Assembly (NCBI GenBank): GCA_036726225.1 | Contig: DAIMCS010000001.1 | Location: 5,776-69,775 of the forward strand | Source: Patescibacteria group bacterium | GTDB taxonomy: Bacteria > Patescibacteriota > Doudnabacteria > UBA920 | Length of the DNA stretch: 64,000 nt | Direction: 5' to 3' | Shown here: positions 1 through 64,000 of the stretch, piece by piece | How positions within the stretch are numbered: the stretch's first letter is position 1 | Layout: every line of letters starts with the position of its first letter | The notes under the pieces: model-generated | The model's input: the letters and a program-made list of their open reading frames with translations, nothing else | Told to the model about the DNA's origin: nothing | Databases searched by the model: none | Made by a program: the position numbers and the translations under genes

Positions 1-543
1 TGCTTCATCTAAAATATGGCCCTGCATTGCTTTTTCTAAATCTGCAGCCGTGGAATAAGAAGGCACGGTTAGCTTACTGTCTAGCGCAAAAAGTTTAAAA
101 AAATAACGATGCGTCCCGCTTGGAGGACAGGGGCCCCCGTATACATTTTGTCCGCTGCTGGTTTTGCCCTGTACGGAGGACTGTGGCACGGAATTTTCCG
201 CGACCAAGTTAATGTCCGGCGCAATATTCCAGACTGTCCAGTGCACCCACGTGCCCATGGGCGCATCGGGGTCATCTACTATTAATACCAGCGTAGAAAT
301 GTTCTTGGGGACATCAACAAATTCCAAAGGCGGGTTAATATTTTCCCCGTCACAGGTATATTTGGATGGGATAATTTGGTTATTGCCAAAGGCATAACTT
401 TGGATCTTCATAATTGCAGCATTAATTGGAGGCGGAGGCTTAGCCGGTCCGCCTAAATTTTTATTTTGTTTTATTTTCAAAAACAAAAAAGTTATTGCAG
501 CCGCAAACAAAAGAATTAAAACTCCTAAAAATGCTTTTTTCAT
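1..543 (-). CDS. YbhB/YbcL-family phosphatidylethanolamine-binding protein (PEBP), partial; the C-terminus runs off the window edge
   Basis: Manual minus-strand translation from ATG 543-541 gives MKKAFLGVLILLF… (signal peptide) …LVLIVDDPDAPMGTWVHW…GPCPPSGTHRYFFKLFALD, the PEBP signature. It is absent from the ORF track because no stop codon lies inside the window. Its ATG overlaps the stop of the upstream gene (ATGA). Confidence 0.75.
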   Translation of the reverse strand, partial: MKKAFLGVLILLFAAAITFLFLKIKQNKNLGGPAKPPPPINAAIMKIQSYAFGNNQIIPSKYTCDGENINPPLEFVDVPKNISTLVLIVDDPDAPMGTWVHWTVWNIAPDINLVAENSVPQSSVQGKTSSGQNVYGGPCPPSGTHRYFFKLFALDSKLTVPSYSTAADLEKAMQGHILDEA

Positions 544-2042
544 TTAAAATTTACAGGTAATTTAAACTCTTTGCGCATTTCCGGCATACCTGAAGGGTTG
601 TCATTTTCAAAAACTAAGCTGCCAATCTCGCCTTTGGGCTTAACAAAATCTAACTGGCCGGAAAAGTTAACAAAATCCTGAGTCATCCACTCCCCCTGCG
701 CAGTAACAAAACTTTGTGAGAGCACACTGCCGTCTTCGTCCAGCAGTTTAACCGGAAAGCTGGCTTCAAAAAACCAGTTTCCCCTTGCTTTTCCGGAAAT
801 TTTAATTGGCGAGGTAACTTTGGTGTTTGCCAAAGGCGCGCTGACGAAAATTTCCGAGCTTTGGGGTGAAACCTTATAAACCACCCCGGCTTTGTCGTCG
901 GTAACATATAACGCCCCGTCATTTCCAAAAACCAAACCCACCGGGCGCCCTAGAGATGTTGTTCCGTCTTTTGATAACCAACCTGAAACAAAATCTTCAA
1001 AACCTTCCAATTCCCCTGCCCCGCTTAACTTAACCCTGGTAAGCTTGTAGCCCGTTGGCTGGCTTCTGTTCAAGCTGCCGTGAAAAGCAACAATTAAATC
1101 GCCCTCATATTCTTTGGGCCAATTTTTATTTGCGGGAATAAAAGCCAAACCTAAAGGTGCGCTGTGGGCCGGTAAATCTATGTGGGAGGCAACCGTATCC
1201 TGGCACGGATCTTTAATATATTGGTTATTGTCAAAAACCGTGTCGTGGATTTTTTTGCCGTAGCAAATTGGCCAGCCGTAATTTTTTCCTGCCTCTATAA
1301 TATTAATTTCATCCGGTGGCAAATCGTCCCCTAAATTATCGCGTCCCATTTCTGTGGCCCAAATTTTTCCGCTCTGTTCGTTTAGCGCCATAAACACGGA
1401 GTTACGCAGGCCGAATGCCGTTTTTTTAAAATCACTCCCGTCTTTGTTCATGGAATAAATAGTCGCAATCCGTTCATCTTCTTCGCGGCAAACGTCGCAG
1501 GTGGAGCCTATGGAAACATAGAGTCTGCCATCTCTGCCAAAAACCAGGCTGCGGGTGTAATGCCTGCCGCCTTCAGGAAGTTCGGCTATTTTTTGCCCCG
1601 CATCGTCGCTATATAAAGCAACCCGGGTAATTTTAGTTTCTTCGGCAAAATACAGCATATTGCCGTCAATGGCCAAACCGTGTGGCCTGTCTAAATTTCT
1701 AAATACCGCGTTTTGCCTTACCACAACACCGTTTTGGACTTCAAGCTGGGAAATTATGCCTTCGCCGGTTTGGCTAACCCACATATTTCCAAAATTATCA
1801 ACGGCAATGTCCCTGGCTCCGGGCAAACTTTTTGCAAAAATAGAAATAGAAAAACCACCCGGCAGGGTTAAAGGCATGTTGGTGATGTTTACCGGCGTGC
1901 TGGTATTGCCGGTTTGGGGTATCATCTCGGTAATGTCCCCGGGCGGTTTGGTAATTGCCGGCAGGGCGCCTTTAAAATTTTGCAAAATATAAAGACTAAG
2001 CCCCAAAATAATAATGGCTAAAACAATTAAAATCTTTTTCAT
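540..2042 (-). CDS. PQQ-dependent sugar (glucose/sorbosone) dehydrogenase-like beta-propeller protein with a C-terminal Gmad2-type Ig-like domain, secreted
   Basis: N-terminal TM/signal; SGDH-like motifs (GRDGRLYVSIGSTCDVC, LYVTDD); C-terminal roughly 90 aa resemble the Gmad2 Ig-like domain often fused to this family. Confidence 0.65.
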   Translation of the reverse strand: MKKILIVLAIIILGLSLYILQNFKGALPAITKPPGDITEMIPQTGNTSTPVNITNMPLTLPGGFSISIFAKSLPGARDIAVDNFGNMWVSQTGEGIISQLEVQNGVVVRQNAVFRNLDRPHGLAIDGNMLYFAEETKITRVALYSDDAGQKIAELPEGGRHYTRSLVFGRDGRLYVSIGSTCDVCREEDERIATIYSMNKDGSDFKKTAFGLRNSVFMALNEQSGKIWATEMGRDNLGDDLPPDEINIIEAGKNYGWPICYGKKIHDTVFDNNQYIKDPCQDTVASHIDLPAHSAPLGLAFIPANKNWPKEYEGDLIVAFHGSLNRSQPTGYKLTRVKLSGAGELEGFEDFVSGWLSKDGTTSLGRPVGLVFGNDGALYVTDDKAGVVYKVSPQSSEIFVSAPLANTKVTSPIKISGKARGNWFFEASFPVKLLDEDGSVLSQSFVTAQGEWMTQDFVNFSGQLDFVKPKGEIGSLVFENDNPSGMPEMRKEFKLPVNFK

Positions 2043-2067
2043 ACTATATAGTTTAACGCTTTATTGA

Positions 2068-2403
2068 TTACTTAGTTTCCGTTTTCAACCAGTTATAAAA
2101 ATTCTTTTCCACCTTCTCAATTTCCAGCTGGCCAATAAAAGGCACTTGGTCGCTATGCAGGGATTTTACCAGTTTTACAATTTTTGCATAGTGCTTAGGC
2201 AGGGTTTCTAAAGTCAGCAGCGGGCCTTTGGAAGTTTCCAGTTTACCGGACCCGGGCGGCCAATAGTACACGCTTTTGATCCGCGGGATTATCCCGTAAC
2301 AGGCGCACAGTCGGCGTTTTAAACAAGCCTTGCCAATGTTATCGGCCTCTTTGGCCGAATTGCTGTTTACAACTACCCAAATTATTTCTCTGACATCAGA
2401 CAT
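2068..2403 (-). CDS. cutA: divalent-cation tolerance protein CutA
   Basis: 111 aa; C..IIP.IKSVYYWPG…KT…Y..I…H…VP.I…Y.WL pattern matches CutA1. Confidence 0.8.
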   Translation of the reverse strand: MSDVREIIWVVVNSNSAKEADNIGKACLKRRLCACYGIIPRIKSVYYWPPGSGKLETSKGPLLTLETLPKHYAKIVKLVKSLHSDQVPFIGQLEIEKVEKNFYNWLKTETK

Positions 2404-2462
2404 AAAGTTAATTTAAAACATTGGCAAGATTTAAATGATTTAAAAGATTTGTATGGTTCTTG

Positions 2463-2861
2463 TCAATCTTGTTCCATTATGGTTAACACCACTTCTCTTT
2501 CCCTTGGACCGTCTAGCTCAATTAGCACCACTCTTTGCCACTGCCCCAAATTAAGCTTTCCGCCATAAACCGGCAAACTTATGCCCGGCCCAATTATGCT
2601 GGCTAAAATATGGTCAACCACATGCGCAGGGTTATGAGGATGCCTGTAATTTAGTTTGGGCATTAGGGCCTCAAATGCGTCCAAATAATCTAAGTCCGTC
2701 CCTCCGGCGTCTAAATCTGCGGTGGTCAGGCAGGCAGTGGTGTGTTTTATAAAAAGATGGCACAAGCCATCCTTAATTTTTTCGCGCAATAAAATTTGAT
2801 CAATCCGATCTGTTATATCTACAACCTGTTTTTTCTTTTGAGTTGAGATATTAATTTGCAT
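2463..2861 (-). CDS. yjbQ: YjbQ-family (UPF0047) secondary thiamine-phosphate synthase-like protein
   Basis: 132 aa; CHLFIKHTTACLT…HP.NP..H….IIGPGISLPV.GGKLNLGQWQ matches the YjbQ family. Confidence 0.8.
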   Translation of the reverse strand: MQINISTQKKKQVVDITDRIDQILLREKIKDGLCHLFIKHTTACLTTADLDAGGTDLDYLDAFEALMPKLNYRHPHNPAHVVDHILASIIGPGISLPVYGGKLNLGQWQRVVLIELDGPREREVVLTIMEQD

Positions 2862-2962
2862 GGCTAAATTCCAAATAACAAGTTACAAACAATATCTAAA
2901 ATTCAATTTTTAAAAAATTTCCCTGGCACCGGGGTGAAATTTAAGGCTTGCTATTTGGTGCT

Positions 2963-3247
2963 CTAACTGTTCTTTAAAGGCACAAAAGGTGCGGCAACTT
3001 CCGTTATTTCCACATTTTGCACCTGCGCCCCGGTCGGACCGCGCTTAGACCATTCCAGCAATGTGTCCAATTTGTCTTCGGCCCCCTCCACGTCTATTAA
3101 CAGTCCCCCGTCTTGGGTGTTTTCGGCCCTGCCCAAAAGACCCAATTCCACAAATTTTTCGTAAGAAGAAAAACGGAAGCCAACCCCCTGCACCCGGCCT
3201 GAAATTTTTATATTTAAATGTTTAGGCATTGAGCTCAAATTTACCAT
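2963..3247 (-). CDS. acyP: acylphosphatase
   Basis: 94 aa; ISGRVQGVGFRFSS motif. Confidence 0.8.
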   Translation of the reverse strand: MVNLSSMPKHLNIKISGRVQGVGFRFSSYEKFVELGLLGRAENTQDGGLLIDVEGAEDKLDTLLEWSKRGPTGAQVQNVEITEVAAPFVPLKNS

Positions 3248-3683
3248 TGTTAGACTCCGTAGGTGAAAAAGTCTGCAAAAATTTTATCCAGGCCTCGGGC
3301 AGGCGGTTGCCTTGCGCGCCGGAAATTACAATTTTTAAAAAATTCTCTTTAATATAATTGCCGCCAAACTTCTCCGGCGGTTGCAGGTACACCCACGCTT
3401 TTATAAGCTGGCCTTTCAGGTCCTCCACCATAATTTCCGCCCTGGAAAAAACCTGGGGGAAGCCTTCGGCTTCATCTAATATGTCTATACAATGCTGGTC
3501 TAACTCATACAAAACCCCGTTGACGAACGCGCCGGCCTTTTGTCTTATGTTAAAGTAGCCGCGCAAGTCCGCACCGAACTCATAACCTTTCAGCACTGCC
3601 GCCCCCAAAACATTAAAATGCCATCCGCAAAGTCTTCGCATGTGTTCTAGGTTCATGTTCGAGCTGTAGGCAAAGTAGTACAT
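3222..3683 (-). CDS. gamma-glutamylcyclotransferase / AIG2-like family protein
   Basis: N-terminal YFAYSSNMN motif (YGSNL-type) of the GGCT-like fold; overlaps the acyP start by 26 nt. Confidence 0.7.
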   Translation of the reverse strand: MYYFAYSSNMNLEHMRRLCGWHFNVLGAAVLKGYEFGADLRGYFNIRQKAGAFVNGVLYELDQHCIDILDEAEGFPQVFSRAEIMVEDLKGQLIKAWVYLQPPEKFGGNYIKENFLKIVISGAQGNRLPEAWIKFLQTFSPTESNNGKFELNA

Positions 3684-3698
3684 ATATATGATGGTATC

Positions 3699-3725
3699 AT
3701 ATAAAAAATTCTTGCCCGGCGCAAG
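3699..3725 (-). terminator. rho-independent terminator of the FAD-oxidase gene (hairpin cttgcgccgggcaag plus T-run on the minus strand)
   Basis: Perfect 5-bp GC stem followed by aatttttt on the minus strand. Immediately after it a TATAT-rich box abuts the GGCT ATG, suggesting a leaderless-type start. Confidence 0.5.
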
Positions 3726-3782
3726 TATGGGTCAAACCATAATAATAACAATTACTATGTCCGGTGATGATTATAGTTACTG

Positions 3783-5447
3783 TTATAGCGTCTTCTTTAT
3801 GTGCTCCAGGGCGTAACTCAGACTGCTGCCCACCTTTTTGCGCGGGTTAAAAATGTTGTGGGGGTCAAAAATTTGCTTTATTTCTGCAAAAAGTCCGACC
3901 ACTTTTTGCCCGTACATTTTTTCCAAATACGGCGAGCGAATAAGCCCGTCGTTGTGCTCCGCAGTAATGCTGCCCTGGTATCTAATAACTAAATCGTAAA
4001 CTTCGTCCGCAAGTTTCGGAATTATTGCCCGCTGGTCTTCTTTGGTTAAATCCATTAAAGGAATTATATGGAAATTGGCGTCCCCGGCATGGCCGGCTAT
4101 GGTGTAAATAAGTGACGGATACTTGGCTAAAATTGTGTTAAGTTCGGGCAAAAATTGCGGTAATTGCTGCGGATGAACCACAATGTCGTCTATAAAAGGG
4201 GCGGTTGCCAGCCCGTGGGTATGCTGCCGCAGCAGGCTAAAACTCTCTCTTCTCACCACCCAGTACTTTTGGGCTTCCTGGGCATTTTTGGTAATGTGCG
4301 TTTTAAGCTTAAACCTGGCCACAACTTCTTTTTGGGCAATGAGCAATTTTTGGTAAACTTCCTCTTCGGTTTCCCCTGTAAATTCCGCAATTAAAATTAG
4401 TTTGGGGACACCGCCGGTTATGGTCATCCACAGTTCGGGTAAAAATTGCAGGGCTAAACTTATTAAGTTGCCTTTCATACGTTTAAGCATATCGGGGAAA
4501 AACCGCATTGCCAAATTAAAAGTATGGTCGTCAAAACTTTCAAAACTTTCGGGGTGATGTTTTACCACGGTGTCCACCACGTCGCCCAAATTGTGTAAGT
4601 CCTTCATAAAAATCACCAGCAGTTCGCTCTTTTGTTTGGGTTTTAAAAGTTTAATTTTTACTTTTGTAATAATCCCTAAAGTACCCTGCGAGCCGGTGAA
4701 TAATTTGGCCATATTAAAAGTGCGCCTGCGTTTGTCCCAGGCTTCCCACAACAAATAACCGGCCGAATTTTTGGAAGTGGTTGGCTTGGCCTCTGAAATT
4801 GTCTCGTAATTCTCTTTAATGAGACGGAAAACTTTTCGGTAAATTTCGCCTTCAAAACCCGTAAGCTTCATTTTCCTGTCCAGGTCATCTTCACTCAACT
4901 CCCCAAAAACATAAGTTTGCCCGTCGGAAAGCACAACCTCCATCTCCTCTATATATTCTTTCATTTGCCCCAAAGACAGGGTTTTTTCGCCTGCTGAATT
5001 GTTGGCCACCATACCGCCGACTGTATTTAAGCTTTTTGAAGCCGTATAGCAGGGTAGAATTAAATTTTTTGCCAGGGTTTCTTTTTCAAAGTCGCGGTAA
5101 AACACTCCCGGCTCTAAGGTTGCGCTGCCGGTATCTGGGCCGGTAGATTCAATTTTAAAAATTTTATTAAAATGTGAAGTAACGTCTAAAATAATGGAGT
5201 CATTTAAAGGCCCGCCGGACATATCGGTACCGGCGGAGCGGGCGGTTATGGAAAGCTCCGGATTTTTTTGTTTGTTTTGGTTAACCCAACTCACCAAATT
5301 TTTTACATCTTCCGCATTTTTAGGATGAACAATGCAGCGGGGAATAACCTCAAAAATACTGGCATCGCGGCTGTATTTTTTTAAAGTCGCTTCGTCAGTT
5401 TCAACTTCCCCTTGAATTTTTGTTTTGATTTCTTGATAGTCAATCAT
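3783..5447 (-). CDS. FAD-binding oxidoreductase (FAD-linked oxidase, GlcD / D-lactate dehydrogenase family)
   Basis: 554 aa; PCMH-type FAD-binding region (ARSAGTDMSGGPLNDSIILDV) and C-terminal FAD-oxidase domain. Confidence 0.75.
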   Translation of the reverse strand: MIDYQEIKTKIQGEVETDEATLKKYSRDASIFEVIPRCIVHPKNAEDVKNLVSWVNQNKQKNPELSITARSAGTDMSGGPLNDSIILDVTSHFNKIFKIESTGPDTGSATLEPGVFYRDFEKETLAKNLILPCYTASKSLNTVGGMVANNSAGEKTLSLGQMKEYIEEMEVVLSDGQTYVFGELSEDDLDRKMKLTGFEGEIYRKVFRLIKENYETISEAKPTTSKNSAGYLLWEAWDKRRRTFNMAKLFTGSQGTLGIITKVKIKLLKPKQKSELLVIFMKDLHNLGDVVDTVVKHHPESFESFDDHTFNLAMRFFPDMLKRMKGNLISLALQFLPELWMTITGGVPKLILIAEFTGETEEEVYQKLLIAQKEVVARFKLKTHITKNAQEAQKYWVVRRESFSLLRQHTHGLATAPFIDDIVVHPQQLPQFLPELNTILAKYPSLIYTIAGHAGDANFHIIPLMDLTKEDQRAIIPKLADEVYDLVIRYQGSITAEHNDGLIRSPYLEKMYGQKVVGLFAEIKQIFDPHNIFNPRKKVGSSLSYALEHIKKTL

Positions 5448-5455
5448 TTCAATAA

Positions 5456-6175
5456 TTATACCACGAAATCGAAATTTTTTACCTTATAAATTACGTCTTT
5501 TCTTTCAACTACTATTTTCCACTTTTTTTGTCGTGCAGTCTTGGCAAGCTTATGGTTTGGATTAAACGCAATGGGTTTACCAACCAGTGACAACATAGCT
5601 ATATCCCCTTCTGTATCTCCAACTGCTATGGATTGCTTTAAACGGATAGAGTATTTTTTTGCAACGCTTTTTAAAATCTTGGCTTTATGGTAAGCGGAAT
5701 CCAAATTTAAAACTTTGCCCGTAAATTTACCGTTTTTAATTTCCAGGACCGTGCCAAAAAATAAATTAAACCCAATGGCCTTGGCATACGCCTCTACTAT
5801 ATATGAAGGCGAGCCGGAAATAGCAACCAAAAAATAGTTTTGTTTTTTTAATTGCTTAATGAGATCGCGGGTAAACCTGTAAACCTTGTCCCTCTGAAAA
5901 TTAATTACAGCCTGCGCCGCGCTTTTTACCAAAGGGTAGCGTTTGCCGCCAATATACTTTACATAAATTTGCACCACTTTGTTAATATAAGCTTCGTAAG
6001 TGCCTTTACGGTTGACCCAGGCTAAATATTCTTTCTCAATTTCCTTTTTAGCAACTTGAGGGAAAACCCCCCTTTTTACCAGCTCATGGCTTAGTTCAAT
6101 AATAAGACTGGAACGGAAAATTGTGCCGTCTATGTCAAATACTGCAAATTTTTTAAATGAAGCAATTTTACCCAT
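5456..6175 (-). CDS. HAD-IB family hydrolase (phosphoserine phosphatase-like)
   Basis: VFDIDGTIF motif I; GDTEGD motif IV. Confidence 0.7.
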   Translation of the reverse strand: MGKIASFKKFAVFDIDGTIFRSSLIIELSHELVKRGVFPQVAKKEIEKEYLAWVNRKGTYEAYINKVVQIYVKYIGGKRYPLVKSAAQAVINFQRDKVYRFTRDLIKQLKKQNYFLVAISGSPSYIVEAYAKAIGFNLFFGTVLEIKNGKFTGKVLNLDSAYHKAKILKSVAKKYSIRLKQSIAVGDTEGDIAMLSLVGKPIAFNPNHKLAKTARQKKWKIVVERKDVIYKVKNFDFVV

Positions 6176-6204
6176 ACTACTATTTTAACGCTTTACTGCT
6201 TTTT

Positions 6205-6243
6205 GGGCAAAAAAAAGACCTCGGGTTACGCATAACCCGAGAG
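6205..6243 (-). terminator. rho-independent terminator (CTCGGGTTAcgcaTAACCCGAG plus T8 on the minus strand)
   Basis: 9-bp perfect stem; A-run on plus strand, T-run on minus strand; lies just downstream of the 36-aa peptide gene. Confidence 0.6.
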
Positions 6244-6246
6244 TCA

Positions 6247-6357
6247 TTAGCTGTCCGACAGGTCGGAAAAGATAGTCCGCCGAACACCTGCAATAATGCA
6301 GATGACAACAAAGACAACAACAGCAATCGCCACTATCCCTATTGTGATGAGATCCAT
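6247..6357 (-). CDS. 36-aa single-TM hydrophobic peptide (MDLITIGIVAIAVVVFVVICIIAGVRRTIFSDLSDS); candidate type I toxin-like small membrane protein
   Basis: Strong SD (GCTAGGAGGAACT-ATG) on the minus strand, hydrophobic core plus charged tail, dedicated terminator; it is the only coding-like part of the 184-aa ORF 6247..6801. Confidence 0.4.
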   Translation of the reverse strand: MDLITIGIVAIAVVVFVVICIIAGVRRTIFSDLSDS

Positions 6358-6434
6358 AGTTCCTCCTAGCTTAGACAGGCTACAGTAATTCTGCGCCAAA
6401 ATCAAGCCTTGAGACTTTAGTGGATTTTTAAGCT

Positions 6435-6463
6435 TTGACATACAAAGACCGGAACAGTAAAAT
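6435..6463 (+). promoter_or_regulatory. sigma70-type promoter (TTGACA-17-TAAAAT) driving the RRM-protein gene
   Basis: Consensus -35 and near-consensus -10 with 17-nt spacer. Confidence 0.5.
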
Positions 6464-6505
6464 ACCCTAAAGTACAAAGGGGGCAAAAATGTCTTTTGCA
6501 TCCTT

Positions 6506-6829
6506 TTGTTTTTTTCAGCTGCCCAAAGTAGCATCGGGCGCAGACAGCAGAACAACGTGGCGAGAATTTTTGTAAGCAACCTTCCCGTCGATTGTGAATG
6601 GATTGACGTGCGCCGATGGCTGGAAACCATGGGATACTCTACAGGGTTCATTGTTGTCCAGCCAAATACTTCAACAAATAACCCCGGAAGCTTCGCAATT
6701 GTGGCTCTTCCGGAAGTCAAAGACGCCGTAGAGGCCGCACGGCATTTAAACGGCCAAATGTTCTCGGGCAATATCCTGTTTGTGAGCAAGGCAAGAAACA
6801 AACGAAAAAAAGACCGCCGGGTATTTTGA
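6506..6829 (+). CDS. RRM (RNA-recognition motif) domain RNA-binding protein; true start probably GTG 6557 (MARIFVSNLP…)
   Basis: RNP2-like IFVSNLP and RNP1-like GSFAIVAL motifs, basic C-tail. Upstream, ATG 6489 with a good SD opens a 28-aa out-of-frame uORF that overlaps the GTG; a T7 homopolymer lies at 6503-6509. Confidence 0.7.
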   Translation: MFFSAAQSSIGRRQQNNVARIFVSNLPVDCEWIDVRRWLETMGYSTGFIVVQPNTSTNNPGSFAIVALPEVKDAVEAARHLNGQMFSGNILFVSKARNKRKKDRRVF

Positions 6830-6885
6830 CGAGATTGCCCCGGAACCCCGCTTGGCGGCCTGGCATGGAGCTAACCTGCCGCTAA

Positions 6886-6963
6886 CCCGGAAAAGAAATT
6901 AACTGTGTTATTCGAGATTGCGACTCCTCTCGATCTGTTAATTTTCTTTTTCGGGTTTTTTTA
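6886..6963 (+). terminator. rho-independent terminator after the RRM gene (long stem CCCGGAAAAGAAATTAAC / GTTAATTTTCTTTTTCGGG plus T8)
   Basis: Inverted repeat followed by gtttttttatttg. Confidence 0.6.
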
Positions 6964-6969
6964 TTTGAC

Positions 6970-7477
6970 AAAGCACTGCCAAAAACTGTAAGCTGCCAAT
7001 AAGCTAAACGGAGGATAATACGAGAATTTGGTGCGCTTTTTGCATCATCGTTTTATTGCTTAGTCCCCACGGGGATTAACGTTGCGAGTTCAGTGTCGTC
7101 AACCAATGGAGAACAACCCTATGATTGTATCCATCGAGTCCACAAGTCCGTAAGAAGGTAGCCGTTATCAAAGCCGGCCGGCAAATTGTACTCCACTGCA
7201 ATGCGATTGGTGGGATTTGCCGCCCGGCCGTCATTTTCAAATTTTTTTCGTATATTGAACTCCCGGCAGAGGTGCTGGACTGCACCATCCTACCGGGCCC
7301 CTGCTCCGGTCCCCCTTAGACTCAGATCTACTCAACCAGATCTTTGTCAGGAGGACCGGAGCCCCCTATTTCTTCGGAGGACTCATTTTAAATAATTCGC
7401 TTTTTAGTCCCTCCTTTAGATAGTGCCTAAAACACAAATGGTAACCCCATCTGTGTTTTAGGCCTCTTTTTTTGTTG
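6970..7477 (+). ncRNA. candidate structured non-coding RNA, about 500 nt, GC-rich, unclassified
   Basis: Only short, non-protein-like ORFs overlap here on both strands. Multiple perfect stems are present: AGCCGGCCGGCAAAT/ATTTGCCGCCCGGCC, GCTCCGGTCC/GGACCGGAGC, GGAGGACT/AGTCCCTCC. It ends in a strong terminator (CCTAAAACACA…TGTGTTTTAGG plus T7 at 7426-7477) and sits between the RRM-gene terminator and the purL promoter. Confidence 0.3.
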
Positions 7478-7478
7478 C

Positions 7479-7507
7479 TTGACAATACGGGATTTTTTGC
7501 TTACACT
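7479..7507 (+). promoter_or_regulatory. purL promoter TTGACA-17-TACACT
   Basis: Consensus -35 and good -10; a roughly 125-nt AT-rich leader follows, with tandem 14-bp repeats at 7599-7626. Confidence 0.5.
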
Positions 7508-7653
7508 GCGGGTGTAGAACACCGTGCAGAAATTGCTCCGCCCTAAAGACCCGACGACATCTTCATTTTTTCTTATTATGAGATGTTTTTTATTTTCTTT
7601 AACATATTCAACTTAACATATTCAACCTAAAATTATAAATCTTAAGTGAGTTA

Positions 7654-10600
7654 ATGACCCGCCTCTATACTACATACACCATCACAGACCCCAGGGCTAG
7701 ACTTAAAAAAAACCAGTTTGAAGCCTTGGGACTAAAAAACAAAATAGGAGCAGTGTATCTTGCGGACTGTTACACAATTGATGCTAAGCTGGACTCAAAA
7801 AAACTTGAAAAGGCAAAACACCTGCTTGCAAACCCGCTCATCCAAAAAACCCACACTAATCCCTCCACGCTACCCGCTACCCGCTTTTCCCACGCCATAG
7901 AAATTGGCTTTTTACCCGGAGTTACCGACAACGTTGGGCATACTGCCAGGGAAACATTGCAGGACGGCGCCAAGATAAAATTTAAACCTGGACAAAACGT
8001 TTACACGTCCCAGGTCTTTTTTATTTCAGGAAAAATTTCTTTTGCCGATGCAAATAAGATTGCATTGAGCCTGCATAATCCCCTAATCCAGAAGGCTAGT
8101 ATTACTTCTTGGGATGATTTTAAAAAAACCGGTCTTGGGTCTGGAATCCCGAAAGTTAAAATTAAATCCTCAAATAAAATTTTAAAGGTAAATTTAAATG
8201 TGGGCGATGAAGAACTGGCAAAACTTGGGAAGCTGGGAATTCCGGACTACCCCATTCCCGCGAAAGCGGGAATCCATAAAAATGGATCCCCGATCAAGTC
8301 GGGGATGGAAGAAAAGCGACGGGGCCCACTTGCTCTATCGCTGGGTGAACTAAAAGCAATTCAGGCTCACTTTAAAAAGCTGGGCAGACAGCCGACAGAT
8401 GTAGAATTAGAAGCCCTGGCCCAAACCTGGTCTGAGCACTGTAAGCACACAATTTTTTCCGATCCAATTGATGAAATTAAAGAGGGAATTTTTAAACATT
8501 ACATAAAGCGCGCCACTGAAGTAATCCGGAAAAAAAAGGGCCGTAAAGATTTTTGCGTCTCCGTCTTTACCGACAACGCGGGCGGAATTAGTTTTGACTC
8601 CAAAAATATTATTGCTTACAAAGTCGAAACCCATAACACGCCTTCGGCCTTAGACCCTTTTGGCGGCTCAATTACAGGCATTGGCGGAGTTAATCGCGAC
8701 GCTTTGGGTTTTGGCCTGGGCGCAAAACCGGTGGCAAATTTTTACGGCTTTTGTTTGGCTGACCCGGGGGACAAAACAAAATTATATCGTGACAAGCAAC
8801 TTAAAAACCCAATGCTTTCCTCCCGCAGGATTATGGACGGAGTTGTAGCGGGAATTAACGCGGGAGGTAACCAAAGCGGCATCCCCACGCCTTTGGGTTT
8901 TTTGTTTTTCGATTCTAGATACAGAGGCAAGCCTTTGGTGTTTGCAGGAACTTTAGGATTAATCCCCAAAAAAATTGGTAACAAAAAATCCTGGGTAAAA
9001 AAAGCCGAAAGCCAAGATTTAATAGTGATGGTCGGGGGTCGGGTCGGAATGGACGGCATTCACGGCGCTACGTTTTCATCTGAAGGGCTTTCTTCCCACT
9101 CCCCCGCAACCGCCGTGCAAATTGGCGATCCCATTACCCAAAAAAAGTTTTCTGATACTATTTGCAAAGAGGCAAGGGATTTAAATCTTTACAATTCTAT
9201 TACCGACTGCGGCGCCGGAGGAATTTCCAGCGCTGTTGGTGAAATGGCCAAAGAAGCCGGCGGCTGTTTAGTAGAGCTGGATAAAGTTCCGGTAAAATAT
9301 CCGGGCCTGGCACCCTGGCAAATTTGGATTTCAGAGTCGCAGGAAAGAATGGTTTTAGCCGTGCCAAAAAACAAATGGCAAAAATTTTTAAAGCTAATGA
9401 ACGCCAGAGGTGTAGAAGCCACGGTAATTGGCAAGTTTACTCAAGATAATAAATGCGTTGTTAAATACAACGGCAAAAACGTTTTAGATTTAGAAATGGA
9501 ATTTTTACACAACGGCCGGCCAAAGCAGCAGCAAACAACCCGTAAGTCAAAACCCGTAACTCATAAACTGATACTACAAAATAAAAAAGATTTTTCTGCT
9601 GACGTATTAAAAATGTTAGCGCGACTAAACATAACTTCCACAGAATTTGTTAACACCCAGTATGACCACGAAGTCCAAGGCACATCAATTTTAAAACCAC
9701 TCCAAGGCCGCGGCAAAATTAACTCCGAAGCCGCGGTAATTCGCCCTTTGCTGGATTCTAAAAAAGGCGTTGTGCTTTCTTATGGGCTTAATCCTCTACT
9801 TTCAGAAACTGACGCTTACAAAATGTCAGCCAATAGTATAGATGCGGCAATTCGTTCTGCTGTGGCCGCGGGAGCAAATGTTAATTACATGGCGATATTA
9901 GATAACTTCTGTTGGTGTTCACCTCACGATCCAAAAAGACTTTATCAACTTAAAAAAGCAGCCCAAGCCTGCTTTGATATTGCCACTGCTTACGGCACGC
10001 CGTTTATTTCGGGCAAAGACAGTATGCACAACGACTTTAAAGGTTTTGGAAATGACGGTAAACCTTTAAAAATATCAATCCCGCCAACTCTATTAATAAC
10101 CACAATGGGAGTTATAGAGAATGTAGAAAAAGCAATTTCTCTCGATGTTAAACTGCCGGGCGACTTACTCTATATATTAGGAGAGACAAATAACGAACTG
10201 GCCGGAAGCGAATACCTTAATTATGTCATTCCCGCGCAGGCGGGAATCCAAAAACTTGGGATTACTCCAAGTGTTAACACTGATAAAAACCTAAAACTCT
10301 ACCGCTCTTTCTATCAGGCAGTACAAAACAACCTTGTAGCATCCGCCATAAGTGTAAACCGCGGCGGACTCGCTGTTGCTGTGTCAAAATCGGTAATGGG
10401 CGGCGGCCTTGGCGTACAAATTGACCTTAAAAATTTACCGGGAAACTGGAAAGTCAACGCAGAAGGTTTATTTTCAGAAAGTGCCGGCAGAATTTTGGTG
10501 AGCGTGGCCCCTCAAAACGCACAGAAGTTTGAAAAACTTATGCATGGAAATGTATTTGCAAAAATCGGACAAGTGGGGAAAAATCCAAAGCTCGTGATAA

Positions 10601-10683
10601 ATAGCAAAGACGGCAAACAGATTTTGAATGTAAATTTAAACGCTGCGCTAAAAGAATATAAATCTACTTTTAAAGATTATTGA
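7654..10683 (+). CDS. purL: phosphoribosylformylglycinamidine synthase subunit PurL fused to two N-terminal PurS-like domains (PurS-PurS-PurL)
   Basis: 1009 aa; PurL core from about residue 230 (…LGRQPTDVELEALAQTWSEHCKH…). The N-terminal 200 aa contain two repeats ending in the PurS C-terminal signature (LLANPLIQKT and LHNPLIQKA, cf. PurS …LLANPVIE…). Confidence 0.9.
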   Translation: MTRLYTTYTITDPRARLKKNQFEALGLKNKIGAVYLADCYTIDAKLDSKKLEKAKHLLANPLIQKTHTNPSTLPATRFSHAIEIGFLPGVTDNVGHTARETLQDGAKIKFKPGQNVYTSQVFFISGKISFADANKIALSLHNPLIQKASITSWDDFKKTGLGSGIPKVKIKSSNKILKVNLNVGDEELAKLGKLGIPDYPIPAKAGIHKNGSPIKSGMEEKRRGPLALSLGELKAIQAHFKKLGRQPTDVELEALAQTWSEHCKHTIFSDPIDEIKEGIFKHYIKRATEVIRKKKGRKDFCVSVFTDNAGGISFDSKNIIAYKVETHNTPSALDPFGGSITGIGGVNRDALGFGLGAKPVANFYGFCLADPGDKTKLYRDKQLKNPMLSSRRIMDGVVAGINAGGNQSGIPTPLGFLFFDSRYRGKPLVFAGTLGLIPKKIGNKKSWVKKAESQDLIVMVGGRVGMDGIHGATFSSEGLSSHSPATAVQIGDPITQKKFSDTICKEARDLNLYNSITDCGAGGISSAVGEMAKEAGGCLVELDKVPVKYPGLAPWQIWISESQERMVLAVPKNKWQKFLKLMNARGVEATVIGKFTQDNKCVVKYNGKNVLDLEMEFLHNGRPKQQQTTRKSKPVTHKLILQNKKDFSADVLKMLARLNITSTEFVNTQYDHEVQGTSILKPLQGRGKINSEAAVIRPLLDSKKGVVLSYGLNPLLSETDAYKMSANSIDAAIRSAVAAGANVNYMAILDNFCWCSPHDPKRLYQLKKAAQACFDIATAYGTPFISGKDSMHNDFKGFGNDGKPLKISIPPTLLITTMGVIENVEKAISLDVKLPGDLLYILGETNNELAGSEYLNYVIPAQAGIQKLGITPSVNTDKNLKLYRSFYQAVQNNLVASAISVNRGGLAVAVSKSVMGGGLGVQIDLKNLPGNWKVNAEGLFSESAGRILVSVAPQNAQKFEKLMHGNVFAKIGQVGKNPKLVINSKDGKQILNVNLNAALKEYKSTFKDY

Positions 10684-10750
10684 TCTAGGTAGTTAGCTAA
10701 TTTATCAGCTGTTAAAACAGCCCATAAATGGGCTGACTACAAAACCCTAT

Positions 10751-11527
10751 ATGGCTAAATCGTTACCCAAAATCATTGTACTTGCCGGCTACGGCCTTAA
10801 CTGCGAAGAGGAAACCGCGGCTGCTTTTACTTTGGCCGGCGGTCTGGCCGAGATTGTACATATTAACGATTTAGTGGAAAATCCAAAAAAATTAATGAGC
10901 TACCAAATATTGGCAATACCGGGCGGCTTTTCTTACGGCGATGATTTAGGCGGAGGCAAGGCTTACGCCAACAAATTAAATAACCACTTAAAAAAATATT
11001 TAAAGGAATTTACTTCCAAGGATAAATTAGTAATTGGGATTTGTAACGGCTTTCAAATTTTAACCCAAGCCGGCCTGCTTCCCGGCGCCTTGGTTTTTAA
11101 TGACAATAATAGATACACGGACAGGTGGGTAGACTTACGCATACAATCAAGCAGTCCCTGGCTTACTGGAATTAAAACATTGTCAGTACCCATTGCGCAC
11201 GGGGAAGGTAAATTTGTTGCAGATAATAACACCTTATCAACAATCAAAAAAAACCGCCAAATTGCTGGTGTATACTATAAAGGCGACGTCTGTGCTTACC
11301 AAAACCTTGCAGCGAACCCTAACGGATCAACTGCCGATTTAGCTATTATGACCTCTGAAAACGGCAAAATCTTGGGCACTATGCCCCACCCCGAACGCGC
11401 TATGTTCTTTACCCAAAGTCCTATGTGGCCACTTATGAAGGAGAAGCTGATTCGGTCGGGTCAAAAATTGCCAAAGTATGGGGATGGGTTAAAGATATTT
11501 GTTAACGGAGTGAAATACTTTATTTAA
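10751..11527 (+). CDS. purQ: phosphoribosylformylglycinamidine synthase glutaminase subunit PurQ
   Basis: Class I glutamine amidotransferase motifs GICNGFQIL and HGEG. Confidence 0.9.
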   Translation: MAKSLPKIIVLAGYGLNCEEETAAAFTLAGGLAEIVHINDLVENPKKLMSYQILAIPGGFSYGDDLGGGKAYANKLNNHLKKYLKEFTSKDKLVIGICNGFQILTQAGLLPGALVFNDNNRYTDRWVDLRIQSSSPWLTGIKTLSVPIAHGEGKFVADNNTLSTIKKNRQIAGVYYKGDVCAYQNLAANPNGSTADLAIMTSENGKILGTMPHPERAMFFTQSPMWPLMKEKLIRSGQKLPKYGDGLKIFVNGVKYFI

Positions 11528-11531
11528 TCCT

Positions 11532-11994
11532 GCGAACTTACGAAATAATCGAACTACGAACCATGTATTCGCCTAATAAAATTAAAAAAACAGACCTCTT
11601 GTATCCAGAATTATCTTACAAAATTGTTGGAGCCCTTTTAGAAGTTAATAAAGAACTCGGGCCAAATCATCAAGAAAAACATTACCAGAAAGCAATAGCC
11701 GAAGAATTTAGACTAAAAGGAATTAATTTTAAGGAACAAGTTCCGATAAAATTGGTTTACAAAGATTTTCCAATCGGAATTTATTATGCCGATTTTATTG
11801 TTGAAGATAAAATTATCGTGGAATTAAAAACAGACCGATTTTTCACGAGAAAAAATATAGAGCAAACGCTCGCATATTTAAAAAGTTTTAATTTGAAACT
11901 TGGTATACTATCAAATTTTACTAAGAAAGGCTTAGAATATAAAAGAATTGTTAATTTAGAGACCGTTCGTAGTTCGGAAAAGTTCGTAAGTTCG
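11532..11994 (+). mobile_element. GxxExxY-gene cassette bounded by 29-bp imperfect terminal inverted repeats (CGAACTTACGAAataatCGAACTACGAAC … GTTCGTAGTTCGgaaaaGTTCGTAAGTTCG)
   Basis: IRs at 11532-11562 and 11965-11994 precisely bracket ORF 11563..12009 between purQ and purF; the ORF C-terminus is translated through the right IR. Confidence 0.5.
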
Positions 11995-12009
11995 AAGGAG
12001 CCAATATGA
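11563..12009 (+). CDS. GxxExxY-family protein (PD-(D/E)XK-like)
   Basis: VGALLEVNKELGPNHQEKHYQKAIAEEF matches the GxxExxY signature region; its stop overlaps the purF ATG. Confidence 0.75.
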   Translation: MYSPNKIKKTDLLYPELSYKIVGALLEVNKELGPNHQEKHYQKAIAEEFRLKGINFKEQVPIKLVYKDFPIGIYYADFIVEDKIIVELKTDRFFTRKNIEQTLAYLKSFNLKLGILSNFTKKGLEYKRIVNLETVRSSEKFVSSKEPI

Positions 12010-13427
12010 ATGACCTAAACCACAAATGCGGAATATTCGGAATTTACGGGAAAAACTTAGACGTAAGCCGTCTAACCTTTTACGGGCTTTTTGCATTGCA
12101 GCACCGGGGCCAAGAAAGCACCGGGATTGCTGTAGCCAATGGCTTTGGTCTAGATTGCTATAAAAACATGGGGCTGGTCACACAGGTTTACAATGAAGAA
12201 ACAATTCAAAGTCTTAAGGGTCATATTGCCATTGGGCATAACCGCTACTCCACCTCCGAAGGCTCGCATATTAAACACGCCCAGCCTGTAGTTATTAACC
12301 ATCATATTGCTTTGGCCCATAACGGCAATTTGCCTTCTGTAACCGAATTAAAAGAATTTTTAGAAGGCAAAGATATTTCCACCGACGACTGCTCAGATTC
12401 CGAGCTTATGGCCAAAGCCCTCGCCTACTATATAGAACACGGAAATAGCATTAAAGATGCAGTCATAAAAGCCTACCCACTTTTTACGGGCGCTTTTTGT
12501 TTAACTATTTTAACCAAAGACTCACTCATTGCGATTCGGGACAGCTACGGCATTAGGCCGCTTTCTTTGGGAAAAATAAACGGCAACACCACGGTTATTG
12601 CTTCAGAAACCTGTGCTTTCCACACTGTGGGTGCAAAGTTTGTGCGCGAAATTGAACCAGGCGAAATGGTGATTATAAATGAAAAAGGGATTGAATCGGT
12701 AAAACTATCGGATGCCAAAACCAAGTTGGACATTTTTGAGTTTGTTTATTTTGCCAGGCCAGACAGCCAAATTTTAGGCAAATCGGTTTACGAGGTTAGG
12801 AACAACTGCGGCATGAAGCTGGCCGAAGAATATCCTATTGATGCTGACATAATCGTCCCCGTTCCCGAAACCGCTTACCCCGTGGCCAGCGGCTACAGTA
12901 AAGCTTTGGGCATCCCAATGGAAATGGCGCTGGTTAAAAACCGCTACATCCACAGAACTTTTATTCAGCCCGAAGAACACAGCCGCGATTTGGGGGTAAA
13001 ATTAAAACTCACTCCCCTGCCCGAGGTCTTAAAGGGTAAAAAAATTGTAGTTATGGATGACTCTATAGTAAGAGGCACCACTTCCAGGCAGTTGGTTAAA
13101 ATGCTTTTTGAGGCCGGCTGTACGGAAGTCCATTTGTTAATTAGCTCGCCGCCGGTAAAGTACCCGGACTTTTATGGCATTGATACTCCCAGACAAAAAG
13201 ATTTAATCGCTGCGCACAAAACTGTGGAAGAAATTCGCCAATACCTGGGCGCAACCAGTTTGTATTTCCTTTCTTTAAAAGGCTTGCTCGAGTCTACCGG
13301 CGTTTCAGAAGACTTATTTTGCACTTCCTGCTTTACAGGAAATTACCCCATAGATTTAAAAGAACGTGCAGCCGAAATTAAAGAACCGGTCTATACCAAA
13401 GTGAAACCCCAAGGAGCATTATTTTAA
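12006..13427 (+). CDS. purF: amidophosphoribosyltransferase PurF
   Basis: N-terminal CGIFGIYG (Ntn glutaminase) and C-terminal PRTase domain. Confidence 0.9.
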   Translation: MNDLNHKCGIFGIYGKNLDVSRLTFYGLFALQHRGQESTGIAVANGFGLDCYKNMGLVTQVYNEETIQSLKGHIAIGHNRYSTSEGSHIKHAQPVVINHHIALAHNGNLPSVTELKEFLEGKDISTDDCSDSELMAKALAYYIEHGNSIKDAVIKAYPLFTGAFCLTILTKDSLIAIRDSYGIRPLSLGKINGNTTVIASETCAFHTVGAKFVREIEPGEMVIINEKGIESVKLSDAKTKLDIFEFVYFARPDSQILGKSVYEVRNNCGMKLAEEYPIDADIIVPVPETAYPVASGYSKALGIPMEMALVKNRYIHRTFIQPEEHSRDLGVKLKLTPLPEVLKGKKIVVMDDSIVRGTTSRQLVKMLFEAGCTEVHLLISSPPVKYPDFYGIDTPRQKDLIAAHKTVEEIRQYLGATSLYFLSLKGLLESTGVSEDLFCTSCFTGNYPIDLKERAAEIKEPVYTKVKPQGALF

Positions 13428-13440
13428 AATACACTATACT

Positions 13441-13476
13441 ACAATACATTCATACACGACTGTATGAATGTATTGT
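13441..13476. repeat. 36-bp perfect palindrome ACAATACATTCATACAcgacTGTATGAATGTATTGT immediately 5' of the YerC-like gene
   Basis: 16-bp perfect arms; a near-identical copy lies at 13975-14002 immediately 3' of the same gene. Confidence 0.7.
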
Positions 13477-13482
13477 CCGAAT

Positions 13483-13974
13483 ATGACAAAATTATCGCGT
13501 AAACACTTAGACCCAGAAAACTTTGGCCACTATGTTAACAACTTATGGTCGGCTTTTACTTTAATGGATTCTAAAGAAGATATTAAAACACTCTTTAAAG
13601 ATTTATTCACACACACCGAATACAAAATGTTTGCCAAGAGAATGGAGATCGCGAGACGGCTGCTAGAAGGTCAAACCTATGAGCAAATAGATAAAGAGTT
13701 ACACGTAACCGCAAGGACAATTACCACCGTAAACAATATTTTAGCTGAAAGGGGTGAGGGCTTACGCAAGGCTCACAATAAACTAAGTGCTTTGGAAGCA
13801 AAATATTTAGACAAACATCAGAAGATTACAAAAAACTTAGAAAACCCCTTCCGACAAAAGGCGAAAAGGAAAACCCTGGGAGGAGCCTTGCTTAAAGCCG
13901 GAATAATGGCCTTAGACAAAAGGATTAGCAAAAAATTAAAAGACAAAACCGCAAAAGACATGCTCGAAATTTAA
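13483..13974 (+). CDS. TrpR-like YerC/YecD-family DNA-binding protein with C-terminal basic extension
   Basis: LFKDLFTHTEYKMFAKRMEIARRLLEGQTYEQIDKELHVTARTITTVNNIL matches the YerC/TrpR-related HTH. Start set at the second ATG, outside the palindrome. Confidence 0.6.
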   Translation: MTKLSRKHLDPENFGHYVNNLWSAFTLMDSKEDIKTLFKDLFTHTEYKMFAKRMEIARRLLEGQTYEQIDKELHVTARTITTVNNILAERGEGLRKAHNKLSALEAKYLDKHQKITKNLENPFRQKAKRKTLGGALLKAGIMALDKRISKKLKDKTAKDMLEI

Positions 13975-14002
13975 CACATTCATACAGTCGTGTATGAATG
14001 TG
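13975..14002. repeat. second copy of the TGTATGAATGT palindrome (CACATTCATACAgtcgTGTATGAATGTG), followed by a T-run
   Basis: 12-bp perfect arms, then ttacttttttat. It lies between the YerC-like stop and the purN ATG. Confidence 0.7.
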
Positions 14003-14013
14003 ATTACTTTTTT

Positions 14014-14616
14014 ATGAAAACATTAACAATATTAATTTCGAATGTCGGCACGGGCACTAACCTCCAGGCTATTATAGACGGCACAAAATCCGGCCGGATA
14101 AAAGCTGAAATTGGCTCGGTTGTGTGTGACAAAGTAGACGCTCCGGGGTTAGAGCGGGCGAGACAAAATAATTTGCCAATTGAAATTTGCGCAAAAAAAG
14201 AAGAGTTACTCCCGCTTTTGCAAAAATTAAACCCTGATTATATTTGTTTAGCCGGTTGGAAACAAATAATACTCAACGAGGTAATAAACGCTTTCCCAAA
14301 TAAAATTTTAAATTTGCACCCGGGCTTAATTCCCGACAGCGAAGAGGGCACGGTAAAAAACCCGGACGATACAGACGGACTTTGGAATAAAGGTATGCTT
14401 ACCACAAAGGCTATCCAGAATTTTCTAGATCAAAAAGCTGGTTTTGCCGGATCTTCTATTCATTTTTTAACTTTAAATTTCGATTTTGGGCCCGTTCTCG
14501 GCCGCTGTTTTGAAAAAGTTGAGACCAACGATACAGTAGAAACGCTTTACGCAAGGCTAAAAAAGAAAGAAAATGCTTTGTATGTTGAGGTTTTAGAAAG
14601 GCTAACTAATGGGTAA
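14014..14616 (+). CDS. purN: phosphoribosylglycinamide formyltransferase PurN
   Basis: MKTLTILISNVGTGTNLQAIID… N-terminal folate-binding motif. Start moved to ATG 14014, outside the palindrome. Confidence 0.85.
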   Translation: MKTLTILISNVGTGTNLQAIIDGTKSGRIKAEIGSVVCDKVDAPGLERARQNNLPIEICAKKEELLPLLQKLNPDYICLAGWKQIILNEVINAFPNKILNLHPGLIPDSEEGTVKNPDDTDGLWNKGMLTTKAIQNFLDQKAGFAGSSIHFLTLNFDFGPVLGRCFEKVETNDTVETLYARLKKKENALYVEVLERLTNG

Positions 14617-15964
14617 TATCATGTCCGCCGAAGGCGCCCGCCTGCCCGGCCGGCAGGGATCCGCCTCTGGCGGAAAAAAAATCCTAATAATTGGCGGAGG
14701 TGGACGTGAGCATGCTTTGGCTTGGAAAATTAAACAATCTCCGCAAGTGGAGAAAATTTTTATTGCGCCCGGTAACGCAGGGACGGCAGAGGTTGGGGAA
14801 AATGTCGCTATACCTATTAGTGATATAGGCGAGCTTGCCCAGTTTGCTTTAAAAAGCCAAATTGACCTTACTGTAGTTGGCCCGGATGACGCCCTGGCCG
14901 CCGGGATAGTAGACGCTTTTTTGGAAAAAAATTTAAAAATTTGGGGGCCGGTTAAAGCTGCTTCCAAAATAGAATGGTCAAAAAGTTTTGCTAAAGAATT
15001 AATGAGCCGGCAAAACATTCCCACGGCCCATTACAAAACCTTCACAGACTATAACCTCGCCTGGGCTTACATTAAGCCTCAATTCTTGCCTGTGGTAATT
15101 AAAGCCTCCGGCTTGGCATTAGGCAAAGGCGTAACCATTTGCCACACTATGGAAGAAGCCGAAGAGGTGTTAAGAGATTTAATGATAAATAAAACCCTTG
15201 GACAAGCCGGGACAGAAGTGGTCATTGAACAATTTCTACAAGGACCGGAATTCTCTATCCACGCGTTTTGTGACGGAGAAAATTTTAAACTTCTGCCGCC
15301 CGCCCAAGACCACAAATCCATATTCAACGGAGACAAAGGCCCTAACACCGGCGGTATGGGCACCATTGCTCCCCTACCTTGGGTTAGCCAAGAGCTGCTA
15401 AACGAAGTCGCAGAAAAAATAGTTAAACCAACCCTGGAGGGCTTAAAAAAACTAGGTTCGCCTTTTGTTGGGCTACTGTATCCGGGGTTAATGCTAACCA
15501 AAGAAGGACCAAAAGTTATTGAATTTAACGCCCGGTTTGGGGACCCTGAAACCCAAAGTTTAATGCGATTGCTCAAAACTGACCTTTTGGAAATTTTGGA
15601 AGCGTGTGTGGATGGTAATTTGGATAAATTAAATATAGAGTGGAACAACAAATACGCCTGCTGCATTGCCCTGGCCTCGGGCGGATATCCGGGAAAGTAT
15701 GAAAAAGGATTACCCATTTCTGGAATCGAAGAAGCCTCAAAAATGGAAAATGTAATTGTTTTCCACGCCGGAACAAAAATCAGCGATGATCAACTTGTCA
15801 CTAATGGCGGCAGAGTTTTAGGAGTCAGCGTAACAGCTGATAATTTAAAATCCGCGCTTGATAAAGCCTACGAAGCAGCAAAATTAATCCACTTTGATGG
15901 AATGCATTACAGAACGGACATCGGCGCCAAATCGCTTGACTACTCACTAACCACTACTCACTAA
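14609..15964 (+). CDS. purD: phosphoribosylamine--glycine ligase PurD, with an N-terminal roughly 19-aa extension encoded by a GC-rich hairpin insert
   Basis: KILIIGGGGREHALAWK… ATP-grasp fold; the extension …LPGRQGSASGGK precedes the canonical start region. Confidence 0.9.
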   Translation: MGNIMSAEGARLPGRQGSASGGKKILIIGGGGREHALAWKIKQSPQVEKIFIAPGNAGTAEVGENVAIPISDIGELAQFALKSQIDLTVVGPDDALAAGIVDAFLEKNLKIWGPVKAASKIEWSKSFAKELMSRQNIPTAHYKTFTDYNLAWAYIKPQFLPVVIKASGLALGKGVTICHTMEEAEEVLRDLMINKTLGQAGTEVVIEQFLQGPEFSIHAFCDGENFKLLPPAQDHKSIFNGDKGPNTGGMGTIAPLPWVSQELLNEVAEKIVKPTLEGLKKLGSPFVGLLYPGLMLTKEGPKVIEFNARFGDPETQSLMRLLKTDLLEILEACVDGNLDKLNIEWNNKYACCIALASGGYPGKYEKGLPISGIEEASKMENVIVFHAGTKISDDQLVTNGGRVLGVSVTADNLKSALDKAYEAAKLIHFDGMHYRTDIGAKSLDYSLTTTH

Positions 15965-15990
15965 CCACTACTCACTAACCACTACTCTTA
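15947..15990. repeat. 14-bp tandem repeat (actcactaaccact) x3 at the purD stop / HAD-gene upstream
   Basis: Direct reading of ctactcactaaccactactcactaaccactactcactaaccactactc. Confidence 0.8.
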
Positions 15991-16667
15991 TGATAAAACT
16001 TGTAGCTTTTGACTGGAACGGCACATTAATAGCCGACACTAAGCTGGCCGTTGCCGGTGATAACTACGCTGTTAAACCTTATTTAAGAAGAAAAATAACT
16101 TTAAAATTATTGCAGGCCCATTTCCAAATACCCATAATTCACTATCTAATGGCTTTGGGTATGGACAGGCAAGCTTACTTAAACCACAGCATAGAAATTA
16201 ATGGCAGATTCAACAAACATTATGAAGCTAGAGTAAGTAACTGCCGAACACGCGCGGGAGTAAGGGTTTGTTTACAATATTTGGCAGAAAATAATATTAA
16301 AACGGTAATTTACAGCAATCATGTGACAAATTATATAATAAAACAGCTTAAAAGATTAAAAATAGAAAAATATTTCGACGTGGTATTAGCCCGCGAAGAT
16401 GACGATCATTCGCATTTACACAGCAGGGGCAAAGCCGAAAAGCTTAAAAATTTTATTAAAAGGCATAAATTAAAACCAAATGAAATTATATCAGTCGGCG
16501 ATTCCGAAGAAGAAATAGAAATTGGGAAAGATGGGGGTTACCACACTGTAGCAATAACAGGAGGCTATAATTCTACTTCGCGATTGAGAAAAACCCATCC
16601 AGATTTTTTAATAAGTAATATGTTAGAATTAAAAAAGATAATTAAGAAATTAAATTATGAGAGGTGA
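15990..16667 (+). CDS. HAD-family hydrolase (phosphoglycolate phosphatase-like)
   Basis: MIKLVAFDWNGTLI motif I; GDSEEE motif IV. Confidence 0.7.
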   Translation: MIKLVAFDWNGTLIADTKLAVAGDNYAVKPYLRRKITLKLLQAHFQIPIIHYLMALGMDRQAYLNHSIEINGRFNKHYEARVSNCRTRAGVRVCLQYLAENNIKTVIYSNHVTNYIIKQLKRLKIEKYFDVVLAREDDDHSHLHSRGKAEKLKNFIKRHKLKPNEIISVGDSEEEIEIGKDGGYHTVAITGGYNSTSRLRKTHPDFLISNMLELKKIIKKLNYER

Positions 16668-16926
16668 AAAAAGAGAGTTTGGGGGGAAGAATCCTGAGCT
16701 GGATTTGCATGGGATGAGCGTTGATCAAGCGAAATCAGAAATTGATAGTTTTTTAATAGAGCAGATAAATGCTGGGAATGGTTTAGTAAAAATCATTCAT
16801 GGATGGGGTACAGGCAAACTACAAAAGCAAATCGGCGAGTACCTAAGGACACACGAAGATGTAAAACAGTTACACCCAACCGCAAACCCCGGACAACCTT
16901 ATTTTTTAGTAGAAATAAAATTATAA
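16657..16926 (+). CDS. Smr-domain protein
   Basis: LDLHGMSVDQA…IHGWGTGKL Smr signature. Confidence 0.7.
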   Translation: MRGEKREFGGKNPELDLHGMSVDQAKSEIDSFLIEQINAGNGLVKIIHGWGTGKLQKQIGEYLRTHEDVKQLHPTANPGQPYFLVEIKL

Positions 16927-16941
16927 TTAATTACTTAATTT

Positions 16942-17451
16942 ATGAACAAAGTTGGAATAATAATGGGTAGTGATAGTGACCTAAAAGTAATGCAGGAAGC
17001 TGCCAAAGTTTTAGAAGAATTTGGTGTGGCCTTTGAAATTACTGTTTGCTCGGCGCACAGAACGCCGGCGCGCGCCCACGAATATGCTTCTACTGCAAAA
17101 GAAAGAGGGCTTAAAGTTATAATCGCCAGCGCGGGTGGTGCGGCACATTTAGCCGGAGTTATGGCAGCAAACACAACCTTGCCGGTTGTTGGCGTGCCAA
17201 TTGACTGGAAATTAAACGGCCTGGATTCCCTACTCTCTACCGCGCAAATGCCTCCGGGCGTGCCGGTTGCCTCAATGGGAATTGACGGCGGAAAAAATGC
17301 GGGGCTATTTGCCGTCCAGATTTTAGCCGCGGCTGATGAAAATTTAGCAAAAAAATTGGCAGATTATAAAAATCAGATGGCGGAACAAGTTAACACTAAA
17401 GCCAAAAAGTTGGAAGAGTTAGGTTATAAAAAATATTTGGGAGAAAAGTAA
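16942..17451 (+). CDS. purE: 5-(carboxyamino)imidazole ribonucleotide mutase PurE
   Basis: VGIIMGSDSDL…, AGGAAHLAGV, PVVGVP motifs. Confidence 0.9.
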   Translation: MNKVGIIMGSDSDLKVMQEAAKVLEEFGVAFEITVCSAHRTPARAHEYASTAKERGLKVIIASAGGAAHLAGVMAANTTLPVVGVPIDWKLNGLDSLLSTAQMPPGVPVASMGIDGGKNAGLFAVQILAAADENLAKKLADYKNQMAEQVNTKAKKLEELGYKKYLGEK

Positions 17452-17485
17452 AAAGCGGGCCTGCTACAGACCCGCCGGCTAAACA
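17451..17485. terminator. bidirectional terminator hairpin (GCGGGcctgctacagaCCCGC), with a T-run on the minus strand
   Basis: Hairpin flanked by an A-run (plus strand) and T-run (minus strand); serves purE and the convergent small gene. Confidence 0.45.
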
Positions 17486-17764
17486 CTAAATACCCGGAAC
17501 GCCGAAAGGAAAAGTCGAACCCGAACGCGCCTCAACAGACAAAGCCAGTTCCTCATTCATTTCCTCCGGTGTTTCCCTGCATCTGGCAATGAATCCCGAA
17601 AAGCCGGTCAGCTCGGCAGCCAGCCTCTCCCGGAAGCGTTTAATTGAGGCTGAACTTTCTGCCCCAAGATCATCGGATTTCGTAGAAGCTTGCCCGAGCG
17701 AATCCAAAGCTTTTGCCAAATGGCCTTCTGCGAAAAGAAGTTCATTTATAATCGATGGGTCCAT
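17486..17764 (-). CDS. hypothetical small protein (92 aa), GC-rich, divergent from purM
   Basis: Strong SD (AAGGAGG) before ATG 17764; no recognizable domain; about 52% GC versus about 42% in the surroundings. Confidence 0.4.
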   Translation of the reverse strand: MDPSIINELLFAEGHLAKALDSLGQASTKSDDLGAESSASIKRFRERLAAELTGFSGFIARCRETPEEMNEELALSVEARSGSTFPFGVPGI

Positions 17765-17812
17765 GTGCATCCTCCTTACTGGAAAGAATAATATAATATA
17801 ACAGAACAATCA

Positions 17813-18955
17813 ATGCCCAGCCAATATTCTAAAGACGGCGTGAACGTAGAAGAAGAATCTAAATTCAGCTCGTTTGCCGGAAAAATTTGTAAAGGTTCCT
17901 ACCAAAACTCCCCCTTTGTGGAAGTCCACGACTTTTCCGGCGGGCATTTTAGGGGCCCGCGTCCGTTTACTTTTAAAAACTTGCCCGAAGGCTACTTTAT
18001 AGAAGCCACAACTGACGGCATGGGCACCAAAGGCGTGCTTGTAGACGCAGCAAAAACCCATGAGCAGGCGGCTTACGATATTGTTGCTATGACTTCCAGT
18101 GACGTTACCCGTTTTGGCGGCATCCCTTTGGTCTTTATTAATGTGCTCGACGTTGTCGCGGTTGGAAATGAAGGCGACGAAGTCAGCAACCAATATAAAA
18201 AACTTCTATCGGGTTTAGGTAAAGTATCGGGCGAAGCAAAAATAGTTTCGCTTAAAGGTGAAACCGCGCAAATGGGAGTGTTTGTTGGTTCGGACTGGCA
18301 AGAGTCTAAAACCCGCTTTAACTGGTCAGCCACAATGATTGGCGCGTACCACAAAGATAAAATGATAACCGGAGAATCACTGCGAGACGGCCAGGTTATT
18401 ATCGCTCTAAAAGAACAAGGATTTAGGTGCAACGGCATAAGTGCGGTTAGAGCTGCGCTTAAAGATAAATTTGGCGAGAGATGGTACGAAAATAAAGATG
18501 CTCAAAAAAGCATAAAACTTGCGGCCGCCCCTTCCCTTCTTTATGACGTATTTATAAACACCATACACGGCTGGTACGACAAAAATTTTCAGGCTGAAGT
18601 AAAAATCCACGGTCTGGTCCACCTTTCCGGCGGCGGCATAAAAGAAAAATTGGCAAAAGATATGTTGCTTCCCAGGTCTCTTTCGGCCGAACTTACGGAT
18701 TTATACGATCCGCCGCAAATTATGAAAGACTGTGCCGCCTGGCATAATATAGATGACGAAGAATTTTACGAAGTCTGGAACGGCGGCCAGGGTATGCTGC
18801 TAATAGTAAAGGAGAAAGATGCCGAAACCACAATAAAAAGAGCGAACGATTTTGACCTACAGGCAAAAATTTGTGGTAAAATAACCAAAGCAGCAAAACC
18901 ACAAGTTGTAATTGATTCAAAATTAAATCCTGGCAAGAAAATTATTTATGAATAA
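17813..18955 (+). CDS. purM: phosphoribosylformylglycinamidine cyclo-ligase PurM (AIR synthetase)
   Basis: N-terminal YSKDGVNVEE and PurM-like N- and C-terminal domains. Confidence 0.85.
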   Translation: MPSQYSKDGVNVEEESKFSSFAGKICKGSYQNSPFVEVHDFSGGHFRGPRPFTFKNLPEGYFIEATTDGMGTKGVLVDAAKTHEQAAYDIVAMTSSDVTRFGGIPLVFINVLDVVAVGNEGDEVSNQYKKLLSGLGKVSGEAKIVSLKGETAQMGVFVGSDWQESKTRFNWSATMIGAYHKDKMITGESLRDGQVIIALKEQGFRCNGISAVRAALKDKFGERWYENKDAQKSIKLAAAPSLLYDVFINTIHGWYDKNFQAEVKIHGLVHLSGGGIKEKLAKDMLLPRSLSAELTDLYDPPQIMKDCAAWHNIDDEEFYEVWNGGQGMLLIVKEKDAETTIKRANDFDLQAKICGKITKAAKPQVVIDSKLNPGKKIIYE

Positions 18956-19913
18956 AGAAGTTATATCGCAAGTCCTGCATAAAGTTATTGAAACCACTAA
19001 TTTTAAACACATTGGTCAAAGGCGCCAGGGCAAAGTGCGCGATGTCTACACGCAGCCGGATAAAATTATTTTGGTTTCCACCGACAGGTACAGCGCGTTT
19101 GATAGAAACTTGGCGTTAATTCCTTTCAAAGGCCAAATACTTACTCAAGTAAGCCGCTGGTGGTTTGAAAAGACCGAGGATATTATCCAAAACCATTTAA
19201 TCAGCTCTCCCGATCCAAATGTAGTTGTAGTAAAAAAATGTTCGGTGATCCCTATTGAGATGGTCGTGCGAGGCTACATTACAGGCGTTACGGGCACGAG
19301 CCTTTGGACACTATACAACAACGGCCAGCGGGATTTTGGCGACTTTGTCTTGCCGGAAGGTATGAAAAAAAACCAAAAACTGGAAAAACCGGTTTTAACG
19401 CCCACCACAAAGTCTGACGACCACGACGCACCGCTTACCACTAAAGAAATTATCGAAAAACAAATTGTATCAAAAGAGCTTTGGGAACAGTTGGCAGACA
19501 CCGCCATAAAACTTTTTACCCGCGGCCAGGAACTTGCGTTACAACACGGACTTATTTTAGTGGATACTAAATATGAATTTGGTTTAACGGAAGACGGTAA
19601 ATTGATGTTGATTGATGAAATCCATACACCCGACTCTTCGCGATATTGGCAGGCAGACTCCTATCAATCCAGGATAGACCAAGGGCAAGAGCCGCAAAAT
19701 TTCGACAAAGAATTTCTGCGTCTTTGGTTTAAACAAAACTGCGATCCATACAAAGACGAAGTATTACCACAAGCTCCGGCGGATATGATAGCCGAACTTT
19801 CTTCCCGCTACATTCAAATTTTCGAACAAATTACCGGGCAAAAATTTGAAGCGGATTTAAACACCCCCGCACTTCAAAGAATAGAAAACAACCTTAATAG
19901 CTATCGGTTGTAA
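18948..19913 (+). CDS. purC: phosphoribosylaminoimidazole-succinocarboxamide synthase PurC (long form)
   Basis: GKVRDVY…LVSTDRYSAFD SAICAR synthetase motifs; overlaps purM by 8 nt. Confidence 0.9.
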   Translation: MNKEVISQVLHKVIETTNFKHIGQRRQGKVRDVYTQPDKIILVSTDRYSAFDRNLALIPFKGQILTQVSRWWFEKTEDIIQNHLISSPDPNVVVVKKCSVIPIEMVVRGYITGVTGTSLWTLYNNGQRDFGDFVLPEGMKKNQKLEKPVLTPTTKSDDHDAPLTTKEIIEKQIVSKELWEQLADTAIKLFTRGQELALQHGLILVDTKYEFGLTEDGKLMLIDEIHTPDSSRYWQADSYQSRIDQGQEPQNFDKEFLRLWFKQNCDPYKDEVLPQAPADMIAELSSRYIQIFEQITGQKFEADLNTPALQRIENNLNSYRL

Positions 19914-19918
19914 ACATG

Positions 19919-20325
19919 CCTCCCTCCCCTGGAGGGGGAGGGCTGGGGAGGGGTGAATGACAAACCACACAACTCAAATATCAAGAAAGCTGCGCAATAA
20001 TCTAACCGAAGCAGAAAAAAAGCTATGGTATTATTTACGCAACAACAATCTCGGTGAAAAATTCAGAAGACAGCAACTTATTGGTACGTATTACGTCGAC
20101 TTTATCTGCCTAAAAAAATACTTAATTATTGAAGTTGACGGCGGGCAGCATTACGATTCTGCTGATGATAAAATTAGAGATAATTTTTTCAAAAAAGAAG
20201 GTTTTACAGTTTTAAGATTTTGGAACAATGAAGTTTTAGAAAACATTGAGGAAGTGTTAGAAAAAATCAAGGCTTATTTATAATTCATCACCCTCCCCTA
20301 ACCCCTCCCCTCAAGGGAGGGGAAT
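19919..20325 (+). mobile_element. GGGAGGGG palindromic element (copy E1) carrying a DUF559 endonuclease gene in its central loop
   Basis: Left arm 19919-19956 (CCTCCCTCCCCtggaGGGGGAGGGctgGGGAGGGGTGA) and right arm 20284-20325 (TCACCCTCCCCtaaCCCCTCCCctcaaGGGAGGGG) match the empty copies at 25145, 30988 and 35941. The ORF fills the spacer exactly, with its ATG abutting GGTGA and its TAA abutting TTCATCACCC. Confidence 0.6.
19957..20283 (+). CDS. DUF559 endonuclease-domain protein (Vsr-like / PD-(D/E)XK fold)
   Basis: 108 aa; YYVDF…IIEVDGGQH…D..R…L…G..VLRFWN signature of DUF559. Confidence 0.8.
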   Translation: MTNHTTQISRKLRNNLTEAEKKLWYYLRNNNLGEKFRRQQLIGTYYVDFICLKKYLIIEVDGGQHYDSADDKIRDNFFKKEGFTVLRFWNNEVLENIEEVLEKIKAYL

Positions 20326-20334
20326 AAAACAATT

Positions 20335-21723
20335 ATGCTTACATCCATATCCCCCATTGACGGCCGCTACGAAAAACAAACAGATGCACTAAAAGCCTTT
20401 TTTAGTGAGCAGGCTTTAATGCGTTACAGGATTATTGTTGAAGGCGAATATTTTATTGCCCTTTCCCAAAGCAAACTGGGCAAAAGAAAACTTTCTGATA
20501 AAGAAAAAAAGTTAGTGCGCTCCTTATACGAGCCCAAAGGAAGTGATGCACAAATTATTTCCGATATTGAACGAAAAGGCCACAAAGGCATCCCGGCAAC
20601 AAACCACGATGTTAAAGCCGTGGAATATTTTATTAAACTAAAACTTAAAAATACTTCTTTAAAAAATGTTTTGGAATGGGTGCATTTTGGTCTAACTTCC
20701 GAAGACGTAAACAACCTCTCATATGCCTTAATGCTTAAAGACGGTATTACCCGGGGCCTAATGCCTTCACTTAATGAAATTATTCTTAACTTAACCTCAC
20801 AGGCAAAAAAATACAAAAACTTGCCTATGCTCAGCCGAACCCACGGTCAGCCTGCGTCCCCAACCACTTTTGGCAAAGAAATGAGGGTCTTTAAAGAAAG
20901 ATTGCAAAGACAAGCAAACAAATTAAAATCCCAAACCATCCTCTGTAAATTAAACGGTGCCAGCGGCAACTACAACGCGCATATGGCCGCATTTCCAAAA
21001 GTTAACTGGATTAAATTCTCCCAAAAATTTATTAGTCATCTAAATTCCCTTGGACCCAAAACCTTTTTGAATCTAGAACCTAACCTCTACACCACGCAAA
21101 TTGAACCGCACGACTCATACATAGAAATTTTTGATACTTTCCGCCGCATCAACACCATTTTAGTAGACTTTAACCAGGACATTTGGCGCTATATAAGCGA
21201 TGGCTGGATTACGCAAAAAACAGTAGCCGGAGAAATTGGCTCTTCTGCTATGCCCCATAAAGTCAACCCAATTAACTTTGAAAACAGCGAAGGCAACTTA
21301 GGTTTGGCTAACGCGCTATTTAATCATTTTGCTAATAAGTTGCCCATATCAAGATTGCAAAGAGATCTTTCCGATTCCACCGTGCAAAGAAATTTTGGCA
21401 CGGCTTTGGCACACTCTATAATTGCTTATAAATATTTACTAAAAGGTTTGGCGAAAATTTCTCCCGACCCTCAAAAGATGGCGGCGGATTTGGAAAAACA
21501 CCCGGAAGTTATTGCCGAAGCCATTCAAACCGTTTTGCGCAGAGAAGGAGTAAAAATGCCTTACGAACAGTTAAAAGAACTCACGAGGGGCGAGAATGTG
21601 ACACTCAATGACATTCATCGATTTATAAACAATTTGGAAATCAGCGACAGGGTAAAAAAGGAACTTAAAGAATTTACTCCCCACAGTTACACCGGACTGG
21701 CAAGCAGGCTTGCCCAATCTTAA
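20335..21723 (+). CDS. purB: adenylosuccinate lyase PurB
   Basis: SPIDGRY N-terminus; fumarate-lyase signature region (GSSAMPHKVNP). Confidence 0.9.
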   Translation: MLTSISPIDGRYEKQTDALKAFFSEQALMRYRIIVEGEYFIALSQSKLGKRKLSDKEKKLVRSLYEPKGSDAQIISDIERKGHKGIPATNHDVKAVEYFIKLKLKNTSLKNVLEWVHFGLTSEDVNNLSYALMLKDGITRGLMPSLNEIILNLTSQAKKYKNLPMLSRTHGQPASPTTFGKEMRVFKERLQRQANKLKSQTILCKLNGASGNYNAHMAAFPKVNWIKFSQKFISHLNSLGPKTFLNLEPNLYTTQIEPHDSYIEIFDTFRRINTILVDFNQDIWRYISDGWITQKTVAGEIGSSAMPHKVNPINFENSEGNLGLANALFNHFANKLPISRLQRDLSDSTVQRNFGTALAHSIIAYKYLLKGLAKISPDPQKMAADLEKHPEVIAEAIQTVLRREGVKMPYEQLKELTRGENVTLNDIHRFINNLEISDRVKKELKEFTPHSYTGLASRLAQS

Positions 21724-21727
21724 AACC

Positions 21728-21768
21728 AAAAACACCCTCACTTGCCAAAGTGGGTGTTTTTATTTTGT
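21728..21768 (+). terminator. rho-independent terminator after purB, immediately followed by an extended -10 promoter (TGaTATAAT, 21767-21776) for cyoA
   Basis: CACCCTCACTT/AAGTGGGTG stem plus tttttatttt. TATAAT lies 17 nt before the cyoA ATG, giving a very short leader. Confidence 0.55.
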
Positions 21769-21793
21769 GATATAATGCATATATAAACTTTGC

Positions 21794-22687
21794 ATGGAAA
21801 CAAAATCGTCTGGAATAAAAACTGCTTTTTTCATATTGCTGGCTCTTGCGCTGGTTGTTTTAGCTCTGGCCCAAATCCCCATTAATTGGCCCGACTTAAC
21901 TTTTGCCATTTTAGAACCTAAAGGGCTGATTGCAGAAAAGCAGCGCTGGTTAATAATTGCCGCCACTTTAATAATGCTAATTGCAGTGGCGCCGACATAT
22001 TTTTTTCTTTTTTATTTTTCAAAAAAATACAAAGCCGAAAAACAGGATGTTAACTACTCCCCAAATTTAACCAGTAACGCGAAATCCTCTTTTTTCCTTT
22101 GGGCTATACCGGTTGCGATAATTTTTGTAATTTCTATAATTATTGTAAAAAGCACTCATGAGTTGGATCCTTACAAGCCAATTGCATCTGCCAAAAAACC
22201 GCTGACTGTACAAGTAGTATCTTTAAGGTGGAAATGGCTTTTTATTTATCCCGAGCAAAATATAGCGACGGTTAACTTTATGCAAATTCCGGCGAACACG
22301 CCCATAAACTTTGAACTGACTTCCGACGGGCCAATGAACACTTTTTGGATCCCGCAGTTAGGCGGACAAATTTATACCATGGCAGCCATGAGCACCAAAC
22401 TGCATTTAATTGCCAACGAGACCGGAAATTTTGAAGGCCAGTCTTCCGAAATAAGCGGCAAAGGTTATTCCGGTATGCGTTTTAAAGTTAAGGCAACAAG
22501 CCGGGGAGAATTTGATGCGTGGGTAAAGGAAGTAAAAAACTCCCCTCAAATGCTGCACAAAGAGCAATACAACGAGCTCTTAGAGCCCAGTGAAAATCAT
22601 GAGCAAACCAATTATTCTATGGTGGAAAAAGACCTGTTCAATAGTATAATTATGAAGTATATGAGTCCTACAGAAATGGCTAAGTAA
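21794..22687 (+). CDS. cyoA: cytochrome o (bo3-type) ubiquinol oxidase subunit II, CuA-less
   Basis: Two N-terminal TM helices plus cupredoxin domain. SSEISGKGYSGMRFKVKATSRGEFDAWV matches CyoA and lacks the CuA Cys/His ligands. Confidence 0.8.
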   Translation: METKSSGIKTAFFILLALALVVLALAQIPINWPDLTFAILEPKGLIAEKQRWLIIAATLIMLIAVAPTYFFLFYFSKKYKAEKQDVNYSPNLTSNAKSSFFLWAIPVAIIFVISIIIVKSTHELDPYKPIASAKKPLTVQVVSLRWKWLFIYPEQNIATVNFMQIPANTPINFELTSDGPMNTFWIPQLGGQIYTMAAMSTKLHLIANETGNFEGQSSEISGKGYSGMRFKVKATSRGEFDAWVKEVKNSPQMLHKEQYNELLEPSENHEQTNYSMVEKDLFNSIIMKYMSPTEMAK

Positions 22688-23147
22688 GATATTTATAGAT
22701 ATTAGGATATTAATAGATACTATGGAAAGCAAACCTAATTATATTTCATTGCAGAATTTGGAAGTTTATCAGCTGTCACGGGAGTTGTCGCGAATAGGTT
22801 GGGAGATTTATCAAACTTTGGATTGGAAGATGCAAAAGATTAATGGTGATCAGTTTATAGAGTCAACGGATTCAACTGGGGCAAATATTGCCGAAGGTTA
22901 CGGAAGATTCCACTACCTCGATAGGATTAAGTTTTATTACAATGCGCGCGGTTCTTTTTTAGAATGCAATGAACATTGGATTGAATTGTTAAAAGAAAGA
23001 GGTCAGGTACCGGAAGAACTTTATAATCAATATAAACAAACGGCTGAAAAGTTTTCAAAAAAACTCAATAATTTCATCCATAGCACTTATCAAAGCAAAG
23101 CGAGCGAAGCTGATTAATATCCCAATATCAAATATCCAAATATCTTT
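22688..23147 (+). mobile_element. four-helix-bundle gene cassette flanked by inverted GATATT/AATATC iteron arrays
   Basis: Left 22688-22721 (GATATTtataGATATTaggATATTaatAGATACT); right 23118-23147 (TATCccAATATCaaATATCcaAATATCttt) is its approximate reverse complement. The cassette lies between cyoA and cyoB. Confidence 0.45.
22722..23117 (+). CDS. four-helix-bundle protein (TIGR02436, former '23S rRNA intervening-sequence protein' family)
   Basis: EVYQLSRELSRIGWEIY…GANIAEGYGRFHYLDRIKFYYNARGSFLECNEHW signature. Confidence 0.8.
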   Translation: MESKPNYISLQNLEVYQLSRELSRIGWEIYQTLDWKMQKINGDQFIESTDSTGANIAEGYGRFHYLDRIKFYYNARGSFLECNEHWIELLKERGQVPEELYNQYKQTAEKFSKKLNNFIHSTYQSKASEAD

Positions 23148-25136
23148 ATGAGCTCTTTAATTCTAGGCAATTTAACCTGGTCAGCACTCCCCCACGAATG
23201 GTTTACCGTTGGCGGGGCGGTTTCCATGACGCTTGGCGGTTTAACAGTCATATTTTTACTTACCTACTTTAAACGCTGGAAATGGCTGTGGAATGAATGG
23301 CTGACTTCCACTGACCCAAAAAAAATTGGGATTATGTACTTTGTAGTGGCTGCGCTTATGCTTACGCGCGGCGCGCTGGATGCCGGAATGATCTGGCTGC
23401 AGCAAACTCTTTCGGCCGGCGCAGGCACCGGGTTTTTAAGCGCCGAACATTTCCAGCAAATCTTTACCGCGCACGGCGCCATTATGGTCTTTTTTGTGAC
23501 CATGGGTTTTTTGGCCGGGCTCTGGAATTTTATTTTGCCTTTGCAAATTGGCGCGCGCGACGTCGCTTTCCCGCTTCTAAATACTTTAAGCTTTTGGTTG
23601 TTTGTTGCAGGCGCTATTTTAATGAATATGTTTTTCTTCCTTGGCGGAGAATTTTCTGCCGTGGGCTGGCTGGCTATTGCCCCGCTTTCCGGCATTGAGT
23701 TTAGTCCCGGCGTGGGGGTGGATTATTGGATATGGAGCCTGCAAATTTCAGGTCTTGGCACGCTGCTTGCGGGCGTAAACTTTATGGTCACAATTTTAAA
23801 AATGCGCGCCCCAGGAATGACTTTAATGCGTATGCCGCTTTTTGTCTGGAACGGGCTCTTAAGCCAAGTGCTAATACTTTCCGTTTTCCCTATTTTAGCA
23901 ATGACGCTAATTCTGCTTACGCTCGACAGAACTTTTGGCGCTCACTTTTTCACTTCTACCCACGGCGGCAACCCTATGCTTTACACCAACCTCATTTGGT
24001 CGTGGGGCCACCCGGAAGTTTATATTTTAATGATCCCGGCTTTTGGGGTGTATTCCGAAATTGTTTCCACCTTTAGCCAAAAAAAACTTTTTTCCTACAC
24101 GTCATTAGTTGCGGCTGCAATAATTATTACCCTCTTTTCTGTACTGGTTTGGCTGCACCACTTCTTTACCATGGGCGCGGGCGCAAATGTTAACGCTTTC
24201 TTTGGCATAATGACCGGCATAATTGCCATTCCCACCGGAGTCCAGGTTTTTTCCTGGCTGGCCACAATGTACAAAGGCAAAATTATTTTCCGCACGCCGC
24301 TGTATTGGTTTATTGGTTTTGTTGCCACCTTTACGCTGGGCGGCATGGCGGGAGTCATTTTAGGAATCCCCGGAGCTGACTTCCAGCTGCACAACAGTTT
24401 ATTTTTAGTCGCCCACTTCCACACTATGGCAATTGGCGGCGCGCTGTTTGGAATTTTCGCAGCTATTTCTTATTGGTTCCCCAAAATTACCGGTTTTAAG
24501 TTAAACGAAAAATTAGGGCGGTACGCTTTTTGGCTTTGGATTGTTGGCTTCCTCGTTTCGTTTATGCCTCTGTATATATTAGGTTTTATGGGCGCGTCCC
24601 GCAGGCTGGACCATTACGACGCCTCCTTAGGCTGGCAACCCCTGTTTGCCATAGCCGGTTTTGGTTTTTTAATTATTTGCGCAGCCGTTGCTATGCAGCT
24701 TTGGCAAATAGTTTACAGCTTTATTAAAAAAAGTGAAAATTTAGATGTTACCGGTGACCCGTGGAATGGCCGGGCTCTGGAGTGGGCCACAGCTTCCCCT
24801 CCCCCAATTTATAATTTTGCAGTTATCCCAAACGTAACCGATAAAGACGCGTTTTGGGAAATGAAAGCCAGCAGATCAGCAGATCAGCAGATCAGCAGAT
24901 CAGCTAAATACGAAGACATTCATATGCCCAAAAATACAGCAATGGGAATTTATATTTCCGCCTGCGCATTCCTGTTTGGCTTTGGTTTTGTCTGGCACAT
25001 TTGGTGGCTGGTTATTGCATCTTTAATTGCAGCAATTATTTTAATAATCACCCGTTCTTTTGACCAGGAGACCGAATACGTAATTACCGCCGCAGAAGTC
25101 GCTAAGATAGAATCGGAGCATAAAAGTTTTTACTAA
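23148..25136 (+). CDS. cyoB: cytochrome o ubiquinol oxidase subunit I (heme-copper oxidase)
   Basis: 662 aa; many TM helices; canonical HCO subunit I His ligands (…WSWGHPEVYIL…, HFHTMAIGG…). Confidence 0.9.
   Translation: MSSLILGNLTWSALPHEWFTVGGAVSMTLGGLTVIFLLTYFKRWKWLWNEWLTSTDPKKIGIMYFVVAALMLTRGALDAGMIWLQQTLSAGAGTGFLSAEHFQQIFTAHGAIMVFFVTMGFLAGLWNFILPLQIGARDVAFPLLNTLSFWLFVAGAILMNMFFFLGGEFSAVGWLAIAPLSGIEFSPGVGVDYWIWSLQISGLGTLLAGVNFMVTILKMRAPGMTLMRMPLFVWNGLLSQVLILSVFPILAMTLILLTLDRTFGAHFFTSTHGGNPMLYTNLIWSWGHPEVYILMIPAFGVYSEIVSTFSQKKLFSYTSLVAAAIIITLFSVLVWLHHFFTMGAGANVNAFFGIMTGIIAIPTGVQVFSWLATMYKGKIIFRTPLYWFIGFVATFTLGGMAGVILGIPGADFQLHNSLFLVAHFHTMAIGGALFGIFAAISYWFPKITGFKLNEKLGRYAFWLWIVGFLVSFMPLYILGFMGASRRLDHYDASLGWQPLFAIAGFGFLIICAAVAMQLWQIVYSFIKKSENLDVTGDPWNGRALEWATASPPPIYNFAVIPNVTDKDAFWEMKASRSADQQISRSAKYEDIHMPKNTAMGIYISACAFLFGFGFVWHIWWLVIASLIAAIILIITRSFDQETEYVITAAEVAKIESEHKSFY
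24869..24904. repeat. 8-bp tandem repeat (gcagatca) x4.5 inside the cyoB coding region (encodes SRSADQQISRSA)
   Basis: Direct reading of cagcagatcagcagatcagcagatcagcagatcagc. Confidence 0.85.
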
Positions 25137-25144
25137 AAAATAAA

Positions 25145-25229
25145 TTCCCTCCCCTTGAGGGGGAGGGCTAGGGAGGGGTGAAATCAAAAATTATCACCCT
25201 CCCCTAACCCCTCCCATCCAGGGAGGGGA
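25145..25229. repeat. GGGAGGGG palindromic element copy E2 (empty), between cyoB and cyoC
   Basis: TTCCCTCCCCttgaGGGGGAGGGctaGGGAGGGGTGA-aatcaaaaat-TATCACCCTCCCCtaaCCCCTCCCatccaGGGAGGGGAA. Confidence 0.8.
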
Positions 25230-25240
25230 AAGAAAGTACC

Positions 25241-25834
25241 ATGGAAGAAACCACTAATCAAAACCAGCTCGGCCATCACGACGACAGCAAAACCCAACTC
25301 GGGTTTTGGATTTACCTAATGACCGACCTAATGATGTTTGCCACCCTGTTTGCAACCTACGCCGCGCTCTCGGGCAGCACATTTGGCGGGCCCTCGGGAG
25401 CCGAACTTTTTAGCCTGCCGGACGCACTTAAACTTACCCTCATTTTACTGACCAGCAGTTTTACCTGCGGCCTGGCCATGCTTGCGGCGCACAAAGCAGA
25501 CAAAAAACAAACCATTTTTTGGTTTGTAATTACACTGATTTTGGGTTTGTCCTTTTTATTTTTTGAATTAAAAGAATTTTCTCACTTAATTGCCGAAGGC
25601 CACGCCTGGAAAAATAGCGCATTCCTCTCTTCCTTCTTTGCGCTCGTAGGCACCCACGGGTTGCACATTGCAGTAGGAGGGCTTTGGATACTTGTAGCCT
25701 TAAAACAAATTACACATTTGGGCTTAAACGGATTTGTAATCTCCAAACTCACCCGCTTAAGCCTTTACTGGCACTTTTTAGACATTGTTTGGATTTTTAT
25801 TTTTACTATTGTGTACCTAATGTCACAAGTTTAA
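25241..25834 (+). CDS. cyoC: cytochrome o ubiquinol oxidase subunit III
   Basis: 197 aa, 5 TM; heme-copper oxidase subunit III-like. Confidence 0.8.
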   Translation: MEETTNQNQLGHHDDSKTQLGFWIYLMTDLMMFATLFATYAALSGSTFGGPSGAELFSLPDALKLTLILLTSSFTCGLAMLAAHKADKKQTIFWFVITLILGLSFLFFELKEFSHLIAEGHAWKNSAFLSSFFALVGTHGLHIAVGGLWILVALKQITHLGLNGFVISKLTRLSLYWHFLDIVWIFIFTIVYLMSQV

Positions 25835-25927
25835 CCCCATTTCGACCGAACGTAGTGAGGGAGAAATCTGTTAAAAATCTGCACTGACGATTTACAGATC
25901 TCTCGCTTCGCTCGAGATGGTAATTAT

Positions 25928-26257
25928 ATGTCAACATTCAAATCATATTTAACCGGTTTCCTTCTCTCTATCGCGTTTACTTTAGGTGCCTATTTTGCCG
26001 TAACCAATCAGCTAAACAGTGCTCTTCCCATAATCCTTGGCCTAGCTTTCTTACAACTAGTAGTCCAAATATTTTTCTTCCTCCACGTGCACAAAGGCGC
26101 GGACCGAATTTGGAATTCTACTGTGCTCATCTCAACTTTAGGTGTTGTATTTATTTTAATTGCCGGATCCATTTGGATAATGACCCATTTAAACTACCAT
26201 ATGACTCCTATGCAAATGCAAGAGCATGTTATTAAAGACGAGGGCATACACAAGTAG
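25928..26257 (+). CDS. cyoD: cytochrome o ubiquinol oxidase subunit IV
   Basis: 109 aa, 3 TM, position in operon. Confidence 0.65.
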   Translation: MSTFKSYLTGFLLSIAFTLGAYFAVTNQLNSALPIILGLAFLQLVVQIFFFLHVHKGADRIWNSTVLISTLGVVFILIAGSIWIMTHLNYHMTPMQMQEHVIKDEGIHK

Positions 26258-27113
26258 AATGCTAAAGTCTTATTACTATTTAACCAAACCCGGCATAATT
26301 TACGGCAACGCTATAAATACCGCTGCCGGCTTTTTTTTGGCTTCGCAAGGCGCCTATGATTTTAAGTTGCTAATGATAACCATCGTAGGCATATCGCTAA
26401 TCGTTGCTTCGGCATGTGTCTTTAACAACATTCTGGATGCTAACATAGACGCCAAAATGGAACGCACCAAAAACCGCGCTATGGTTAGAGGTACTGTTAA
26501 AAAATCATACGCGATCACTTTTGGCATTGTACTGCTAATTTTTGGTATCACAAACTTAGCACTTAGCACTAACCACTTGGCACTCTACGCGGCCCTCATA
26601 GGCTTCTTTGTTTACGTCTTTCTTTATACTTTTAGTAAACGTTATTCTGTTTATGGAACCGAAATCGGCAGTGTTGCCGGAGCTATGCCACCTGTTGTGG
26701 GATATCTCTCTGTATCTTATGAAATTGATTCCGGGGCCATAATCCTATTTGCAATTTTTGTGCTTTGGCAAATGCCGCATTTTTATGCAATCGCAATTTA
26801 TCGTTTAAAAGAATATGTAGCAGCAGATATTCCAATTTTGTCCGCGGTCAAAGGTGTCCGCCGTACTAAGATGAATATTCTGGCTTACATACTTGCCTTC
26901 ACTGTGGCCGTTTTGCTTTTAAAGCTTTTAAATTATACCGGCTACGTTTACTTGTTTGTGATGAGTGTGCTGTGCTTAGCCTGGCTAGTAATGGCTTTTA
27001 GAGGTTTTAAGGCCGCCGATGATAGTAAATGGGCAAGAGGTATGTTTAAATTTTCCCTCCTAATAGTTTTGACTTTTTGTGTTATAATACCAATAGATAA
27101 ATTTCTTACATGA
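26226..27113 (+). CDS. cyoE: protoheme IX farnesyltransferase (heme O synthase)
   Basis: UbiA prenyltransferase family; 295 aa, polytopic; follows cyoD. Confidence 0.85.
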   Translation: MLLKTRAYTSRMLKSYYYLTKPGIIYGNAINTAAGFFLASQGAYDFKLLMITIVGISLIVASACVFNNILDANIDAKMERTKNRAMVRGTVKKSYAITFGIVLLIFGITNLALSTNHLALYAALIGFFVYVFLYTFSKRYSVYGTEIGSVAGAMPPVVGYLSVSYEIDSGAIILFAIFVLWQMPHFYAIAIYRLKEYVAADIPILSAVKGVRRTKMNILAYILAFTVAVLLLKLLNYTGYVYLFVMSVLCLAWLVMAFRGFKAADDSKWARGMFKFSLLIVLTFCVIIPIDKFLT

Positions 27114-27394
27114 TTTTACTTATTCACATTGTAATAGCCATTTCCAGTGTAGTTTATACAATCTACCTGTTTTTAAGCCCGTCACGGGCTAAGCTTCGCT
27201 ATAGCTATTTGCTTGTTGCCTTAACTTTTGTTTCAGGCGGATTTTTGGTATTTGCTAAACCTGCGAGCCTTACCCAAACCTGCGTAACCGGCCTGGCGTA
27301 CCTGGCAGTTATGGCTGTTGGTATTGCTGCGGTCAGGGCAAAACTAAACAGGCTCGACACTATTGTGGAAATTTCTCAAGACATAAATCCTTAA
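27110..27394 (+). CDS. hypothetical small membrane protein
   Basis: 94 aa, 3 TM; ATGA overlap with cyoE. Confidence 0.4.
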   Translation: MILLIHIVIAISSVVYTIYLFLSPSRAKLRYSYLLVALTFVSGGFLVFAKPASLTQTCVTGLAYLAVMAVGIAAVRAKLNRLDTIVEISQDINP

Positions 27395-27826
27395 ATGGAA
27401 ACTATCCCGTGGTTTAGCACTTTTACTTTAATAACCGAAGCTGCTGTAACTGCCTCGGTGGTTTATATTTTATACAGCGGATTTTACAAAAATAAATTTC
27501 CCGCAAAATTAACGGCAGCGACTTTGGGTTATGAGCTCTTGTTTAACATTAGCTATATGACCTACCGGGCAGTCACGCACAACGACGGCCCTGCTCACCC
27601 GCATTCTACTTTTCATTTGGCGGTGGCAATTTTCCACGGCACTTTTTCTCTTTTAATGTTTTTGCTGCTGATTGTGTTCATGATTTTTGCATGGCGGGGG
27701 TATAAGCAGGGAATTAATTTTTTCCAAAAATATAAAAAAACCACAGTCGTATTCTTAACTGCCTGGATGATTGCAATTTTATCAGGATTTTTGTTTTATT
27801 ATGAATCCTACTTAACAAAGAACTAA
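27395..27826 (+). CDS. membrane protein, DUF420-like (family often linked to heme-copper oxidase operons)
   Basis: 143 aa, 4 TM; conserved His (LAVAIFHGTFSLL); operon context. Confidence 0.4.
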   Translation: METIPWFSTFTLITEAAVTASVVYILYSGFYKNKFPAKLTAATLGYELLFNISYMTYRAVTHNDGPAHPHSTFHLAVAIFHGTFSLLMFLLLIVFMIFAWRGYKQGINFFQKYKKTTVVFLTAWMIAILSGFLFYYESYLTKN

Positions 27827-27828
27827 CA

Positions 27829-29073
27829 ATGAGCATACAAAAGCCCCAAAGCATCCAGTCCGTTTACCTTTATTTAACTTTAACCAACACCTTAGCCGCT
27901 TCTTTTATTTGGGGAATAAATACAATTTTTTTGTTGGATGCCGGACTTAGCAATTTTCAGGCTTTTTTAGCCAATGCTTTTTTTACTGCCGGACAGGTAA
28001 TTTTTGAAATCCCCACGGGCATTGTTGCGGATATGTGGGGCAGAAGGACTTCTTATATTTTAGGGACAATAACGCTTTCTGTTTCCACGCTGCTGTATCT
28101 TTTTATGTGGAAAATCCATGGCCCTTTTTGGGGCTGGGCCGCTTCCTCCGTAATGCTTGGTCTTGGCTTTACTTTCTTTTCCGGAGCTTTGGAAGCCTGG
28201 CTGGTTGACGCGCTTAAAGCCACCGGCTTTACCGGGAGCCTTGAGAATGTTTTTGCCAAAGCACAAATGGCAGGCGGGGCGGCCATGTTAACAGGTTCCA
28301 TAGGCGGAGGGTTGCTGGCGCAAGCCTTTGGCTTAGGCATTCCTTATATTGCAAGGTCGGCAATTTTAGTACTGAATTTTGCCGTAGCCTTTTTCTTAAT
28401 GAAAGATTTAGGCTTTACCCCAAAGAAAACCAATACTCCATTTAAAGAAATAAAAAATATTTTTCGCCTGTCAATTGACAACGGTTTAAAAAACGCGAAA
28501 GTCAAATGGATTATGCTGGCCGCGCCGTTTACTACCGGTGTAAGTTTTTATATTTTTTACGCCCTGCAGCCATTTTTACTTGAGCTTTACGGCGACGAAA
28601 AAGCCTACTGGATAGCGGGACTGGTTGCCGCGCTTGTCGCAGCTTCACAAATTGCCGGAGGATTCTTTGCCGGCAAAATAAAAAACCTGTTTAACCTAAG
28701 GACCAACGCTCTGCTCACCGGCACTTTGACTACCGCCCTGGTGTTAATTTTAGTTTCTTTTACTCACAACTTTTTTGCTGTAGTGGGCTTAATCTTTGTG
28801 TGGGGACTGGTTTTTGCAGCCCTTGGGCCTATTCGCCAAACCTATTTAAACAGCAACATTCCTTCGGAGCAGCGGGCAACCGTGCTTTCTTTTGACTCCT
28901 TAATGGGCTCTTCCGGCGGCATTGTTGTTCAGCCGGTTTTAGGGAGGGCTGCCGATGTTTGGGGCTACCCTGCCTCTTACTTAGGTGCGGCTTTTTTCCA
29001 GCTCGCCGCTTTGCCTTTTATTGCCTTAGCTAAAAAACAAAAGGCTGAAGCAGACACTATAGAAAAAAGTTAA
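27829..29073 (+). CDS. MFS transporter
   Basis: 414 aa, 12 TM; MFS motif A-like GRRTSY. Confidence 0.8.
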   Translation: MSIQKPQSIQSVYLYLTLTNTLAASFIWGINTIFLLDAGLSNFQAFLANAFFTAGQVIFEIPTGIVADMWGRRTSYILGTITLSVSTLLYLFMWKIHGPFWGWAASSVMLGLGFTFFSGALEAWLVDALKATGFTGSLENVFAKAQMAGGAAMLTGSIGGGLLAQAFGLGIPYIARSAILVLNFAVAFFLMKDLGFTPKKTNTPFKEIKNIFRLSIDNGLKNAKVKWIMLAAPFTTGVSFYIFYALQPFLLELYGDEKAYWIAGLVAALVAASQIAGGFFAGKIKNLFNLRTNALLTGTLTTALVLILVSFTHNFFAVVGLIFVWGLVFAALGPIRQTYLNSNIPSEQRATVLSFDSLMGSSGGIVVQPVLGRAADVWGYPASYLGAAFFQLAALPFIALAKKQKAEADTIEKS

Positions 29074-29092
29074 CTTAATTTAAAATTTTCCT

Positions 29093-29140
29093 ACAAAAAA
29101 ATAGCAGAGTGCCTTGCAGCACTCTGCTATTCGCGTTTGA
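29093..29140. terminator. bidirectional terminator (TAGCAGAGTGC cttgc AGCACTCTGCTA)
   Basis: 11-bp perfect stem flanked by A- and T-runs, between convergent genes. Confidence 0.65.
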
Positions 29141-29146
29141 CTTGAA

Positions 29147-29557
29147 CTAAGCGGTTTTCCAACCGGCGATGGCAGCTCCGTACTCCTTGAGGAGCAAATA
29201 GTCTGCCGAGTCAATTTTGTTTGCCGGGTTGCCGACTTCATGAAAAAGCCGATTTTTGGGATCGTACGCGACGGAGAGGATTCTGACCGCATCGGCCGGC
29301 ATTTTACTCACTCCGACAGACAGGACTCCAATCGCTTCCCCGGTGGAATCGTACCCGGACACACATTGCATGGGCGGCGCGCTGTGCACAAATGTCACCT
29401 TTGACAAAATCCCGAATCCGAAATCTTGGCTATATTCAAAATACTTCCTGTCTTTGTCAGCCACGCGCCATATTCTTCCCGACTTTTCCCTGCGAATAGC
29501 TACGGGCCGAGCTTTTTCGCGAGACTGATTACGGCCATGTTGCTTCTTCTTGCTCAT
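29147..29557 (-). CDS. hypothetical protein, GC-rich, basic N-terminus
   Basis: SD AGGAGG 6 nt before ATG 29557; no recognizable domain. Confidence 0.45.
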   Translation of the reverse strand: MSKKKQHGRNQSREKARPVAIRREKSGRIWRVADKDRKYFEYSQDFGFGILSKVTFVHSAPPMQCVSGYDSTGEAIGVLSVGVSKMPADAVRILSVAYDPKNRLFHEVGNPANKIDSADYLLLKEYGAAIAGWKTA

Positions 29558-29590
29558 CAAGAACCTCCTTAAGGGTAACTAATAATAGCA

Positions 29591-29620
29591 AAAAAAGCCT
29601 GGAAATGTCCAGGCTTTTTG
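29591..29620. terminator. bidirectional terminator (AAAAAAGCCTGGAaatgTCCAGGCTTTTTG)
   Basis: 8-bp stem, A-run on plus strand, T-run on minus strand. Confidence 0.6.
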
Positions 29621-29629
29621 TTTACTTAA

Positions 29630-29824
29630 CTATTTTTTATTCGCGTACTTCATTCCTGTATACGCCAAAAATATCGCAATGGGCATTGCCACCCAGCTCG
29701 CCCACATTGGCGCAGTAAAGCCGCCAATTTGCAATTCCCAACCGTTTAAAATACGCAAAATGTGCAGTACGCCGACCACGGTAAAAATAGCCGCGGCAGT
29801 CTGCAAAAAGACTTTTTGTCTCAT
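29630..29824 (-). CDS. small membrane protein (64 aa, 2 TM)
   Basis: Hydrophobic profile; flanked by terminators. Confidence 0.4.
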   Translation of the reverse strand: MRQKVFLQTAAAIFTVVGVLHILRILNGWELQIGGFTAPMWASWVAMPIAIFLAYTGMKYANKK

Positions 29825-30062
29825 TTTTATTGTTTGTTTCCTTTCGCCTGCAAGGGACGAAATTTACTATTTTCTTTATTATACACCCTTGGTTTTTGCA
29901 AAATCAAATTTTTAATATTTTGTTTGTGGGTTAAATTTTTTTAGTCTGCTTTTACAAGCTTATATTTGAGTAAAAAATCCTTAATTTTGAAACATTGCTA
30001 AGTTGTCCGCGATGAGCAAAATATAGCATTTTACAATTAATTTTTTGGGGGAGGTGGTATAT

Positions 30063-30167
30063 ATGGCAACTCAAGCACAAAAAAAAGCCGCGCGAGAAAA
30101 CCTTAAAAAGGCCAGAGCGGCGAGGAGGCGTAACAGCCAGTCAACCGACGAAAGCGCCTATAATTAG
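30063..30167 (+). CDS. 34-aa highly basic small protein (MATQAQKKAAREKLKKARAARRRNSQSTDESAYN)
   Basis: SD GGGGGAGG 8 nt upstream; followed by a 15-bp perfect hairpin terminator. It is below the ORF-track size cutoff. Confidence 0.25.
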   Translation: MATQAQKKAARENLKKARAARRRNSQSTDESAYN

Positions 30168-30181
30168 CAATGCAGCCCTAT

Positions 30182-30213
30182 AACACCATCCCGACGACCG
30201 TCGGGATGGTGTT
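30182..30213. terminator. bidirectional terminator AACACCATCCCGACGaccGTCGGGATGGTGTT
   Basis: 15-bp perfect stem between convergent genes. Confidence 0.6.
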
Positions 30214-30226
30214 ATTTAAAACAATA

Positions 30227-30958
30227 CTACCTGCTTACATCATAAGCAACTCTAACTGTGCCCGAACCTTCTTGTTTAATTTTACGCACAGTCATAGATT
30301 TTATTTCGGAAAGTTGGCTTACATGCGTCCCGCCGCACGGCACGCCAAAGTCCCCATACATAACCACGCGCGCGGGTTTGCCTTCGGGCAAATTTTCAGG
30401 AACGTTTCTGCAGACCTCGTGCATTTTTTCTTTTTCCATTAACACTAATTTTGTCTGTCTGTTTTCTGCAATAAATTTATTGCTAGAGTTTTCAATATCA
30501 ACTTTTAACTTTTCTTTATCCATTCCGTCCAAGCTTCCGGCGTATTCTACGTACGGCCCTTGTGGAAAATGGTAGCCTTTGCCAGGAATCCAGGGAAGGT
30601 TAAGATCGTAAATTGCCATGTCCAAAACATGGCCGCCGGAGTGAATCCGGCTATTTAATTCCCTTCTTTCCTTATCAACTATTAGCTCCACCTCTTCTCC
30701 TGCGGCGATGTTACCCGATTCAAACTTACCAATGTGTTTTACAATCCCCTCCACAAACCTAACCTCTTCGACAATAAATTTCCCTGATTGTCCGCTAATA
30801 AATCCGTTGTCATAAGGTTGTCCGCCGCCTTGAGGATAAAAAATAGTTTCATCTAATATTACAACCGCTCTCCCCTCTTCTTCTCGCACTTCCAAAACTT
30901 TGGCCGCTGCATTTAAGATTGTGAAATCTTCCAAATACAATAATTTTGTGATTTGCAT
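30227..30958 (-). CDS. alaX: AlaX-type alanyl-tRNA editing protein (free-standing tRNA-synthetase second additional domain)
   Basis: HSGGHVL and CGGTHV zinc-binding motifs of the AlaRS/ThrRS editing domain. Confidence 0.75.
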   Translation of the reverse strand: MQITKLLYLEDFTILNAAAKVLEVREEEGRAVVILDETIFYPQGGGQPYDNGFISGQSGKFIVEEVRFVEGIVKHIGKFESGNIAAGEEVELIVDKERRELNSRIHSGGHVLDMAIYDLNLPWIPGKGYHFPQGPYVEYAGSLDGMDKEKLKVDIENSSNKFIAENRQTKLVLMEKEKMHEVCRNVPENLPEGKPARVVMYGDFGVPCGGTHVSQLSEIKSMTVRKIKQEGSGTVRVAYDVSR

Positions 30959-30987
30959 AAATAAGATGTTAAAAAATTATGTTTTGA

Positions 30988-31092
30988 ATTCCCTCCCCTT
31001 GAGGGGGAGGGATTGGGAGGGGTGAAGTCAAAATCATCACCCTCCCCCTGCCTGCCGGCAGGCAGGCTAACCCCTCCCATCCAGGGAGGGGA
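30988..31092. repeat. GGGAGGGG palindromic element copy E3 (empty; extra internal palindrome CCTGCCTGCCGGCAGGCAGG)
   Basis: Same arms as E1 and E2; spacer agtcaaaatca. Confidence 0.8.
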
Positions 31093-31341
31093 AATTGAAA
31101 AATAAAAAGACCCCGGAGTTTCGGGGCCAATTATAAATAAATTACAAAAGCCCCGAATCAGCTATGATCGGAAAGCTTAAGGAATAAATTATGATAGCTA
31201 ACAATTACCATATATTAAGTGTACTACAAAACTTTTGTAGATGCAACCCTTGTCGGAAAACTTCGTTTATGGTATTGTATGTAGTTGCCATCATCAACGA
31301 TTTAACTTTCAACAGAGGCGAAAAAACGCCAAGGAGGATAG

Positions 31342-31833
31342 ATGACCGACAATGACTGGATCGCGCATATCGGACAAAGGGTGTCCGAAATCAATGTATG
31401 GATTTCCCTGCAGGGACTTTACCGCTTGACCCTGCTCGTAACCGCAATTGCGTTGCTGTGTAAATATATCAAGGAAAACACCTATGAGTATTTGCTCCTA
31501 GCGGCGTTTGCCTCCATATGTATTGGTTTCGTAGAAGGCACCTTCCACTGGAACATCCACATGAACGGCAATAACGCCAAGATTATGGAAGAAAATCTGA
31601 GCAAGAAGGAAGGGAGTCATGAGCATTTGCGCTCGGCTCAAAACCGAACACCCTCACAGCACGCGGCACTCGGCAGCGTTGCTCCGTTTATCATTCTCTT
31701 CTTGGTTTGCCTGTTCGGTATCTATTTTCACAGAGAGCAAATCCCGGGAGCTGGTTTATGGATCATCGCGCTTATGACAGGAGCGTCCGTGTCGGGGTTG
31801 TATTACTTGCATATGACTAGAATCAGCCCTTAG
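31342..31833 (+). CDS. hypothetical membrane protein (4 TM), GC-rich
   Basis: SD AAGGAGG; terminator 31847-31880 (CCGGTGGAAcaagTTCCACCGG plus T6). Confidence 0.5.
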   Translation: MTDNDWIAHIGQRVSEINVWISLQGLYRLTLLVTAIALLCKYIKENTYEYLLLAAFASICIGFVEGTFHWNIHMNGNNAKIMEENLSKKEGSHEHLRSAQNRTPSQHAALGSVAPFIILFLVCLFGIYFHREQIPGAGLWIIALMTGASVSGLYYLHMTRISP

Positions 31834-32064
31834 TCGGGCCTTACGACCGGTGGAAACAAGTTCCACCGGCTCGTTTTTTGAGTATTGATAAATTAAAATA
31901 AAACTGGTAAAATATCAAAGATCCCTTAATAAGGGCTCCCAAAAATCAGGAGCGCAGTCCCGAGCGTAAGCTTCGGGACGAGCACGGATTTTTGGGAAGA
32001 AGGAACAGCCGCGAGCCGAAGCTCTTTTACGAAGTAAAAAGCGCAGGCGAGCAGGCTGTGACGT

Positions 32065-32139
32065 TCGGGAGTAGCTCAGCGGTAGAGCAATCGGCTGTTA
32101 ACCGATGGGTCGTGGGTTCGAATCCCACCTCCCGAGCCA
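32065..32139 (+). tRNA. tRNA-Asn (anticodon GUU)
   Basis: Manual cloverleaf: acceptor TCGGGAG/CTCCCGA, D-arm GCTC..GAGC, anticodon stem ATCGG/CCGAT with loop ctGTTaa, T-arm GTGGG-TTCGAAT-CCCAC, 3' G-CCA encoded; followed by a terminator at 32139-32175. Confidence 0.9.
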
Positions 32140-32185
32140 CAAAAAACATCTTTCAAAAGAAGGTGTTTTTTGTTATTCTACTTGT

Positions 32186-32614
32186 ATGAATATGTTCAAA
32201 AAAGTAAAAGCAAATAGCGTAGAAAGCTACCTCGCTGCTGTTCCCAAGGAACGCAAGGAGGATATTCTTTTTCTGCACAATTTTATAAAAAAGACGGTGT
32301 CGAAACTAAAACCACATTTTGCCTACAATATGCTTGGCTACGGCTCATTCCCCTACCGCAATTATAAACATGAGCAAATTTTATGGCCGACTATTGCCCT
32401 GGCAAACCAAAAAAACTACATTAGCCTGTATGTTTGCGCCGTGGAAAACGGAAAGTACATTGCGGAAAAAAATAAAAAGGACTTAGGCAAAGTTAGCGTA
32501 GGCAAGAGCTGTATTCGTTTTAGAAAAATAGCAGACTTAAACCTGCCGGCGTTAAAAAAGGTTTTGTTGCTTGCTCAAAAAAATCCCGGCCTTGCCGGAG
32601 CTTACTCAAGCTAA
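32186..32614 (+). CDS. DUF1801 (YdhG-like) domain protein
   Basis: VESYLAAVPKERKEDILFLHNFIKK… pattern of the DUF1801 family; start set at ATG 32186, downstream of the tRNA. Confidence 0.55.
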   Translation: MNMFKKVKANSVESYLAAVPKERKEDILFLHNFIKKTVSKLKPHFAYNMLGYGSFPYRNYKHEQILWPTIALANQKNYISLYVCAVENGKYIAEKNKKDLGKVSVGKSCIRFRKIADLNLPALKKVLLLAQKNPGLAGAYSS

Positions 32615-32736
32615 CAAGTCGAAATAGCTGAGTCCGCATTTAAAACAATCCCATAAGATTAAAACACTGTGGCAAGCTTGTGCGATTAAAATAATAGACT
32701 TTGATTATTAATCCCCGCCTCTGGCGGAAACTAATT

Positions 32737-33339
32737 ATGAGAAAAATAATTGTTTTATCTTTTATATCACTCGATGGTGTAATGCAAGCACCCGGCGGAC
32801 CCGAGGAAGATACATCCGGCGGTTTTAAATATGGTGGCTGGACTTTTCCTTATTTTGATGAATTCTCGGGCAAAGTTATGGGAGAGCAGATGAAAAACCC
32901 TTCAGATTTGCTCTTAGGCAGAAAAACTTTTGATATATTTGCATCTTACTGGCCGCAGCATGCCAGTGACTGGCCCGGCATAAACGAAGCTACCAAGTAC
33001 GTGGTTTCAAATACGCTTACAAAAACTGACTGGGAAAACTCCATTATTATAAAAGGCGACGCTGCAGAGGAAATTAAAAAACTTAAAAAACAAGACGGTT
33101 CTGACTTAAAAGTCTGGGGCAGCGCCAATCTTATTCAAACACTTTTGAAACACGATTTGGTTGATGAATTGCTACTCAAAACATTCCCAGTTACGCTAGG
33201 AACGGGCAAGCGCCTTTTTGCAGAAGGTACAATCCCCGCTGCGTTCAAACTAACCAAAACAGAAGTTTCTCCAAGCGGAGTTATTTTTGCCAATTACGAG
33301 CGCGCAGGAGAAGTTAAAACGGGTACTATTGGAGCTTAG
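32737..33339 (+). CDS. dihydrofolate reductase-family protein (RibD C-terminal domain-like, YwjB/YyaP type)
   Basis: MRKIIVLSFISLDGVMQAP… typical N-terminus; the GC hairpin motif lies in the 5' UTR. Confidence 0.7.
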   Translation: MRKIIVLSFISLDGVMQAPGGPEEDTSGGFKYGGWTFPYFDEFSGKVMGEQMKNPSDLLLGRKTFDIFASYWPQHASDWPGINEATKYVVSNTLTKTDWENSIIIKGDAAEEIKKLKKQDGSDLKVWGSANLIQTLLKHDLVDELLLKTFPVTLGTGKRLFAEGTIPAAFKLTKTEVSPSGVIFANYERAGEVKTGTIGA

Positions 33340-33475
33340 ATAATAAATGTCTATAAAAAGCATTACCACAGGGTGGTGCTTTTTATATTACCCTAGACTT
33401 CTCCAGATTTTTTTGCTAATATAGGAAGTCTTTAAGCACAACACTTAAGGACTTCAAATAAATCTGGAGGAAACA

Positions 33476-33706
33476 ATGTCCAACGGGCCTTTTTCTGTGC
33501 AAGAACTCTACAGGATTCGGGATTTTTTCCCCAAGGGTTGCGACTTTTATTGGTCGCCGGCGGACAATATCCCAGTTCCTATGGGGACTCAGTTGGTATA
33601 TGATGAGTACAAGGAACTTGGGATGAAAGAGGCCTGCAAGAGCTGTACTGCCAGAAGCTGTACTGTGCGGCTGGCTCCCAATCCCCGGCTTGAAAAAAAG
33701 ACCTAA
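33476..33706 (+). CDS. hypothetical small protein (76 aa, Cys-rich C-terminus)
   Basis: SD GGAGG; terminator 33713-33745 (15-bp perfect stem); structured 5' UTR. Confidence 0.4.
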   Translation: MSNGPFSVQELYRIRDFFPKGCDFYWSPADNIPVPMGTQLVYDEYKELGMKEACKSCTARSCTVRLAPNPRLEKKT

Positions 33707-33893
33707 ACAACAGGTCGGAAGTCTCTGCCCCAGAGACTTCCGACCCCCCTTACCAAAAGGCAAGAAATTTTTGGAAGGGATTTTTTTATTCCCGATTTAT
33801 GATAAAATAAAAAGATCCCATAAGTTAAAAATAAATGCCCAAAATCCGTTTTAAATCTAAACTTTCTAAAGCTAGCCCAATTACCAAATAGTT

Positions 33894-34232
33894 ATGACCA
33901 AAAAAGCAATGGTTCGACAGGCTCACCACAAGGTCTCCAGCGGTACAGCACATACACTACCGACCGATTTACGAAAAGCTCTTACTTCAGATAAAGCGGC
34001 AGTAAATATCTGGGAAAGTCTTACCCCACTGGCGCGCAATGAGTGGATTTGCTGGGTTACCTTTGTCAAAAAAGAAGAAACAAGGAAGGATCATGTTAAA
34101 AGGACTATTAGCGAACTTAAGGAAGGGATGCGAAGGCCATGTTGCTGGCTGGGCTGTATTCATCGGAAGGATAAGGCTATAAGTCGTTCGGTCCAATGGG
34201 CGCTTAATAGACAATCTAAAAAATCAAAATAA
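33894..34232 (+). CDS. YdeI/OmpD-associated family protein
   Basis: LTPLARNEWICWVTFVKKEETRKDHVKRTISELKEG resembles the YdeI C-terminal signature. Confidence 0.45.
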   Translation: MTKKAMVRQAHHKVSSGTAHTLPTDLRKALTSDKAAVNIWESLTPLARNEWICWVTFVKKEETRKDHVKRTISELKEGMRRPCCWLGCIHRKDKAISRSVQWALNRQSKKSK

Positions 34233-34329
34233 TGGGTCATGTCCCCATTTCCCCTGTTGACTCGGGATAGTCTTTTCAATATAATAAGGGGTCTTGTTGA
34301 AAAAATGTTTGCAAATAGAAGGAGGATTA

Positions 34330-34790
34330 TGTTCACAGAATTGATTCTGCGCGCAAGTGATACTTGCGGGCCAACTGGTTTAGGCTTCCCTAAGCTCGAA
34401 GCCCCGTACATAGAGACGACGTACGCCGATTACGAAACCACACAGATTGTCGGATTCTCAAAAGCTTTAATGCGACAATATGGGATGGCGGCACTTAGGG
34501 GCATGGGCTGTGTCCTTGTCTTTCTCAGAATGACTGCGGAGGAGCTCGGCCAAAAAAAGGAATTCGACGATCTGGTCGCCGCGATTTCTGAGGCCACCTG
34601 GAAGAATTTGGTGGCCGAACTGCGCAAAGGAGCAGAAGCTGCTTGCAAGCCCATGGAAGACATTTTGATCAACGCGATGAATTACGCCAAGGTTTTGGAT
34701 AAAATTGGGAGAACCGAAGGCCGACAATGGATGATTGGCCAAATGTCGACCTTGGAGCTGCTCCGGCGCACTGAAGCAGATCAAAAATGA
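34330..34790 (+). CDS. hypothetical protein (helical), GC-rich
   Basis: SD AAGGAGG before ATG 34330; hairpin terminator GCCCGTCggtatccGACGGGC follows. Confidence 0.45.
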
Positions 34791-34933
34791 TGAAAATAAG
34801 ACCGAGCCCGTCCGGTATCCGACGGGCAACACGGCCAAAAGAATTGGTCGTGTTTTTAGTTTAATCGATTTCTATAATTCGAGTATGACCTATTAGGGCG
34901 AAAAATTGTTTTATTTTATGATATAATTTTTAT

Positions 34934-35221
34934 ATGAGAGAAGATATTGCCAAAAAAATACATTGGACGTGGATTATTTGGGTTGTGAGCATAGTTAACC
35001 CTTTAATGATTATCCCCCAGCTCTGGCAGGTTTGGCATACGGGCGAAACAGCGGGACTGTCTTTAATTTTTCTTGCCATCCTGCTTTTTATTCAAAGCGG
35101 TTTTTCCTTGCACGGATTTTTTACGCGGGACAGGTTTATTATGGGCAGCAACGGGCTGGCCGCAACAATGACGTTAATAACTATTCTCTCTACGGTGTAT
35201 TTCCGTAATCTTGCCGGTTAA
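34934..35221 (+). CDS. SemiSWEET / PQ-loop family small transporter
   Basis: 95 aa, 3 TM, with PQ motif (NPLMIIPQLWQVW). Confidence 0.5.
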   Translation: MREDIAKKIHWTWIIWVVSIVNPLMIIPQLWQVWHTGETAGLSLIFLAILLFIQSGFSLHGFFTRDRFIMGSNGLAATMTLITILSTVYFRNLAG

Positions 35222-35309
35222 ACTATTTTGGAAAAACTATAGCAATGACCCATATACTGGATAAAAGATTAAAGTTCTGATAAAATAAAAGAAATTAACA
35301 AAAACACAA

Positions 35310-35783
35310 ATGAAAAAAATGTTAAAAGTTTCCTCCCTGCTGGCAATTGTTGCCGGCATTATTCTTGTTTCAGGCGGCATATGGGCCATAGTTTTTACCT
35401 GCAAAAACATTACGCAGGAAAAAATTATAACTCCGGCCGACGCCTCCATTGCGGGAAAACCGGTTAAAGGGCCCTTTACGCTCAAAGCGCAGGCAGATAT
35501 TATCCGCGAGCATACTTTAAAGTCAACCGGAGGCCTGACTTTCTCGGAAATGCCCAGACAGATTGAAAAGCTCGACCAAAACGGCAAGCCGGTCTTGGGT
35601 AAAGACGGCAAACCTGTTATGGTCGCAAACACCGCGCGCGACATTTGGATTACAGCAACAACTTTAACAACCGCCCTGAATTTGGCAATATTGACCTACT
35701 TATTTTCCGGCTTAATTGTGCTTTTAGGCTGCATCTCAATTTGGACCGGCATTGTCTTTCGCGCCCTTGCCCGAAAAAGTTAG
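35310..35783 (+). CDS. hypothetical protein with N- and C-terminal TM anchors
   Basis: Terminator 35804-35835 (AAAAAACAATGGG cgtaa CCCATTGTTTTTT). Confidence 0.45.
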   Translation: MKKMLKVSSLLAIVAGIILVSGGIWAIVFTCKNITQEKIITPADASIAGKPVKGPFTLKAQADIIREHTLKSTGGLTFSEMPRQIEKLDQNGKPVLGKDGKPVMVANTARDIWITATTLTTALNLAILTYLFSGLIVLLGCISIWTGIVFRALARKS

Positions 35784-35835
35784 CTATTATTAAATTGAAT
35801 ATACAAAAAACAATGGGCGTAACCCATTGTTTTTT

Positions 35836-35927
35836 TGTGTCATTCCGGTCCGCCTTAGGCGGATAATTTTATCCGGAATCTATTCATTGGCTAATTTCTG
35901 GATCCCGGATCGGTGTCCGGGATGACA
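35836..35927. mobile_element. MITE-like element with terminal inverted repeats TGTCATTCCGG … CCGGGATGACA and internal hairpins (TCCGCCttaGGCGGA; ATCCCGGAtcggtgTCCGGGAT)
   Basis: Direct reading. Related ends recur at 36383-36452, 36487-36520, 59095-59120 and 62316-62407. Confidence 0.5.
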
Positions 35928-35940
35928 TTTTTAGATTTGA

Positions 35941-36032
35941 TTCCTCCCCCTTGATGGGGGAGGTTAGGAGGGGGTGAAGGATAAAAAAACTTTATCACCC
36001 TCCCCTGCCGGCAGGCAGGCTCGGAATGACAT
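35941..36032. repeat. GGGAGGGG palindromic element copy E4 (right hairpin replaced by CCTGCCGGCAGGCAGG…CGGAATGACAT)
   Basis: Left arm TTCCTCCCCCttgatGGGGGAGGttaGGAGGGGGTGA and TCACCCTCCCC right half. Confidence 0.7.
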
Positions 36033-36049
36033 AAAGATAGGTAAATATT

Positions 36050-36373
36050 TTAATATATACGCTGTATGCCTGTAAAACTACTGTATACCAGTAAAATTAC
36101 TACCGCTAACGCAAGCCAACAAAGCGTATAAATAAACAATTTTATCGCATCGCTTTTTTGGTTCTCCAAAAACAGCATTACAGGTTTACCTACCACCAGT
36201 CCGCCGGTAATGGCTGCAGAAAGGACAAAAAGCGTTAAGAATGCTATTGGCGCCGTAATCTGATTCATGCCGTTGAAAATTCTTTCGCCATTTTGCATAA
36301 TGGTGACGACAATGGACACATAGGCAATTGTGCCAAGCGCGTTTAGCAAACTTCGTTGGATGAGATTGTTCAT
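36050..36373 (-). CDS. hypothetical membrane protein
   Basis: Start set at ATG 36373 (MNNLIQ…), just downstream of the MITE-like element 36383-36452. Confidence 0.4.
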   Translation of the reverse strand: MNNLIQRSLLNALGTIAYVSIVVTIMQNGERIFNGMNQITAPIAFLTLFVLSAAITGGLVVGKPVMLFLENQKSDAIKLFIYTLCWLALAVVILLVYSSFTGIQRIY

Positions 36374-36382
36374 ATGGTTTTC

Positions 36383-36452
36383 TGTGTCATTCCGAACTCG
36401 TTTCGGAATCCACAATCTTAGGATGGATCCTGAAATAAATTCAGGATGACAT
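36383..36452. mobile_element. MITE-like element (TGTGTCATTCCGAActcgtTTCGGAATC…CCTGAAataaaTTCAGGATGACAT)
   Basis: Terminal TGTCATTCC / GGATGACA inverted repeats and two internal hairpins. Confidence 0.5.
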
Positions 36453-36530
36453 CAAGTAAATTAATCTTTAAGAGATCCCTCCACTCCCCCTCGCTTCGCT
36501 CGGGGTCGGTCGGGATGACATAACAAAAAA

Positions 36531-37019
36531 TTACACCGTTAAATCGTTTTCGGATTTTATATCCACAGCACTTTGCAAAGTCCGTTGAAGGACCGCCGCC
36601 GCAGTGGCAATGACAATACAAATAAAGGTAGAGATCATTCCCAGCATTACAGCTCCCGCTGCATCCTCGTTGTTGCTGCGTGAGGCTATCATAAGGTAGG
36701 CATCTGCTCCCACTATAGCACCCGCTGTAATTAGCACGCTATATTTTATAGCCCGCAAAGCTTTTACACCTGCTTGAGAAAATATTTTATTTTCCCTGGC
36801 GTATCCGAGTAGCTTAAATGCCTTATAAAGCGCCACAAAAAATGGGACGGAACCTAAATACGCATAAGCTAGAAAAGGGTCGTCAAAATAAATATCCGAG
36901 AGTGTAGTAGCGTGCGCGTTCACGCCCTCAAGCCACGGCTCCCAAAGCATTAAAGTAATAAGGCCGAGACCAAAAATTACAATTATTACCTGAAGAAATA
37001 TTGTTAAGCTTTTTTTCAT
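36531..37019 (-). CDS. DUF2975-family membrane protein (paralog of 37455..37937)
   Basis: 4 TM; C-terminus …AAVLQRTLQSAVDIKSENDLTV is near-identical to its paralog. Classic pairing with a YozG-like XRE regulator. Confidence 0.6.
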   Translation of the reverse strand: MKKSLTIFLQVIIVIFGLGLITLMLWEPWLEGVNAHATTLSDIYFDDPFLAYAYLGSVPFFVALYKAFKLLGYARENKIFSQAGVKALRAIKYSVLITAGAIVGADAYLMIASRSNNEDAAGAVMLGMISTFICIVIATAAAVLQRTLQSAVDIKSENDLTV

Positions 37020-37037
37020 AGAATTTTTCCTTATTAC

Positions 37038-37131
37038 TCTCTCCAATGCTTGGAGAGATGTCGCCGAAGGCGACAGAGAGGTTAGTTCTTAGAATCAACC
37101 TCTCCCTAGCCCTCCCCAAGTCTTGGGGAGG
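37038..37131. repeat. array of four consecutive perfect hairpins in the XRE→DUF2975 intergenic spacer
   Basis: TCTCTCCAatgcTTGGAGAGA; TGTCGCCgaaGGCGACA; GAGAGGTTagttcttagaatcAACCTCTC; CCTCCCCAagtcTTGGGGAGG. Confidence 0.7.
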
Positions 37132-37147
37132 GAATTTAATTTGTAAA

Positions 37148-37345
37148 CTATTTGAATTCCAAAATATCCCCCGGCTGGCAATCTAAGGCTTTGCAGATTG
37201 CTTCTAAAGTAGAAAAACGAATTGCTCTGGCTTTTCCGTTTTTTAGTATTGAAATATTAGCCATAGTTATTCCGACCTTTTCCGTAAGCTCGGTAACACT
37301 CATCTTCTTTTTGGCTAACATTACGTCGATGTTGATTATAATCAT
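37148..37345 (-). CDS. XRE-family (Cro/C1, YozG-like) HTH transcriptional regulator
   Basis: 65 aa; MSVTELTEKVGITMANISILKNGKARAIRFSTLEAICKALDCQPGDILEF. Confidence 0.85.
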   Translation of the reverse strand: MIIINIDVMLAKKKMSVTELTEKVGITMANISILKNGKARAIRFSTLEAICKALDCQPGDILEFK

Positions 37346-37360
37346 AAATTTAACTTTTTA

Positions 37361-37433
37361 TTCCATCCCCGACCCCGATCGGGGATCCAACTAAATGCTT
37401 TAGAACTGGATTCCCGCCTCCGCGGGAATGGAA
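37361..37433. mobile_element. MITE-like hairpin element (CCCCGAtcGGGG core plus TTCCCGCctccGCGGGAATGG)
   Basis: Near-identical module TTCCCGCcttcGCGGGAATGG at 62553-62577 and a nested version at 62364-62404. Confidence 0.5.
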
Positions 37434-37454
37434 AAATTATTTTTAAAATACCCC

Positions 37455-37937
37455 TTAAACTGTTAAGTCGTTTTCCGATTTTATATTAATTGCACTCTGG
37501 AGCACTTTTTGCAGCACAGCCGCAAAGGTAGCAATGACCAAAGGAGCGCAGGCAAAGGCTAAAGCAATTACTCCGGCGCCCGGCGCATCGTCCAGCTCTG
37601 CTAATTGAAATAAGAATGGTATACCTGTGGCATACAAAATGCTAATTGCTATTGCCGAATATTTTATAGACTTTAAAGCACTAACCGAAGCCTGTGAGAA
37701 TGCCGTATCCTTGTCTATATAATTTAAAAGTTTGAAGGCCTGGTATAACGCATTGAAAAAAGGAATTATGGAAAGATACAAACCGGCCATAAACAACCGC
37801 AGGAAAGTGATTGTGCTGGGAAATTCTTCTGAGCCCCCGCTGTAAATGGAAGGTAGCGCAAAAATACCTACGGCCAGAGCTATAATTCCCATAAGTACTA
37901 AAACTGCGCGCAAGAACCAGGTTGATCCTTTTTTCAT
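37455..37937 (-). CDS. DUF2975-family membrane protein
   Basis: Paralog of 36531..37019; 4 TM. Confidence 0.6.
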   Translation of the reverse strand: MKKGSTWFLRAVLVLMGIIALAVGIFALPSIYSGGSEEFPSTITFLRLFMAGLYLSIIPFFNALYQAFKLLNYIDKDTAFSQASVSALKSIKYSAIAISILYATGIPFLFQLAELDDAPGAGVIALAFACAPLVIATFAAVLQKVLQSAINIKSENDLTV

Positions 37938-38052
37938 AAATAGCTTACTTATTTGTTGATATTTATATAGTATACCCTTATTTATTGTTTGTCAATATAT
38001 ATTTATTGTTGCTTATACACATATACCTAATTTTGTATTAAAAAATGATATA

Positions 38053-38439
38053 ATGCTGATACAATTAATCTATAAGAGTATGAATAAACAATTACTTAAA
38101 GACACTTTAGGCTGGGGAGTTATTTTGTGGCTAATTGGCTATGTCCTTGGCATAATCCTATTTAAAGTAGTCTCGCCTTCTGCAATTGGCTGGATTATTA
38201 CACCAATCGGCATTGTAGTCACGCTCTGGGTTTTACTTAAAAAAATTACGCCTGAATTTTTTAGCTACTATGTAAAAATTGGACTTGCGTGGACATTAAT
38301 TGCCGTAGTGTTTGATTATTTGTTTATTGTAAAAACTTTCGGGGCAGAAGAATATTACAAACCCGATGTTTACCTGTATTACGCCCTGACTTTTATCCTC
38401 CCTGTGTTTGTAGGCGCATACAAAAATAAACCCGTTTAA
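38053..38439 (+). CDS. hypothetical membrane protein (4 TM)
   Basis: Hydrophobic profile only. Confidence 0.45.
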   Translation: MLIQLIYKSMNKQLLKDTLGWGVILWLIGYVLGIILFKVVSPSAIGWIITPIGIVVTLWVLLKKITPEFFSYYVKIGLAWTLIAVVFDYLFIVKTFGAEEYYKPDVYLYYALTFILPVFVGAYKNKPV

Positions 38440-38502
38440 TAAAAGCCGTGTCTCTTCTTCCTCATTTAAAAAACCGCCCCAAGATTTGGAGCGGCTTTTA
38501 AA

Positions 38503-39315
38503 TTAATACAGTTTATTTATTCCCGCAATGTCACCGGTGTTCAAATCGCGCTTTTTAGTCTCGCCTTCCGTGCCATAGCCGTACATAGTTTCTTCTATGC
38601 ACTCGGACTGGTAAAGGTCGCCCATTCCCACGCTGTGGCCAAGCTCATGCGTGGCAATGCTTTCAAAATCCATAAGCGCGGGATTTATTGCCGCATCGCC
38701 CCAGGTGTACAAGGTATTGTAGACCTGGTCCCATTCACGAAGCTCCCTGCCCTGTGGCGGCCCGCCAAAAATTCCCCACACAATAGTCACGCCAATTGTC
38801 CCCGCTTCCAATTCACCGAAATAAACTTCATTTACATTGTCCATAGAAACCGTGTCGGCGACCAAAGTTTGGGTTGTGGTTGAGCCGCTGCCTAAAATGT
38901 TTGCCTGCGCCGCGCTTTCCCACTTGCCAATACCCGAACTTAAGGTAGATAACACCGAAGTGGCGGTTATGCCGTAAGAATTGGAAGCGTTAACTACCCA
39001 GGACTCTACGGATTTCCACTTCGCGTCCTTAGCCAAAAAACCGTAGCACGCGGTTGTCCCCTTGCCTCCGGCCCAGTCCGGTTTAGCAAATTGTTTTTTT
39101 GGATGCACTATAGCGTAGCCTTCTACCAAATCCCCTCTTAAGGGGTCTACCGAAACCCCAAGGCTAAAAATATGCGGCGAAATTTGCGTGGCCTCTTTAG
39201 GAATTAAAAGCGGCCTACCCGAACCGGACAATGCCGGAGCCTGCGCCTGGGCAACCCCGGCAAAAACCAACACTGCCGCAAGCGCTGCGCCGAATTGTTG
39301 TATTTGTTTCTTCAT
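38503..39315 (-). CDS. secreted zinc metalloprotease (metzincin-like, HExxHxxGxxD)
   Basis: Signal peptide; HELGHSVGMGD motif. Confidence 0.7.
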   Translation of the reverse strand: MKKQIQQFGAALAAVLVFAGVAQAQAPALSGSGRPLLIPKEATQISPHIFSLGVSVDPLRGDLVEGYAIVHPKKQFAKPDWAGGKGTTACYGFLAKDAKWKSVESWVVNASNSYGITATSVLSTLSSGIGKWESAAQANILGSGSTTTQTLVADTVSMDNVNEVYFGELEAGTIGVTIVWGIFGGPPQGRELREWDQVYNTLYTWGDAAINPALMDFESIATHELGHSVGMGDLYQSECIEETMYGYGTEGETKKRDLNTGDIAGINKLY

Positions 39316-39500
39316 ATGCTTAATTTTTTAATTGTTAATACTTTCCCTGTAATAGTACCAAACCGGGCGCACAAAAACAAATAAAACAACCCCCTGCTTA
39401 TTTTTTGCTATAATATAAGAGAAATGGATACCGTTAGAAACTAAAAATTAAATTTCTAGAGTAAGGACGTTGGCAAAAACTCATCTGCTAAATAATTTTT

Positions 39501-39797
39501 ATGATAAATAACGAATCAATTTTTTATTTCATATTAGTTGCGGTCAATGTGGTAGCTTTTGTTTTGGTCGGCGTTGATAAAAAACGCAGCGCTTACGATG
39601 AACGCCGCGTACCCGAAGTCTATCTTTTTTTTATTGCCATATTTTTTTCATCTTTAGGCGTTCTTGTTGGTATGTATTACTTCCGCCATAAAACAAGGAA
39701 AATATATTTTCCTGTGGGCCTAGGCCTGCTTATGATTGAACAAGGATTGCTTATAACTTTCCTTTTGCAAAGGCTTTTAGCAACGAACAATTATTAG
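39501..39797 (+). CDS. DUF1294-family membrane protein
   Basis: VGVDKKRSAYDERRVPE… plus 2 TM, typical of DUF1294. Confidence 0.55.
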   Translation: MINNESIFYFILVAVNVVAFVLVGVDKKRSAYDERRVPEVYLFFIAIFFSSLGVLVGMYYFRHKTRKIYFPVGLGLLMIEQGLLITFLLQRLLATNNY

Positions 39798-39830
39798 TTT
39801 TAAGCGTTATTTTTAATTAAAGGGAAGTTT

Positions 39831-40247
39831 ATGTCAAATACAATTACAGTCCAAACCACAATTAATGCCCCAATGGAAAAAGTTTGGGAATGTTGGATTA
39901 GCCCGAAACACATTACCCAATGGGCTTTTGCGCAGGACGATTGGGAAGCTCCGGCGGCAGAAAATGATGTTCGCGAGGGCGGAAAATTTAACACCCGGAT
40001 GCAGGCAAAAAATGACAAAACCCAGGGTTTTGATTTTGCCGGAACTTACACCGCCGTAACAGAACATAAGCTTATTGAATACGACATGGACGACGGCAGG
40101 CATGTAAAAATTGAATTTTCTCAGCTGCCTGACGGCGTAAAAATTGTTCAAACTTTCGATCCGGAAAACGAAAACCCGGAAGAAATGCAGCGGCAAGGCT
40201 GGCAAAGTATTTTAGATAACTTTAAAAAACATGCCGAAAACGACTAA
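39831..40247 (+). CDS. SRPBCC-superfamily protein (AHSA1/Aha1-like)
   Basis: 138 aa; pattern of the activator-of-Hsp90-ATPase-homolog / polyketide-cyclase fold. Confidence 0.65.
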   Translation: MSNTITVQTTINAPMEKVWECWISPKHITQWAFAQDDWEAPAAENDVREGGKFNTRMQAKNDKTQGFDFAGTYTAVTEHKLIEYDMDDGRHVKIEFSQLPDGVKIVQTFDPENENPEEMQRQGWQSILDNFKKHAEND

Positions 40248-40458
40248 AAAAAGCGGAAAGCACATTCACTACCACAAAGACGGTTCAGTATGGGCCAAAG
40301 GAGAATTTCAAAAAGGCAAAATGCACGGCAAGTGGGTTTGGTTTAGGAAAGACGGAAGTAAAATGAGATCGGGATATTTTAAAGCAGGCAAGCAAACCGG
40401 AGAATGGGTTACTTACAATAAAACTGGTGGGATAGTTAAAAAAACATTAATGAAATAA
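40231..40458 (+). CDS. YwqK/MORN-variant repeat protein
   Basis: G.W..Y..NG… repeats (GKWVWFRKDGSKMRSGYFKAGKQTGEWVTYNKTG). Confidence 0.5.
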   Translation: MPKTTKKSGKHIHYHKDGSVWAKGEFQKGKMHGKWVWFRKDGSKMRSGYFKAGKQTGEWVTYNKTGGIVKKTLMK

Positions 40459-40462
40459 TAAT

Positions 40463-40888
40463 ATGAATAAGAATATGCCCGCCAAAGGCGGGTCCGCCTC
40501 TGGCGGAAAAGGTACATACGTTGACGGGTTTTTACTCGTTGTTCCAAAAAACAAAATAGCTGAATACAAAAAAATGGCTGCGTGGGGCAAAAAAACCTGG
40601 ATGAAATACGGCGCGCTGGACTACAAAGAATGCCGGGGAGATGACTTGCATCCCAAAGGCACTCCGGGAATGAAACCCCGCTCTTTTAAAGACGCGGCCA
40701 AAGCCAAAGGCAGTGAGACCGTGTGGTTTTCATTCATAGTTTTCAAGTCCAAAAAACACCGTGACGAAGTAAACAAAAAAGTTATGAGCGACCCGGCTAT
40801 GAACGACCCTAAATGGAAAGACAAACCCATGCCAATGGATATGAAACGGTTTGTCTACGGCGGATTTAAAGTTGAAATTGGTACTTAA
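40463..40888 (+). CDS. DUF1428-family protein with an N-terminal hairpin-encoded extension (…PAKGGSASGGKG-TYVDGF…)
   Basis: YVDGFLLVVPKNKIAEYKKMAAWGKKTWMKYGALDYKECRGDD matches DUF1428. Confidence 0.7.
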   Translation: MNKNMPAKGGSASGGKGTYVDGFLLVVPKNKIAEYKKMAAWGKKTWMKYGALDYKECRGDDLHPKGTPGMKPRSFKDAAKAKGSETVWFSFIVFKSKKHRDEVNKKVMSDPAMNDPKWKDKPMPMDMKRFVYGGFKVEIGT

Positions 40889-40906
40889 ATAATTAAATTA
40901 ACAAAT

Positions 40907-41503
40907 ATGGAAAATAATACTACGCCTCAAAAAGATGACCAACCCCGACGCCCGGAGGGGTCGGGGCCCCGACCGCAAGCGTCGGGGAAAATTACCCCGT
41001 GTTTATGGTTTGAAAAAGACTGCGAAGAAGGCGTTAACTTTTATGTCTCAGTCTTTAATAGCGCGCCTAAAAGCAACGGCAATTCTAAAGTAGTGAGCCT
41101 TCACAAATATCCTGACAACATTGAAAACCCACCCTGGCCCAAAGAAGTCAACGGCAAGGTCATTACCGCAATTTTTGAGCTGGAAGGACAGAAGTTTATG
41201 GCTTTGGATGGCGGGCCCGGCGTTTTTCCAAAAAGCGGGCAAGTCTCGCTACTAATTGATTGCGAAACCCAAGAAGAAGTTGACCACTTTTGGAACAAAC
41301 TCACAGAAGGCGGCGACATTAAAGCCCAGCAATGCGGCTGGCTCGCGGATAAATATGGTTTTGCCTGGCAGGTAAACCCTAAGCGGTTGGGTGAACTTTT
41401 AAGCGATCCGAACAAAGAAAAATCCGGACGGGTTATGCAGGCTATGCTTAAGATGAAAAAAATAATAATTGCGGACCTGGAAAAAGCGGCAAACAATAAT
41501 TAA
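40907..41503 (+). CDS. VOC-family protein (PhnB-like / 3-demethylubiquinone-9 3-methyltransferase domain)
   Basis: ITPCLWFEKDCEEGVNFYVSVF signature; low-complexity N-terminal extension. Confidence 0.7.
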   Translation: MENNTTPQKDDQPRRPEGSGPRPQASGKITPCLWFEKDCEEGVNFYVSVFNSAPKSNGNSKVVSLHKYPDNIENPPWPKEVNGKVITAIFELEGQKFMALDGGPGVFPKSGQVSLLIDCETQEEVDHFWNKLTEGGDIKAQQCGWLADKYGFAWQVNPKRLGELLSDPNKEKSGRVMQAMLKMKKIIIADLEKAANNN

Positions 41504-41753
41504 TTTATAGCTGCCGTCCCGGAATTTTTGCGCCAGATGATCATCTTAGGCAAAAAATATCCGGGACCCAGATCCTGGATTCCCTGCCTGCGGCAGAAAA
41601 AACAATGACAACAATCAAAGGGAAATTAACAACTTGCAGCCGGGGGCATAAATTTTATAAAAGCAGCGCAAGGCCTGTATGTCCTATCTGCTGGCCGGGT
41701 CGGTATAAAAAAGTTAAAAGCTTATAGTCTAAAAATTAATTGAAAGGAAATAT

Positions 41754-42140
41754 ATGAACCCAGTAGTTCACTTTGAAATGCCTGCAGAAGACAACGCGCG
41801 GGTAAAGAAATTTTACGAAGATGTATTTGGCTGGCAAATGACCCAAATGGGAGATGAAATGGGTAATTACCTTTTAGCCGGCACCACCCCAGTGGACGAA
41901 AACAGGATGCCATTAAATAAAGGGGCTATTAACGGCGGCTTCTATAAAAAAGGCAGGGATGGAACAATTCCGCATGTGGTAATTTCCGTGGACAATCTAA
42001 GCGAATCCATGGAAGCGGTAAAAAAAGCGGGCGGCAATGTTCAGGGTGAACCTATGGACATACCCGGTATTGGCAAATTTATTATGTTTAAAGACACCGA
42101 GGACAACCGAGTCGGTATGCTCCAACCAAAAAGTATGTAA
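41754..42140 (+). CDS. VOC-family glyoxalase / bleomycin-resistance-fold protein
   Basis: MNPVVHFEMPAEDNARVKKFYEDVFGW… typical VOC N-terminus. Confidence 0.7.
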   Translation: MNPVVHFEMPAEDNARVKKFYEDVFGWQMTQMGDEMGNYLLAGTTPVDENRMPLNKGAINGGFYKKGRDGTIPHVVISVDNLSESMEAVKKAGGNVQGEPMDIPGIGKFIMFKDTEDNRVGMLQPKSM

Positions 42141-42171
42141 ATAATAAAAAGCAGCCCAACACTATATACCC

Positions 42172-42244
42172 CAAAATTTCCTAAAACCTACCCCCGACCT
42201 TAGAGGTCGGGGGTTTTTGTTTGCCTGAAATACTCTGGTATACT
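42172..42244 (+). repeat. 73-bp direct repeat copy 1 (terminator CCCCCGACCttagaGGTCGGGGG+T-run, plus TTGTTT-16-TATACT promoter-like module)
   Basis: Identical to 44546-44618; the two copies flank the LamG/Fn3 gene. Confidence 0.85.
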
Positions 42245-42381
42245 CAAAAATAAATAAAAAATAAAACTCAACTATTTATAACTAAAGTTATAGCTCTATA
42301 TTTAGAGGGCACACACTAGCTTTTTTTTAAGAATTTGTTATCATAGAATATTAGATTCATTAACTAATTAACTTGATACCT

Positions 42382-44538
42382 ATGAGAGTAAAGATTCTCG
42401 GTTTAGCGGTTTTAGTCAGTCTGATTGGTTCTGTTTTATTTCTTAATTTCAATACTTCCAAGGCAGATGCGCCCACTGCGGGACTGGCAGGCTATTGGAA
42501 TTTTAACGAAGGGAGCGGCACGCTGGCAGCCGACAGTTCAGGCAACGCCAACAACGGTACACTGGTTAATGACCCAAGTTGGACCTCTGGCCAGGTGGGC
42601 AGCGCGGCTCTGTCTTTTGACGGCAGCAATGACTATGTAAACGCCGGCTCCGGCACTTCGTTGGACAACATCCAAAGCCAGGGCGGCGGCGGAATGACTG
42701 TGGCTTTTTGGGTAAAGCCCACAACCAACGCGACTAAAATCCTTATTGCTAAAGGCCTTAATGCCAACAATAACGGCAATTGGTACATTCAAAAATCCGC
42801 GAGCACGAATCCGGCCAGGCTGGTTTTTGTCAAAGAGGGCGCCACAGATATGAACGTTAATTATAACAGCGTTTTGGCCAGCGGCTCCTGGACTCATATT
42901 GTTCTGACCTGGGACGGCACAATGCAGGCTAGCGGAGTAAATGTCTACAAAAACGGCTCCCTAATAACTAAAGGTTACAGCACTAACGGTGCTACCCCCA
43001 ATTCCGACGCTGCCAATAATCTTACGATTGGCGGGGTACCCGGCGGAACTTTTTCCGACGCAGTTTTAGACGAAGTGCGCATTTACAACCGGGTGTTAAC
43101 GGCCCAGGAAGCAGTTGATGTCTACACTGATATAGGCGTAACCGACACCACTCCTCCAAATGTCTCAAACGGATCCCCCACAGGAATTCTGCCTGCCGGC
43201 ACCACGCAAACCACTCTTTTTGTTGCGACTAACGAAAATGCCACATGCAAATACGACACAATGCCGGGCGTAGAATATGCCTCTATGGCCAACGCCTTTG
43301 CTACCACCGGCGCAACTTCTCATTCCCAAAGCCTTACAGGGCTAACTGACGGCTCTTCCTACACTTATTACATAAGGTGCCAAGACGTCTTAGGCAATAC
43401 CAATGCGGCCGACTACGTTGTTTCTTTTTCTATCGCCGAGCCGGACAGTACTCCTCCGGTAATTTCCTCTGTTTTTGCTTCCAACATTACTTCCTCATCG
43501 GCCACAATCTCCTGGAGCACGGATGAAGCCGCAGACAGCCAGGTGGAGTACGGACTTACACAGAGCTATGGGTCGCAGACTGCGCTGGATGCTAACCTGC
43601 TTACTTCTCACTCCCAAAATCTTTTAGGTCTTACTGCCAGCACGACGTATCATTTTTTTGTAAAATCCAAAGATTTAGCCGGCAACCTGGCCACGTCTAC
43701 CGATTACACTTTTACCACCAATCCTACTCCTTCCTGTTCCCAAAATACCCTGACGGATTTTAGAGACGGCGCAGAAGGAAATGTGCTGACCGCAGCACCC
43801 TTGAATTCTTCCGCCTTTGGCGTTTTAGGAAATTACTGGAGTGTGAGCAACCCGGGCTCTTATTTAACTTTCTCATCCGGCGCCGGCCATATTTTCGGCG
43901 GTCAAAATCCCAATTTTTGCAACAACCCCTGGCCCGGAGACGGCGCACCAATGGGCGTCAATTTGTTCGTGGCTGACAACGCTTACCGGTATGCCAAGTT
44001 TACCTATCCGGGCTTTAGCTTTTCCAAGCCGCCAACGCCGACTTCCACCGCGACCTTGGGTATGTGGTTTAAAACCGATTACCCAAGCAACACCAATCCT
44101 CCGCCTAATATAGACATTTTGACAAGTGTGGGTTATGGTTTAGGCTCACCAAATTATACCAATGTTGCGTTTCAGGGAAACGGCGGTTTTTTAAGGCTAA
44201 GCCTGGAAACTGCAAGCAACCCGGGCACAGGGTGTGTTGGCCATAATTCTACAGTGGACGCCATAACTATTAATTCCAATGCTTGGTATTGGATAACAAT
44301 TCAATATTCCCCGGACATCAGCGGAATTATGAACAAGCATGCTTTGTGGGTATATGACGAAGGCCTAAACAAAATTGGAGAGATTTACGCCACCTCCTGT
44401 AAAGACCATATTCCCTGGTACTCAAAATTCGGCTTCACAGGCGCGCCCGGCACTGCTTATAACCATAACCTAATGTTTGATAACGTTATGATGTGTTACA
44501 AGGAAGACTGCGCTTTCCCCCTCTTACCCCAACAGTAG
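42382..44538 (+). CDS. secreted LamG (concanavalin A-like lectin) - Fn3 - Fn3 - jelly-roll multidomain protein
   Basis: Signal peptide; Laminin_G_3-like N-domain (LAGYWNFNEGSGT…LSFDGSNDYV…); two Fn3 domains (…ATISWSTDEAADSQVEYG…); C-terminal second lectin-like domain. Confidence 0.7.
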   Translation: MRVKILGLAVLVSLIGSVLFLNFNTSKADAPTAGLAGYWNFNEGSGTLAADSSGNANNGTLVNDPSWTSGQVGSAALSFDGSNDYVNAGSGTSLDNIQSQGGGGMTVAFWVKPTTNATKILIAKGLNANNNGNWYIQKSASTNPARLVFVKEGATDMNVNYNSVLASGSWTHIVLTWDGTMQASGVNVYKNGSLITKGYSTNGATPNSDAANNLTIGGVPGGTFSDAVLDEVRIYNRVLTAQEAVDVYTDIGVTDTTPPNVSNGSPTGILPAGTTQTTLFVATNENATCKYDTMPGVEYASMANAFATTGATSHSQSLTGLTDGSSYTYYIRCQDVLGNTNAADYVVSFSIAEPDSTPPVISSVFASNITSSSATISWSTDEAADSQVEYGLTQSYGSQTALDANLLTSHSQNLLGLTASTTYHFFVKSKDLAGNLATSTDYTFTTNPTPSCSQNTLTDFRDGAEGNVLTAAPLNSSAFGVLGNYWSVSNPGSYLTFSSGAGHIFGGQNPNFCNNPWPGDGAPMGVNLFVADNAYRYAKFTYPGFSFSKPPTPTSTATLGMWFKTDYPSNTNPPPNIDILTSVGYGLGSPNYTNVAFQGNGGFLRLSLETASNPGTGCVGHNSTVDAITINSNAWYWITIQYSPDISGIMNKHALWVYDEGLNKIGEIYATSCKDHIPWYSKFGFTGAPGTAYNHNLMFDNVMMCYKEDCAFPLLPQQ

Positions 44539-44545
44539 GTAGCAA

Positions 44546-44618
44546 CAAAATTTCCTAAAACCTACCCCCGACCTTAGAGGTCGGGGGTTTTTGTTTGCCT
44601 GAAATACTCTGGTATACT
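44546..44618 (+). repeat. 73-bp direct repeat copy 2 (terminator plus promoter-like module)
   Basis: Identical to copy 1. Confidence 0.85.
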
Positions 44619-44644
44619 TTAAATGTAAGAAAAAATAAAGCCCA

Positions 44645-45703
44645 ATGTTAAAAAATCGAATTTTTTGGATAATTTTAGGCCTGTCTGTCCTGTGCGGCGT
44701 TTTGCTGTATGTGCAAAACCAAAGGCAAAAACAGCTTGTTGCCAAAAACATCCGCGGGCTGGTGGAATCGGCGCTAAAAACCGACGGACTGAAAATGCCT
44801 GCTTTTGATATTGCGGCTTACGACAAAAAATTGCTGGAAATAGCGAACAATCCCGTTACCCCGTCTTCAACAACATCCACACTTCAAACTTTGTGGCCGG
44901 TGAAAACCGCTTACCCAAACGTTGGCGCAATTTTACCGTTTAACAGAGTGGTGGCTTATTACGGAAATTTACTTTCCCGGGGTATGGGAATTTTGGGTGA
45001 ATATCCGGAAGATGTAATGCTAAAAAAATTGAACAATGAAGTCAGTAACTGGCAAGCTGCCGATCCAGCCACCCCGGTGGTGCCTGCGCTTCACTATATT
45101 TCTGTAGTTGCCCAGGCAGGCCCGGGACGTGACGGTAAATACCGCGCGCGTATGCCGGACAAGGAAATAGAAAAAGTCCTTGCCATGGCTAAAAAAATTA
45201 ACGGCATAGTTTTTCTCGATGTCCAGGTTGGCCTAAGCAATGTTCAAATTGAAGTCCCGCTCTTAGAAAAATATTTAAAACTGCCCAACGTGCATTTGGG
45301 AATTGACCCGGAATTTGCCATGCATAATGGCAATAGGCCCGGTACGGTTATTGGCACACTCGATGCGGCTGATGTAAATTTTGCCGCAAACTATTTGGCC
45401 GATGTTGTGCGAAAAAATAATTTGCCGCCAAAAATTTTAATTATCCACCGCTTCACCCAGCCTATGCTGACGAACGCAAGAAAAATTACTCCCCTGCCCG
45501 AAGTGCAAATTGTCATCCAAATGGACGGTTTTGGCAGTCAGGGCGCCAAGCTTAACACTTACAAGCAATACATTTACAAAGAACCCGTGCAGTTTACAGG
45601 CTTTAAAATATTTTATAAAAACGATTCTGTGCGCGGCTCTATTTTTGAGCCTAAACAACTGCTTAAGCTTAATCCCATCCCGGTTTACATTCAGTACCAA
45701 TAA
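44645..45703 (+). CDS. hypothetical membrane-anchored secreted protein (possible glycoside-hydrolase-like TIM barrel)
   Basis: N-terminal TM; no firm motif recognized. Confidence 0.45.
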   Translation: MLKNRIFWIILGLSVLCGVLLYVQNQRQKQLVAKNIRGLVESALKTDGLKMPAFDIAAYDKKLLEIANNPVTPSSTTSTLQTLWPVKTAYPNVGAILPFNRVVAYYGNLLSRGMGILGEYPEDVMLKKLNNEVSNWQAADPATPVVPALHYISVVAQAGPGRDGKYRARMPDKEIEKVLAMAKKINGIVFLDVQVGLSNVQIEVPLLEKYLKLPNVHLGIDPEFAMHNGNRPGTVIGTLDAADVNFAANYLADVVRKNNLPPKILIIHRFTQPMLTNARKITPLPEVQIVIQMDGFGSQGAKLNTYKQYIYKEPVQFTGFKIFYKNDSVRGSIFEPKQLLKLNPIPVYIQYQ

Positions 45704-45705
45704 AA

Positions 45706-47298
45706 ATGAAAAAAGCAAAAATTATTTCTATTATTTTTTTGCTTGCCGCCTTATCGAGCGAATTTTCTTTTAATACCCCCTCCACCGCCGCTTTTTCTTA
45801 CCGGAGTGTGTCGCCCCTAAGTAAGGTTTTAGGCGAAGCTGACCTCTACCCTTATGCTTCAGGCAGCCTGATTAACGAAAATGGGACAATTTATTTCATT
45901 GTAGGCAAGGATAAAGTGCCTTTTACTAATTACGCGGCTTTTGTGGGTTTGGGATATTCTTTAAAAAATGTTGTCGATGGAAACTTGTCCGGTTACAGGC
46001 TGGCTCAGAGCTATTTTATTACAACCGCGCAAGCGACGCATCCCTGGGGCAGCTGGCTTTTATATAACCATACAGTCTACTACAGCCACGAAAGCGGGTT
46101 AATAGGCGTGCCGAACTGGGACATTTTTGTCAGCAACGGCGGGAAAGCTGAATATATTGTTGGAGCCAATAAGTACGATATAGAGGAATTAAACAAACAA
46201 CCTAACAATCCCATATTAGCCTCTTATGACAATCGGGTATATGGGGCATTATCTTTTACTCCTACTCCCCTGCCACTCGCCCCGCCTTCACCCACCCCTA
46301 CTCCGACCCCTGCTCCCCTGCCTCCCACCCCCGCACCACAGCCTTCTCCCCAGCCCGGCGGACAGCCCACTTCAACTCCTGTCTCTAAGCTTAACTCTAA
46401 AATGGGTACATACTATGTGCCAAAAAATTTTCCTCAATCTGTTTTACTGAATAACACAGCGGAAATAGATGAATATTTTAACGCAACTAAGCAAGTAGGC
46501 GGACATATTGCCGTGCTGCAGCGCTGGGATGAGCCCAATTTGGATTCTTTCTGGCAGCAAGCGCAGGCCAAGGCAAAAACCTTAGGCTTAAAATTTTATT
46601 TGCATATTGACCCCCTAACCGGCTATACCCATTCGGGTCCCGCTGTGCCGGCTTCGGTGTCTTCTACCAACAGTTTTAGCGACCCAACAGCCAGGCAGGC
46701 TTTTAAAAACGCAATGCTCAACTACGCTTCTTTGCATCCCGATGTCTTAGGCATTGGCACGGAGGTAAATTTAATGCTCTACCACAACAACCCCTCTGAA
46801 TTTAACAATTATGTGTCGCTGGCAAAAGAAACTTACGACGCCATTAAACAGCAATACCCCGGCCAAACCGTTACCATAAGTTTTTCCTGGGACATTATGC
46901 GCATATTTAATCAGTACAATATATTAGCCCAGTTTAAAAACAGTGCTGATGTCTTTAGCTTTACCACTTACCCAAATGTCATAAGTGCGCAGGATCCTTT
47001 GGCCCTGCCGACCGATTTCTTTGGTTCCATCCGCGCCTATTTGCCTTCCGAGCGCGTGGCTATTTCCGAAATGTCCTGGTTTGCGGGCGGCACGGGATCG
47101 GAAGATTTGCAAAAAAAATACTACGAACGCCTGCCGCAACTGCTCTCCGGTTTAAATCCGGAATTTGTCACCATCACTTATTTATACGATTTGCCTCAAA
47201 GCTTTGTGCCCAACACAGAGTTTAATTCTGCCGGCCTGCTTAGGGCCGACGGCAGCCTAAGGCCCAGCTGGCAAGCAGTGCTTAATTACAATTTTTAA
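45706..47298 (+). CDS. secreted protein with Pro/Thr-rich linker and C-terminal clan GH-A (GH5-like) glycoside hydrolase-type domain
   Basis: Signal peptide; PT-rich linker; candidate acid/base WDEPN (NEP-like) and nucleophile IGTEVN motifs. Confidence 0.4.
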   Translation: MKKAKIISIIFLLAALSSEFSFNTPSTAAFSYRSVSPLSKVLGEADLYPYASGSLINENGTIYFIVGKDKVPFTNYAAFVGLGYSLKNVVDGNLSGYRLAQSYFITTAQATHPWGSWLLYNHTVYYSHESGLIGVPNWDIFVSNGGKAEYIVGANKYDIEELNKQPNNPILASYDNRVYGALSFTPTPLPLAPPSPTPTPTPAPLPPTPAPQPSPQPGGQPTSTPVSKLNSKMGTYYVPKNFPQSVLLNNTAEIDEYFNATKQVGGHIAVLQRWDEPNLDSFWQQAQAKAKTLGLKFYLHIDPLTGYTHSGPAVPASVSSTNSFSDPTARQAFKNAMLNYASLHPDVLGIGTEVNLMLYHNNPSEFNNYVSLAKETYDAIKQQYPGQTVTISFSWDIMRIFNQYNILAQFKNSADVFSFTTYPNVISAQDPLALPTDFFGSIRAYLPSERVAISEMSWFAGGTGSEDLQKKYYERLPQLLSGLNPEFVTITYLYDLPQSFVPNTEFNSAGLLRADGSLRPSWQAVLNYNF

Positions 47299-47315
47299 AT
47301 CAGCGCCGAAAATTT

Positions 47316-48353
47316 ATGAAATATAAATTACCTATAGCTATTATAGTGGTAGCCGCGGGCTTGAGCGTTTTTTATTACGGAAAAAAACCGGCAAAAAACA
47401 CCGCCCTTCAGTCAACCCAATCGAGCCCGCTTTCTGAAAGAAAAACACAAACCACAAGTACACAAACGCAAAGCTTTCACGCCGTGTCTTTGCCTGCCTT
47501 AATGCAAAAAGAATTTGACGGCAGGGATTTAACTTTAGGAAAAATTTTGTCAGCAAATGAAAGCTACACCCGCTACTATATTACTTACAAAAGCGGCGAG
47601 CTTACTATTTCGGGAATTATGAATGTGCCCACCGGCACTCCCCCTTTGGGCGGTTTTCCCGTGCTTATTTTAAACCACGGCCATATTGATGTAAGCATTT
47701 ACACCAACGGCAGAGGGCTTAAACGCGAGCAGGACTATCTGGCCAGGCAGGGTTTTGTGGTAATTCATCCCGATTATAGAAACCACGCCGAATCGGACAA
47801 AGATCCCCAAGCGGAAACCTCGCTGCGTCTTGGGTATGCCGAAGATGTAATTAACGGGATCTATGCGGTAAAAAATTCAAGTTTAGGCTTTTTAAATAAA
47901 GAAAAGATTGGCATGCTAGGGCATTCCATGGGCGGCGGCGTGGCCATTAATACTATGGTGGTAAAACCGGATTTAGTAAAAGCTTTTGTGCTCTATGCCC
48001 CGGTCAGCAGTAACTACGAACAAAACTTTGAACGCTGGACAACCAGGCGGCCCGAACTGGCAACTAAAGTTGTTGAGCTTTACGGCTCCCCGACAACCAG
48101 CCCCGAATTTTGGAAAAATGTTTCGGCAAAAAATTTTTTGCAGAATGCAGTATCGCCAGTTTTAATTTTCCACGGCACCCGCGACGACTCCGTCCCATAC
48201 GAGTGGTCCACCGACCTGACGTCAACACTCCAAACGTTAAATAAAGAAGTAAGCCTTATAACTTTTGAAGGAGAGGCCCACGAATTCGGCCCAAAATGGA
48301 CCAGCTTTATGCAGCAGTCTAGTGCTTTTTTTAACAGTCATTTAAAACCCTAA
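47316..48353 (+). CDS. alpha/beta-hydrolase (S9 prolyl-oligopeptidase / dienelactone-hydrolase-like), membrane-anchored
   Basis: GHSMGGG nucleophile elbow; the C-terminal region carries the catalytic Asp/His. Confidence 0.7.
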   Translation: MKYKLPIAIIVVAAGLSVFYYGKKPAKNTALQSTQSSPLSERKTQTTSTQTQSFHAVSLPALMQKEFDGRDLTLGKILSANESYTRYYITYKSGELTISGIMNVPTGTPPLGGFPVLILNHGHIDVSIYTNGRGLKREQDYLARQGFVVIHPDYRNHAESDKDPQAETSLRLGYAEDVINGIYAVKNSSLGFLNKEKIGMLGHSMGGGVAINTMVVKPDLVKAFVLYAPVSSNYEQNFERWTTRRPELATKVVELYGSPTTSPEFWKNVSAKNFLQNAVSPVLIFHGTRDDSVPYEWSTDLTSTLQTLNKEVSLITFEGEAHEFGPKWTSFMQQSSAFFNSHLKP

Positions 48354-48362
48354 AGTTTAGAT

Positions 48363-48830
48363 ATGTATAATCACGAGCCAAAAAACTATGTTTGTCCGCT
48401 CTGCCAAATTGCTAAAGGCGAGACAACAGAAAAAGGCAATATGGAAGATTTTGTGGTTTTTCGTGACGAATTTTTAACCGCGTACATTTCCGGCAAATGG
48501 TGGAAGCCCAGTCCCGGACACGTTATTATTGTCACGAATGATCATATAGAAAATATTTACGACCTGTCAGATGAGCTGGGCCATAAAATTGCCGATCTTT
48601 CCAAAAAGATAGCTATTGGGTTAAAGGAGACTTACAAGTGCGACGGAATTTCTACCAGGCAACACAACGAACCGGCCGGTAACCAGGACGTATGGCATTA
48701 TCACTTACACATTTTCCCCAGATATGAAAATGACAACCTTTATTTAAACCACAAAGACACTTACTGGCCCACGCCCGAAGAAAAGATGCCTTACGCAAAC
48801 AAATTAAAAGGCTATTTTAGACAAATCTAA
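48363..48830 (+). CDS. HIT-family (histidine triad) protein
   Basis: HYHLHIFPR histidine triad motif. Confidence 0.8.
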   Translation: MYNHEPKNYVCPLCQIAKGETTEKGNMEDFVVFRDEFLTAYISGKWWKPSPGHVIIVTNDHIENIYDLSDELGHKIADLSKKIAIGLKETYKCDGISTRQHNEPAGNQDVWHYHLHIFPRYENDNLYLNHKDTYWPTPEEKMPYANKLKGYFRQI

Positions 48831-48841
48831 AAAAATAGAAA

Positions 48842-49468
48842 ATGAACCCAAGCAGAATATATTCCGCCATTGGCCATGCAAGTCATATTCACGACTTCTT
48901 AACAAAACTAACGGGATATGAAAAGTCGGTAAAATTTTTTGTTTCCCACCTGAATTTTAACAGACAAGACACATTAAGAGTTTTAGAAGTTGGTTGTGGC
49001 ACCGGCCTGTATTCCTTAGCCGTCTTGGACAGATTTAGCAACGCCCAGGTGACGGCTTTTGATTTAAATAAAAAATTAGCCGGACACCTGAAAAATAAGG
49101 CCCAAAAACTCGGCTATGGGAACCGTATAAAAACTTTTACCGCCGACGTCCGAAAAGATTTGGATGCAATTAACGGGAAATTCGATTTAATAATAGCGGC
49201 GGGGGTGCTTGAATATGTACCGCTAAAACCCACGGTTGAAAAATTGTCCCGACTTTTGCTTGTGGGCGGCTATTTTTTAATTTCACCGGTAAAAAATAAT
49301 TGGTGGGGCAACACAGTTGCTAAAATTTACGCGACTAAAGCATATTCGAGGCACGAACATATGGATGCTTTTGCAAATAAATTTTCTTTAGAACAAATAA
49401 TTACTCTCCCAAAATATACCCCCGCTTCATTTAAAGAAGCCCTTGTATTTAAAAAACTCCGGGATTAA
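48842..49468 (+). CDS. class I SAM-dependent methyltransferase
   Basis: Motif I VLEVGCGTGLYS. Confidence 0.75.
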   Translation: MNPSRIYSAIGHASHIHDFLTKLTGYEKSVKFFVSHLNFNRQDTLRVLEVGCGTGLYSLAVLDRFSNAQVTAFDLNKKLAGHLKNKAQKLGYGNRIKTFTADVRKDLDAINGKFDLIIAAGVLEYVPLKPTVEKLSRLLLVGGYFLISPVKNNWWGNTVAKIYATKAYSRHEHMDAFANKFSLEQIITLPKYTPASFKEALVFKKLRD

Positions 49469-49545
49469 TTAAAACTATGGAACGTCTTATTGTTGCAGCA
49501 ATAACCGTCGGCAGGGTTAGAAAATTAGAGATATATTATAAATTT

Positions 49546-49578
49546 AAAAACGTCCCAATGTCATTGGGACGTTTTTTT
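49546..49578. terminator. bidirectional terminator AAAAACGTCCCAATGtcaTTGGGACGTTTTTTT
   Basis: 11-bp perfect stem between convergent genes. Confidence 0.65.
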
Positions 49579-50368
49579 ATCTCCCGCTATGTTTTCTAAA
49601 TAAATAGCCGGCTACGGGAATAGCGACAACGGCTATGCCAATACACCACGCTACCGCAATCCAAGCATGGTTACCTACCGGTGTGCCAATCATTAAAGCA
49701 CGCACCGCTTCAATGACATGCGTAACAGGCTGGTTCTCCGCAAAAATTCTTAGTCCTTTAACCATAGTTTGAGTAGGGACGAACGCTGCGCTGGCAAAAG
49801 TTAAGGGGAATATTACAAAAAATCCCATCCACTGTACTGCTTCAGGAGTTTTGGCAAGCAGTCCCATAATAGCCGCTACCCAGGACATAGCGTAAGTAAA
49901 CAATAAAACAATCCCGGCAATTAAAAACCAATCTGTAACCGAAGCTTCGGGGCGAAAGCCTACCAAAAGTCCCACACCTATCATAATTACCGATTGAATT
50001 AAGTTACGGACTAAGTCACCAACTACGTGGCCGGAAACTACCGCAATGCTAAAAATGGGCATTGATTTCAAACGGTCAATAATGCCGCGCTGCAGGTCGG
50101 TTGCTACCATAAGAGATGTCGTAAGCGAACCAAACGCCACACTTTGAATGAGAATGCCGGCAACCAAAAAATTCACATAACTTACTCCGCCCGTGCCAAT
50201 AGCGCCGCCAAAAACATAGCGGAAAAGCAACATAAACATTACCGGCTGAATAGTCAGGCCTAAAATCTGGTCCCGGTTTTTTACAATATGCAAAAGCGAG
50301 CGCTTAATTAGCACCCACGAATCAATAAACATCCAAACAGTTTTAGAATGTTGGGCAGTTTTGATCAT
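49577..50368 (-). CDS. ABC-2 type transporter permease
   Basis: 263 aa, 6 TM; ABC-2 family. Confidence 0.8.
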   Translation of the reverse strand: MIKTAQHSKTVWMFIDSWVLIKRSLLHIVKNRDQILGLTIQPVMFMLLFRYVFGGAIGTGGVSYVNFLVAGILIQSVAFGSLTTSLMVATDLQRGIIDRLKSMPIFSIAVVSGHVVGDLVRNLIQSVIMIGVGLLVGFRPEASVTDWFLIAGIVLLFTYAMSWVAAIMGLLAKTPEAVQWMGFFVIFPLTFASAAFVPTQTMVKGLRIFAENQPVTHVIEAVRALMIGTPVGNHAWIAVAWCIGIAVVAIPVAGYLFRKHSGR

Positions 50369-51315
50369 AGTTGTTTCTCCTCTGCTTCGGCCTTGTGACC
50401 CGTGAGTTTTAAAAATACATCGTCCAGCGTGGGCTTATGCATAGAAAGCGTTTCCACCCCAACTCCGGCCTGTTCAAGCCTGTCCAGTATGCGCTTTATT
50501 TGCCCTACACTGCCTTCTGTTGATACATTAATTGTCCTTTGGTGTTCATCTTGGTACAGGAGCTCTCCGTCCACGGCCTCCAGTGCTTTAGCAAAGCTGC
50601 TTTCCATTTTTATTGTCAATTCTAATCTTTCTTTGCCCACCTTATTTTTCAACTCGTCAGAAGTACCCTTAGCAATTATTTTTCCGTTGTCTATGACTGC
50701 TATTTGGTCAGCCAAATTGTCCGCTTCTTCCATATACTGTGTAGTTAATAAAATAGTCACATTTTCCTCTACCAATTTTTTTATTATTTCCCACATGGCC
50801 ATGCGCGAACGCGGGTCCAGGCCGGTAGTTGGCTCATCCAAAAAAACGACGGGAGGCGTGGCAATAAGACTGGCGGCCAAATCGAGCCGCCTGCGCATTC
50901 CTCCGGAATAATTTTTTACGGCCCGACTGCCGGCTTCTGCTAAATCGAACTGCCCCAGCAGCTCTTGGGCCCTGGCTTTGGCATTAGCTTTACTTAAATG
51001 GTAAAGCCGTCCCATCATTTCCAAATTTTCAAACCCGGTAAGGTATTCATCCACCGCCGCGTATTGGCCGGTTAGCCCAATACTCGCCCTAACGGCATCG
51101 GCATTTTTAACCACGTTGTGGCCGTTTACCACAGCCTCACCGGAGTCAGGTAAAAGCAGGGTGCTTAAAATTCTTATTGTGGTTGTTTTGCCTGCGCCGT
51201 TGGGGCCAAGCAAAGCCAGCACGCTTCCGCGCTCCACCTCCAAATTTAAGCCTTCCAAAACTTTTAGGTCTTTAAAAGACTTGTTCAAATTTTTTATTAT
51301 AATCGCATTATCCAT
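50365..51315 (-). CDS. ABC transporter ATP-binding protein (DrrA-like)
   Basis: Walker A GPNGAGKTTT; signature LSGGMRRRL; Walker B VVFLDEP. Confidence 0.9.
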   Translation of the reverse strand: MDNAIIIKNLNKSFKDLKVLEGLNLEVERGSVLALLGPNGAGKTTTIRILSTLLLPDSGEAVVNGHNVVKNADAVRASIGLTGQYAAVDEYLTGFENLEMMGRLYHLSKANAKARAQELLGQFDLAEAGSRAVKNYSGGMRRRLDLAASLIATPPVVFLDEPTTGLDPRSRMAMWEIIKKLVEENVTILLTTQYMEEADNLADQIAVIDNGKIIAKGTSDELKNKVGKERLELTIKMESSFAKALEAVDGELLYQDEHQRTINVSTEGSVGQIKRILDRLEQAGVGVETLSMHKPTLDDVFLKLTGHKAEAEEKQL

Positions 51316-51479
51316 AAAGGAAATAATACCATATTTCTTTTATTATTGCCATCACTTACGCTACCGCCATAAACAATATCCGCCAATTTTTATTATTAGT
51401 TTTAATCGGCAAAAAGGTAACGACGTTTCATAGCGCAAAAAAAAAGCCGTGGCATCCCGCCGCGGCTTTTTTATGCCGG

Positions 51480-51734
51480 TTATGCTACCGGACGCAAAGC
51501 GCGCACAATTGCTATAAGCACAACGGCTCCCAAAAGGGCAACTATGAAGCTATAGAAGTTAAAGCCGCTTACGCCGCTTTGACCAAAGAAGCTCATAAGC
51601 CATCCGCCTAATATAGCCCCAACAATTCCCACAACAATGTTCATAAGTCCTCCCTGGTTGGCATCGGACTTCATTATTATGGAGGCTATCCAGCCTACCA
51701 GCGCGCCAAAAACTATCCAAAGAATAATTCCCAT
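51480..51734 (-). CDS. GlsB/YeaQ/YmgE-family stress-response membrane protein
   Basis: 84 aa, Gly-rich TM pattern MGIILWIVFGALVGWIAS…; terminator at 51440-51478. Confidence 0.75.
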   Translation of the reverse strand: MGIILWIVFGALVGWIASIIMKSDANQGGLMNIVVGIVGAILGGWLMSFFGQSGVSGFNFYSFIVALLGAVVLIAIVRALRPVA

Positions 51735-51769
51735 ATATTTTTCGTTAATTATTAATTTTAATATTATTA

Positions 51770-51991
51770 CTATCCGCCTCTGTTTACATCCAGTTCAATC
51801 CGCTCCGGGACGTTAACATTTGTCCCGCCATTCGTGCCCGACTGGTTGCGCAATGCAGGCAGGCCGTAAACTATAAAGGCAAAAACTACAAGGACAGCCA
51901 AGATAATGCCGATCATAGCCGCAGCGCTAACCCCCTCATTACTGGACGGAGCAGCCGGGGCGTGCGAAGGATTGTTTATAACAGTAGCCAT
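51770..51991 (-). CDS. hypothetical small membrane protein
   Basis: 73 aa, one TM. Confidence 0.35.
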   Translation of the reverse strand: MATVINNPSHAPAAPSSNEGVSAAAMIGIILAVLVVFAFIVYGLPALRNQSGTNGGTNVNVPERIELDVNRGG

Positions 51992-52043
51992 AGATTTCCT
52001 TTCTAAAATTAGAGCTAATTTTATATCTCTAATTTTTTAATTT

Positions 52044-52418
52044 TTATTGTTCTTCTCTTTCCAACTTGACTGCGGCTTCCGGAGCCGATACCGGCTTGCC
52101 CATTACAAACAGTCTTGAAATGCCCAAAGCTATAATCCAGTAAACTACCATAGCCAGTAATGTTGTCCATTCAAACACACTGCCTTCCACTCGGCTAATT
52201 CTAAAGACATTTAGGAAAGGCGCGGCAAAAGGGTAAGACAGGGCGTAAATAAAACTACTAAAGCCCGCGCCGGGGTTGGCCCCAAACAACTTAAGCAGGA
52301 AACGGAAAGCTAGCAAAACTTCTAAAATTCCCAAAACATACCAGACAATTTGGACTCCCCTGTAAAGCGGTCTGTTCCTTGGTGAATTATATGTATTTAC
52401 AACTTCATAATTTGGCAT
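52044..52418 (-). CDS. YggT-family membrane protein
   Basis: IVWYVLGILEVLLAFRFLLKLF pattern of YggT; 3 TM. Confidence 0.6.
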   Translation of the reverse strand: MPNYEVVNTYNSPRNRPLYRGVQIVWYVLGILEVLLAFRFLLKLFGANPGAGFSSFIYALSYPFAAPFLNVFRISRVEGSVFEWTTLLAMVVYWIIALGISRLFVMGKPVSAPEAAVKLEREEQ

Positions 52419-52478
52419 AAATTTATATTTAGATGTTAGCTATATATTGCAACGCTCTTTTCAATAAAATGTTTTATA

Positions 52479-52508
52479 AAAAAGAGGAAGCTTTGTTAGC
52501 TTCCTCTG
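52479..52508 (-). terminator. terminator of the GGDEF-EAL gene (AGAGGAAGC tttgtta GCTTCCTCT plus T-run on minus strand)
   Basis: 9-bp perfect stem. Confidence 0.6.
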
Positions 52509-52542
52509 ATAATTAAGCAATAAAACCCGGTTGGATTTACTT

Positions 52543-54813
52543 TTATTTACCAATTATTTGAAATTGCATTTGTTGGGTGACTGTTTTTTTCTTCAGCCCC
52601 CTGTCTTCAAGCCACTTACCCACTTCCTCCGCCTTCATAGGCTTGGCAATAAAAAAGCCCTGGGCCGCGTCGCAGCCAAGTCCGCTTAAAAAATTTAGCT
52701 GCTGGTCTGTTTCCACGCCTTCGGCCACAACTTTTATACTCATACTGTGCGCCATGGAAATAATAGCCCTTGTAATGCCTGCGTCGTGTTCGTTGGTAAT
52801 ACAATGCCTTATAAATGAGCGGTCGATTTTCAAATTATGAAACGGAAAACGTTTTAAATAGTTAAAGGAAGAATAGCCTGTGCCAAAATCATCTATGGTA
52901 ATTTTTACCCCCATCTTTTTTAGCTCTCTTAAATGAAATTCGGAAAGTTCCAAATTGCCCATTGCCAAACTTTCCGTAATTTCTATTTCCAAAGCATCCG
53001 GCTGGCAGCTAAATTCCTCCAAAAAGGCGCCTAATTGGGATATAAATTCTTCCTCTGCAAAGCTTTTGGCCGAAACATTTACTGCTATCCTAAACTTAGG
53101 GAATTCTGAGGCCTGCCAGGCTTTATACTGCCTGCAGGCTGCTTTTAAAATATAGCGGCTTAACGGTAAAATAAGGTCGCAGTCTTCTGCCAGTGGAATA
53201 AAATCTTTTGGCTGCAGCAAACCTTTTTGCGGATGCTGCCACCTTGCCAAAGCTTCCAGCGCAACTACTTTGCCGGTTTTAAGGCTAATAATGGGTTGGT
53301 AGTAAAGTAAAATCTCGTTGAGCTCAATGGCCTGCCTAAGCTCATTTTCTGTGTCCAATTTTTCTTCGGTATATGTGTCTTTTGAGCTGTCGTACAAACT
53401 GTAAGAATTCCTTCCGTTTTCTTTGGTGCGATACAAAGCCGCGTCTGCGTGCCTTTTTAGGGTATCTCTGTTTTCCCCGTCGTGAGGAAAAACCGCAATG
53501 CCAATACTGACACTCGGATAAAAAGTATGCTTTTCAATTTGCACAGGCATAGCAACGGTTTTTAAAATTTTCTCCGCCACCATTGCCGCTTCCCTGCTGG
53601 AATGGATCTCATTTAGTAAAATAACAAATTCATCGCCTCCAAAACGCGCCACAGTGTCTTCCACCCTGACGCAGGAAAGTAACCTGTTCGCCACCACTTT
53701 TAAAAAACTATCCCCCATAGCATGGCCTAAAGTATCATTTATGTCTTTAAACCTGTCTAAATCCAAAAACATTATGGCAAGAAGGCGCTTATGCCGCTTG
53801 GCAGACTCCAGGGCCTGGTCCATCCTTATGGCAAATTCTTTTCGGTTAGGCAAATTAGTTAGGGGGTCGTGAAGCGCCTGGTGTAAAATAGTTTCCTGCG
53901 CAAGTTTGCTTTCAGTAATATCACGAATATTAGCGACAATTTTGCCGCCACCGAGCTCGGGATGGTTTAGCATAGCTGCTTCCAACCAACGTATAGAGCC
54001 GTCCTTGTGCCTGTAGCGAAATTCTACAGTTTTTACATCTTTGGGATTCTGCAGCGCCTCCTGCAGATGCAAATTCACCAGGGGCATATCTTTTTCGTAA
54101 ACAAATTCCTTCAGGTTATTTTTAACTAAACTCTCCAAATTAAACCCGGTAATTTTACTTATGGACGGGCTCATATACTCAATCTCACCTTGTGAGGAAA
54201 TAAGCGCAATAATGTCGTAACTGTTTTCAATCAAAGCCTTAAATCTGTTTTTTTGGCTGTCCGCCTCCGCCCTGGCCCCTTGTTCGCTTTTAACCAGCCT
54301 ATGTATTGTAATTGCCTGAGCGGCGCTATTGCCAATAAAAGCGCAAATATTTTCATCATCCGGTCCAAAGTCGTGGGTTTGGCCAAAGCAGATAAAAATA
54401 CTTCCGTAAGAATGATTATTAAAAAAAATAGGAATTACCGCCAAACTTTTCACAAAAGGTTCTGAATCATCCCTAAAATATTTACTGGTCGGGTAATTAG
54501 TTATGAGCATTGGCTCATTATTTATCATTACCTCATTCCCGGTGCCGTGTTCCCTGGGAGCCGAAGGCTCGTAAGGAGTTGAGTTGCTTTTATAAACCAA
54601 ATTAAAAGGGCTTTGGGGGTGTTCCCTAAGCCACACAAATCCAAAATCTGCCCCCAGAGTTTTTATGCCACATTCAGTCAGCTTTTCGACTATTTTATTC
54701 TCGTCTGCTTCGCTTAGGCATTCCAGGGTGGCACGGTTTAAATAAGTAATTTTTTCAGATAGCAATTCCATATGCTGAAAATTGGTGGAGGAACTTTTGC
54801 CTAGTTCCTCCAC
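52543..54813 (-). CDS. GAF-PAS-GGDEF-EAL sensor protein (c-di-GMP cyclase/phosphodiesterase)
   Basis: RFGGDEF (GGDEF) and EALARW (EAL) motifs; PAS region (SQGEIEYMSPSISKITG). Confidence 0.85.
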   Translation of the reverse strand: MEELGKSSSTNFQHMELLSEKITYLNRATLECLSEADENKIVEKLTECGIKTLGADFGFVWLREHPQSPFNLVYKSNSTPYEPSAPREHGTGNEVMINNEPMLITNYPTSKYFRDDSEPFVKSLAVIPIFFNNHSYGSIFICFGQTHDFGPDDENICAFIGNSAAQAITIHRLVKSEQGARAEADSQKNRFKALIENSYDIIALISSQGEIEYMSPSISKITGFNLESLVKNNLKEFVYEKDMPLVNLHLQEALQNPKDVKTVEFRYRHKDGSIRWLEAAMLNHPELGGGKIVANIRDITESKLAQETILHQALHDPLTNLPNRKEFAIRMDQALESAKRHKRLLAIMFLDLDRFKDINDTLGHAMGDSFLKVVANRLLSCVRVEDTVARFGGDEFVILLNEIHSSREAAMVAEKILKTVAMPVQIEKHTFYPSVSIGIAVFPHDGENRDTLKRHADAALYRTKENGRNSYSLYDSSKDTYTEEKLDTENELRQAIELNEILLYYQPIISLKTGKVVALEALARWQHPQKGLLQPKDFIPLAEDCDLILPLSRYILKAACRQYKAWQASEFPKFRIAVNVSAKSFAEEEFISQLGAFLEEFSCQPDALEIEITESLAMGNLELSEFHLRELKKMGVKITIDDFGTGYSSFNYLKRFPFHNLKIDRSFIRHCITNEHDAGITRAIISMAHSMSIKVVAEGVETDQQLNFLSGLGCDAAQGFFIAKPMKAEEVGKWLEDRGLKKKTVTQQMQFQIIGK

Positions 54814-54818
54814 ACTCG

Positions 54819-55637
54819 TTAAAAAACGTCGGCTCTTACTATCATGGACGAAAACCTGCTGGTAGCGGATTCGTGGCTGTCCACGCTCGTTTTCTTAATT
54901 GTCCTCCCTGCTCCGACCCGTAAGTTTTCGAAGATTGCATCATCATCCAGATTGATGCTGCCCTGACGTTTGCCGCTATGCGGGGGCGTGTTGATTATGA
55001 GCACCTGGTTCTTTGGGTTTTGCAAAAGTTTTCCTATGTTCTGGATGGCTCTAATTACTACAGGCCACCTCCGACCTTCGGATAAACCAAACCCAATATG
55101 TTCGAGCACGGTACAGGCGATTAAAATCCTGGTCGTGCTTATATCCAGGCTCTCACAAACAGCAGTCGCTTCACCTAACTGCAACATCTCCTTGATTGCC
55201 CCCCTCCATGGTTTTCCCAAGGCCTTGAGCAAACCGTGTTCCGCGTTGTCTAAAGCTTCCTGTAGCCAATCTACGAAAACCGGTTTAAGTCCGTGGGCCA
55301 AGACAGCTTGTACATGGCCATAGCCTCTCCACGTTCCAACCCCAATTTCAAGACAAAGGGCAACATTATCAGTGATGACGCCACAACCTCTAACGACCTC
55401 GAGTTTTTTTTGGGTCATCCAGTGGGAGACCCCCGCTTCGCTTGCAACTGCTTGCTTGCGGCTGATGGCTTTTGAGCCGTCACGATATTCAGCTGGAAGC
55501 ATCCGCTTCCATTTTGGGCCGGTTGTTAACCTTTCTTTCCATTTTTCCCTGGCCCGCTGAAGCTCGTTGCTTAAAAGTAATTCTAACTCGAGCTCATTAT
55601 TGAGGGTCGGTTCGAACTTCAGTCCGACCTTCATTGT
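54819..55637 (-). CDS. hypothetical protein, possible class I SAM-dependent methyltransferase fold; GC-rich; co-operonic with the GGDEF-EAL gene
   Basis: SD GGAGG before ATG 55637; motif I-like ALCLEIGVGTWRGYGH and a VLEH motif; 6-nt gap to the downstream gene. Confidence 0.35.
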   Translation of the reverse strand, partial: TMKVGLKFEPTLNNELELELLLSNELQRAREKWKERLTTGPKWKRMLPAEYRDGSKAISRKQAVASEAGVSHWMTQKKLEVVRGCGVITDNVALCLEIGVGTWRGYGHVQAVLAHGLKPVFVDWLQEALDNAEHGLLKALGKPWRGAIKEMLQLGEATAVCESLDISTTRILIACTVLEHIGFGLSEGRRWPVVIRAIQNIGKLLQNPKNQVLIINTPPHSGKRQGSINLDDDAIFENLRVGAGRTIKKTSVDSHESATSRFSSMIVRADVF

Positions 55638-55739
55638 GTTACCTCCGTAAATTTGTTTACCCCACGGATGCCATATCCGCGAAGTATAGGTATTATAAAC
55701 GGACAATACCTTAAATTCAAGAAAAAACTTCCGCCATAA

Positions 55740-56135
55740 TTAATTCTCAAACAGCTGATTTTCGGCTGATTTAAGCAAGCGACCGGTGTAAATAGTGGCT
55801 ACTGCGGCAATTATTGGAATTAAAGTCGCAAAAATCCCATCTTTAAAATTCAAAACAAGTCCGCTCATAGAAACCGCCCCCAGCACCCCAAAAACAAAGT
55901 CCCAAACCCTATTGAAGTTTGACTTAGATACAAAAAGGCTTGTTAAAGCGCCATAAAGTGCCAAAATAATAAAATCCATAAAAATTTTAAAAAATATTTT
56001 ATAGCCCCGCAATAAAAGCATTTTGCTTTTCCTCCAAAGTTTCCTCCAAAACCTTGCGAGGCTATAAAATACCTCAAATTTAAGGAATAAAAAACAAAAA
56101 ACCGCACTATCTAAAGAGATGTCCGGTTTCGCCAT
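55740..56135 (-). CDS. hypothetical membrane protein
   Basis: Hydrophobic, 3-4 TM. Confidence 0.4.
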   Translation of the reverse strand: MAKPDISLDSAVFCFLFLKFEVFYSLARFWRKLWRKSKMLLLRGYKIFFKIFMDFIILALYGALTSLFVSKSNFNRVWDFVFGVLGAVSMSGLVLNFKDGIFATLIPIIAAVATIYTGRLLKSAENQLFEN

Positions 56136-56312
56136 TGGCCTAGCTGCAATCTAAGGCGACCAAATACTGAATTGCAGGTTACGGGCTTACAAAAAATATT
56201 TAATTTATCTAATAATACTAAATTAAAACTTTAACGTCAAATAAAGATTTTCAATTTTCCCCTATTTTCTACAAATTGTCCACAAATTAAGCACAAAATC
56301 CTGTGTATAACT

Positions 56313-56711
56313 TCAAACCGGCTGGGTGCAATGCGAACAACGGCTGGCTTCTTTGGGAATTTCGCTTAGGCACTCGGGGCATTTTTTAGTGGAAGGATCC
56401 GCGGGCGGTTCTTTGTGGACTTTAGACATTAGAATGTTCATGGGCGTAACAACAAAAAAATAAATTGTTACGGCAATAAGCACAAATGAAATTATTGCAT
56501 TTAAAAATTCCCCGACTAAAAATTTGCTGCCGTTTATGCTAAAGCTAATGCCGGAAAAATCCGGGGTCCCAAAAATTGCTCCGACCAGCGGGGTAATTAG
56601 GCCCTTAACAAATGAACTGACAACCGAACCAAAAGCCGCGCCCACGGCTAACCCCACGGCCAAATCCACCACATTGCCTCTTAAAATAAATTGTTTAAAA
56701 CCTTTCAGCAT
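56313..56711 (-). CDS. mscL: large-conductance mechanosensitive channel MscL with a C-terminal zinc-ribbon (CPEC…CSHC) extension
   Basis: MLKGFKQFILRGNVVDLAVGLAVGAAFG signature; C-terminal KCPECLSEIPKEASRCSHCTQPV. Confidence 0.85.
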   Translation of the reverse strand: MLKGFKQFILRGNVVDLAVGLAVGAAFGSVVSSFVKGLITPLVGAIFGTPDFSGISFSINGSKFLVGEFLNAIISFVLIAVTIYFFVVTPMNILMSKVHKEPPADPSTKKCPECLSEIPKEASRCSHCTQPV

Positions 56712-56756
56712 TTTTTCAAGTATACAGTAAACAGTATACTGTATACAGATTACTGT
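56712..56756. promoter_or_regulatory. palindromic operator-like sequence upstream of mscL (CAGTAAACAG…TATACTGTATAC…CTGTTTACTG)
   Basis: 10-bp inverted arms around a TATAC-containing core, located between the SLT stop and the mscL start. Confidence 0.35.
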
Positions 56757-58097
56757 TTACTGATTTAAATCTTCAATATCCTTTTGGTATTTTTCCGCTG
56801 TTGCCATGACATTGTCGCCATAAAAACGGTAGCGCGTATTGGTCGAGCCTGAAAAATACCGCATAGCCGCATTCCACTCGCCTTTGTAAGTGCCGTCCGC
56901 TCCCCCGGCCCTAAGCTTAACCGCAGCGGCAATAAAAGCGTCGCGAATATCCCAGGGGTTGGCCGGCTTGCCGGTAATTTCCGCAACTTTGTCTTTATAA
57001 GCAACCCAGGTGGAAGGAATGAACTGCGCCGGACCCATAGCGCCTCCCCAACCAATTTGTTTGCCCCGCTTATCCCTCATAGGACAGGAAACCGGGGTGG
57101 TGTTCGGGTCCAAACCCAAGTCCGAAGTAATTTGCAAAAACGGCTTTTGGTCCCTGTCCGGCTTCATAATTACCAGCCAGCTTTTTTCCGGCGGGTCTCC
57201 CGGGCGGTTACAGGTGCCCACATTTTTTCCTAAATTGGATTCCTGGGTCAAAATAGCCAGCAAAAAAGCCGGCCGAATCCCGGTATTTTGAGAAACCCAA
57301 TTGGCAATTTTTAAAGCTTCACCAAATGTAATTTGCGAGGATATGCCAAGCAGCTGGTAAATGCGGCTTTGGATTTCACCGGCTCTGCGCTTGGTATCGT
57401 TAAGCACAATTTGGTAGTCCGCTTCCCTGCCCTTGGTCTGCGTGAGCAAAACGTTTTGCACGCTTACGGTTTCCGAAAGTTCGCCCTGCTGCAGCACTTT
57501 TATGGACAACAAATTCCTTGCCGCCTCCTGGTCCTGTGTTAATTCCTCCTGCTGTTTTGCAAGCTCAATATTTGCCTGCCTTAAGTCTTGCGCCACGGTG
57601 GCCAAGCTGTCGGAAATTTGGGCGTAATCGTGGTAGGCGGAAAACACGTCGGAAAGTTTCTGTTTGGAAACAACAGTGTATAAAAATGGATAAGAATCTT
57701 TTTGGCTAATGGTCCTAATTATTTCCGCCATTTGCTGCTTCATCCGTTTGGTGCGCTCAATATTTTGGACTATGGATTGTTCAGCGGTTTCAATTTGCTC
57801 GCCCAGGTTATTAACCTGAAGGTTTGTGGATTTAATTTGCAAACCCAAAACGTCCTGCTGTTTTTTTAAGGCTTTAACCTTGTTAGTCAAAGTATTTTTT
57901 TCCGCCTGGGTTTGGCTTAATTGCTGCTGGACAGCTTCAATTTCTTTTTGAATTTCAGCAAGTTGCTTTTCTAATTCCGCCTGAATGGCCGGATCGTTTT
58001 GCACTGTTTCCTGGGCTATAGAAAAAATTGGTCCGGATATTAAGCAAAAAACCGCCAAAACAGCAACAAAAATAAATTTAATACTCAATTTTTGCAT
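56757..58097 (-). CDS. coiled-coil protein with C-terminal lytic transglycosylase (SLT / lysozyme-like) domain
   Basis: Signal/TM; long coiled coil; LAILTQESNLGKN…GAMGPAQFIPSTW SLT motifs. Confidence 0.7.
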   Translation of the reverse strand: MQKLSIKFIFVAVLAVFCLISGPIFSIAQETVQNDPAIQAELEKQLAEIQKEIEAVQQQLSQTQAEKNTLTNKVKALKKQQDVLGLQIKSTNLQVNNLGEQIETAEQSIVQNIERTKRMKQQMAEIIRTISQKDSYPFLYTVVSKQKLSDVFSAYHDYAQISDSLATVAQDLRQANIELAKQQEELTQDQEAARNLLSIKVLQQGELSETVSVQNVLLTQTKGREADYQIVLNDTKRRAGEIQSRIYQLLGISSQITFGEALKIANWVSQNTGIRPAFLLAILTQESNLGKNVGTCNRPGDPPEKSWLVIMKPDRDQKPFLQITSDLGLDPNTTPVSCPMRDKRGKQIGWGGAMGPAQFIPSTWVAYKDKVAEITGKPANPWDIRDAFIAAAVKLRAGGADGTYKGEWNAAMRYFSGSTNTRYRFYGDNVMATAEKYQKDIEDLNQ

Positions 58098-58213
58098 ATC
58101 ATTCTTATTTTAGCATACCCCTGGAGTTTGGCCGTTAAAAAATATCAACAACACAAATTTTCACCATAAAATGTTAAACCCCCTCGTCCTAAAATGGATG
58201 GAGGGGGTTTAAA

Positions 58214-58333
58214 CTAAGGTAGCTTTTCCCATATGCGATTTTTCTCGTTTTCTACTTAATTGTAGATGTCAGGTATAAGCACCTGTAGGCTTTATCGACT
58301 CCCGCTTGTGCGGGATTTAGAAAAGCTACCTAG
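58214..58333. repeat. inverted-repeat element (TAAGGTAGCTTTTC … GAAAAGCTACCTAG) enclosing a TCCCGCttgtGCGGGA hairpin, in a 430-bp non-coding gap
   Basis: 13/14-bp long-range IR; core hairpin of the TTCCCGC…GCGGGAA family. Confidence 0.5.
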
Positions 58334-58533
58334 GCACACCATAACCTGTTAGTCATCTATTACTTTCCTTTCTACTTATATTATCGCGCTTGCCCTATAA
58401 ATGTGTCAACCCAAAAAATCCGCCCAAAATATGAGCGGATTTGAATGCGGTGGATAAACTGTTTATAATGAATTGATAAAAAATAAGGAAGCCCCATGAA
58501 CTGATCACAGCTCGCGGGGCTTTCTTGTCTTCT

Positions 58534-59007
58534 TCAAGAACTCGGCGGAACCAGAATGTAAAACTGATATTTGTGATCTCCCAATAGGTCTCTCAATGCG
58601 ATGGCCCATCCTTCTTGTCTAAGCATCGTATTGAGAGGTTCCAAATTCCACGGTTTCAAACTCAGATTCGCAACAGGTGTCGGTGCATTGGAGGACTTTA
58701 CGAAACTCTCAACAATCCTCCTGTGCCTGTCAGTCTTCACAATGTCCAACAATTTTGCGACCTCGGAGGTTTTTGCCGCCCGCAAGATCCTCATTCTTTG
58801 ATGCTTAGGCCACCTGTAACGCCCAATCTCGGTTGTTAGTAGCGAGACCTTAACTTCCAACGGCTCTAACATAACTACTTCCGCGTCACAAGTCACTTCT
58901 ATCTTCAGATGCTCATTCGGTGCTAAGCTAGAAGCCAATTCGTCTCGGAGTTTATCTTCAAACTCCTTGGCCAACCTTGCAACAATCACTCGCTGTTCTT
59001 TATTCAT
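58534..59007 (-). CDS. hypothetical protein, GC-rich
   Basis: SD GGAGGA before ATG 59007; terminator hairpin AAGCCCC…GGGGCTT at about 58480-58520; no domain recognized. Confidence 0.4.
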   Translation of the reverse strand: MNKEQRVIVARLAKEFEDKLRDELASSLAPNEHLKIEVTCDAEVVMLEPLEVKVSLLTTEIGRYRWPKHQRMRILRAAKTSEVAKLLDIVKTDRHRRIVESFVKSSNAPTPVANLSLKPWNLEPLNTMLRQEGWAIALRDLLGDHKYQFYILVPPSS

Positions 59008-59040
59008 TACTCCTCCTAAAAAGACATTAAACAGTATCAC

Positions 59041-59069
59041 AAAAAACAGGGCCTGTAAAGCCCTGTTTT
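59041..59069 (-). terminator. rpoD terminator (AACAGGGC ctgtaaa GCCCTGTT plus T-run on minus strand)
   Basis: 8-bp stem plus TTTTTT. Confidence 0.6.
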
Positions 59070-59134
59070 AGAAAGAGATTCCTCGCTCGTCCGCCAACTG
59101 GCGGAGCACTCGCTCGGAATGACGCCGTGAGGGG

Positions 59135-60436
59135 TTAATAATCCCTAAGTTTATTTATATCAATATGTTCGCGTATGCGCTCTAACGCCTTGCTCTCGAT
59201 TTGCCTAATGCGTTCGCGGGTAACGCCGAACTCTTCGCCCACTTCTTCCAAAGTATGAGTAACGCCGTCTTCCAACCCAAAACGCATTTTTAAAATTTTC
59301 TGCTCGCGTGGATCAAGGTCGTTTAAAATTCCGCCCACGTATTCTTTTAAAATTTGCCTGCCGGCAACTTCGTTGGGCTTTGTGGTATCTTCGTCTACTA
59401 TAAAATCTCCAAGCGATGAGTCTTCGCCTTCATCTTCCCCAACGGGTGAGTCTATGGAAACGGTTTCCTGCGAAATTTTCTTTAGATGATAAACCTTTTC
59501 CACCTCTATGCCCATTTCCGCGGCAATCTCTTCGGGCAGCGGTTCACGTCCCAAATCTTGCACCAAAGATCTTTCGGCCTGTGCATATTTGTTTAAAGTT
59601 TCCACCATATGCACCGGAATGCGAATGGTGCGGCTCTGGTCTGCCAGTGCGCGGGTAATGGCCTGGCGAATCCACCACGTGGCGTAGGTTGAAAATTTGT
59701 AACCTTTAGTCCAGTCAAACTTTTCTACCGCTCTAAACAGTCCTAGATTTCCTTCCTGGATTAAGTCCAAAAGGCCAAGGTTGCGGCCCATATATTTTTT
59801 TGCAATTGATACAACCAAACGCAGGTTAGCTTCCGTAAGTTTTTTGCGCGCGGCTACGTCGCCCTTTGCAATTCTTTTGGCTAAATCCACTTCTTCTTCA
59901 CCTTTAAGCAGCGGCACTTTACCAATCTCACGCAAATACATTTGAATGCTGTCGTCGTAAATATCGCCCAAATCAAAAGCGTCTACAGCTTCTTCCTGCT
60001 TCTTTTTCCTGCCTTTTCCTTTAGTAGTCGGCGCTTCGGTTTCTTGGGCGGGTTTGTTCTGCTCCCACACACTGGCAACCTCCTGGTCAACAATTTCAAT
60101 ACCGCGCTTCTCCAACAGGCTCATTACATTTTCTAACTGTTTTACGTCATCTTCAAAATACGGGAGCGCATGCAAAATTTCCGCTTCCGTTACAAAGCCC
60201 CGCTCGCCTGCTTTGGCCATAAGTTTAACCAGCAACTTTTCGGTATCTACAACCGGAGCAGCCACAGGTAAACCGGCCTGGGCAGCTTTGGCACCCAAAG
60301 CCTTTGCTTTTGCTTTCAAACGCTTTTTAATAAACTTCTGCGCTTTGCGTTTAGCCTTTTTCCCGGGCCTTAATTTTTTAAGTTTTGACTTTCCGCCAAA
60401 GGCGGATCCACCTCTGGTGGACTTTTTCTTAGCCAT
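59135..60436 (-). CDS. rpoD: RNA polymerase sigma-70 factor RpoD with a basic N-terminal extension containing a hairpin-encoded [10 protein letters not shown] segment
   Basis: Regions 1.2-4 (…[13 protein letters not shown]…; region 4.2 [22 protein letters not shown]). Confidence 0.9.
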
Positions 60437-60538
60437 AAAAAAATGCCGCTCTTACTACTTTATAACTTTATAAATATTAAAACTTTATCCCTACGAAAAA
60501 TATAGTCGGGATCCCGACATTGCTATCGTCGGGATAAC

Positions 60539-62305
60539 TTAAATATATTTTTCAAAAGCCATTCGCTCTTCTAAAACCTGCGCAAAATTTTTGTTGAGTT
60601 CCTCCAACCTTTCTTTTTTGCCTTCAGTTTCCGCAGACTTGATTTCAGCCTGCAACTGTTGCTGCCTTCTTTTAAGCGCTAAAACTTTGAGCAAAGCAAA
60701 AGATTTTTCTAAAAGTCGTTTAAGGCGGGTTTGGTCGCCTTCCAATTCTTCCAACTGTGATTCTACCATAAATAACGCTTCTTTGGCTAATGCTGATTCG
60801 GGACTACTGTCCTTCTTCTCCATAAGGGCAACCACCAGGCCACCAACCTCTTTGTCCTCAAAATCCTCTACATTTAGCTTACCTAAGACCGATTCCAAAA
60901 AATCAGGAAAAAAAAGCAACCCACCCAGCACTTCTTTTTGCAAAAGCAAACCAGGCACAGCCGATTTGTTCTCCTGTGTACTGTCTACTGTGTACTGTCT
61001 ACTGTGTACTGTTTGCTGTGTACTGTTTGCAGATCTTACCTGCTCCCGTATCACCTTTTCCGAAATAGAAAATTGCCTTGCCAGCTTGTTTATATAATGG
61101 TCCTGCTCTAAAGGGTCTAATGTAAAACCCAAAAAAGGAATAACTTCTTTACTCAAATAATGTTTTTGCTCAACTGAGCCGGCGGCAAATTGCGTTTGAG
61201 CTAAATCTATATAGTTGTCCAAAAACCAAACCGCTTCACTAACAGCTTTTTCCCACAGCCCGGGGGATTTTTTAATTAACTCGTCGGGGTCCTTAACATT
61301 TTTCAGCACAATTAGCTTTAACCTAAATCCGCTTCTAAGCGCCATTTCCCCCGCCCGCCTTGCCGCGGCAAGCCCGGCTTGGTCTGAATCAAAACAAAAT
61401 TTTAAATTTTTAGTCAGCCTTGAAAGCTGCACCAGCTGCGTCTCGGTTAACGCCGTACCCGAAGATGCGACAGTGTTGGCAAAGCCTGCTTGGTGGCAGG
61501 CAATGCAGTCCATTTGCCCTTCCACAATTACAGCTTCGTCTTTTTTTCGAATTGAGTCTTTGGCAAAATTTAAGCCAAACAAAATTTTGCTTTTGTTGTA
61601 GATAGAAGTTTCCGGACTATTTACATACTTTGCAGATTTTCCGTCATCATTTAAAATCCTAGCCGAGAATCCGACTGTCTCGCCAAAATAATCATAAATA
61701 GGAAAAGTAATTCTTCCCCTAAATCTATCGTACATCTGGCCTCTTTCGTTCTTAGCCGAAACGCCGGCTTTTACTAAATCGGCCGCGGAAACTTTTTTTG
61801 TGGCCAAAGCTTTTTCTAAACTATGGAAGTCGTCCGGCGCAAAGCCAATTTGCCAGTTGTCGATAGTTTTTTGCGACAGTCCGCGTTGCTCCAAATAAGC
61901 CAAAGCAGGTTTTCCGCGTTTGTCCTCGAGCAAGATTTTATTATAAAACCTTGCAGCAAAATCATTTATGCGCAAAAGCAATTCTTTTTCATCGACCTGC
62001 TGTTTATTTTCAGGTCTAAAAGTCGGGAGCTTAACTCCGGCCTTGTCAGCCAAAATTTTAAGCGCATCTTTAAAATCTAAATTTTCATATTTCCTTACAA
62101 AACCAAAAACATCCCCGCCTTCCCCGCAACCAAAGCAATGCCAAATTTGTTTTTGCGGCGAGATAATGAGTGAGGGAGTTTTTTCATGATGAAAAGGACA
62201 AGGCGCCTTGTAGTTGACGCCTGCCTTTTTTACCGGAATATAACCGCCGATGATGTCCGCAATGTTCAGCCGGTCTTTTATATCTTGTAAAACTGAATCT
62301 TGCAT
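60539..62305 (-). CDS. dnaG: DNA primase DnaG
   Basis: Zinc-binding CPFHHEKTPSLIISPQKQIWHCFGCGEGGD, TOPRIM core; located upstream of rpoD (conserved dnaG-rpoD pair). Confidence 0.9.
   Translation of the reverse strand: MQDSVLQDIKDRLNIADIIGGYIPVKKAGVNYKAPCPFHHEKTPSLIISPQKQIWHCFGCGEGGDVFGFVRKYENLDFKDALKILADKAGVKLPTFRPENKQQVDEKELLLRINDFAARFYNKILLEDKRGKPALAYLEQRGLSQKTIDNWQIGFAPDDFHSLEKALATKKVSAADLVKAGVSAKNERGQMYDRFRGRITFPIYDYFGETVGFSARILNDDGKSAKYVNSPETSIYNKSKILFGLNFAKDSIRKKDEAVIVEGQMDCIACHQAGFANTVASSGTALTETQLVQLSRLTKNLKFCFDSDQAGLAAARRAGEMALRSGFRLKLIVLKNVKDPDELIKKSPGLWEKAVSEAVWFLDNYIDLAQTQFAAGSVEQKHYLSKEVIPFLGFTLDPLEQDHYINKLARQFSISEKVIREQVRSANSTQQTVHSRQYTVDSTQENKSAVPGLLLQKEVLGGLLFFPDFLESVLGKLNVEDFEDKEVGGLVVALMEKKDSSPESALAKEALFMVESQLEELEGDQTRLKRLLEKSFALLKVLALKRRQQQLQAEIKSAETEGKKERLEELNKNFAQVLEERMAFEKYI
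60975..61030. repeat. 14-bp tandem repeat x4 (tgtgtactgtctac x2, tgtgtactgtttgc x2) inside the dnaG linker region
   Basis: Direct reading; encodes …TQQTVHSRQYTVDSTQ… on the minus strand. Confidence 0.8.
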
Positions 62306-62315
62306 AAAAAAGTTG

Positions 62316-62407
62316 AGTCATCCCGACCGAAGTGGAGGGATCCCTTTAATCTAGTATTTAAGATTCCCGCCTTCGCCTGCCTACCGCAGGCAGGCGGGAA
62401 TGACATT
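62316..62407. mobile_element. MITE-like element (GTCATCCCGACC … nested TTCCCGCCttcgCCTGCCTACCGCAGGCAGGCGGGAATGACAT)
   Basis: Terminal GTCATCC/GGAATGAC IRs; nested hairpins shared with 37361-37433 and with the E3/E4 CCTGCC…GGCAGG palindromes. Confidence 0.5.
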
Positions 62408-62490
62408 GTTATTCTAGCTTATTTTGCTATATTGACAAAATAGGCCTTTTTGTGATATAATATTAGGTTAGTATAAATAGTTGATTTTTA

Positions 62491-62580
62491 TGTCGTCCCG
62501 GAATCGCAATTTATTGCGATATCCGGGATCTAAGGCCCTGGCTTTGTTTTTCTGGATTCCCGCCTTCGCGGGAATGGACA
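62491..62580. mobile_element. MITE-like element (TGTCGTCCCGGAATCGCAAtttatTGCGATATCCGGGAT … TTCCCGCcttcGCGGGAATGGACA)
   Basis: Two hairpin modules, both with paralogs elsewhere in the window. Confidence 0.5.
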
Positions 62581-62722
62581 CAGGTGGTTTCCCGTTTAAT
62601 CAACTCTTTACGTTTTTAAAGAGTTTGAGAGTTCTTTAACAGTTCGTAAATTTCTGCCAGCGGCGCTCCGCTGGTCGTCGAAACCTTTCCGGTGAAAATC
62701 GGAACAAACCTTAGGAGGGTTT

Positions 62723-63505
62723 GTGGAAAAATTCAGTTTCTGGGGATTCTCGTTTCCGTCAATATTAATGGGTGTTGGCATTGCAATCGACGTCGCAATC
62801 GCCACGTTTTCCAAATTCCGCGACCGGGGAATGTCCTACAAAAATTGGACGTTACCAATAATGGGAACGCACATCGCGTTCCCAGCGGTCGGTTACTATC
62901 TGTTCTGGGGACTGAGAAGGGAATTTGAGATCCTCTCTCCGATTCTTGGAGCTATTGGGTTTCTGTTCGTTCTGGCCTTTGTCTATGAAGTGGTTAGTGA
63001 AACCGTAGGCAAAGAACCCATATTCGGTATCTCTGCATGGATAGGCAAAACGATCGGTCTGCAAGAAGACGACTCCCGCCGCTTTGTTGCTATCCTAGCA
63101 GTCAGCTGGGATGCTCTATGGAGCGGTCCGGCGAAAGCAGCGCAGGCAGTTGCTGGAAACTGGGAAACCAATGAAGTAATCCTTTCATTTCCTGTCGCTG
63201 GAATAACCGTCGCTCTCGTGGCGCAAGCCGCTCTCATCGGCGCACGGTTTTTGCGTAAAAAAAAGTTCAAGTCCGCGGGAGAAATGGCAAATTGGTTTCA
63301 TTGGGGGAAGTATGCCGAGCTGTCAGTCATTGGCGGTTTCGGAATCCTTTCGCTTGTAGAATCGGTCACACATAGAGGCAACCTCTATTGGTCGATTGCC
63401 GCGGCCGCGTTCCTGTTGATTTTTGTGTGGGCAGTTTTTCGGAAAGAAATATCTGCCAGCTCATTACAGGAAGCCGAAGAAGCAATACAAGCAGAGACCG
63501 AATAA
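62723..63505 (+). CDS. polytopic membrane protein, possibly MntP-like (DUF204) manganese exporter; GC-rich
   Basis: GTG start after SD AGGAGG; two internal repeats each with a D-A motif in TM (AIDVAIATFS; VSWDALWSG). A nested hairpin terminator follows at 63553-63630. Confidence 0.35.
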   Translation: MEKFSFWGFSFPSILMGVGIAIDVAIATFSKFRDRGMSYKNWTLPIMGTHIAFPAVGYYLFWGLRREFEILSPILGAIGFLFVLAFVYEVVSETVGKEPIFGISAWIGKTIGLQEDDSRRFVAILAVSWDALWSGPAKAAQAVAGNWETNEVILSFPVAGITVALVAQAALIGARFLRKKKFKSAGEMANWFHWGKYAELSVIGGFGILSLVESVTHRGNLYWSIAAAAFLLIFVWAVFRKEISASSLQEAEEAIQAETE

Positions 63506-63722
63506 ACTCCGGTCTAACCGAGATCCATTATCGGTGAAATAATATTTGTGGAAAGCGCAGTTCAACAATGTATGTGATGTGACAAGCAAGATGCTTGTCA
63601 CACACTACTCGAACTGCGCTTCTTTTTTTGCTTATTTACAAAAAAGCCTCGGAATGATAGACTGTTAAGTCAATTCTGTTTGGATGCGGAGAGGATTGCA
63701 AACAGAAACTAAGGAGGATCCG

Positions 63723-64000
63723 ATGATTAAAAAAACAGCTTCTCTCAATGTATCCGGTCACGATCTGGCTCAAAAAGCACTTCGTTTAGGAGCTTATTAC
63801 CTCTCGCCTGCAGAGATTTCGAAAGCAAAGGTTCATTTGGCAGGAGATTGCCAAGAGTGCCGCACCGATTCAATCGAATTGGTTTTGAATAAGGCATTCG
63901 GCAGCATCACGAAGATGCTGGCTGAGCATCCGGCGCCCGAAGTGTTCATAATGCTAAGAGAAGACGATCTGCCCAAAAAGAAACAAAATCGGCTGAAAAA
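63723..64000 (+). CDS. hypothetical protein, partial (runs off the window end)
   Basis: SD AAGGAGG 5 nt before the ATG; no stop within the window. Confidence 0.4.
   Translation, partial: MIKKTASLNVSGHDLAQKALRLGAYYLSPAEISKAKVHLAGDCQECRTDSIELVLNKAFGSITKMLAEHPAPEVFIMLREDDLPKKKQNRLK

Follow-up and report, generated by a model that had tools for sequence, protein, structure and literature searches.

A putative structured RNA unit of about 470 nt, fast-evolving and lineage-specific, upstream of purL in a Patescibacteria genome

Positions ~7001–7473 on the + strand of the window (the whole 64-kb stretch of DNA analysed here) are tentatively read as an independently transcribed, fast-evolving and lineage-specific structured RNA of approximately 470 nt, a reading to which we give slightly less than an even chance. 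The region would be a separate transcription unit, encoding an ncRNA that is confined to a small Patescibacteria clade. We infer that RNA is produced from it, and the 5′ end of this RNA is predicted to pair with sequence that immediately precedes the terminator. This pairing would close two domains: one made up of four small hairpins, and one in which three long arms radiate from a junction closed by a stem. By analogy with base-pairing and sponge sRNAs, the RNA would act in trans, as a riboregulator or a protein-binding RNA with a fast-evolving sequence, as opposed to a ribozyme or riboswitch built around a conserved core. That it keeps to one place by the pur promoter would then be a matter of shared regulation or inheritance, with purL not being directly controlled through attenuation.

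The organism belongs to the Patescibacteria/CPR as judged by purL, with a best purL identity of about 61–63%. The unit lies in the gap of 824 nt (positions 6830–7653) between two genes that are both on the + strand. Upstream is a gene for a small RRM protein, which starts at 6506 or 6558 and ends at 6829 (Pfam RRM_1, E 3.5e-8). A search with this protein found one homologue only, from the same strain, and no record was found that matches its sequence exactly. Downstream is purL, which begins with an ATG at 7654, encodes a 1009-aa FGAM synthase of the PurS-PurL type and is the first gene of the pur operon. The gap contains the following elements:

6885..6962, + strand: terminator of the RRM gene, a long hairpin (6885–6955) and T7 (6956–6962), read by eye and from inverted repeats I5 and I12; it bounds the unit on the upstream side.
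6965..6994, + strand: promoter-like site read by eye, TTGACA (6965–6970), an 18-nt spacer and TAAGCT (6989–6994).
7004..7014, + strand: CUAAA-C-GGAGG, the 5′ side of a predicted terminal helix, which pairs with 7410–7419 (CCUCC-UUUAG) at a probability of 0.95–0.98.
7029..7134, + strand: Domain I of the predicted fold, four short hairpins (7029–7047, 7060–7079, 7081–7103 and 7106–7134).
7136..7384, + strand: predicted Domain II, with a closing stem of ~19 bp (7136–7161 with 7366–7384), from the MFE structure, pair probabilities of 0.7–1.0 and inverted repeats I8 and I9.
7173..7228, 7262..7297 and 7303..7362, + strand: the three predicted arms of Domain II, from the same evidence.
7410..7419, + strand: the matching 3′ side of the terminal helix, predicted from pair probabilities; it contains CCUCCUUU.
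7422..7473, + strand: intrinsic terminator, a stem of 12 + 4 bp, a 5-nt loop and T7, from the letters, inverted repeat I4 and pair probabilities.
7479..7527, + strand: purL promoter, TTGACA, a 17-nt spacer and TACACT, with an imperfect palindrome or hairpin at the transcription start; the downstream boundary, outside the unit.

Some features of the upstream flank are recorded in their own right. A hairpin followed by a U-run lies in the RRM gene's 5′ UTR (6475–6512), with a strong promoter upstream of it (TTGACA at 6435, a 17-nt spacer, TAAAAT); this leader hairpin may be an attenuator for an RNA-binding-protein gene. On the − strand, 6247–6360 is a 37-codon ORF encoding a single hydrophobic helix (MDLITIGIVAIAVVVFVVICIIAGVRRTIFSDLSDS), which is equipped with a ribosome-binding site (GGAGGA) and a separate terminator (6242–6219 followed by T8). 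The JGI contig of the same strain carries an identical copy of this ORF, which resembles a type I toxin. A weak, miRNA-like Rfam match at 6885–6962 is due to hairpin shape only.

At its 5′ end, the unit has a promoter-like site immediately after the RRM-gene terminator, where the initial annotation had placed a promoter of the TTGACA type. The −35 stands as described, at 6965–6970, but the −10 is weaker than this implied. The site has 9 of 12 consensus matches, and as only 3 of 6 fall in the −10, it lies below the threshold of the promoter scan and is not listed there. The TAAGCT does resemble the −10 elements of the purL promoters in the clade (TAAACT, TACACT), and transcription would start near 7001. 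At the 3′ end, the intrinsic terminator that had been reported is confirmed. Its stem (7425–7436/7452–7463) has 12 perfect bp, an A·C mismatch and 4 bp more, and is followed by CUC and T7 at 7467–7473. It ends 6 nt before the purL −35 (TTGACA at 7479) and is functional in the + orientation only, as there is no T-run after the stem on the − strand. The + strand was chosen on the basis of the promoter and terminator signals, with G·U counts and MFE giving mixed results. As the RRM gene is already strongly terminated, the second terminator presupposes a separate transcript for it to stop.

A different account of these signals is a real, if lesser, possibility. Here, the gap would be hairpin-rich DNA without a function of its own, lying where the pur operon meets the variable flank (HAD/LigT/RRM). 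It would be a tolerated zone of fast turnover that gathers GC-rich palindromes and leftover signals, and the terminator would merely shield purL from read-through. The weak −10 in the window speaks for this account, and the presence of a separate RRM-gene terminator speaks against it.

The base composition of the unit is less distinctive than had been stated. A GC content of ~55% was claimed for 6970–7477, and this is overstated: the interval has 47.0% GC, rising to 52.6% over 7060–7380, and only the core at 7150–7380 reaches 54.1%, in a window with a mean of 43.1%. Segments of 508 nt have a mean GC of 43.0 ± 3.8% with a 90th percentile of 48%, which places 6970–7477 ~1 sd above the mean.

Folding of the + strand (6990–7470) yields −174.7 kcal/mol versus −127 ± 5.6 in dinucleotide shuffles (z −8.6), and the − strand folds about equally well (z −7.3). 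Most predicted helices have a pair probability of at least 0.9. Perfect stems of 8–15 bp had been described; perfect runs of 8–12 bp are present, but the long stems, with arms of 14–17 nt, are near-perfect only, at 93–94% complementarity. The two-domain architecture of 7004–7419 is a prediction of the folding model. In this prediction, Domain II is the GC-rich core (53–54% GC), and the first hairpin of Domain I (7029–7047) is followed by a U-rich tail, making it weakly terminator-like. The terminal helix (7004–7014/7410–7419) is a duplex that is not significantly above shuffles (p 0.07) and it is absent from the relatives. The GNRA and UNCG tetraloops that are common in complex RNAs are absent from the hairpin loops of the unit.

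The strength of the fold has to be read against the rest of the window, which contains about ten intergenic gaps of at least 250 nt between two called genes. Five others fold comparably, with z-scores of −4.8 to −11, and because these long intergenic regions equal it, the fold z-score is not distinctive for the unit. This favours the view that the gap is functionless spacer DNA, as does the fact that this genome abounds in families of short palindromes rich in GC, which are found in-frame even within purL and largely account for the strong folds elsewhere in the window. These families include ATTCCCGC..GCGGGAAT, CCCTCCCC..GGGGAGGG and CCTGCCTGCCGGCAGGCAGG. The hairpins of the unit, however, belong to no repeat family within the 64-kb window, where they are single-copy. 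A palindromic repeat or MITE family was therefore rejected: when 6200–7699 was compared to the 64-kb window with blastn-short, the longest match was 13 nt exact, or 17 nt with one mismatch.

The repeats themselves merit description. Hairpin repeats that are GC-rich, with stems of 8 bp, form intergenic clusters (CCCTCCCC/GGGGAGGG, CCCCTCCC/GGGAGGGG, CCTGCCTGCCGGCAGGCAGG, ACCCCCGACC..GGTCGGGGGT) and are found at 19922, 20302, 25147, 25208, 30990, 31047, 31071 and 35902, and also at 35943, 37110, 37365, 37410, 42190, 44564, 62374 and 62556. Inside purL, in-frame GC-rich palindromes lie at 8254–8273, 8286–8306 and 10228–10247 (ATTCCCGC..GCGGGAAT, ATCCCCGA..TCGGGGAT). After the LGKLGIP(D/E) sequence of purL, each genome of the clade has a different insert, with almost none (3 residues) in L204. 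This site is an insertion hotspot and the palindromes resemble the in-frame palindromic elements of Rickettsia. The five strongly folding regions are 35784–36049, 30959–31341, 58098–58533, 62306–62722 and 29561–30226 (z about −5 to −11). Some of them hold unique hairpins and terminators beside the repeat families, and could be further RNA candidates.

Relatives were sought by purL in 185,579 species genomes and a set of 5.8 billion proteins. The window forms a clade with four loci, L082, L083, L204 and L002, whose purL N-termini are ~63% identical to that of the window and 67–74% identical to one another. The sole near relative is a contig of the same strain, which ends at 6992, and blastn and nhmmer on 80 purL loci of the genome collection returned this contig only. 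The same strain is present in JGI metagenome 3300012039. The upstream sequence of L083 is only 165 nt, so that the comparison of layout rests on L082, L204, L002 and the window. Contigs L082, L083, L204 and L205 (ENA ERZ250394xx-395xx) have purL and other genes split into 2–3 ORFs, which suggests indel errors of long-read assembly. With such errors suspected, indels in the non-coding units of these four contigs are untrustworthy.

The three relatives have a common layout upstream of purL: a promoter-like site, structured non-coding DNA, a terminator-like hairpin with a T-run and the purL promoter. The counterpart units (L082, 9149–9621; L204, 1184–1655; L002, 204–703) are about 450–490 nt long, GC-rich and non-coding, with fold z-scores of −3.8 to −5.3, and their promoter-like sites have 10–11 of 12 matches. 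The distance from the −10 of the unit to the −35 of purL is 485 nt in the window and 452, 476 and 494 nt in the other genomes. By comparison, at 34 more distant purL loci, the first ORF of 70 aa or more mostly lies <150 nt upstream of purL. A promoter-like start site and a similar length (452–494 nt), kept in four of four genomes, count against the spacer account.

Only L002 and L204 have units that are detectably homologous. Their 5′ 160 nt align (local alignment z 6.4, with 0 of 500 shuffles reaching the score), and 4 of 21 predicted pairs in their common helices are compensatory. From this alignability and these compensatory pairs, the unit in L002 and L204 is under some constraint. Neutral DNA should be saturated at this distance, which again argues against functionless spacer DNA.

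Pairwise local alignments that involve the units of the window or L082 are at chance level (window z −1.2 to +2.4), and the units could not be usefully aligned with MAFFT L-INS-i. Two covariance models, one from a single sequence (R1) and one from two sequences (R2), found nothing significant at the expected site, and an unbiased search for shared motifs across the units did no better than shuffles. As there is no significant similarity to the relatives, the window unit is matched to theirs by position, length and layout, and the units are treated as positional and organisational counterparts whose orthology is unproven. Thus, the conservation in relatives that the initial annotation had proposed as a check holds for layout and place in L082, L204 and L002, but does not extend to sequence, motif or covariance-model similarity. 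That the window unit shares no sequence with the others is also a point for the spacer account, as is the variable gene content upstream of purL. A loss of sequence similarity at this divergence is normal for regulatory sRNAs, and unusual for ribozymes, riboswitches and housekeeping RNAs.

Two other lines of homology evidence were rejected. A module found by eye, comprising a hairpin with a UGCCA loop, AAC..GGRGG and a possible CUGGCA pseudoknot partner, seemed rare (2 matches per 1.19 Mb) and agreed with k-mer enrichment. It was set aside because the descriptor was set post hoc and neither the covariance models nor the unbiased motif search supported it. A metagenome scan with ACTGCRGGTGNNNNNCACCG used too loose a pattern, and all 120 matches were chance matches in GC-rich DNA.

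The far flank of the locus varies. LigT is present there in L082 and L204, and the window has the gene for the 37-aa peptide and the RRM gene; HAD is the next conserved gene beyond this variable flank. The grouping of the unit with an RRM gene and a membrane-peptide gene, which had been thought suggestive, is thus not conserved, as relatives carry LigT or other genes there. In L082, a second structured unit running from promoter to terminator was seen at 7620–8020 (fold z −4.3), with a 33-codon ORF that has a ribosome-binding site. It sits upstream of a 192-aa ORF rich in Thr, Asn and Ala. The same locus has short tandem repeats at 7462–7490 and 8855–8890 (TATCTGTCC/TATTTGTCC).

It is very improbable that the unit serves as an mRNA encoding tiny proteins, whether one or several. 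Its ORFs are short and overlapping, the longest in the gap being 70 aa, with no Pfam match for any of them and no match at E≤10 when the six-frame translation was searched against 5.8 billion proteins; the description of the locus as carrying only short overlapping ORFs is upheld. In favour of an mRNA are the three copies of GGAGGA in the unit (7010, 7350 and 7376), a motif that is enriched over the four units, and the ATG that lies 8–9 nt past the −10 in L082, L204 and L002, opening leaderless ORFs of 46, 71 and 23 codons, respectively. In the window, however, there is no start codon at a workable distance from any GGAGGA, and no ORF of the unit joins a start codon with a ribosome-binding site. 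The ORFs of the relatives differ in length and sequence, with an early stop in L002 despite its DNA homology to L204. Protein and Pfam searches gave no match.

The unit belongs, by sequence and model searches, to no known RNA family. Scanning with cmscan against the 4227 families of Rfam 15 gave nothing at the gathering threshold, and over 6300–7700 only chance-level matches at E≤10. In L082, the interval 7400–10050 had no Rfam match at E≤1. This was the covariance scan, inclusive of ROOL, GOLLD and OLE, suggested in the initial annotation, and no family was matched. Several classes were considered and rejected individually. RNase P RNA (P4 core with CR-I GGAAAGUCCGG and CR-V ACAGAACCCGGCUUA; type A/B model) had no Rfam match over 6300–7700 at E≤10. 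For tmRNA, with its tRNA-like ends and tag reading frame, neither ARAGORN nor Rfam gave a match; ARAGORN reported only tRNA-Asn in the window. SRP RNA (helix-8 motif) and 6S RNA (a rod of ~180 nt with a central bubble) had no Rfam match at E≤10, and the predicted fold is a multibranch structure of 470 nt as opposed to the 6S rod. OLE, GOLLD, ROOL, HEARO and raiA gave only chance-level cmscan matches in the region. A sponge like CsrB/RsmZ requires GGA motifs exposed in loops, and the GGAGGA copies sit in predicted stems. Phage, plasmid and viral collections had no match to the unit. Together with the result for riboswitches below, Rfam at E≤10 and ARAGORN agree with the earlier failure to see RNase P, tmRNA, SRP RNA or ZTP/purine riboswitch signatures by inspection.

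It is likewise a slim prospect that the unit is a decayed gene, such as LigT, or an RNase P, tmRNA or 6S RNA that has diverged too far to be recognized. LigT proteins of L082 and L204 do match the − strand at 7145–7312 by tblastn, weakly (E 0.07–0.22 in a search space of 1.5 kb), and the window has no other housekeeping RNA, so that absence there proves nothing. The LigT match is, however, not significant with three queries, not collinear, without the HxT motifs and without Pfam support. The six-frame, Pfam and LigT tblastn searches found no significant protein homology, and the decayed pseudogene that had been named as a counter-reading is thus not borne out. As for housekeeping RNAs, besides the lack of an Rfam match at E≤10 and of a tmRNA by ARAGORN, such an RNA would retain a conserved core across the clade. 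The suggestion of an unclassified large structured RNA stands in part: the locus is non-coding, structured, terminated and outside Rfam 15, but the window unit has no significant similarity to the units of its relatives.

The boundary with purL bears on whether the unit acts in cis. The purL promoter carries a clade motif, ACTGCRGGTG-N5-CACCG (also TAAACTGCAGGTG-N5-CACCGC), at the −10 and transcription start. It is present in five of five clade loci (window, L002, L082, L083 and L204) and absent from the other 78 purL loci of the genome collection (L003–L081 or L205). We regard it as unlikely that the unit is a leader of purL, in which transcripts from upstream would cross a sensor domain and the 7425–7473 terminator would be the expression platform. 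Read-through would then add to purL expression, and the element would amount to an attenuator of great length, either riboswitch-like or under the control of a protein. The unit is always immediately upstream of purL, and there is precedent in the purS motif (PMC11109978), upstream of FGAM synthase, and in the Fibro-purF motif, upstream of purF. However, a conserved −35 and −10 with a variable spacer lie between the terminator and purL in five of five genomes, and this promoter is followed by a short leader of its own with a terminator-like hairpin. With its own conserved promoter and leader, purL has no need of the upstream promoter. An aptamer should keep conserved nucleotides clade-wide, and none were found. 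The riboswitches considered (ZTP/pfl, purine, PRPP, THF and NMT1) were rejected, as neither these nor any other Rfam riboswitch matched and the conserved promoter separates the unit from purL. An RNA duplex search of the unit versus the purL leader gave no signal over shuffles.

The purL control region has features of its own. The nearly invariant element GCTAAACTGCAGGTG-GAAGA-CACCGCAA is conserved far above the promoter spacer and is found at 7479–7527 in the window, 9629–9675 in L082, 1688–1734 in L204, 725–771 in L002 and 18–64 in L083. The palindrome may be a pur-repressor operator or a 5′ leader hairpin. The pur operon holds a Trp-repressor-family gene and a PD-(D/E)XK nuclease-family gene (13468–13974 and 11563–12009), and the conserved purL operator is a candidate target of the TrpR-like protein. 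In all clade members, the short leader contains a small hairpin followed by U5–U7 and is attenuator-like (window, 7557–7591; L082, 9807–9833; L204, 1763–1787; L083, about 85–112). The 5′ hairpin has a loop, GGAAGA, that in L082 and L204 is identical in sequence to the leader terminator's 3′ arm, and this identity would permit a terminator/antiterminator switch. The 5′ UTR of purL in the window also has a perfect tandem duplication at 7599–7626, consisting of two copies of a 14-nt unit, TTAACATATTCAAC.

Returning to the reading of the unit as a trans-acting RNA, a broader proposal, which we consider possible but less likely than not, is that the unit belongs, together with its counterparts in L082, L002 and L204, to a single new Patescibacteria-clade family of ~470-nt structured RNAs that keeps its length, its architecture and its position next to the pur promoter. 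If true, the family would be one whose sequence drifts beyond recognition, and a CPR-specific riboregulator, perhaps linked to purine metabolism or to the flanking RNA-handling genes (LigT, RRM). Patescibacteria have tiny genomes and few classical regulators, and to our knowledge, few non-coding RNAs have been described in them. A 470-nt RNA beside the purine operon would, if true, be an entry point to regulation in this group and possibly a new RNA class. At present, the main value lies in having a candidate locus, and four loci to compare it with, where transcripts could be mapped and sampling deepened.

Among known systems, the unit can be compared with stand-alone sRNA genes. RNAIII of Staphylococcus is ~500 nt long, and lineage-restricted sRNA genes have their own promoter and Rho-independent terminator. 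RNAIII and the sponges of the CsrB/RsmZ type are also stand-alone units with many stable hairpins and an intrinsic terminator. Like such lineage-restricted sRNAs, the unit has poor conservation of primary sequence at family and order distances, and is enriched in GGAGGA/GGA. It differs from CsrB/RsmZ in that its GGA motifs are mostly in predicted stems and not in loops, and no CsrA or Hfq context was seen. At ~470 nt, it is at the long end for lineage-restricted sRNAs.

A second comparison is with RNAs upstream of purine genes. The Fibro-purF motif represents a candidate cis-regulatory RNA upstream of an early purine-biosynthesis gene. Corynebacterium's purS motif (WRC-75-1) is a candidate cis-regulatory RNA upstream of the FGAM synthase (purS-purL) operon (PMC11109978). 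Both are, like the unit, structured non-coding stretches just upstream of one or more purine genes. They lie in the 5′ UTR, where masking of the ribosome-binding site has been proposed, whereas the unit is cut off from purL by a terminator and a conserved promoter.

The unit also follows the same logic as the ‘low-ranking’ or ‘unnamed’ motifs of GC-IGR/DIMPL searches, namely, a long intergenic region of raised GC in a genome of lower GC (PMC11109978, PMC8723152). In the terms of the GC-IGR survey, it is a ‘low-ranking candidate’, with <5 representatives and no usable consensus model, as in the low-ranking motifs. The survey obtained 607 low-ranking and 427 unnamed candidates versus 55 high-ranking and 10 sRNA candidates (PMC11109978), and as such candidates mostly ended as ‘unnamed’ or ‘low-ranking’, this was counted against the functional-RNA reading. 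The unit differs from the GC-IGR candidates in its modest GC excess (47% against 43%) and in its host; Patescibacteria are not mentioned in the text of the 50-genome survey (PMC11109978). Finally, repeats such as REP/BIME, RPE and MITE are also GC-rich, near-perfect intergenic hairpins, and this genome hosts such families. In contrast to these, the hairpins of the unit occur once in 64 kb, are longer and nested, and sit in a single frame that runs from promoter to terminator.

Follow-up and report, generated by a model that had tools for sequence, protein, structure and literature searches.

A 30-nt GC-rich double-hairpin palindrome recurring, largely in one reading frame, in genes of Patescibacteria and other uncultivated bacteria

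Copies of the palindrome in the window

The window analyzed here, a stretch of 64,000 nucleotides from a Patescibacteria group bacterium, carries a short GC-rich hairpin motif at the 5' ends of purD, a DUF1428 gene, rpoD, and a gene for a DHFR-like RibD_C protein. A search of the window for TCCGCCYYTGGCGGA with at most 2 mismatches returned 9 matches, as compared with 0.38 expected, and none of 100 shuffles reached that number. An earlier note on this DNA had placed the motif at these four genes, and all four sites were found in the sequence as it described them. Comparison with the Rfam 15 covariance models at the gathering score matched only a tRNA (32065-32136) in the window.

The purD copy is a composite insert of 51 nt on the plus strand (14624-14674), lying directly 3' of the ATG at 14621. 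It consists of a first unit, TCCGCCGAAGGCGCC (14624-14638, with one mismatch in the stem), followed by CG; a nested palindrome, CCTGCCCGGCCGGCAGG (14641-14657), followed by GA; and a second unit, TCCGCCTCTGGCGGA (14660-14674), followed by AAA AAA ATC. The insert translates to SAEGARLPGRQGSASGG and owes its length of 51 nt to the second palindrome, CCTGCC..GGCAGG, nested at its center. The A-run on its 3' flank (AAA AAA A, 14675-14681) represents the native Lys-Lys codons of PurD, since orthologs begin M-(N)-K-K-I-L-I-I-G, and the Pfam domain GARS_N starts at residue 24 of the ORF. In a 105-nt context, the insert is predicted to fold into a single long stem with the nested hairpin at its tip (-43 kcal/mol). 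The same three-hairpin architecture is found at two other loci (L042 and L070).

The copies in the DUF1428 and rpoD genes are doublets of 30 nt. The former, on the plus strand, joins CCCGCCAAAGGCGGG (40478-40492) to TCCGCCTCTGGCGGA (40493-40507), with the ATG (40475) on its 5' side and AAA GGT on its 3' side, and translates to PAKGGSASGG; the DUF1428 domain of Pfam begins at residue 18. Alignment of filled and empty DNA, with P0243 as the empty ortholog (the nearest empty one is P0244), sets the right boundary of this insert between GGA and AAAGGT. The rpoD doublet, TCCACCAGAGGTGGA plus TCCGCCTTTGGCGGA, lies on the minus strand (60421-60392) after codon 5, between ATG GCT AAG AAA AAG and AAG, and the stem of its first unit is preserved through a paired G:C to A:T change.

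The RibD_C gene instead has a lone 15-nt unit, CCCGCCTCTGGCGGA (32714-32728, plus strand), within its 5' UTR. Six bases separate the A-run of the motif from the ATG at 32737, which places the unit where a Shine-Dalgarno sequence would be expected, and the Pfam match to RibD_C begins at residue 2 of the protein that starts at this ATG. The predicted fold of the unit is an isolated 5-bp hairpin. The second hairpin said to precede each motif accompanies all three coding copies and is missing from this 5'-UTR copy. The reading G-S-A-(S/F)-G-G-K, proposed for a common frame, is borne out in all three coding copies.

Beyond the genes listed earlier, the window holds a lone intergenic unit, TCCGCCTTAGGCGGA (35849-35863), nested at the stem-loop junction of the palindrome ATTCCGG...CCGGAAT (35842-35879), and a variant hairpin with a 4-nt loop, TCCGCCAACTGGCGGA (59090-59105), which lies 3' of rpoD within the larger palindrome CATTCCGAGCGAG...CGAGCGAGGAATC. 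The segment at 43810-43824 is possibly a decayed half copy.

Downstream of the motif, no ATG, GTG, or TTG precedes the conserved cores, KILIIGGG in PurD and YVDGF in DUF1428, which rules out alternative downstream starts; the inserts must therefore be translated, or the genes would have no start codon. The idea that GGCGGA serves a non-canonical start codon as its Shine-Dalgarno sequence was also set aside, as it fits purD (ATC) only.

Unit anatomy, reading frame, and host genes

The repeated unit is a 30-nt doublet of two 15-nt hairpins, (T/C)CCGCC-NNN-GGCGG(A/G), arranged head to tail and each made of a 6-bp stem and a 3-nt loop, so that what had been described as one conserved hairpin with a variable second one is in fact a pair of related hairpins. 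As a whole, the doublet is a near-perfect palindrome centered on GGATCC. Across 121 copies, information content is at background level beyond positions -14 to +20. The element is discrete and sharply bounded, and the flanks of its copies are unrelated. The outer stem pair covaries (T-A in 88, C-G in 18, and mismatched in 11 copies; Fisher p = 4e-12), and this covariation backs each hairpin separately, with CCCGCC..GGCGGG paired with TCCGCC..GGCGGA. The energetically best consensus fold is one long 15-bp hairpin, but it was rejected as the conserved structure because covariation favors two. The predicted fold of the 36-mer is stable (-24.4 kcal/mol, z = -5.5), and the loop bases vary freely. 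An intrinsic terminator of the upstream gene was also considered and rejected: the sense hairpins are preceded by T and followed by an A-run rather than a T-run, which is the wrong polarity, and they lie within ORFs.

Our analysis of 126 copies revealed that 84 lie within ORFs of at least 90 codons, as called by a simple rule, and that 42 are non-coding. The ORF copies fall into frames 1, 2, and 3 in 69, 7, and 8 cases, respectively (82% in frame 1; p = 5e-20), and frame 1 reads Ser-Ala-x-Gly-Gly twice, whichever the orientation. Both orientations encode the same peptide because the arms are codon-symmetric (TCC/GGA and GCC/GGC are reverse complements) and each unit is five codons long. The encoded peptide is small, flexible, and stop-free, and we infer that its symmetry is the reason why only that frame survives selection, with copies persisting at protein termini and in essential enzymes. 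The frame bias further suggests that the element is translated through.

The housekeeping genes that host the element encode TopA, PheT, a class I aminoacyl-tRNA synthetase, RecG, GAPDH, TsaD, and UvrB, in addition to PurD and RpoD. Roughly 70% of the in-frame copies are located over 30 residues away from the N-terminus (e.g., in TopA, RecG, UvrB, TsaD, and the aminoacyl-tRNA synthetases), and N-terminal copies account for 14 of 49, as compared with about 10% expected (p = 4e-4). The suggested bias toward gene 5' ends is therefore real but moderate, about threefold, with most in-frame copies being internal or C-terminal. We attribute the enrichment to a preference for insertion at ATG^AAA and in Lys-rich tails, together with the tolerance of extra residues at termini.

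These positions bear on the alternative already raised in the earlier note, in which the hairpins act in cis as regulators around the start of translation, tuning ribosome loading, and are common to unrelated genes. All three coding copies in the window begin 3 to 15 nt past the AUG, the fourth sits at the Shine-Dalgarno place of the RibD_C gene, and both the stable folds and the threefold N-terminal enrichment would agree with such a role. Nevertheless, we regard it as improbable, since the bulk of the in-frame copies are internal or C-terminal and a third of all copies are intergenic, close orthologs either lack the element or carry it elsewhere, the host genes have no pathway in common, and an RNA fold would not need a strict frame bias. 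A stable hairpin starting at position +4 of the mRNA may nonetheless lower translation initiation as a side effect.

A second alternative takes SAxGGSAxGG(K) to be a selected protein module (i.e., a linker, a tag, or a modification site) to which the DNA palindrome is incidental. In its favor, this peptide results from the frame used by almost all ORF copies, loops rich in Gly, Ser, and Ala do no harm, and essential proteins retain the insert. Yet the third positions of codons are conserved (85-91%) just as the first and second are, and the stems covary; 42 of the copies are non-coding and a few use other frames, and opposite orientations yield the same peptide, as a palindrome predicts. Moreover, nearly all orthologs lack the peptide, and a literature search with four 15-mers and five peptides returned no match. 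We consider this explanation even less probable than a regulatory one.

Distribution, orthologs, and insertion sites

With the aim of describing how widely the element occurs, we draw on an exact 20-mer scan covering one genome per species, which found at least 120 stretches as compared with about 4 expected by chance (an estimate). Going by the taxon labels of the records themselves, some of which seem unreliable, the matches listed comprise about 60 Patescibacteria, 12 Omnitrophota, 6 Planctomycetota, and 8 Ignavibacteriota/Bacteroidota/Chlorobi, plus others, for a dozen or more phyla; these matches include contigs above 1 Mb. A phage or plasmid vehicle was rejected on the finding of a single match among 2.9 M viral contigs, none in 72,556 plasmids, and none in E. 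coli.

All 120 listed genomes are metagenome-assembled or single-cell genomes, and neither the isolate-derived plasmids nor E. coli contain the motif, as would be expected of an artefact of assembly, binning, or library preparation that recurs in such genomes. This account is scarcely credible, however: the purD insert recurs in independent samples and assemblers (JGI 3300012231, SRR6448376, and SRR6262253), the element also occurs in a single-cell genome and in contigs of 1.6 to 1.8 Mb built from long reads, and the frame is kept in 69 of the 84 ORF copies, a pattern that an artefact would not produce.

The orthologs of the host proteins indicate that presence of the element is sporadic. As had been claimed, the N-terminal extensions are absent from orthologs: none of the 119 nearest PurD proteins carries one, all of them starting M-x(1-3)-(I/V/L)L(I/V)IG, and the same holds for the 119 nearest DUF1428 proteins, the closest of which begin MKGTYVDGF. 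Among 120 RpoD proteins, the window's own included, 8 have an insert, at no fewer than 4 different positions; in these other orthologs, the doublet sits elsewhere or at the same codon with the opposite loop orientation. Close relatives without the insert were found both for the window (P0122 and P0123) and for another carrier (P0238 and P0239 versus P0230). The DNA that encodes the insert proved palindromic in each RpoD case retrieved: it is a perfect 30-mer at locus L125, is partly decayed at L127, and has another hairpin nested in a loop at L128.

Such sporadic presence among proteins that are 78-91% identical suggests recent movement of the TCCGCC doublet. Near-identical strains showed no filled/empty polymorphism, their contigs having been chosen by the window's exact PurD and thus being insert-bearing by construction. 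Collectively, the third-position conservation, the covarying stems, the non-coding copies, and the insert-free orthologs uphold the view that these are lineage-specific in-frame insertions of palindromic DNA and not conserved protein sequence.

The insertion site is T-N^N-A, with the consensus TTT^AAA and often ATG^AAA. T occupies position -2 in 67-85% of copies, and A is found at +2 and preferred at +1 to +3, where the sample is biased because one unit and the AAA were dictated by the search pattern. Insertions at ATG^AAR number at least 8. The AAG/AAG and AAA/AAA flanks in RpoD tails resembled a target-site duplication, but direct 3-nt repeats flank only 1 of 92 copies, and we therefore ascribe these flanks to a Lys-rich context. 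Filled-versus-empty comparisons show a clean gain of 30 nt, and both orientations of the element occur. In addition, the element nests in, and hosts, other small palindromes at hairpin loops or centers, as in purD, at L128, and at 35849 in the window. No recurrent transposase was found in an all-against-all comparison of 1,786 ORFs from 120 loci, spanning 838 kb around the 126 copies.

Given these data, the motif is, in our judgment, probably a very small non-autonomous selfish element, a GC-rich double-hairpin palindrome that is tolerated because the peptide it encodes forms a flexible loop. Its effect on the host is probably near neutral. We postulate that DNA breaks at T-run/A-run sites would acquire a copy of it, through either a nuclease acting in trans or templated repair of the break with the A/T flanks as primers. 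Since copying a palindrome from each of its ends gives strands that are complementary, such a process needs neither a transposase nor a target duplication. The N-terminal copies in the window would fit this preference through their Met-Lys starts (ATG^AAA) and Lys-rich tails, where ten extra residues may be tolerated. Nonetheless, the cross-phylum sequence identity and the maintained stems could also point to selection on the hairpins for some function.

If the element is selfish, the odd segments rich in Gly, Ser, and Ala at the N-termini or in the interior of proteins from Patescibacteria and other uncultivated bacteria would stem from selfish DNA and not reflect function, with consequences for gene-start calling, alignment, and structure prediction. 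One and the same mobile-looking 30-nt sequence resides in essential genes (rpoD, topA, recG, uvrB, and aminoacyl-tRNA synthetase genes) of many phyla. Its codon-symmetric design, which gives the same harmless peptide either way, may let it escape selection. Moreover, the inserts could be used as presence/absence markers for tracking strains or lineages in metagenomes.

Known small palindromes and GIY-YIG cassettes

The element is a bacterial counterpart of both the Rickettsia palindromic elements (RPEs) and the mitochondrial double-hairpin elements (DHEs), and it is a member of neither. RPEs form families RPE-1 to RPE-8, each with its own consensus, and they are reportedly 100-150 bp long and confined to Rickettsia; we know of no transposase for them. 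The parallel with RPEs drawn in the earlier note holds insofar as a selfish-type palindrome is inserted in frame into unrelated protein genes (69 of 84 ORF copies in one frame), adding a peptide that is tolerated at the surface. It does not extend to membership, which we judged by length and host range: the inserts here measure 30 or 51 nt, have a codon-level palindromy by which the peptide is the same whichever way the DNA is oriented, and occur across phyla.

DHEs of Allomyces and Schizosaccharomyces, like the repetitive hairpin-forming elements of sponge mitochondria, are described as two adjacent GC-rich hairpins without flanking duplication in compact AT-rich genomes, located in intergenic DNA, structural RNA genes, and each other (PMC10085805, PMC2800124). 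The same sources read identical DHEs in different species as recent transfer and give the mechanism of movement as unknown (PMC10085805, PMC2800124). The likeness of our element to DHEs is functional only, and we set it beside them by description. It is GC-rich, forms two stem-loops, nests, lacks a target duplication, and is of a size within the 26-79 nt that DHEs are said to span. In contrast to DHEs, which are organellar and known from few fungal and sponge lineages, it lies on bacterial contigs of a dozen or more phyla, does not reside in fungal mitochondria, has no known sequence relationship to them, and has most of its copies in protein-coding genes, in one frame and with codon-symmetric arms.

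The GC clusters of yeast mitochondria are described as short GC-rich palindromic mobile inserts in AT-rich genomes (PMC4478555), and double-strand breaks and gene conversion are implicated at them. Like our element, these clusters and the byps of Magnusiomyces are short GC-rich palindromic inserts that also land in coding sequence; GC clusters have short target repeats, whereas our element has none. One GC cluster is reportedly known from var1, and byps are said to be skipped by the ribosome through translational bypass, so that frame is not required. Here, by contrast, the inserts are stop-free multiples of 3 with 82% of the ORF copies in one frame, which argues for read-through and against a bypass of the T4 gene 60 or byp kind. 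The small dispersed repeats (SDRs) of cyanobacteria are said to look mobile, to be 21-27 nt long, to nest in one another, and to occur within conserved genes, and they differ in being restricted to cyanobacteria and in having other sequences; to our knowledge, a codon-symmetric in-frame design has never been reported for them.

Other classes of repeats agree less well. The element has the symmetry of the terminal inverted repeats of MITEs without the target-site duplication that a DDE transposase leaves (1 of 92), and its copies are solitary, 1 to 2 per 8-kb locus at irregular spacing, and not arrayed like CRISPR repeats. A literature search combining CPR/Patescibacteria with palindromes returned nothing specific. 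REP/REPIN sequences are described as short palindromes occurring as doublets, which together with the RAYT transposase make up the REPtron (PMC3116915, PMC3733652). REPs are extragenic and species-specific, have GTAG/CGTC heads, and pair with a Y1/HUH transposase; in our sample, two thirds of the copies (84 of 126) lie in ORFs, the ends are (T/C)CCGCC...GGCGG(A/G) within T-rich/A-rich flanks, and no Y1 (IS200/IS605-like) RAYT gene was associated with the element in 838 kb around the 126 copies. What the two have in common is that dispersed copies match the palindromes flanking a single-copy nuclease gene, which here is a GIY-YIG nuclease gene, and the evidence for the association is of the same kind.

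Indeed, the largest recurrent gene family at the motif loci is a small GIY-YIG nuclease, the only recurrent nuclease in the 838 kb surveyed. At four of these loci, a doublet lies within a broken tRNA copy beside the GIY-YIG gene. Further analysis of 80 metagenomic GIY-YIG loci uncovered that 18 of the 19 units of the TCCGCC type are no more than 250 nt away from the ORF (p = 7e-11) and that GC palindromes occur upstream of 30 and downstream of 22 of the 80 ORFs, as compared with a 4% background. The cassettes are found on cellular contigs, where they abut a duplicated, interrupted tRNA copy. Small GIY-YIG genes that have inserted at tRNA genes bear both palindrome families, i.e., that of the doublet and the one nested within the purD copy, at their edges; palindrome type tracks the GIY-YIG clade, and the displaced tRNA copies adjoining the cassettes carry both families in a clade-specific manner. 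The flanks of the GIY-YIG loci have almost no solo palindrome copies, and the 64-kb window has no GIY-YIG gene.

By this association, the GIY-YIG cassettes appear to be the most likely partner and cross-phylum vehicle of the element. We tentatively propose, as a possibility that we rate below even, that the palindromes of 20-30 nt are dispersed satellites of an undescribed mobile system in which free-standing GIY-YIG cassettes home into tRNA-gene loops. A cassette would insert into a universally conserved tRNA loop, supply a new copy that makes the tRNA whole again, and bring along a palindrome specific to its lineage. Since bacteria all share the same tRNA loops, it could cross phyla and seed each genome with its palindrome, which would then spread through nuclease-made breaks into T-run^A-run sites, including those in essential protein genes. 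Alternatively, the doublets adjacent to GIY-YIG genes could simply have inserted secondarily, into tRNA DNA that was already dead.

Free-standing GIY-YIG homing endonuclease genes have been described in tRNA gene clusters of phages, such as SegB of T4/T6 (PMC13096335, PMC2988022). The cassettes resemble them in that a small GIY-YIG gene lies among or beside tRNA genes and is tied to a local duplication; SegB-type genes belong to phages, with no palindromic satellites reported, whereas the cassettes encode putative nucleases, are cellular, and carry lineage-specific GC palindromes. If the satellite proposal is true, it would amount to a REPtron-like partnership with another nuclease at its core, and no mobile DNA known to range across phyla would be smaller. 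It could also suggest a mechanism for mitochondrial DHEs and GC clusters, and the GIY-YIG link is a candidate mechanism for RPEs as well, the movement of all three having been unknown for decades.

The cassettes also bear on a further alternative, in which the palindrome is a selected functional DNA site (i.e., a binding or recombination site for a widely conserved protein, lox/dif-like with arms of 12-14 bp around GGATCC; an uptake-type signal; or a recognition or immunity site of the GIY-YIG cassette) that the system in question would spread for its own use and not as junk. A dyad symmetry of 30-34 bp is typical of sites for dimeric DNA-binding proteins, an identical sequence is found in many phyla with its stems maintained, and palindromes lie constantly and clade-specifically at the GIY-YIG cassette edge within tRNA loops. 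Against such a site, covariation supports two separate 15-nt hairpins and not one 30-bp duplex, the loops vary freely, the element decays in some genes (e.g., at L127), and insertions are scattered over unrelated genes without positional logic. We therefore hold a functional site to be unlikely, albeit less so than the regulatory and protein-module alternatives, and continue to favor a selfish element.

The second palindrome family, which is nested in the purD insert, also occurs on its own in the window, as CCTGCCTGCCGGCAGGCAGG (31046-31066) and as a shorter copy (36004-36019). The copy at 31046-31066 lies in an intergenic repeat whose sister copy (25140-25240) lacks it, and this clean presence/absence of 20 nt between repeat copies shows that the nested family has been mobile within the window.

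Palindromic inserts in purD, DUF1428 and rpoD

The four hairpin sites described in the earlier note read exactly as claimed, and they lie in purD (14624-14674, plus strand), DUF1428 (40478-40507, plus strand), rpoD (60392-60421, minus strand) and, as a single unit (32714-32728), 5' of a RibD_C gene. A search for TCCGCCYYTGGCGGA with up to 2 mismatches returned 9 matches in the 64-kb window versus 0.38 in dinucleotide-preserving shuffles, with 9 or more in 0 of 100 shuffles. Pfam profiles confirmed the identity of RpoD, PurD (GARS_N position 2 aligned to ORF residue 24) and DUF1428 (position 1 aligned to residue 18), and the RibD_C profile begins at residue 2 of the product of ATG 32737. Since the stretch from the motif to the conserved core (KILIIGGGG in PurD, YVDGF in DUF1428) contains no canonical start codon, the hairpin DNA must belong to the coding sequence in both genes, and all three coding copies are read as G-S-A-(S/F)-G-G-K, as had been proposed. 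The purD allele was also assembled independently in two SRA runs. Its copy is a 51-nt variant, with the palindrome CCTGCC-N5-GGCAGG nested at the centre of the doublet (i.e., the pair of hairpins), and the same three-part form occurs at two other loci, L042 and L070.

We searched one genome per species (GTDB set, 596 Gb) for the exact 20-mer GGRTCCGCCTYTGGCGGAAA and found at least 120 matching stretches, versus about 4 estimated by chance under uniform base composition. As this query dictates one unit and its AAA flank, an unbiased view is limited to the remaining unit and the opposite flank. Alignment of 121 copies among the matches listed revealed a second 15-nt hairpin directly 5', with stem positions each 79-91% conserved and a free loop, beyond which conservation drops abruptly to background. 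The element is therefore (T/C)CCGCC-NNN-GGCGG(A/G) in two copies, a 30-nt near-palindrome centred on GGATCC. Among the matches listed, the outer pair of the stem in the unit left free by the query covaries, being T-A in 88 copies, C-G in 18 and mismatched in 11 (Fisher p = 4e-12), and pairing is kept in the variants TCCACC..GGTGGA (the window rpoD), TCCCCC..GGGGGA and TCCGCT..AGCGGA. In addition, CCCGCC..GGCGGG units adjoin TCCGCC..GGCGGA units, which argues that two separate hairpins are maintained. The minimum-energy fold of the consensus is a single long hairpin (-24.4 kcal/mol, z = -5.5), but covariation and the mixed neighbouring units favour two hairpins over it as the maintained structure. 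Our data show that the insertion is a discrete palindromic unit of 30 nt, that it is repeated and has defined boundaries, and that it nests.

The N-terminal extensions, held in the earlier note to be absent from orthologs, are indeed lacking in all 119 nearest PurD proteins (58-76% identity), which start M-x(1-3)-(I/V/L)L(I/V)IG, and in all 119 DUF1428 proteins, the nearest of which (83-84% identity) start MKGTYVDGF. DNA alignment with an empty ortholog sets the right edge of the DUF1428 insert between GGA and AAAGGT; together with the ortholog starts, this places the purD and DUF1428 inserts exactly between the ancestral ATG and AAA codon. The peptide SA[KR]GG[SP]A[SF]GG was found in 8 of 120 RpoD proteins, including that of the window, to which the other carriers are 78-91% identical. 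At least four different positions of the Lys-rich N-terminal tail are occupied by these inserts, which the closest relatives do not have. Inspection of the DNA of four carrier loci revealed a perfect TCCGCCAAAGGCGGATCCGCCTTTGGCGGA (L125), an insert after the same codon as in the window rpoD with the loop order reversed (L126), a partly decayed copy (L127) and an additional hairpin nested within a loop (L128). The RpoD pattern is one of repeated independent insertion. The element is sporadic among orthologs.

Cross-phylum range, reading frame and insertion site

Assigned by record titles, the 120 genome matches listed comprise about 60 from Patescibacteria (at least 15 named candidate classes), 12 from Omnitrophota, 9 labelled Gammaproteobacteria, 8 from Ignavibacteriota/Bacteroidota/Chlorobi, 6 from Planctomycetota, 5 from other PVC, 2 each from Elusimicrobia, Chloroflexota and Deltaproteobacteria, 1 each from Desulfotomaculaceae, Margulisiibacteriota, Auribacterota and Zixibacteria, and 10 unclassified, although some labels look unreliable (e.g., CAYZEI01, labelled Saccharibacteria, has an RpoD 80% identical to the Doudnabacteria-like RpoD of the window). 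Every genome match listed is a MAG or SAG. As the matches include several long-read contigs of 0.8 to 1.8 Mb, the spread cannot be put down to mis-binning, and the range of the element crosses phyla. An artefact is excluded, as the same sequence occurs in independent assemblies and on long-read contigs, with its reading frame preserved. The consensus 36-mer was found in 0 of 72,556 plasmids and 0 of 5,426 E. coli genomes, and GGRTCCGCCTYTGGCGGAAA had 1 match in 2.9 million viral contigs. A literature search for the 15-mers and peptides of the element found no paper containing them.

Under a simple longest-ORF rule, 84 of 126 copies in the matches listed fall within ORFs of 90 codons or more, and the other 42 do not. 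The reading frame is near-exclusive: 69 of the 84 read Ser-Ala-x-Gly-Gly-Ser-Ala-x-Gly-Gly, the second frame accounting for 7 and the third for 8 (p = 5e-20). Because each unit is five codons long and its codons form reverse-complement pairs (TCC/GGA and GCC/GGC), the peptide is of the same kind in both orientations; SAKGGSASGG and its counterpart are one DNA sequence read on two strands. The frame bias, a length divisible by three and the absence of any alternative start suggest that the insert is translated, and it is probably tolerated as coding for a short flexible loop. That the peptide is itself a selected module is contradicted by conserved synonymous positions, by stem covariation and by the existence of non-coding copies.

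The hosts are genuine housekeeping genes, namely those of topoisomerase I, a class I aminoacyl-tRNA synthetase, RecG, GAPDH, TsaD, UvrB, PheT (one gene with two copies), a glycosyltransferase, a PfkB kinase and an S41 peptidase (two copies). In two of the longest ORFs containing a doublet, unexpected additional Pfam domains appear that may be real fusions or run-ons of simple ORF calling, namely NlpC/P60 inside PheT (L018, 4444-6930, minus strand) and His_Phos_1 after the aminoacyl-tRNA synthetase core (L029, 4843-7077, plus strand). L029 and L037, from genomes labelled as different candidate classes, carry the doublet at the same N-terminal position of class I aminoacyl-tRNA synthetase (WEKSGYF^NPD), either as a hot spot (TTY^AAT) or as an inherited copy.

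A bias toward gene 5' ends had been suggested, and this held in part: among 49 complete ORFs, the element lies within 30 residues of the N-terminus in 14 (about 10% expected, p = 4e-4) and within 30 residues of the C-terminus in 4, but the majority of copies lie elsewhere. At the insertion site, 67-85% of copies have T at the second base on the 5' side of the element, and A is found at the second base on the 3' side; the neighbouring base follows the order T > C > G and is hardly ever A. Flanks seen most often are TTT^AAA, TTC^AAA, ATG^AAA, GTC^AAA and GTT^AAA. Direct 3-nt flanking repeats were seen in only 1 of 92 copies; there is thus site preference without target duplication. ATG^AAR insertions occur in purD, DUF1428, GAPDH (L074), L016 and L107, and at internal Met-Lys sites in RecG (L058), TsaD (L088) and L077. 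This preference, together with the tolerance of termini for extra residues, probably accounts for the N-terminal position of all three coding copies in the window. The alternative raised earlier, that the hairpins regulate translation initiation, is at odds with copies that are internal, C-terminal or intergenic and with the orthologs that lack the element; a side effect on initiation is possible, since the hairpin starts at +4 of the mRNA.

Association with GIY-YIG/tRNA cassettes

An all-against-all ORF comparison of the 120 listed motif loci uncovered no recurrent transposase near the element; among recurrent families, a small GIY-YIG nuclease (PF01541) was the largest. At four loci (L041, L043, L097, and L122), the doublet lies within a truncated tRNA copy (D-loop or anticodon loop) adjoining the GIY-YIG ORF, with an intact tRNA copy on the other side. 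An identical 35-nt doublet occupies the same D-loop position in L043 (Omnitrophota) and L122 (Patescibacteria).

In the reciprocal test, 80 metagenomic loci (L129-L208, 251 kb) encoding relatives of this nuclease were analyzed. A tRNA gene lies within 300 nt on the same strand in 45 of them, mostly immediately 3', and in most of these 45 the 5' side of the ORF bears an incomplete second copy of that tRNA, split by a GC palindrome. Two kinds of palindrome occur there. The first is the identical 20-mer CCTGCCTGCCGGCAGGCAGG, carried by L134, L135, L149, L174 and L178, while six further loci have variants of it. The second is the TCCGCC-type hairpin, which appears as T-loop doublets at GGTTC^GAATC in L139, L167 and L173 and as single CCCGCC hairpins flanking the ORF on both sides in L131, L132, L142 and L183. 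The two families composing the purD insert are thus exactly the two that mark GIY-YIG cassettes. Across the 80 loci, 18 of 19 TCCGCC-type units are no more than 250 nt away from the ORF (p = 7e-11), and GC palindromes (stem of at least 6 bp) occur within 150 nt upstream of 30 ORFs and downstream of 22 (background 0.043 per 150 nt). In a neighbour-joining tree of the 80 proteins, palindrome type is clade-specific, and a large clade without a tRNA neighbour has no palindromes. These ORFs are 80-100 aa long, with tandem arrays in L131, L183 and L041. The element is statistically associated with GIY-YIG/tRNA cassettes, and, from their arrangement, these look like homing cassettes that target tRNA genes and restore them; our literature search found no published description of such a cassette with a palindrome-interrupted duplicate. 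The window itself contains no GIY-YIG gene. Direct evidence that the CCTGCC 20-mer moves as a solo unit comes from its clean presence/absence between two copies of a window intergenic repeat.

We postulate that spread occurs when the element is copied into a break at a T-run^A-run site. With T and A flanks, a palindrome could prime repair from either broken end, the two new strands being complementary, which would account for the lack of both duplication and orientation. A yeast study documents short templated fold-back insertions at breaks (PMC11724301). The association suggests that GIY-YIG cassettes may supply both the breaks and the cross-phylum transfer, their tRNA-loop targets being universal. 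Doublets beside cassettes could also be secondary hits into dead tRNA DNA, and selection on the element as a DNA site (e.g., the recognition or immunity site of the cassette) seems improbable.

The element is filed among the short palindromic selfish repeats. It works like yeast mitochondrial GC clusters and cyanobacterial small dispersed repeats without being a member of either, and like mitochondrial double-hairpin elements, from which it differs in being bacterial and not organellar. The parallel drawn earlier with Rickettsia palindromic elements stands as to how it works, but its size and host range rule out membership. It is no REP/REPIN, as it has no GTAG/CGTC head, is intragenic and shows no Y1 transposase recurring in the 838 kb around the 126 copies; nor is it a classical MITE, given the lack of target duplication. 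The evidence pointing to a nuclease partner takes the form known from REP/RAYT. Its codon-symmetric in-frame design, cross-phylum identity and candidate GIY-YIG/tRNA partnership are distinctive.

Other repeats and genes in the window

A second repeat family, CCCTCCCCTTGAGGGGGAGGG..GGGAGGGGTGAA ... ATCACCCTCCCC..CCCTCCCATCCAGGGAGGGG, occurs at 19920-20325, 25146-25232, 30990-31095 and 35943-36020. Between purC and purB it brackets a 108-aa ORF for a DUF559 (Vsr-like endonuclease) protein, and three short 'empty' copies occur as well; the two arrangements look like a single small cassette with and without its ORF.

Within purL (7654-10683), in-frame GC hairpins at 8250-8306 and 10228-10250 form a sister hairpin family (TCCCGC..GCGGGA); ATTCCCGCGAAAGCGGGAAT and TCCCCGATCAAGTCGGGGA read IPAKAGIHKNGSPIKSG, and ATTCCCGCGCAGGCGGGAAT reads VIPAQAGIQ. 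A related doublet peptide, SRGAGSRSAGK, is found in several RpoD tails. Likewise, (S)PAGRQAVLPLP recurs in the RpoD N-terminal tails of related genomes (P0133, P0138, P0140, P0172, P0177, P0178, and P0207); its coding sequence is expected to be the CCTGCCGGCAGGCAGG palindrome, in which case this family, too, would insert in frame. At 40907-40987, the 3-dmu-9_3-mt/PhnB-like gene beside DUF1428 has a 26-residue N-terminal extension, MENNTTPQKDDQPRRPEGSGPRPQASG, with the Pfam domain from residue 28; it contains a different GC palindrome, GGTCGGGGCCCCGACC, and thus represents another in-frame N-terminal hairpin insert. At 33894-33935, an OmdA-family gene starts MTKKAMVRQAHHKV, with its Pfam domain from residue 21; VRQAHHK is the peptide product of a further widespread GC-rich repeat. 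Identical 17-nt hairpins, CCGACCTTAGAGGTCGG, lie at 42194-42210 and 44568-44584, either side of a 721-aa ORF (42373-44538).

Two small ORFs are wedged into operons, one with a PDDEXK_3 nuclease fold between purQ and purF (11563-12009) and one for a '23S rRNA intervening sequence protein' between the genes of cytochrome oxidase subunits II and I (22722-23117). The contig carries a nearly complete pathway for de novo purine synthesis (purL, purQ, purF, purN, purD, purE, purM, purC, and purB; 7654-21723) and a haem-copper oxidase operon (COX2/COX_ARM, COX1, COX3, and COX4_pro; 21794-26257), both of which are unusual for the reduced-genome Patescibacteria lineage.

What the first reader, a model, noticed from the sequence alone, without database searches (positions are those of the whole stretch)
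19919..20325. Family of about 95-bp GGGAGGGG palindromic elements (4 copies); one carries a DUF559 endonuclease gene exactly in its central loop
Four intergenic copies (19919-20325, 25145-25229, 30988-31092, 35941-36032) share the architecture [CCCTCCCC-loop-GGGGGAGGG]-ctaGGGAGGGGTGA-(spacer)-TCACCCTCCCCTAA-[CCCCTCCC-loop-GGGAGGGG]. In three copies the spacer is 10-17 bp. In the copy between purC and purB the spacer is a complete 108-aa DUF559 (Vsr-like nuclease fold) ORF, with its ATG abutting GGTGA and its TAA abutting TTCATCACCC. Two explanations fit: the palindrome is the mobile vehicle (or footprint) of the DUF559 gene, or DUF559 is a homing-type nuclease that targets or spreads with this repeat. 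Two copies sit inside conserved operons (pur, cyo) without disrupting them, and the element supplies an SD-like GGGAGGGG to the downstream gene.
Basis: seen in the sequence. Interest (0 to 1): 0.7.

Follow-up and report, generated by a model that had tools for sequence, protein, structure and literature searches.

The report
Nuclease gene nested in BoxC-type repeat
A small nuclease gene of unknown function (DUF559) sits exactly in the middle of a palindromic repeat whose two arms are "BoxC/PIT" triplex-forming motifs, orphan repeats known since the 1990s; the same pairing recurs across many bacterial phyla, which suggests this nuclease is the repeats' long-missing partner enzyme.

Summary
Window 19919-20325 is a 108-aa DUF559 gene (Pfam E=1.5e-37) bracketed by two inverted ~38-nt arms. 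ORF-less copies lie at 25145-25229 and 30988-31092.

Each arm (C-block, loop, complementary G-block, linker, mirror-image G-block) has the architecture of the published BoxC/PIT/"TM" intrastrand-triplex motif, a repeat with no known mobility enzyme.

The pairing is general. Of 54 DUF559 loci from Patescibacteria, Proteobacteria, Geobacter and others, 32 carry such a motif on both sides and 12 on one (0.015 expected per flank).

At purC-purB the element is an old insertion. Four distant relatives have a 10-35-nt spacer. One relative keeps the same element with all six blocks identical although synonymous sites are saturated (DUF559 dN/dS about 0.06). A closer relative lacks it.

Best reading (confidence about 0.5): a REPIN/RAYT-like partnership between triplex-motif repeats and a low-copy Vsr-fold nuclease. 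Rivals are a homing endonuclease or a host structure-processing nuclease.

The claim that the element supplies an SD to downstream genes is not supported. I found no published link between DUF559 and these repeats.

The parts
19919..19956 (+). Left arm of the filled element. It is a triplex-type motif: b1 CCCTCCCC (19922-19929), loop TGGA, b2 GGGGGAGGG (19934-19942), linker CTG, b3 GGGAGGGG (19946-19953), then TGA. b3 also provides a GGAGG 5 nt upstream of the DUF559 ATG.
19957..20283 (+). DUF559 ORF, 108 aa, a Vsr-fold PD-(D/E)XK nuclease. D48, E59, D61 and H65 are invariant among homologues.
20284..20325 (-). Right arm. On the minus strand it reads b1 CCCCTCCC, loop, b2 GGGAGGGG, linker TTA, b3 GGGGAGGG, TGA. 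The position of the A is flipped in all three blocks relative to the left arm, so each arm keeps its own mirror symmetry.
25145..25229 (.). ORF-less inverted doublet between cyoB and cyoC. The left arm is 25147-25181, the spacer AATCAAAAATTA 25182-25193 and the right arm 25194-25228. It folds as three hairpins.
30988..31092 (.). ORF-less doublet in a divergent intergenic region. Its right arm is split by an unrelated nested palindrome (GCCTGCCGGCAGGC at 31050-31063).
35941..36020 (+). Truncated copy. The left arm is complete (CCTCCCCC/GGGGGAGG/GGAGGGGG) and is followed by a 17-nt spacer and the inner C-block TCACCCTCCCC. The outer right hairpin is replaced by the CCTGCCGGCAGGC palindrome.
37040..37136 (.). 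Fifth, variant copy. The right outer hairpin is CCCTCCCC...GGGGAGGG and the inner stem is GAGAGGTT...AACCTCTC. On the left there are two other hairpins. The DNA fold has z = -7.9.
   Evidence: (I17)

Best explanation
The window carries a family of inverted doublets of BoxC/PIT/TM-type triplex motifs. The copy at 19919-20325 is the 'master' form, with the family's cognate nuclease gene (DUF559) filling the space between the two arms.

Shown here:
(i) Each arm is a C-block/G-block hairpin followed by a third G-block that is the mirror image of the second, which is the rule for an intrastrand purine-motif triplex.
(ii) DUF559 genes across many phyla are bracketed by two such motifs in inverted orientation. 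The block sequences co-vary by lineage, and ORF-less doublets are scattered nearby.
(iii) The purC-purB element is an insertion relative to distant relatives. It is retained at the same site in a diverged relative, with all six blocks unchanged and the gene under strong purifying selection, and it is absent from a closer relative.
(iv) The gene is low-copy (1-2 per replicon) while the repeats are many.

Inferred: DUF559 is a structure- or sequence-specific nuclease. It recognises the folded arms (hairpin/triplex in transiently single-stranded DNA, or the palindromic duplex) and nicks or cuts at or near them. Host replication and repair then copy, convert or delete doublets. The repeat family therefore persists and spreads only where the nuclease is present. 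This is the logic of REPIN populations and their RAYT gene, but with a hydrolytic PD-(D/E)XK enzyme and triplex-type ends. Block b3 doubles as the gene's SD, and its pairing with the distal C-block could keep expression low.
For: - Architecture and mirror rule. Mirror beats direct repeat in 130 of 165 asymmetric motifs, against 32 for direct.
- Identity with the published class: Holder et al. 2015 (PMC4666352) give the E. coli motif CCCTCNCCC-N3-6-GGGNGAGGG-N3-GGGNGAGGG, show a triplex by CD/NMR, report 5 inverted doublets in K-12, and state that no mobility function was found.
- Association: flanking inverted-repeat score exceeds the 99th percentile of 289 control ORFs in 40 of 53 loci.
- Strict motif on both sides in 32 of 54 loci and on one side in 12, with 0.015 expected per flank.
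- 32 of 34 convergent motif pairs spaced 250-700 nt enclose a DUF559, and 17 ORF-less doublets lie in the same loci.
- A paralogue, apparently in the same genome, has the same bracket.
- S. meliloti has the classic bracket. Deinococcus and Synechocystis are bracketed in the reverse arm configuration. K. pneumoniae, N. gonorrhoeae and E. coli ycjD show partial or degenerate arms.
- History at the site: unoccupied purC-purB junctions of 10-35 nt in L070, L071, L080 and L081.
- The orthologous element in L159 has identical blocks and different loops, with dS saturated and DUF559 dN/dS about 0.06.
- The element is absent in the closer relative L161/L162.
- Low gene copy number: 43 of 72,556 plasmid records match, with 1-2 places per multi-Mb replicon. 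E. coli has 1-2 ycjD places against a median of 15 motif hits per genome.
- E. coli trend: phylogroups A/B1/C carry ycjD (PMC12817139) and have 19-30 motifs. B2 strains lack it and have 0-2. D/E/F strains have 6-15. O157:H7 lacks ycjD and has 12; ST131 has 1.
- Nuclease fold: 3HRL E=2e-24. Foldseek gives 3HRL TM 0.74/0.85 and the catalytic domain of homing endonuclease I-Bth0305I TM 0.68/0.74.
Against: - No biochemical activity is known for any DUF559 of this subfamily, and nothing here shows that it binds or cuts the arms.
- A hydrolytic nuclease cannot rejoin DNA, so the copying step is hypothetical.
- No target-site duplication or clean insertion boundary was found. The E. coli hrpB-mrcB doublet differs from the empty allele by a ~102-bp indel with diverged edges.
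- 10 of 54 homologous loci, mostly the most distant ones, have no motif.
- ORF orientation relative to the two arm types is not fixed: window X-ORF-Y, L001 and L015 Y-ORF-X. Deinococcus and Synechocystis have the arms in the reverse configuration. Gene and arms are therefore separable modules.
- The E. coli correlation rests on very few independent evolutionary events. Genomes lacking ycjD still hold up to about 15 motifs.
- Other motifs in the ±10 kb flanks are not significantly clustered near the gene.
Confidence: 0.5

Rival explanations
1. DUF559 is a free-standing homing endonuclease. A dimer recognises the palindromic centre of an empty doublet (b3-spacer-b3') and cuts it. Repair from a filled copy then installs the ORF exactly in the middle. 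The doublets are pre-existing targets, not products of the enzyme.
For: - The ORF sits precisely in the centre of the palindrome, with 3-8 nt to spare on each side.
- The ORF occurs in either orientation relative to the X/Y arm types, as expected for a palindromic target.
- The closest characterised structure is the catalytic domain of homing endonuclease I-Bth0305I.
- The whole unit is inserted in frame into PriA and IleRS in some Alphaproteobacteria.
- There is presence/absence polymorphism at the purC-purB site.
Against: - Empty doublets with intact arms persist a few kb from the gene.
- The two copies found, apparently from one genome, are only 66% identical, so no recent homing is visible.
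- There are 1-2 copies per replicon in general.
- The gene has been kept at one locus under strong purifying selection (dN/dS about 0.06) while synonymous sites saturated. This is unlike the invasion-decay cycle of homing genes.
- The model does not explain how the ORF-less doublets spread.
Confidence: 0.2
2. DUF559 is a host-beneficial, Vsr-like repair or structure-processing nuclease. It relieves replication or repair problems caused by triplex or hairpin-forming repeats. Its gene is embedded in a doublet only because such repeats accumulate or are tolerated there. It does not mobilise them.
For: - The gene shows strong purifying selection and vertical retention.
- PIT elements block DNA polymerase in vitro, and motif loci are unusually variable among E. 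coli strains (PMC4666352).
- One DUF559 protein, Caulobacter VsrA, behaves as a Vsr-like enzyme linked to a cytosine methyltransferase (PMC12907096).
Against: - The two-sided, inverted bracket is precise and fits the ORF to within a few nucleotides in 32 of 54 loci across phyla. Passive accumulation does not explain this.
- The gene and arms are inserted together as a unit into coding genes.
- No methyltransferase gene is adjacent here.
- The fold match to Vsr proper is weak, with Foldseek E 0.1-0.4.
Confidence: 0.12
3. The arms are ordinary cis-regulatory hairpins, such as terminators, attenuators or mRNA-stabilising structures like REPs in operons. They happen to flank a small gene, and the repeat family and DUF559 have no functional relationship.
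For: - The ORF-less copies lie between genes of operons (cyoB/cyoC) and fold stably.
- b3 could serve as the gene's SD.
Against: - The enrichment at DUF559 flanks is roughly 50-fold over background, and it is conserved from Patescibacteria to Proteobacteria with co-varying block sequences.
- Mirror symmetry of the third block has no role in a terminator.
- PIT elements showed no promoter or terminator activity in published tests (PMC4666352).
- No Rfam family matches.
Confidence: 0.04

Closest known systems
BoxC / PIT (potential intrastrand triplex) / TM_ECO repeats of E. coli and other bacteria (Bergler 1992; Hoyne/Maher 2000; Holder et al. 2015, PMC4666352)
   Same: - The three-block architecture is the same: a C-rich block, a 3-6-nt loop, a complementary G-rich block, a ~3-nt linker and a second G-rich block.
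- They occur as solo units and as inverted doublets.
- They are intergenic, multi-copy and variable between strains.
- E. coli BoxC no. 9 lies about 170 nt downstream of ycjD, the E. coli DUF559 gene.
   Different: - The window blocks are 8-9 nt, GGGGAGGG/GGGAGGGG. This is asymmetric, which exposes the mirror rule. They do not fit the 9-nt GGGNGAGGG consensus, so they are a sister variant rather than TM_ECO itself.
- The published work reports no associated protein and states that no mobility function was found.
- Triplex formation by the window sequence is untested.
REPIN-RAYT systems (REP doublets and their REP-associated tyrosine transposase)
   Same: - A low-copy nuclease gene is flanked by inverted copies of the same short structured repeat that is dispersed through the genome as ORF-less inverted doublets.
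- The gene is inherited vertically under purifying selection.
- Repeat abundance tracks presence of the gene (a trend in E. coli).
   Different: - The enzyme is a hydrolytic PD-(D/E)XK Vsr-fold nuclease, not an HUH/Y1 IS200-like transposase.
- The repeats are hairpin plus third-strand (triplex-type) motifs without the GTAG/CGTC tags.
- No in vitro activity on the repeats has been shown.
Free-standing / intron-borne homing endonucleases of the Vsr-like EDxHD class (I-Bth0305I, PDB 3R3P)
   Same: - They share the catalytic fold (Foldseek E=3e-4, TM 0.68/0.74).
- The ORF occupies the centre of a symmetric site.
- In-frame invasion of housekeeping genes is seen in relatives.
   Different: - There is no intron or intein context and no extra DNA-binding domain (108 aa in all).
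- The gene has been retained long-term under selection instead of following an invasion-decay cycle.
- Empty sites coexist with the gene.
Rickettsia palindromic elements (RPE) and MITEs
   Same: - These are short palindromic elements that insert between genes of operons.
- In alphaproteobacterial relatives they insert in frame inside essential genes: PriA, IleRS and a cysteine desulfurase-like gene.
- ORF-less copies resemble deletion derivatives of an ORF-bearing copy.
   Different: - RPEs have no known cognate protein.
- MITEs depend on DDE or other transposases and leave target-site duplications, which were not seen here.
Vsr very-short-patch repair endonuclease (E. coli Vsr, PDB 1VSR/1CW0) and Caulobacter VsrA
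   Same: They belong to the same superfamily and share a similar metal-binding core. JGI annotates many homologues as 'very-short-patch-repair endonuclease'.
   Different: - There is no Pfam Vsr hit, only DUF559/MTES_1575.
- The fold match is weak (E 0.1-0.4).
- There is no neighbouring cytosine methyltransferase.
- The genomic context is a repeat, not a restriction-modification or dcm locus.

Membership tests
DUF559 (Pfam PF04480) | Match to the family profile above the curated cut-off | tested here: met
   128.2 bits against a cut-off of 20.6, E=1.5e-37, covering residues 5-106.
DUF559 (Pfam PF04480) | Conserved acidic/histidine core (D...ExDGxxH) and the fold of the solved member 3HRL | tested here: met
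   D48, E59, D61 and H65 are invariant in 22- and 30-sequence alignments. 3HRL matches at E=2e-24 by sequence. The AF2 model (pLDDT 85) matches 3HRL with TM 0.74/0.85 and rmsd 1.7.
BoxC / PIT / TM class II (C-G-G) intrastrand triplex motif | Three consecutive blocks: a pyrimidine block, a loop, a complementary purine block, a short loop and a second purine block able to lie antiparallel to the first purine block (mirror repeat) | tested here: met
   The window arms fit with 0-1 mismatch to the mirror and 1-4 mismatches to a direct copy. Across loci the mirror fits better in 130 motifs and the direct copy in 32. At least 18 different block sequences obey the rule.
BoxC / PIT / TM class II (C-G-G) intrastrand triplex motif | The TM_ECO consensus 5'-CCCTCNCCC N3-6 GGGNGAGGG N3 GGGNGAGGG | tested here: not met
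   The window blocks are CCCTCCCC / GGGGAGGG / GGGAGGGG. The proteobacterial loci L022, L029, L036, L052 and S. meliloti do fit it.
BoxC / PIT / TM class II (C-G-G) intrastrand triplex motif | Formation of a stable intrastrand triplex by the single strand (CD/NMR) | not testable with these tools
   This has been shown only for the E. coli sequence in PMC4666352. ViennaRNA predicts only the hairpins.
REPIN-RAYT system | Nuclease gene flanked by inverted copies of the dispersed repeat, with ORF-less inverted doublets elsewhere in the genome | tested here: met
REPIN-RAYT system | The enzyme is an HUH/Y1 (IS200/IS605 TnpA-like) transposase | tested here: not met
   Pfam gives only DUF559/MTES_1575, and the fold is PD-(D/E)XK.
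REPIN-RAYT system | Single or low copy number, vertical inheritance, purifying selection | tested here: met
   There are two 66%-identical paralogues, apparently in one genome. Replicons carry 1-2 copies. The element is orthologous in L159, with dN/dS about 0.06.
Homing endonuclease gene | The nuclease cleaves the uninterrupted (empty) version of its own insertion site | not testable with these tools
   This needs a cleavage assay on 25145-25229 or a synthetic empty doublet.
Homing endonuclease gene | Sporadic distribution with recent, near-identical copies and degenerating copies | tested here: not met
   The paralogues are 66% identical, the copy is long-retained and selected, and empty sites are left unfilled. 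The E. coli ycjD locus does show a degenerate arm and a duplicated 3' fragment.
IS / MITE | Terminal inverted repeats plus target-site duplication | tested here: inconclusive
   Inverted ends are present. No duplication was seen at the E. coli hrpB-mrcB presence/absence pair. The relatives at the window sites are too diverged to define the edges.
Vsr (PF03852) very-short-patch repair endonuclease | Profile match, and linkage to a C5-cytosine methyltransferase | tested here: not met
   There is no Vsr hit in Pfam. The neighbours are purC and purB. Foldseek to 1VSR/1CW0 gives E 0.12-0.37.

The most novel reading that the evidence does not exclude
DUF559 proteins of this subfamily are structure-specific nucleases for intrastrand triplex/hairpin DNA. 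Together with BoxC/PIT/TM repeats they form a previously unrecognised, pan-bacterial repeat-plus-nuclease system. It runs from Patescibacteria to E. coli (YcjD) and Neisseria (NGO0050). It is analogous to REPIN-RAYT but built on a hydrolytic Vsr-fold enzyme, and it can lodge in frame inside essential genes such as priA and ileS.
Probability: 0.4. Interest if true: 0.92.

Novelty: new variant of a known kind. Interest (0 to 1): 0.8.

Why it matters
BoxC/PIT/TM repeats have been known since 1992. They are present in hundreds of genomes and were shown to fold into triplexes in vitro. They have no known function, origin or mobilising enzyme, and the main survey explicitly found none.

DUF559 is one of the large, widespread 'unknown function' nuclease families. 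It includes E. coli YcjD and a solved but unexplained Neisseria structure.

Linking the two gives each a concrete, testable hypothesis in a model organism: ycjD and the 23 BoxC copies of K-12. It would add a second, mechanistically different example of the repeat-plus-resident-nuclease lifestyle so far represented by REPIN-RAYT. It could also yield a nuclease that recognises triplex or hairpin DNA.

The in-frame copies inside PriA and IleRS further suggest a route by which such elements remodel essential proteins, as RPEs do in Rickettsia.

Tried and rejected
- Rfam scan of 19-38 kb at E<=1 returned only sub-threshold miRNA-like hairpin hits, so no known RNA family matches.
- Strain-level presence/absence at purC-purB: all 18 contigs with the identical purB carry the element or break at it. 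No recent polymorphism is visible.
- Target-site duplication: the E. coli hrpB-mrcB doublet differs from the empty allele by a ~102-bp indel with diverged edges and no duplication. A third allele is an internal deletion that leaves one hairpin.
- Local hopping: the other motifs in the ±10-kb flanks fall in distance bins as 10, 11, 6, 8 and 4, which is no convincing decay. The clustering of five copies in 17 kb of the window may be chance.
- Plasmid or phage carriage as a vehicle: only 43 of 72,556 plasmid records match, mostly chromids or mislabelled chromosomes and mostly non-mobilisable. Viral collections were not scanned.
- Defence-system membership: PADLOC gave only a marginal DpdF hit at E=6e-4.
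- SD-donor idea for downstream genes: rejected on spacing, 14-17 nt.
- G-quadruplex reading: each arm has four G-tracts, so it is possible. It does not explain the mirror symmetry, so the triplex reading is preferred.
- Direct cross-tabulation of ycjD against motif count over all 5,426 E. coli genomes could not be extracted from the tool output. Only named lineages were compared.
- Literature searches for DUF559, COG2852, YcjD, Vsr-like+REP, BoxC and intrastrand triplex found no paper linking the gene family with the repeats. The library lacks most subscription journals, so prior mention cannot be excluded.
Full report
OBSERVATION.

The filled copy reads CCCTCCCC-TGGA-GGGGGAGGG-CTG-GGGAGGGG-TGA|ATG ... 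TAA|TTCA-TCA-CCCTCCCC-TAA-CCCCTCCC-CTCAA-GGGAGGGG. The enclosed 108-aa ORF (19957-20283) is a full-length DUF559 domain (Pfam E=1.5e-37). It lies between purC and purB.

A second copy lies between cyoB and cyoC. Spacers in the ORF-less copies are 12, 11 and 17 nt.

The pattern exceeds chance. GGGAGGGG occurs 10 times against 1.9 expected. A strict three-block detector finds 10 motifs, about 8 of them from this family, against 0-2 in shuffles. The ORF-less copies fold as three hairpins with z = -4.2 to -7.9.

Three corrections apply. Copy 4 lacks its right outer hairpin. Copies 3 and 4 carry an unrelated nested palindrome, GCCTGCCGGCAGGC. A fifth variant copy lies at 37040-37136. All five copies sit within 17 kb.

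Homologues of purB are named Nomurabacteria, Paceibacterota and Patescibacteria. The window is therefore from a CPR bacterium known only from soil metagenomes, on contigs up to 508 kb.

ANATOMY OF AN ARM. Each arm has three blocks.
- b1 is C-rich.
- b2 is its complement, 3-5 nt away.
- b3, 1-3 nt further on, is a second G-rich block.

b3 is not a copy of b2. It is b2 read backwards: left arm GGGGAGGG then GGGAGGGG; right arm (minus strand) GGGAGGGG then GGGGAGGG.

The two arms are therefore not exact reverse complements of each other. The A/T position is flipped in all three blocks, so each arm keeps its own internal mirror symmetry at the expense of perfect arm-to-arm pairing.

Across 188 motifs found in 873 kb of related loci, the mirror fits better than a direct repeat in 130 cases and worse in 32. 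At least 18 different block sequences obey the rule, often with A replaced by T in b3. An example is GGGGGAGGA followed by AGGTGGGGG.

Mirror symmetry of a third purine block is what an intrastrand purine-motif triplex requires. A hairpin, terminator or G-quadruplex does not require it.

WHAT THE ARMS ARE. A text search for the proteobacterial block sequences led to Holder et al. 2015 (PMC4666352).

The motif CCCTCNCCC-N3-6-GGGNGAGGG-N3-GGGNGAGGG has been called BoxC (1992), then PIT, then TM_ECO.
- It has 23 copies in E. coli K-12, five pairs of them as inverted doublets.
- The paper counted 3,610 copies in 262 proteobacterial genomes.
- It forms a stable triplex as a single strand in vitro.
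- Earlier tests found no promoter or terminator activity.
- Motif loci are unusually variable between strains.

That paper contains no mention of endonuclease, DUF or Vsr. It states that no mobility function was ever found near the motifs. The window arms are an 8-nt sister variant of this class.

THE ASSOCIATION IS GENERAL. A 66%-identical paralogue lies between nusA and clpP, apparently in the same genome: it occurs in the same samples and has the same longest-contig length. It has the same bracket, ATTCCCCTCCCC-TTGT-GGGAGGGG-CTA-GGGGAGGGG-TAACA|ATG ... TAA|CCCCCTCCC-TAA-CCCTCCCC-ACAA-GGGGGAGGG.

A scan of one genome per species returned 54 loci at 38-80% protein identity. They come from Patescibacteria, Alpha-, Beta- and Gammaproteobacteria, Geobacter, Methylomirabilis, FCPU426, Melainabacteria and others. 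The counts below also use L001 and the window and leave out two fragmentary loci.
- The best inverted repeat between the two flanks exceeds the 99th percentile of 289 control ORFs in 40 of 53 loci, median 45 against 18.
- With the strict motif definition, 32 of 54 loci have a motif on both sides in convergent orientation, 12 on one side and 10 on neither. Expectation is 0.015 per flank.
- Of 34 convergent motif pairs spaced 250-700 nt, 32 enclose a DUF559, with an inner gap of 328-447 nt.
- 17 ORF-less doublets with 13-52-nt spacers lie in the same loci.

Block sequences differ by lineage, but the architecture is constant.

S. meliloti shows the classic bracket. Deinococcus and Synechocystis have the arms in the reverse configuration, with the C-block and hairpin upstream and the hairpin and G-block downstream. 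K. pneumoniae and N. gonorrhoeae have partial arms.

The loci without motifs include the most distant homologues, at 38-44% identity.

HISTORY AT purC-purB.
- Four relatives (purC 60-66% identical) have purC and purB 10-35 nt apart with no element.
- A relative with purC 77% and purB 68% identical (L159) has the same element at the same place, with the same arm types. All six blocks are identical to the window, while every loop and linker differs.
- Between these two genomes, synonymous sites are saturated. DUF559 has dN/dS about 0.06 and purC 0.04.
- A closer relative (L161/L162; purC 85%, purB 74%) has no element. It has only two unrelated AT-rich hairpins in a 69-nt spacer.

The element is therefore an old insertion. 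The gene and the blocks are both under selection, or under concerted evolution. It was later lost once, or less parsimoniously gained twice.

THE PROTEIN. D48, E59, D61 and H65 are invariant. The closest solved structure is the uncharacterised N. gonorrhoeae NGO0050 (3HRL, E=2e-24).

An AF2 model (pLDDT 85) matches 3HRL (TM 0.74/0.85). Next comes the catalytic domain of homing endonuclease I-Bth0305I (E=3e-4, TM 0.68/0.74). Vsr itself matches only weakly, at E 0.1-0.4.

The gene is low-copy. Multi-Mb replicons carry 1-2 places, and it is rare on true plasmids.

E. COLI. ycjD is the E. coli DUF559 gene.
- Its stop codon lies in a degenerate C-block/hairpin.
- A duplicated 3' gene fragment follows.
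- BoxC no. 9 lies about 170 nt downstream. BoxC was first noticed in this very fabI (envM) region.
- ycjD is present in 3,378 of 5,426 complete genomes.
- Genomes lacking it lose homology about 40 nt before BoxC no. 9.

According to PMC12817139, phylogroups A, B1 and C carry ycjD, while B2 and most D and E strains carry eefRABCD instead. The phylogroup of each named strain below is from my own knowledge.
- Holder's tables give 19-30 motifs for A/B1/C strains, 0-2 for B2 strains and 6-15 for D/E/F strains.
- My BLAST of a type-A motif gives 1-29 hits per genome with a median of 15. O157:H7 has 12 and ST131 has 1.

The direction fits a model in which the repeats need the nuclease. It rests on very few independent events.

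IN-FRAME COPIES. In three alphaproteobacterial MAGs the whole unit lies in frame in PriA, between the 3'-DNA-binding domain and the helicase. In a Rickettsiales MAG it lies in frame in IleRS, which also carries further ORF-less motifs and a GNAT domain. Solo motifs also sit in frame in a cysteine desulfurase-like gene. This resembles Rickettsia palindromic elements.

MECHANISM. The following is shown:
- a conserved physical unit of arm, nuclease gene and arm;
- ORF-less doublets alongside it;
- selection on the gene and on the blocks;
- triplex-type covariation;
- insertion and loss at a defined site.

The following is inferred. The nuclease recognises the folded or palindromic arms and cuts there. 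Host repair or replication then copies, converts or deletes doublets.

I favour a REPIN/RAYT-like relationship (confidence about 0.5). The gene is low-copy, old and constrained, while the repeats are many and empty doublets survive next to it.

A homing-endonuclease model (0.2) explains the exact central position and the fact that ORF orientation relative to the two arm types is not fixed (window X-ORF-Y; L001 and L015 Y-ORF-X). It does not explain the unfilled doublets or the long-term selection.

A host structure-processing nuclease (0.12) and a purely cis-regulatory coincidence (0.04) fit less well.

b3 is instead well placed as the SD of DUF559 itself.

NOVELTY AND CAVEATS. The repeat class and the protein family are each known. 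Their pairing, the mirror-rule covariation, the reversed configuration and the in-frame copies were not found in any paper of the searchable library. That library omits most subscription journals.

No activity of the enzyme on the repeats has been shown, and no insertion mechanism or target duplication was found. The set of 54 loci was gathered with peptide patterns from this protein. It therefore samples one DUF559 subfamily, not the whole Pfam family.

Noticed in passing
window 22722-23117: A 131-aa 23S_rRNA_IVP (PF05635, four-helix-bundle) ORF sits alone between cyoA and cyoB. It is a second small 'guest' gene inside the cyo operon. No palindromic arms are visible around it.
   Followed up: partly
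window 8254-8273, 10228-10247, 37410-37429, 62556-62575: A separate hairpin repeat family, ATTCCCGC-N4-GCGGGAAT, has 4 copies against 0 expected. One copy lies about 270 nt from the fifth triplex-motif copy.
   Followed up: partly
window 31050-31063 and 36003-36016: The palindrome GCCTGCCGGCAGGC is nested inside or replaces part of the right arm of copies 3 and 4. This gives a mosaic organisation reminiscent of BIMEs.
   Followed up: partly
window 42172-42271 and 44546-44645: A 100-nt direct repeat at 92% identity contains a G+C-rich hairpin (CCCCCGACC...GGTCGGGGG) followed by a T-run. The two copies are 2.4 kb apart.
   Followed up: no
window 15932-15990 and 60970-61025: There are two short arrays of 14-nt tandem repeats: ACTAACCACTACTC and TCTACTGTGTACTG.
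   Followed up: no
L014 9578-12202, L016 9479-12235, L023 9488-12247, L028 2888-7576: DUF559 with its arms is inserted in frame into PriA in three alphaproteobacterial MAGs and into IleRS in a Rickettsiales MAG. The IleRS frame also contains ORF-less motif insertions and an in-frame GNAT acetyltransferase domain.
   Followed up: partly
L158 (Deinococcus psychrotolerans, paaD-paaZ) and L156 (Synechocystis sp. B12 plasmid): The arm configuration is reversed here: the C-block and hairpin lie upstream of DUF559, and the hairpin and G-block downstream. In Deinococcus the inverted repeat extends about 16 nt beyond the outer blocks.
   Followed up: partly
L031, L035, L037, L046; E. coli Table 1 of PMC4666352: A recurrent internal G·A mismatch occurs in the hairpin, CCCTCGCCCC opposite GGGGAGAGGG. 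It is conserved in Marinobacter, FCPU426, Magnetospirillum, Hyphobacterium and 15 of 23 E. coli copies. A conserved mismatch next to a Vsr-fold (mismatch-nicking) relative may be meaningful.
   Followed up: partly
L065 1541-2400 (E. coli K-12 fabI-ycjD-sapF): ycjD is preceded by a perfect 16-bp hairpin (CACCTCATTCTGACAA...TTGTCAGAATGAGGTG). It is followed by a duplicated fragment of its own 3' end before BoxC no. 9. This suggests two decayed tandem elements.
   Followed up: partly
window 21794-25834 and 17813-21723: A cytochrome o-type quinol oxidase operon (cyoABC) and purine biosynthesis genes (purM, purC, purB) lie in what looks like a Patescibacteria genome. This is unusual metabolic content for that group.
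   Followed up: no
L161 660-736, L162 640-715: In the closest relative lacking the element, the purC-purB spacer holds two unrelated AT-rich hairpins, ATGCTGAA...TTCAGCAT and GTTCTGAA...TTCAGAAC. The same junction may be a recurrent landing site for palindromic elements.
   Followed up: no
L042 9477-9903 (Aliikangiella MAG): Three ORF-less doublets lie in tandem immediately upstream of the DUF559 gene.
   Followed up: no
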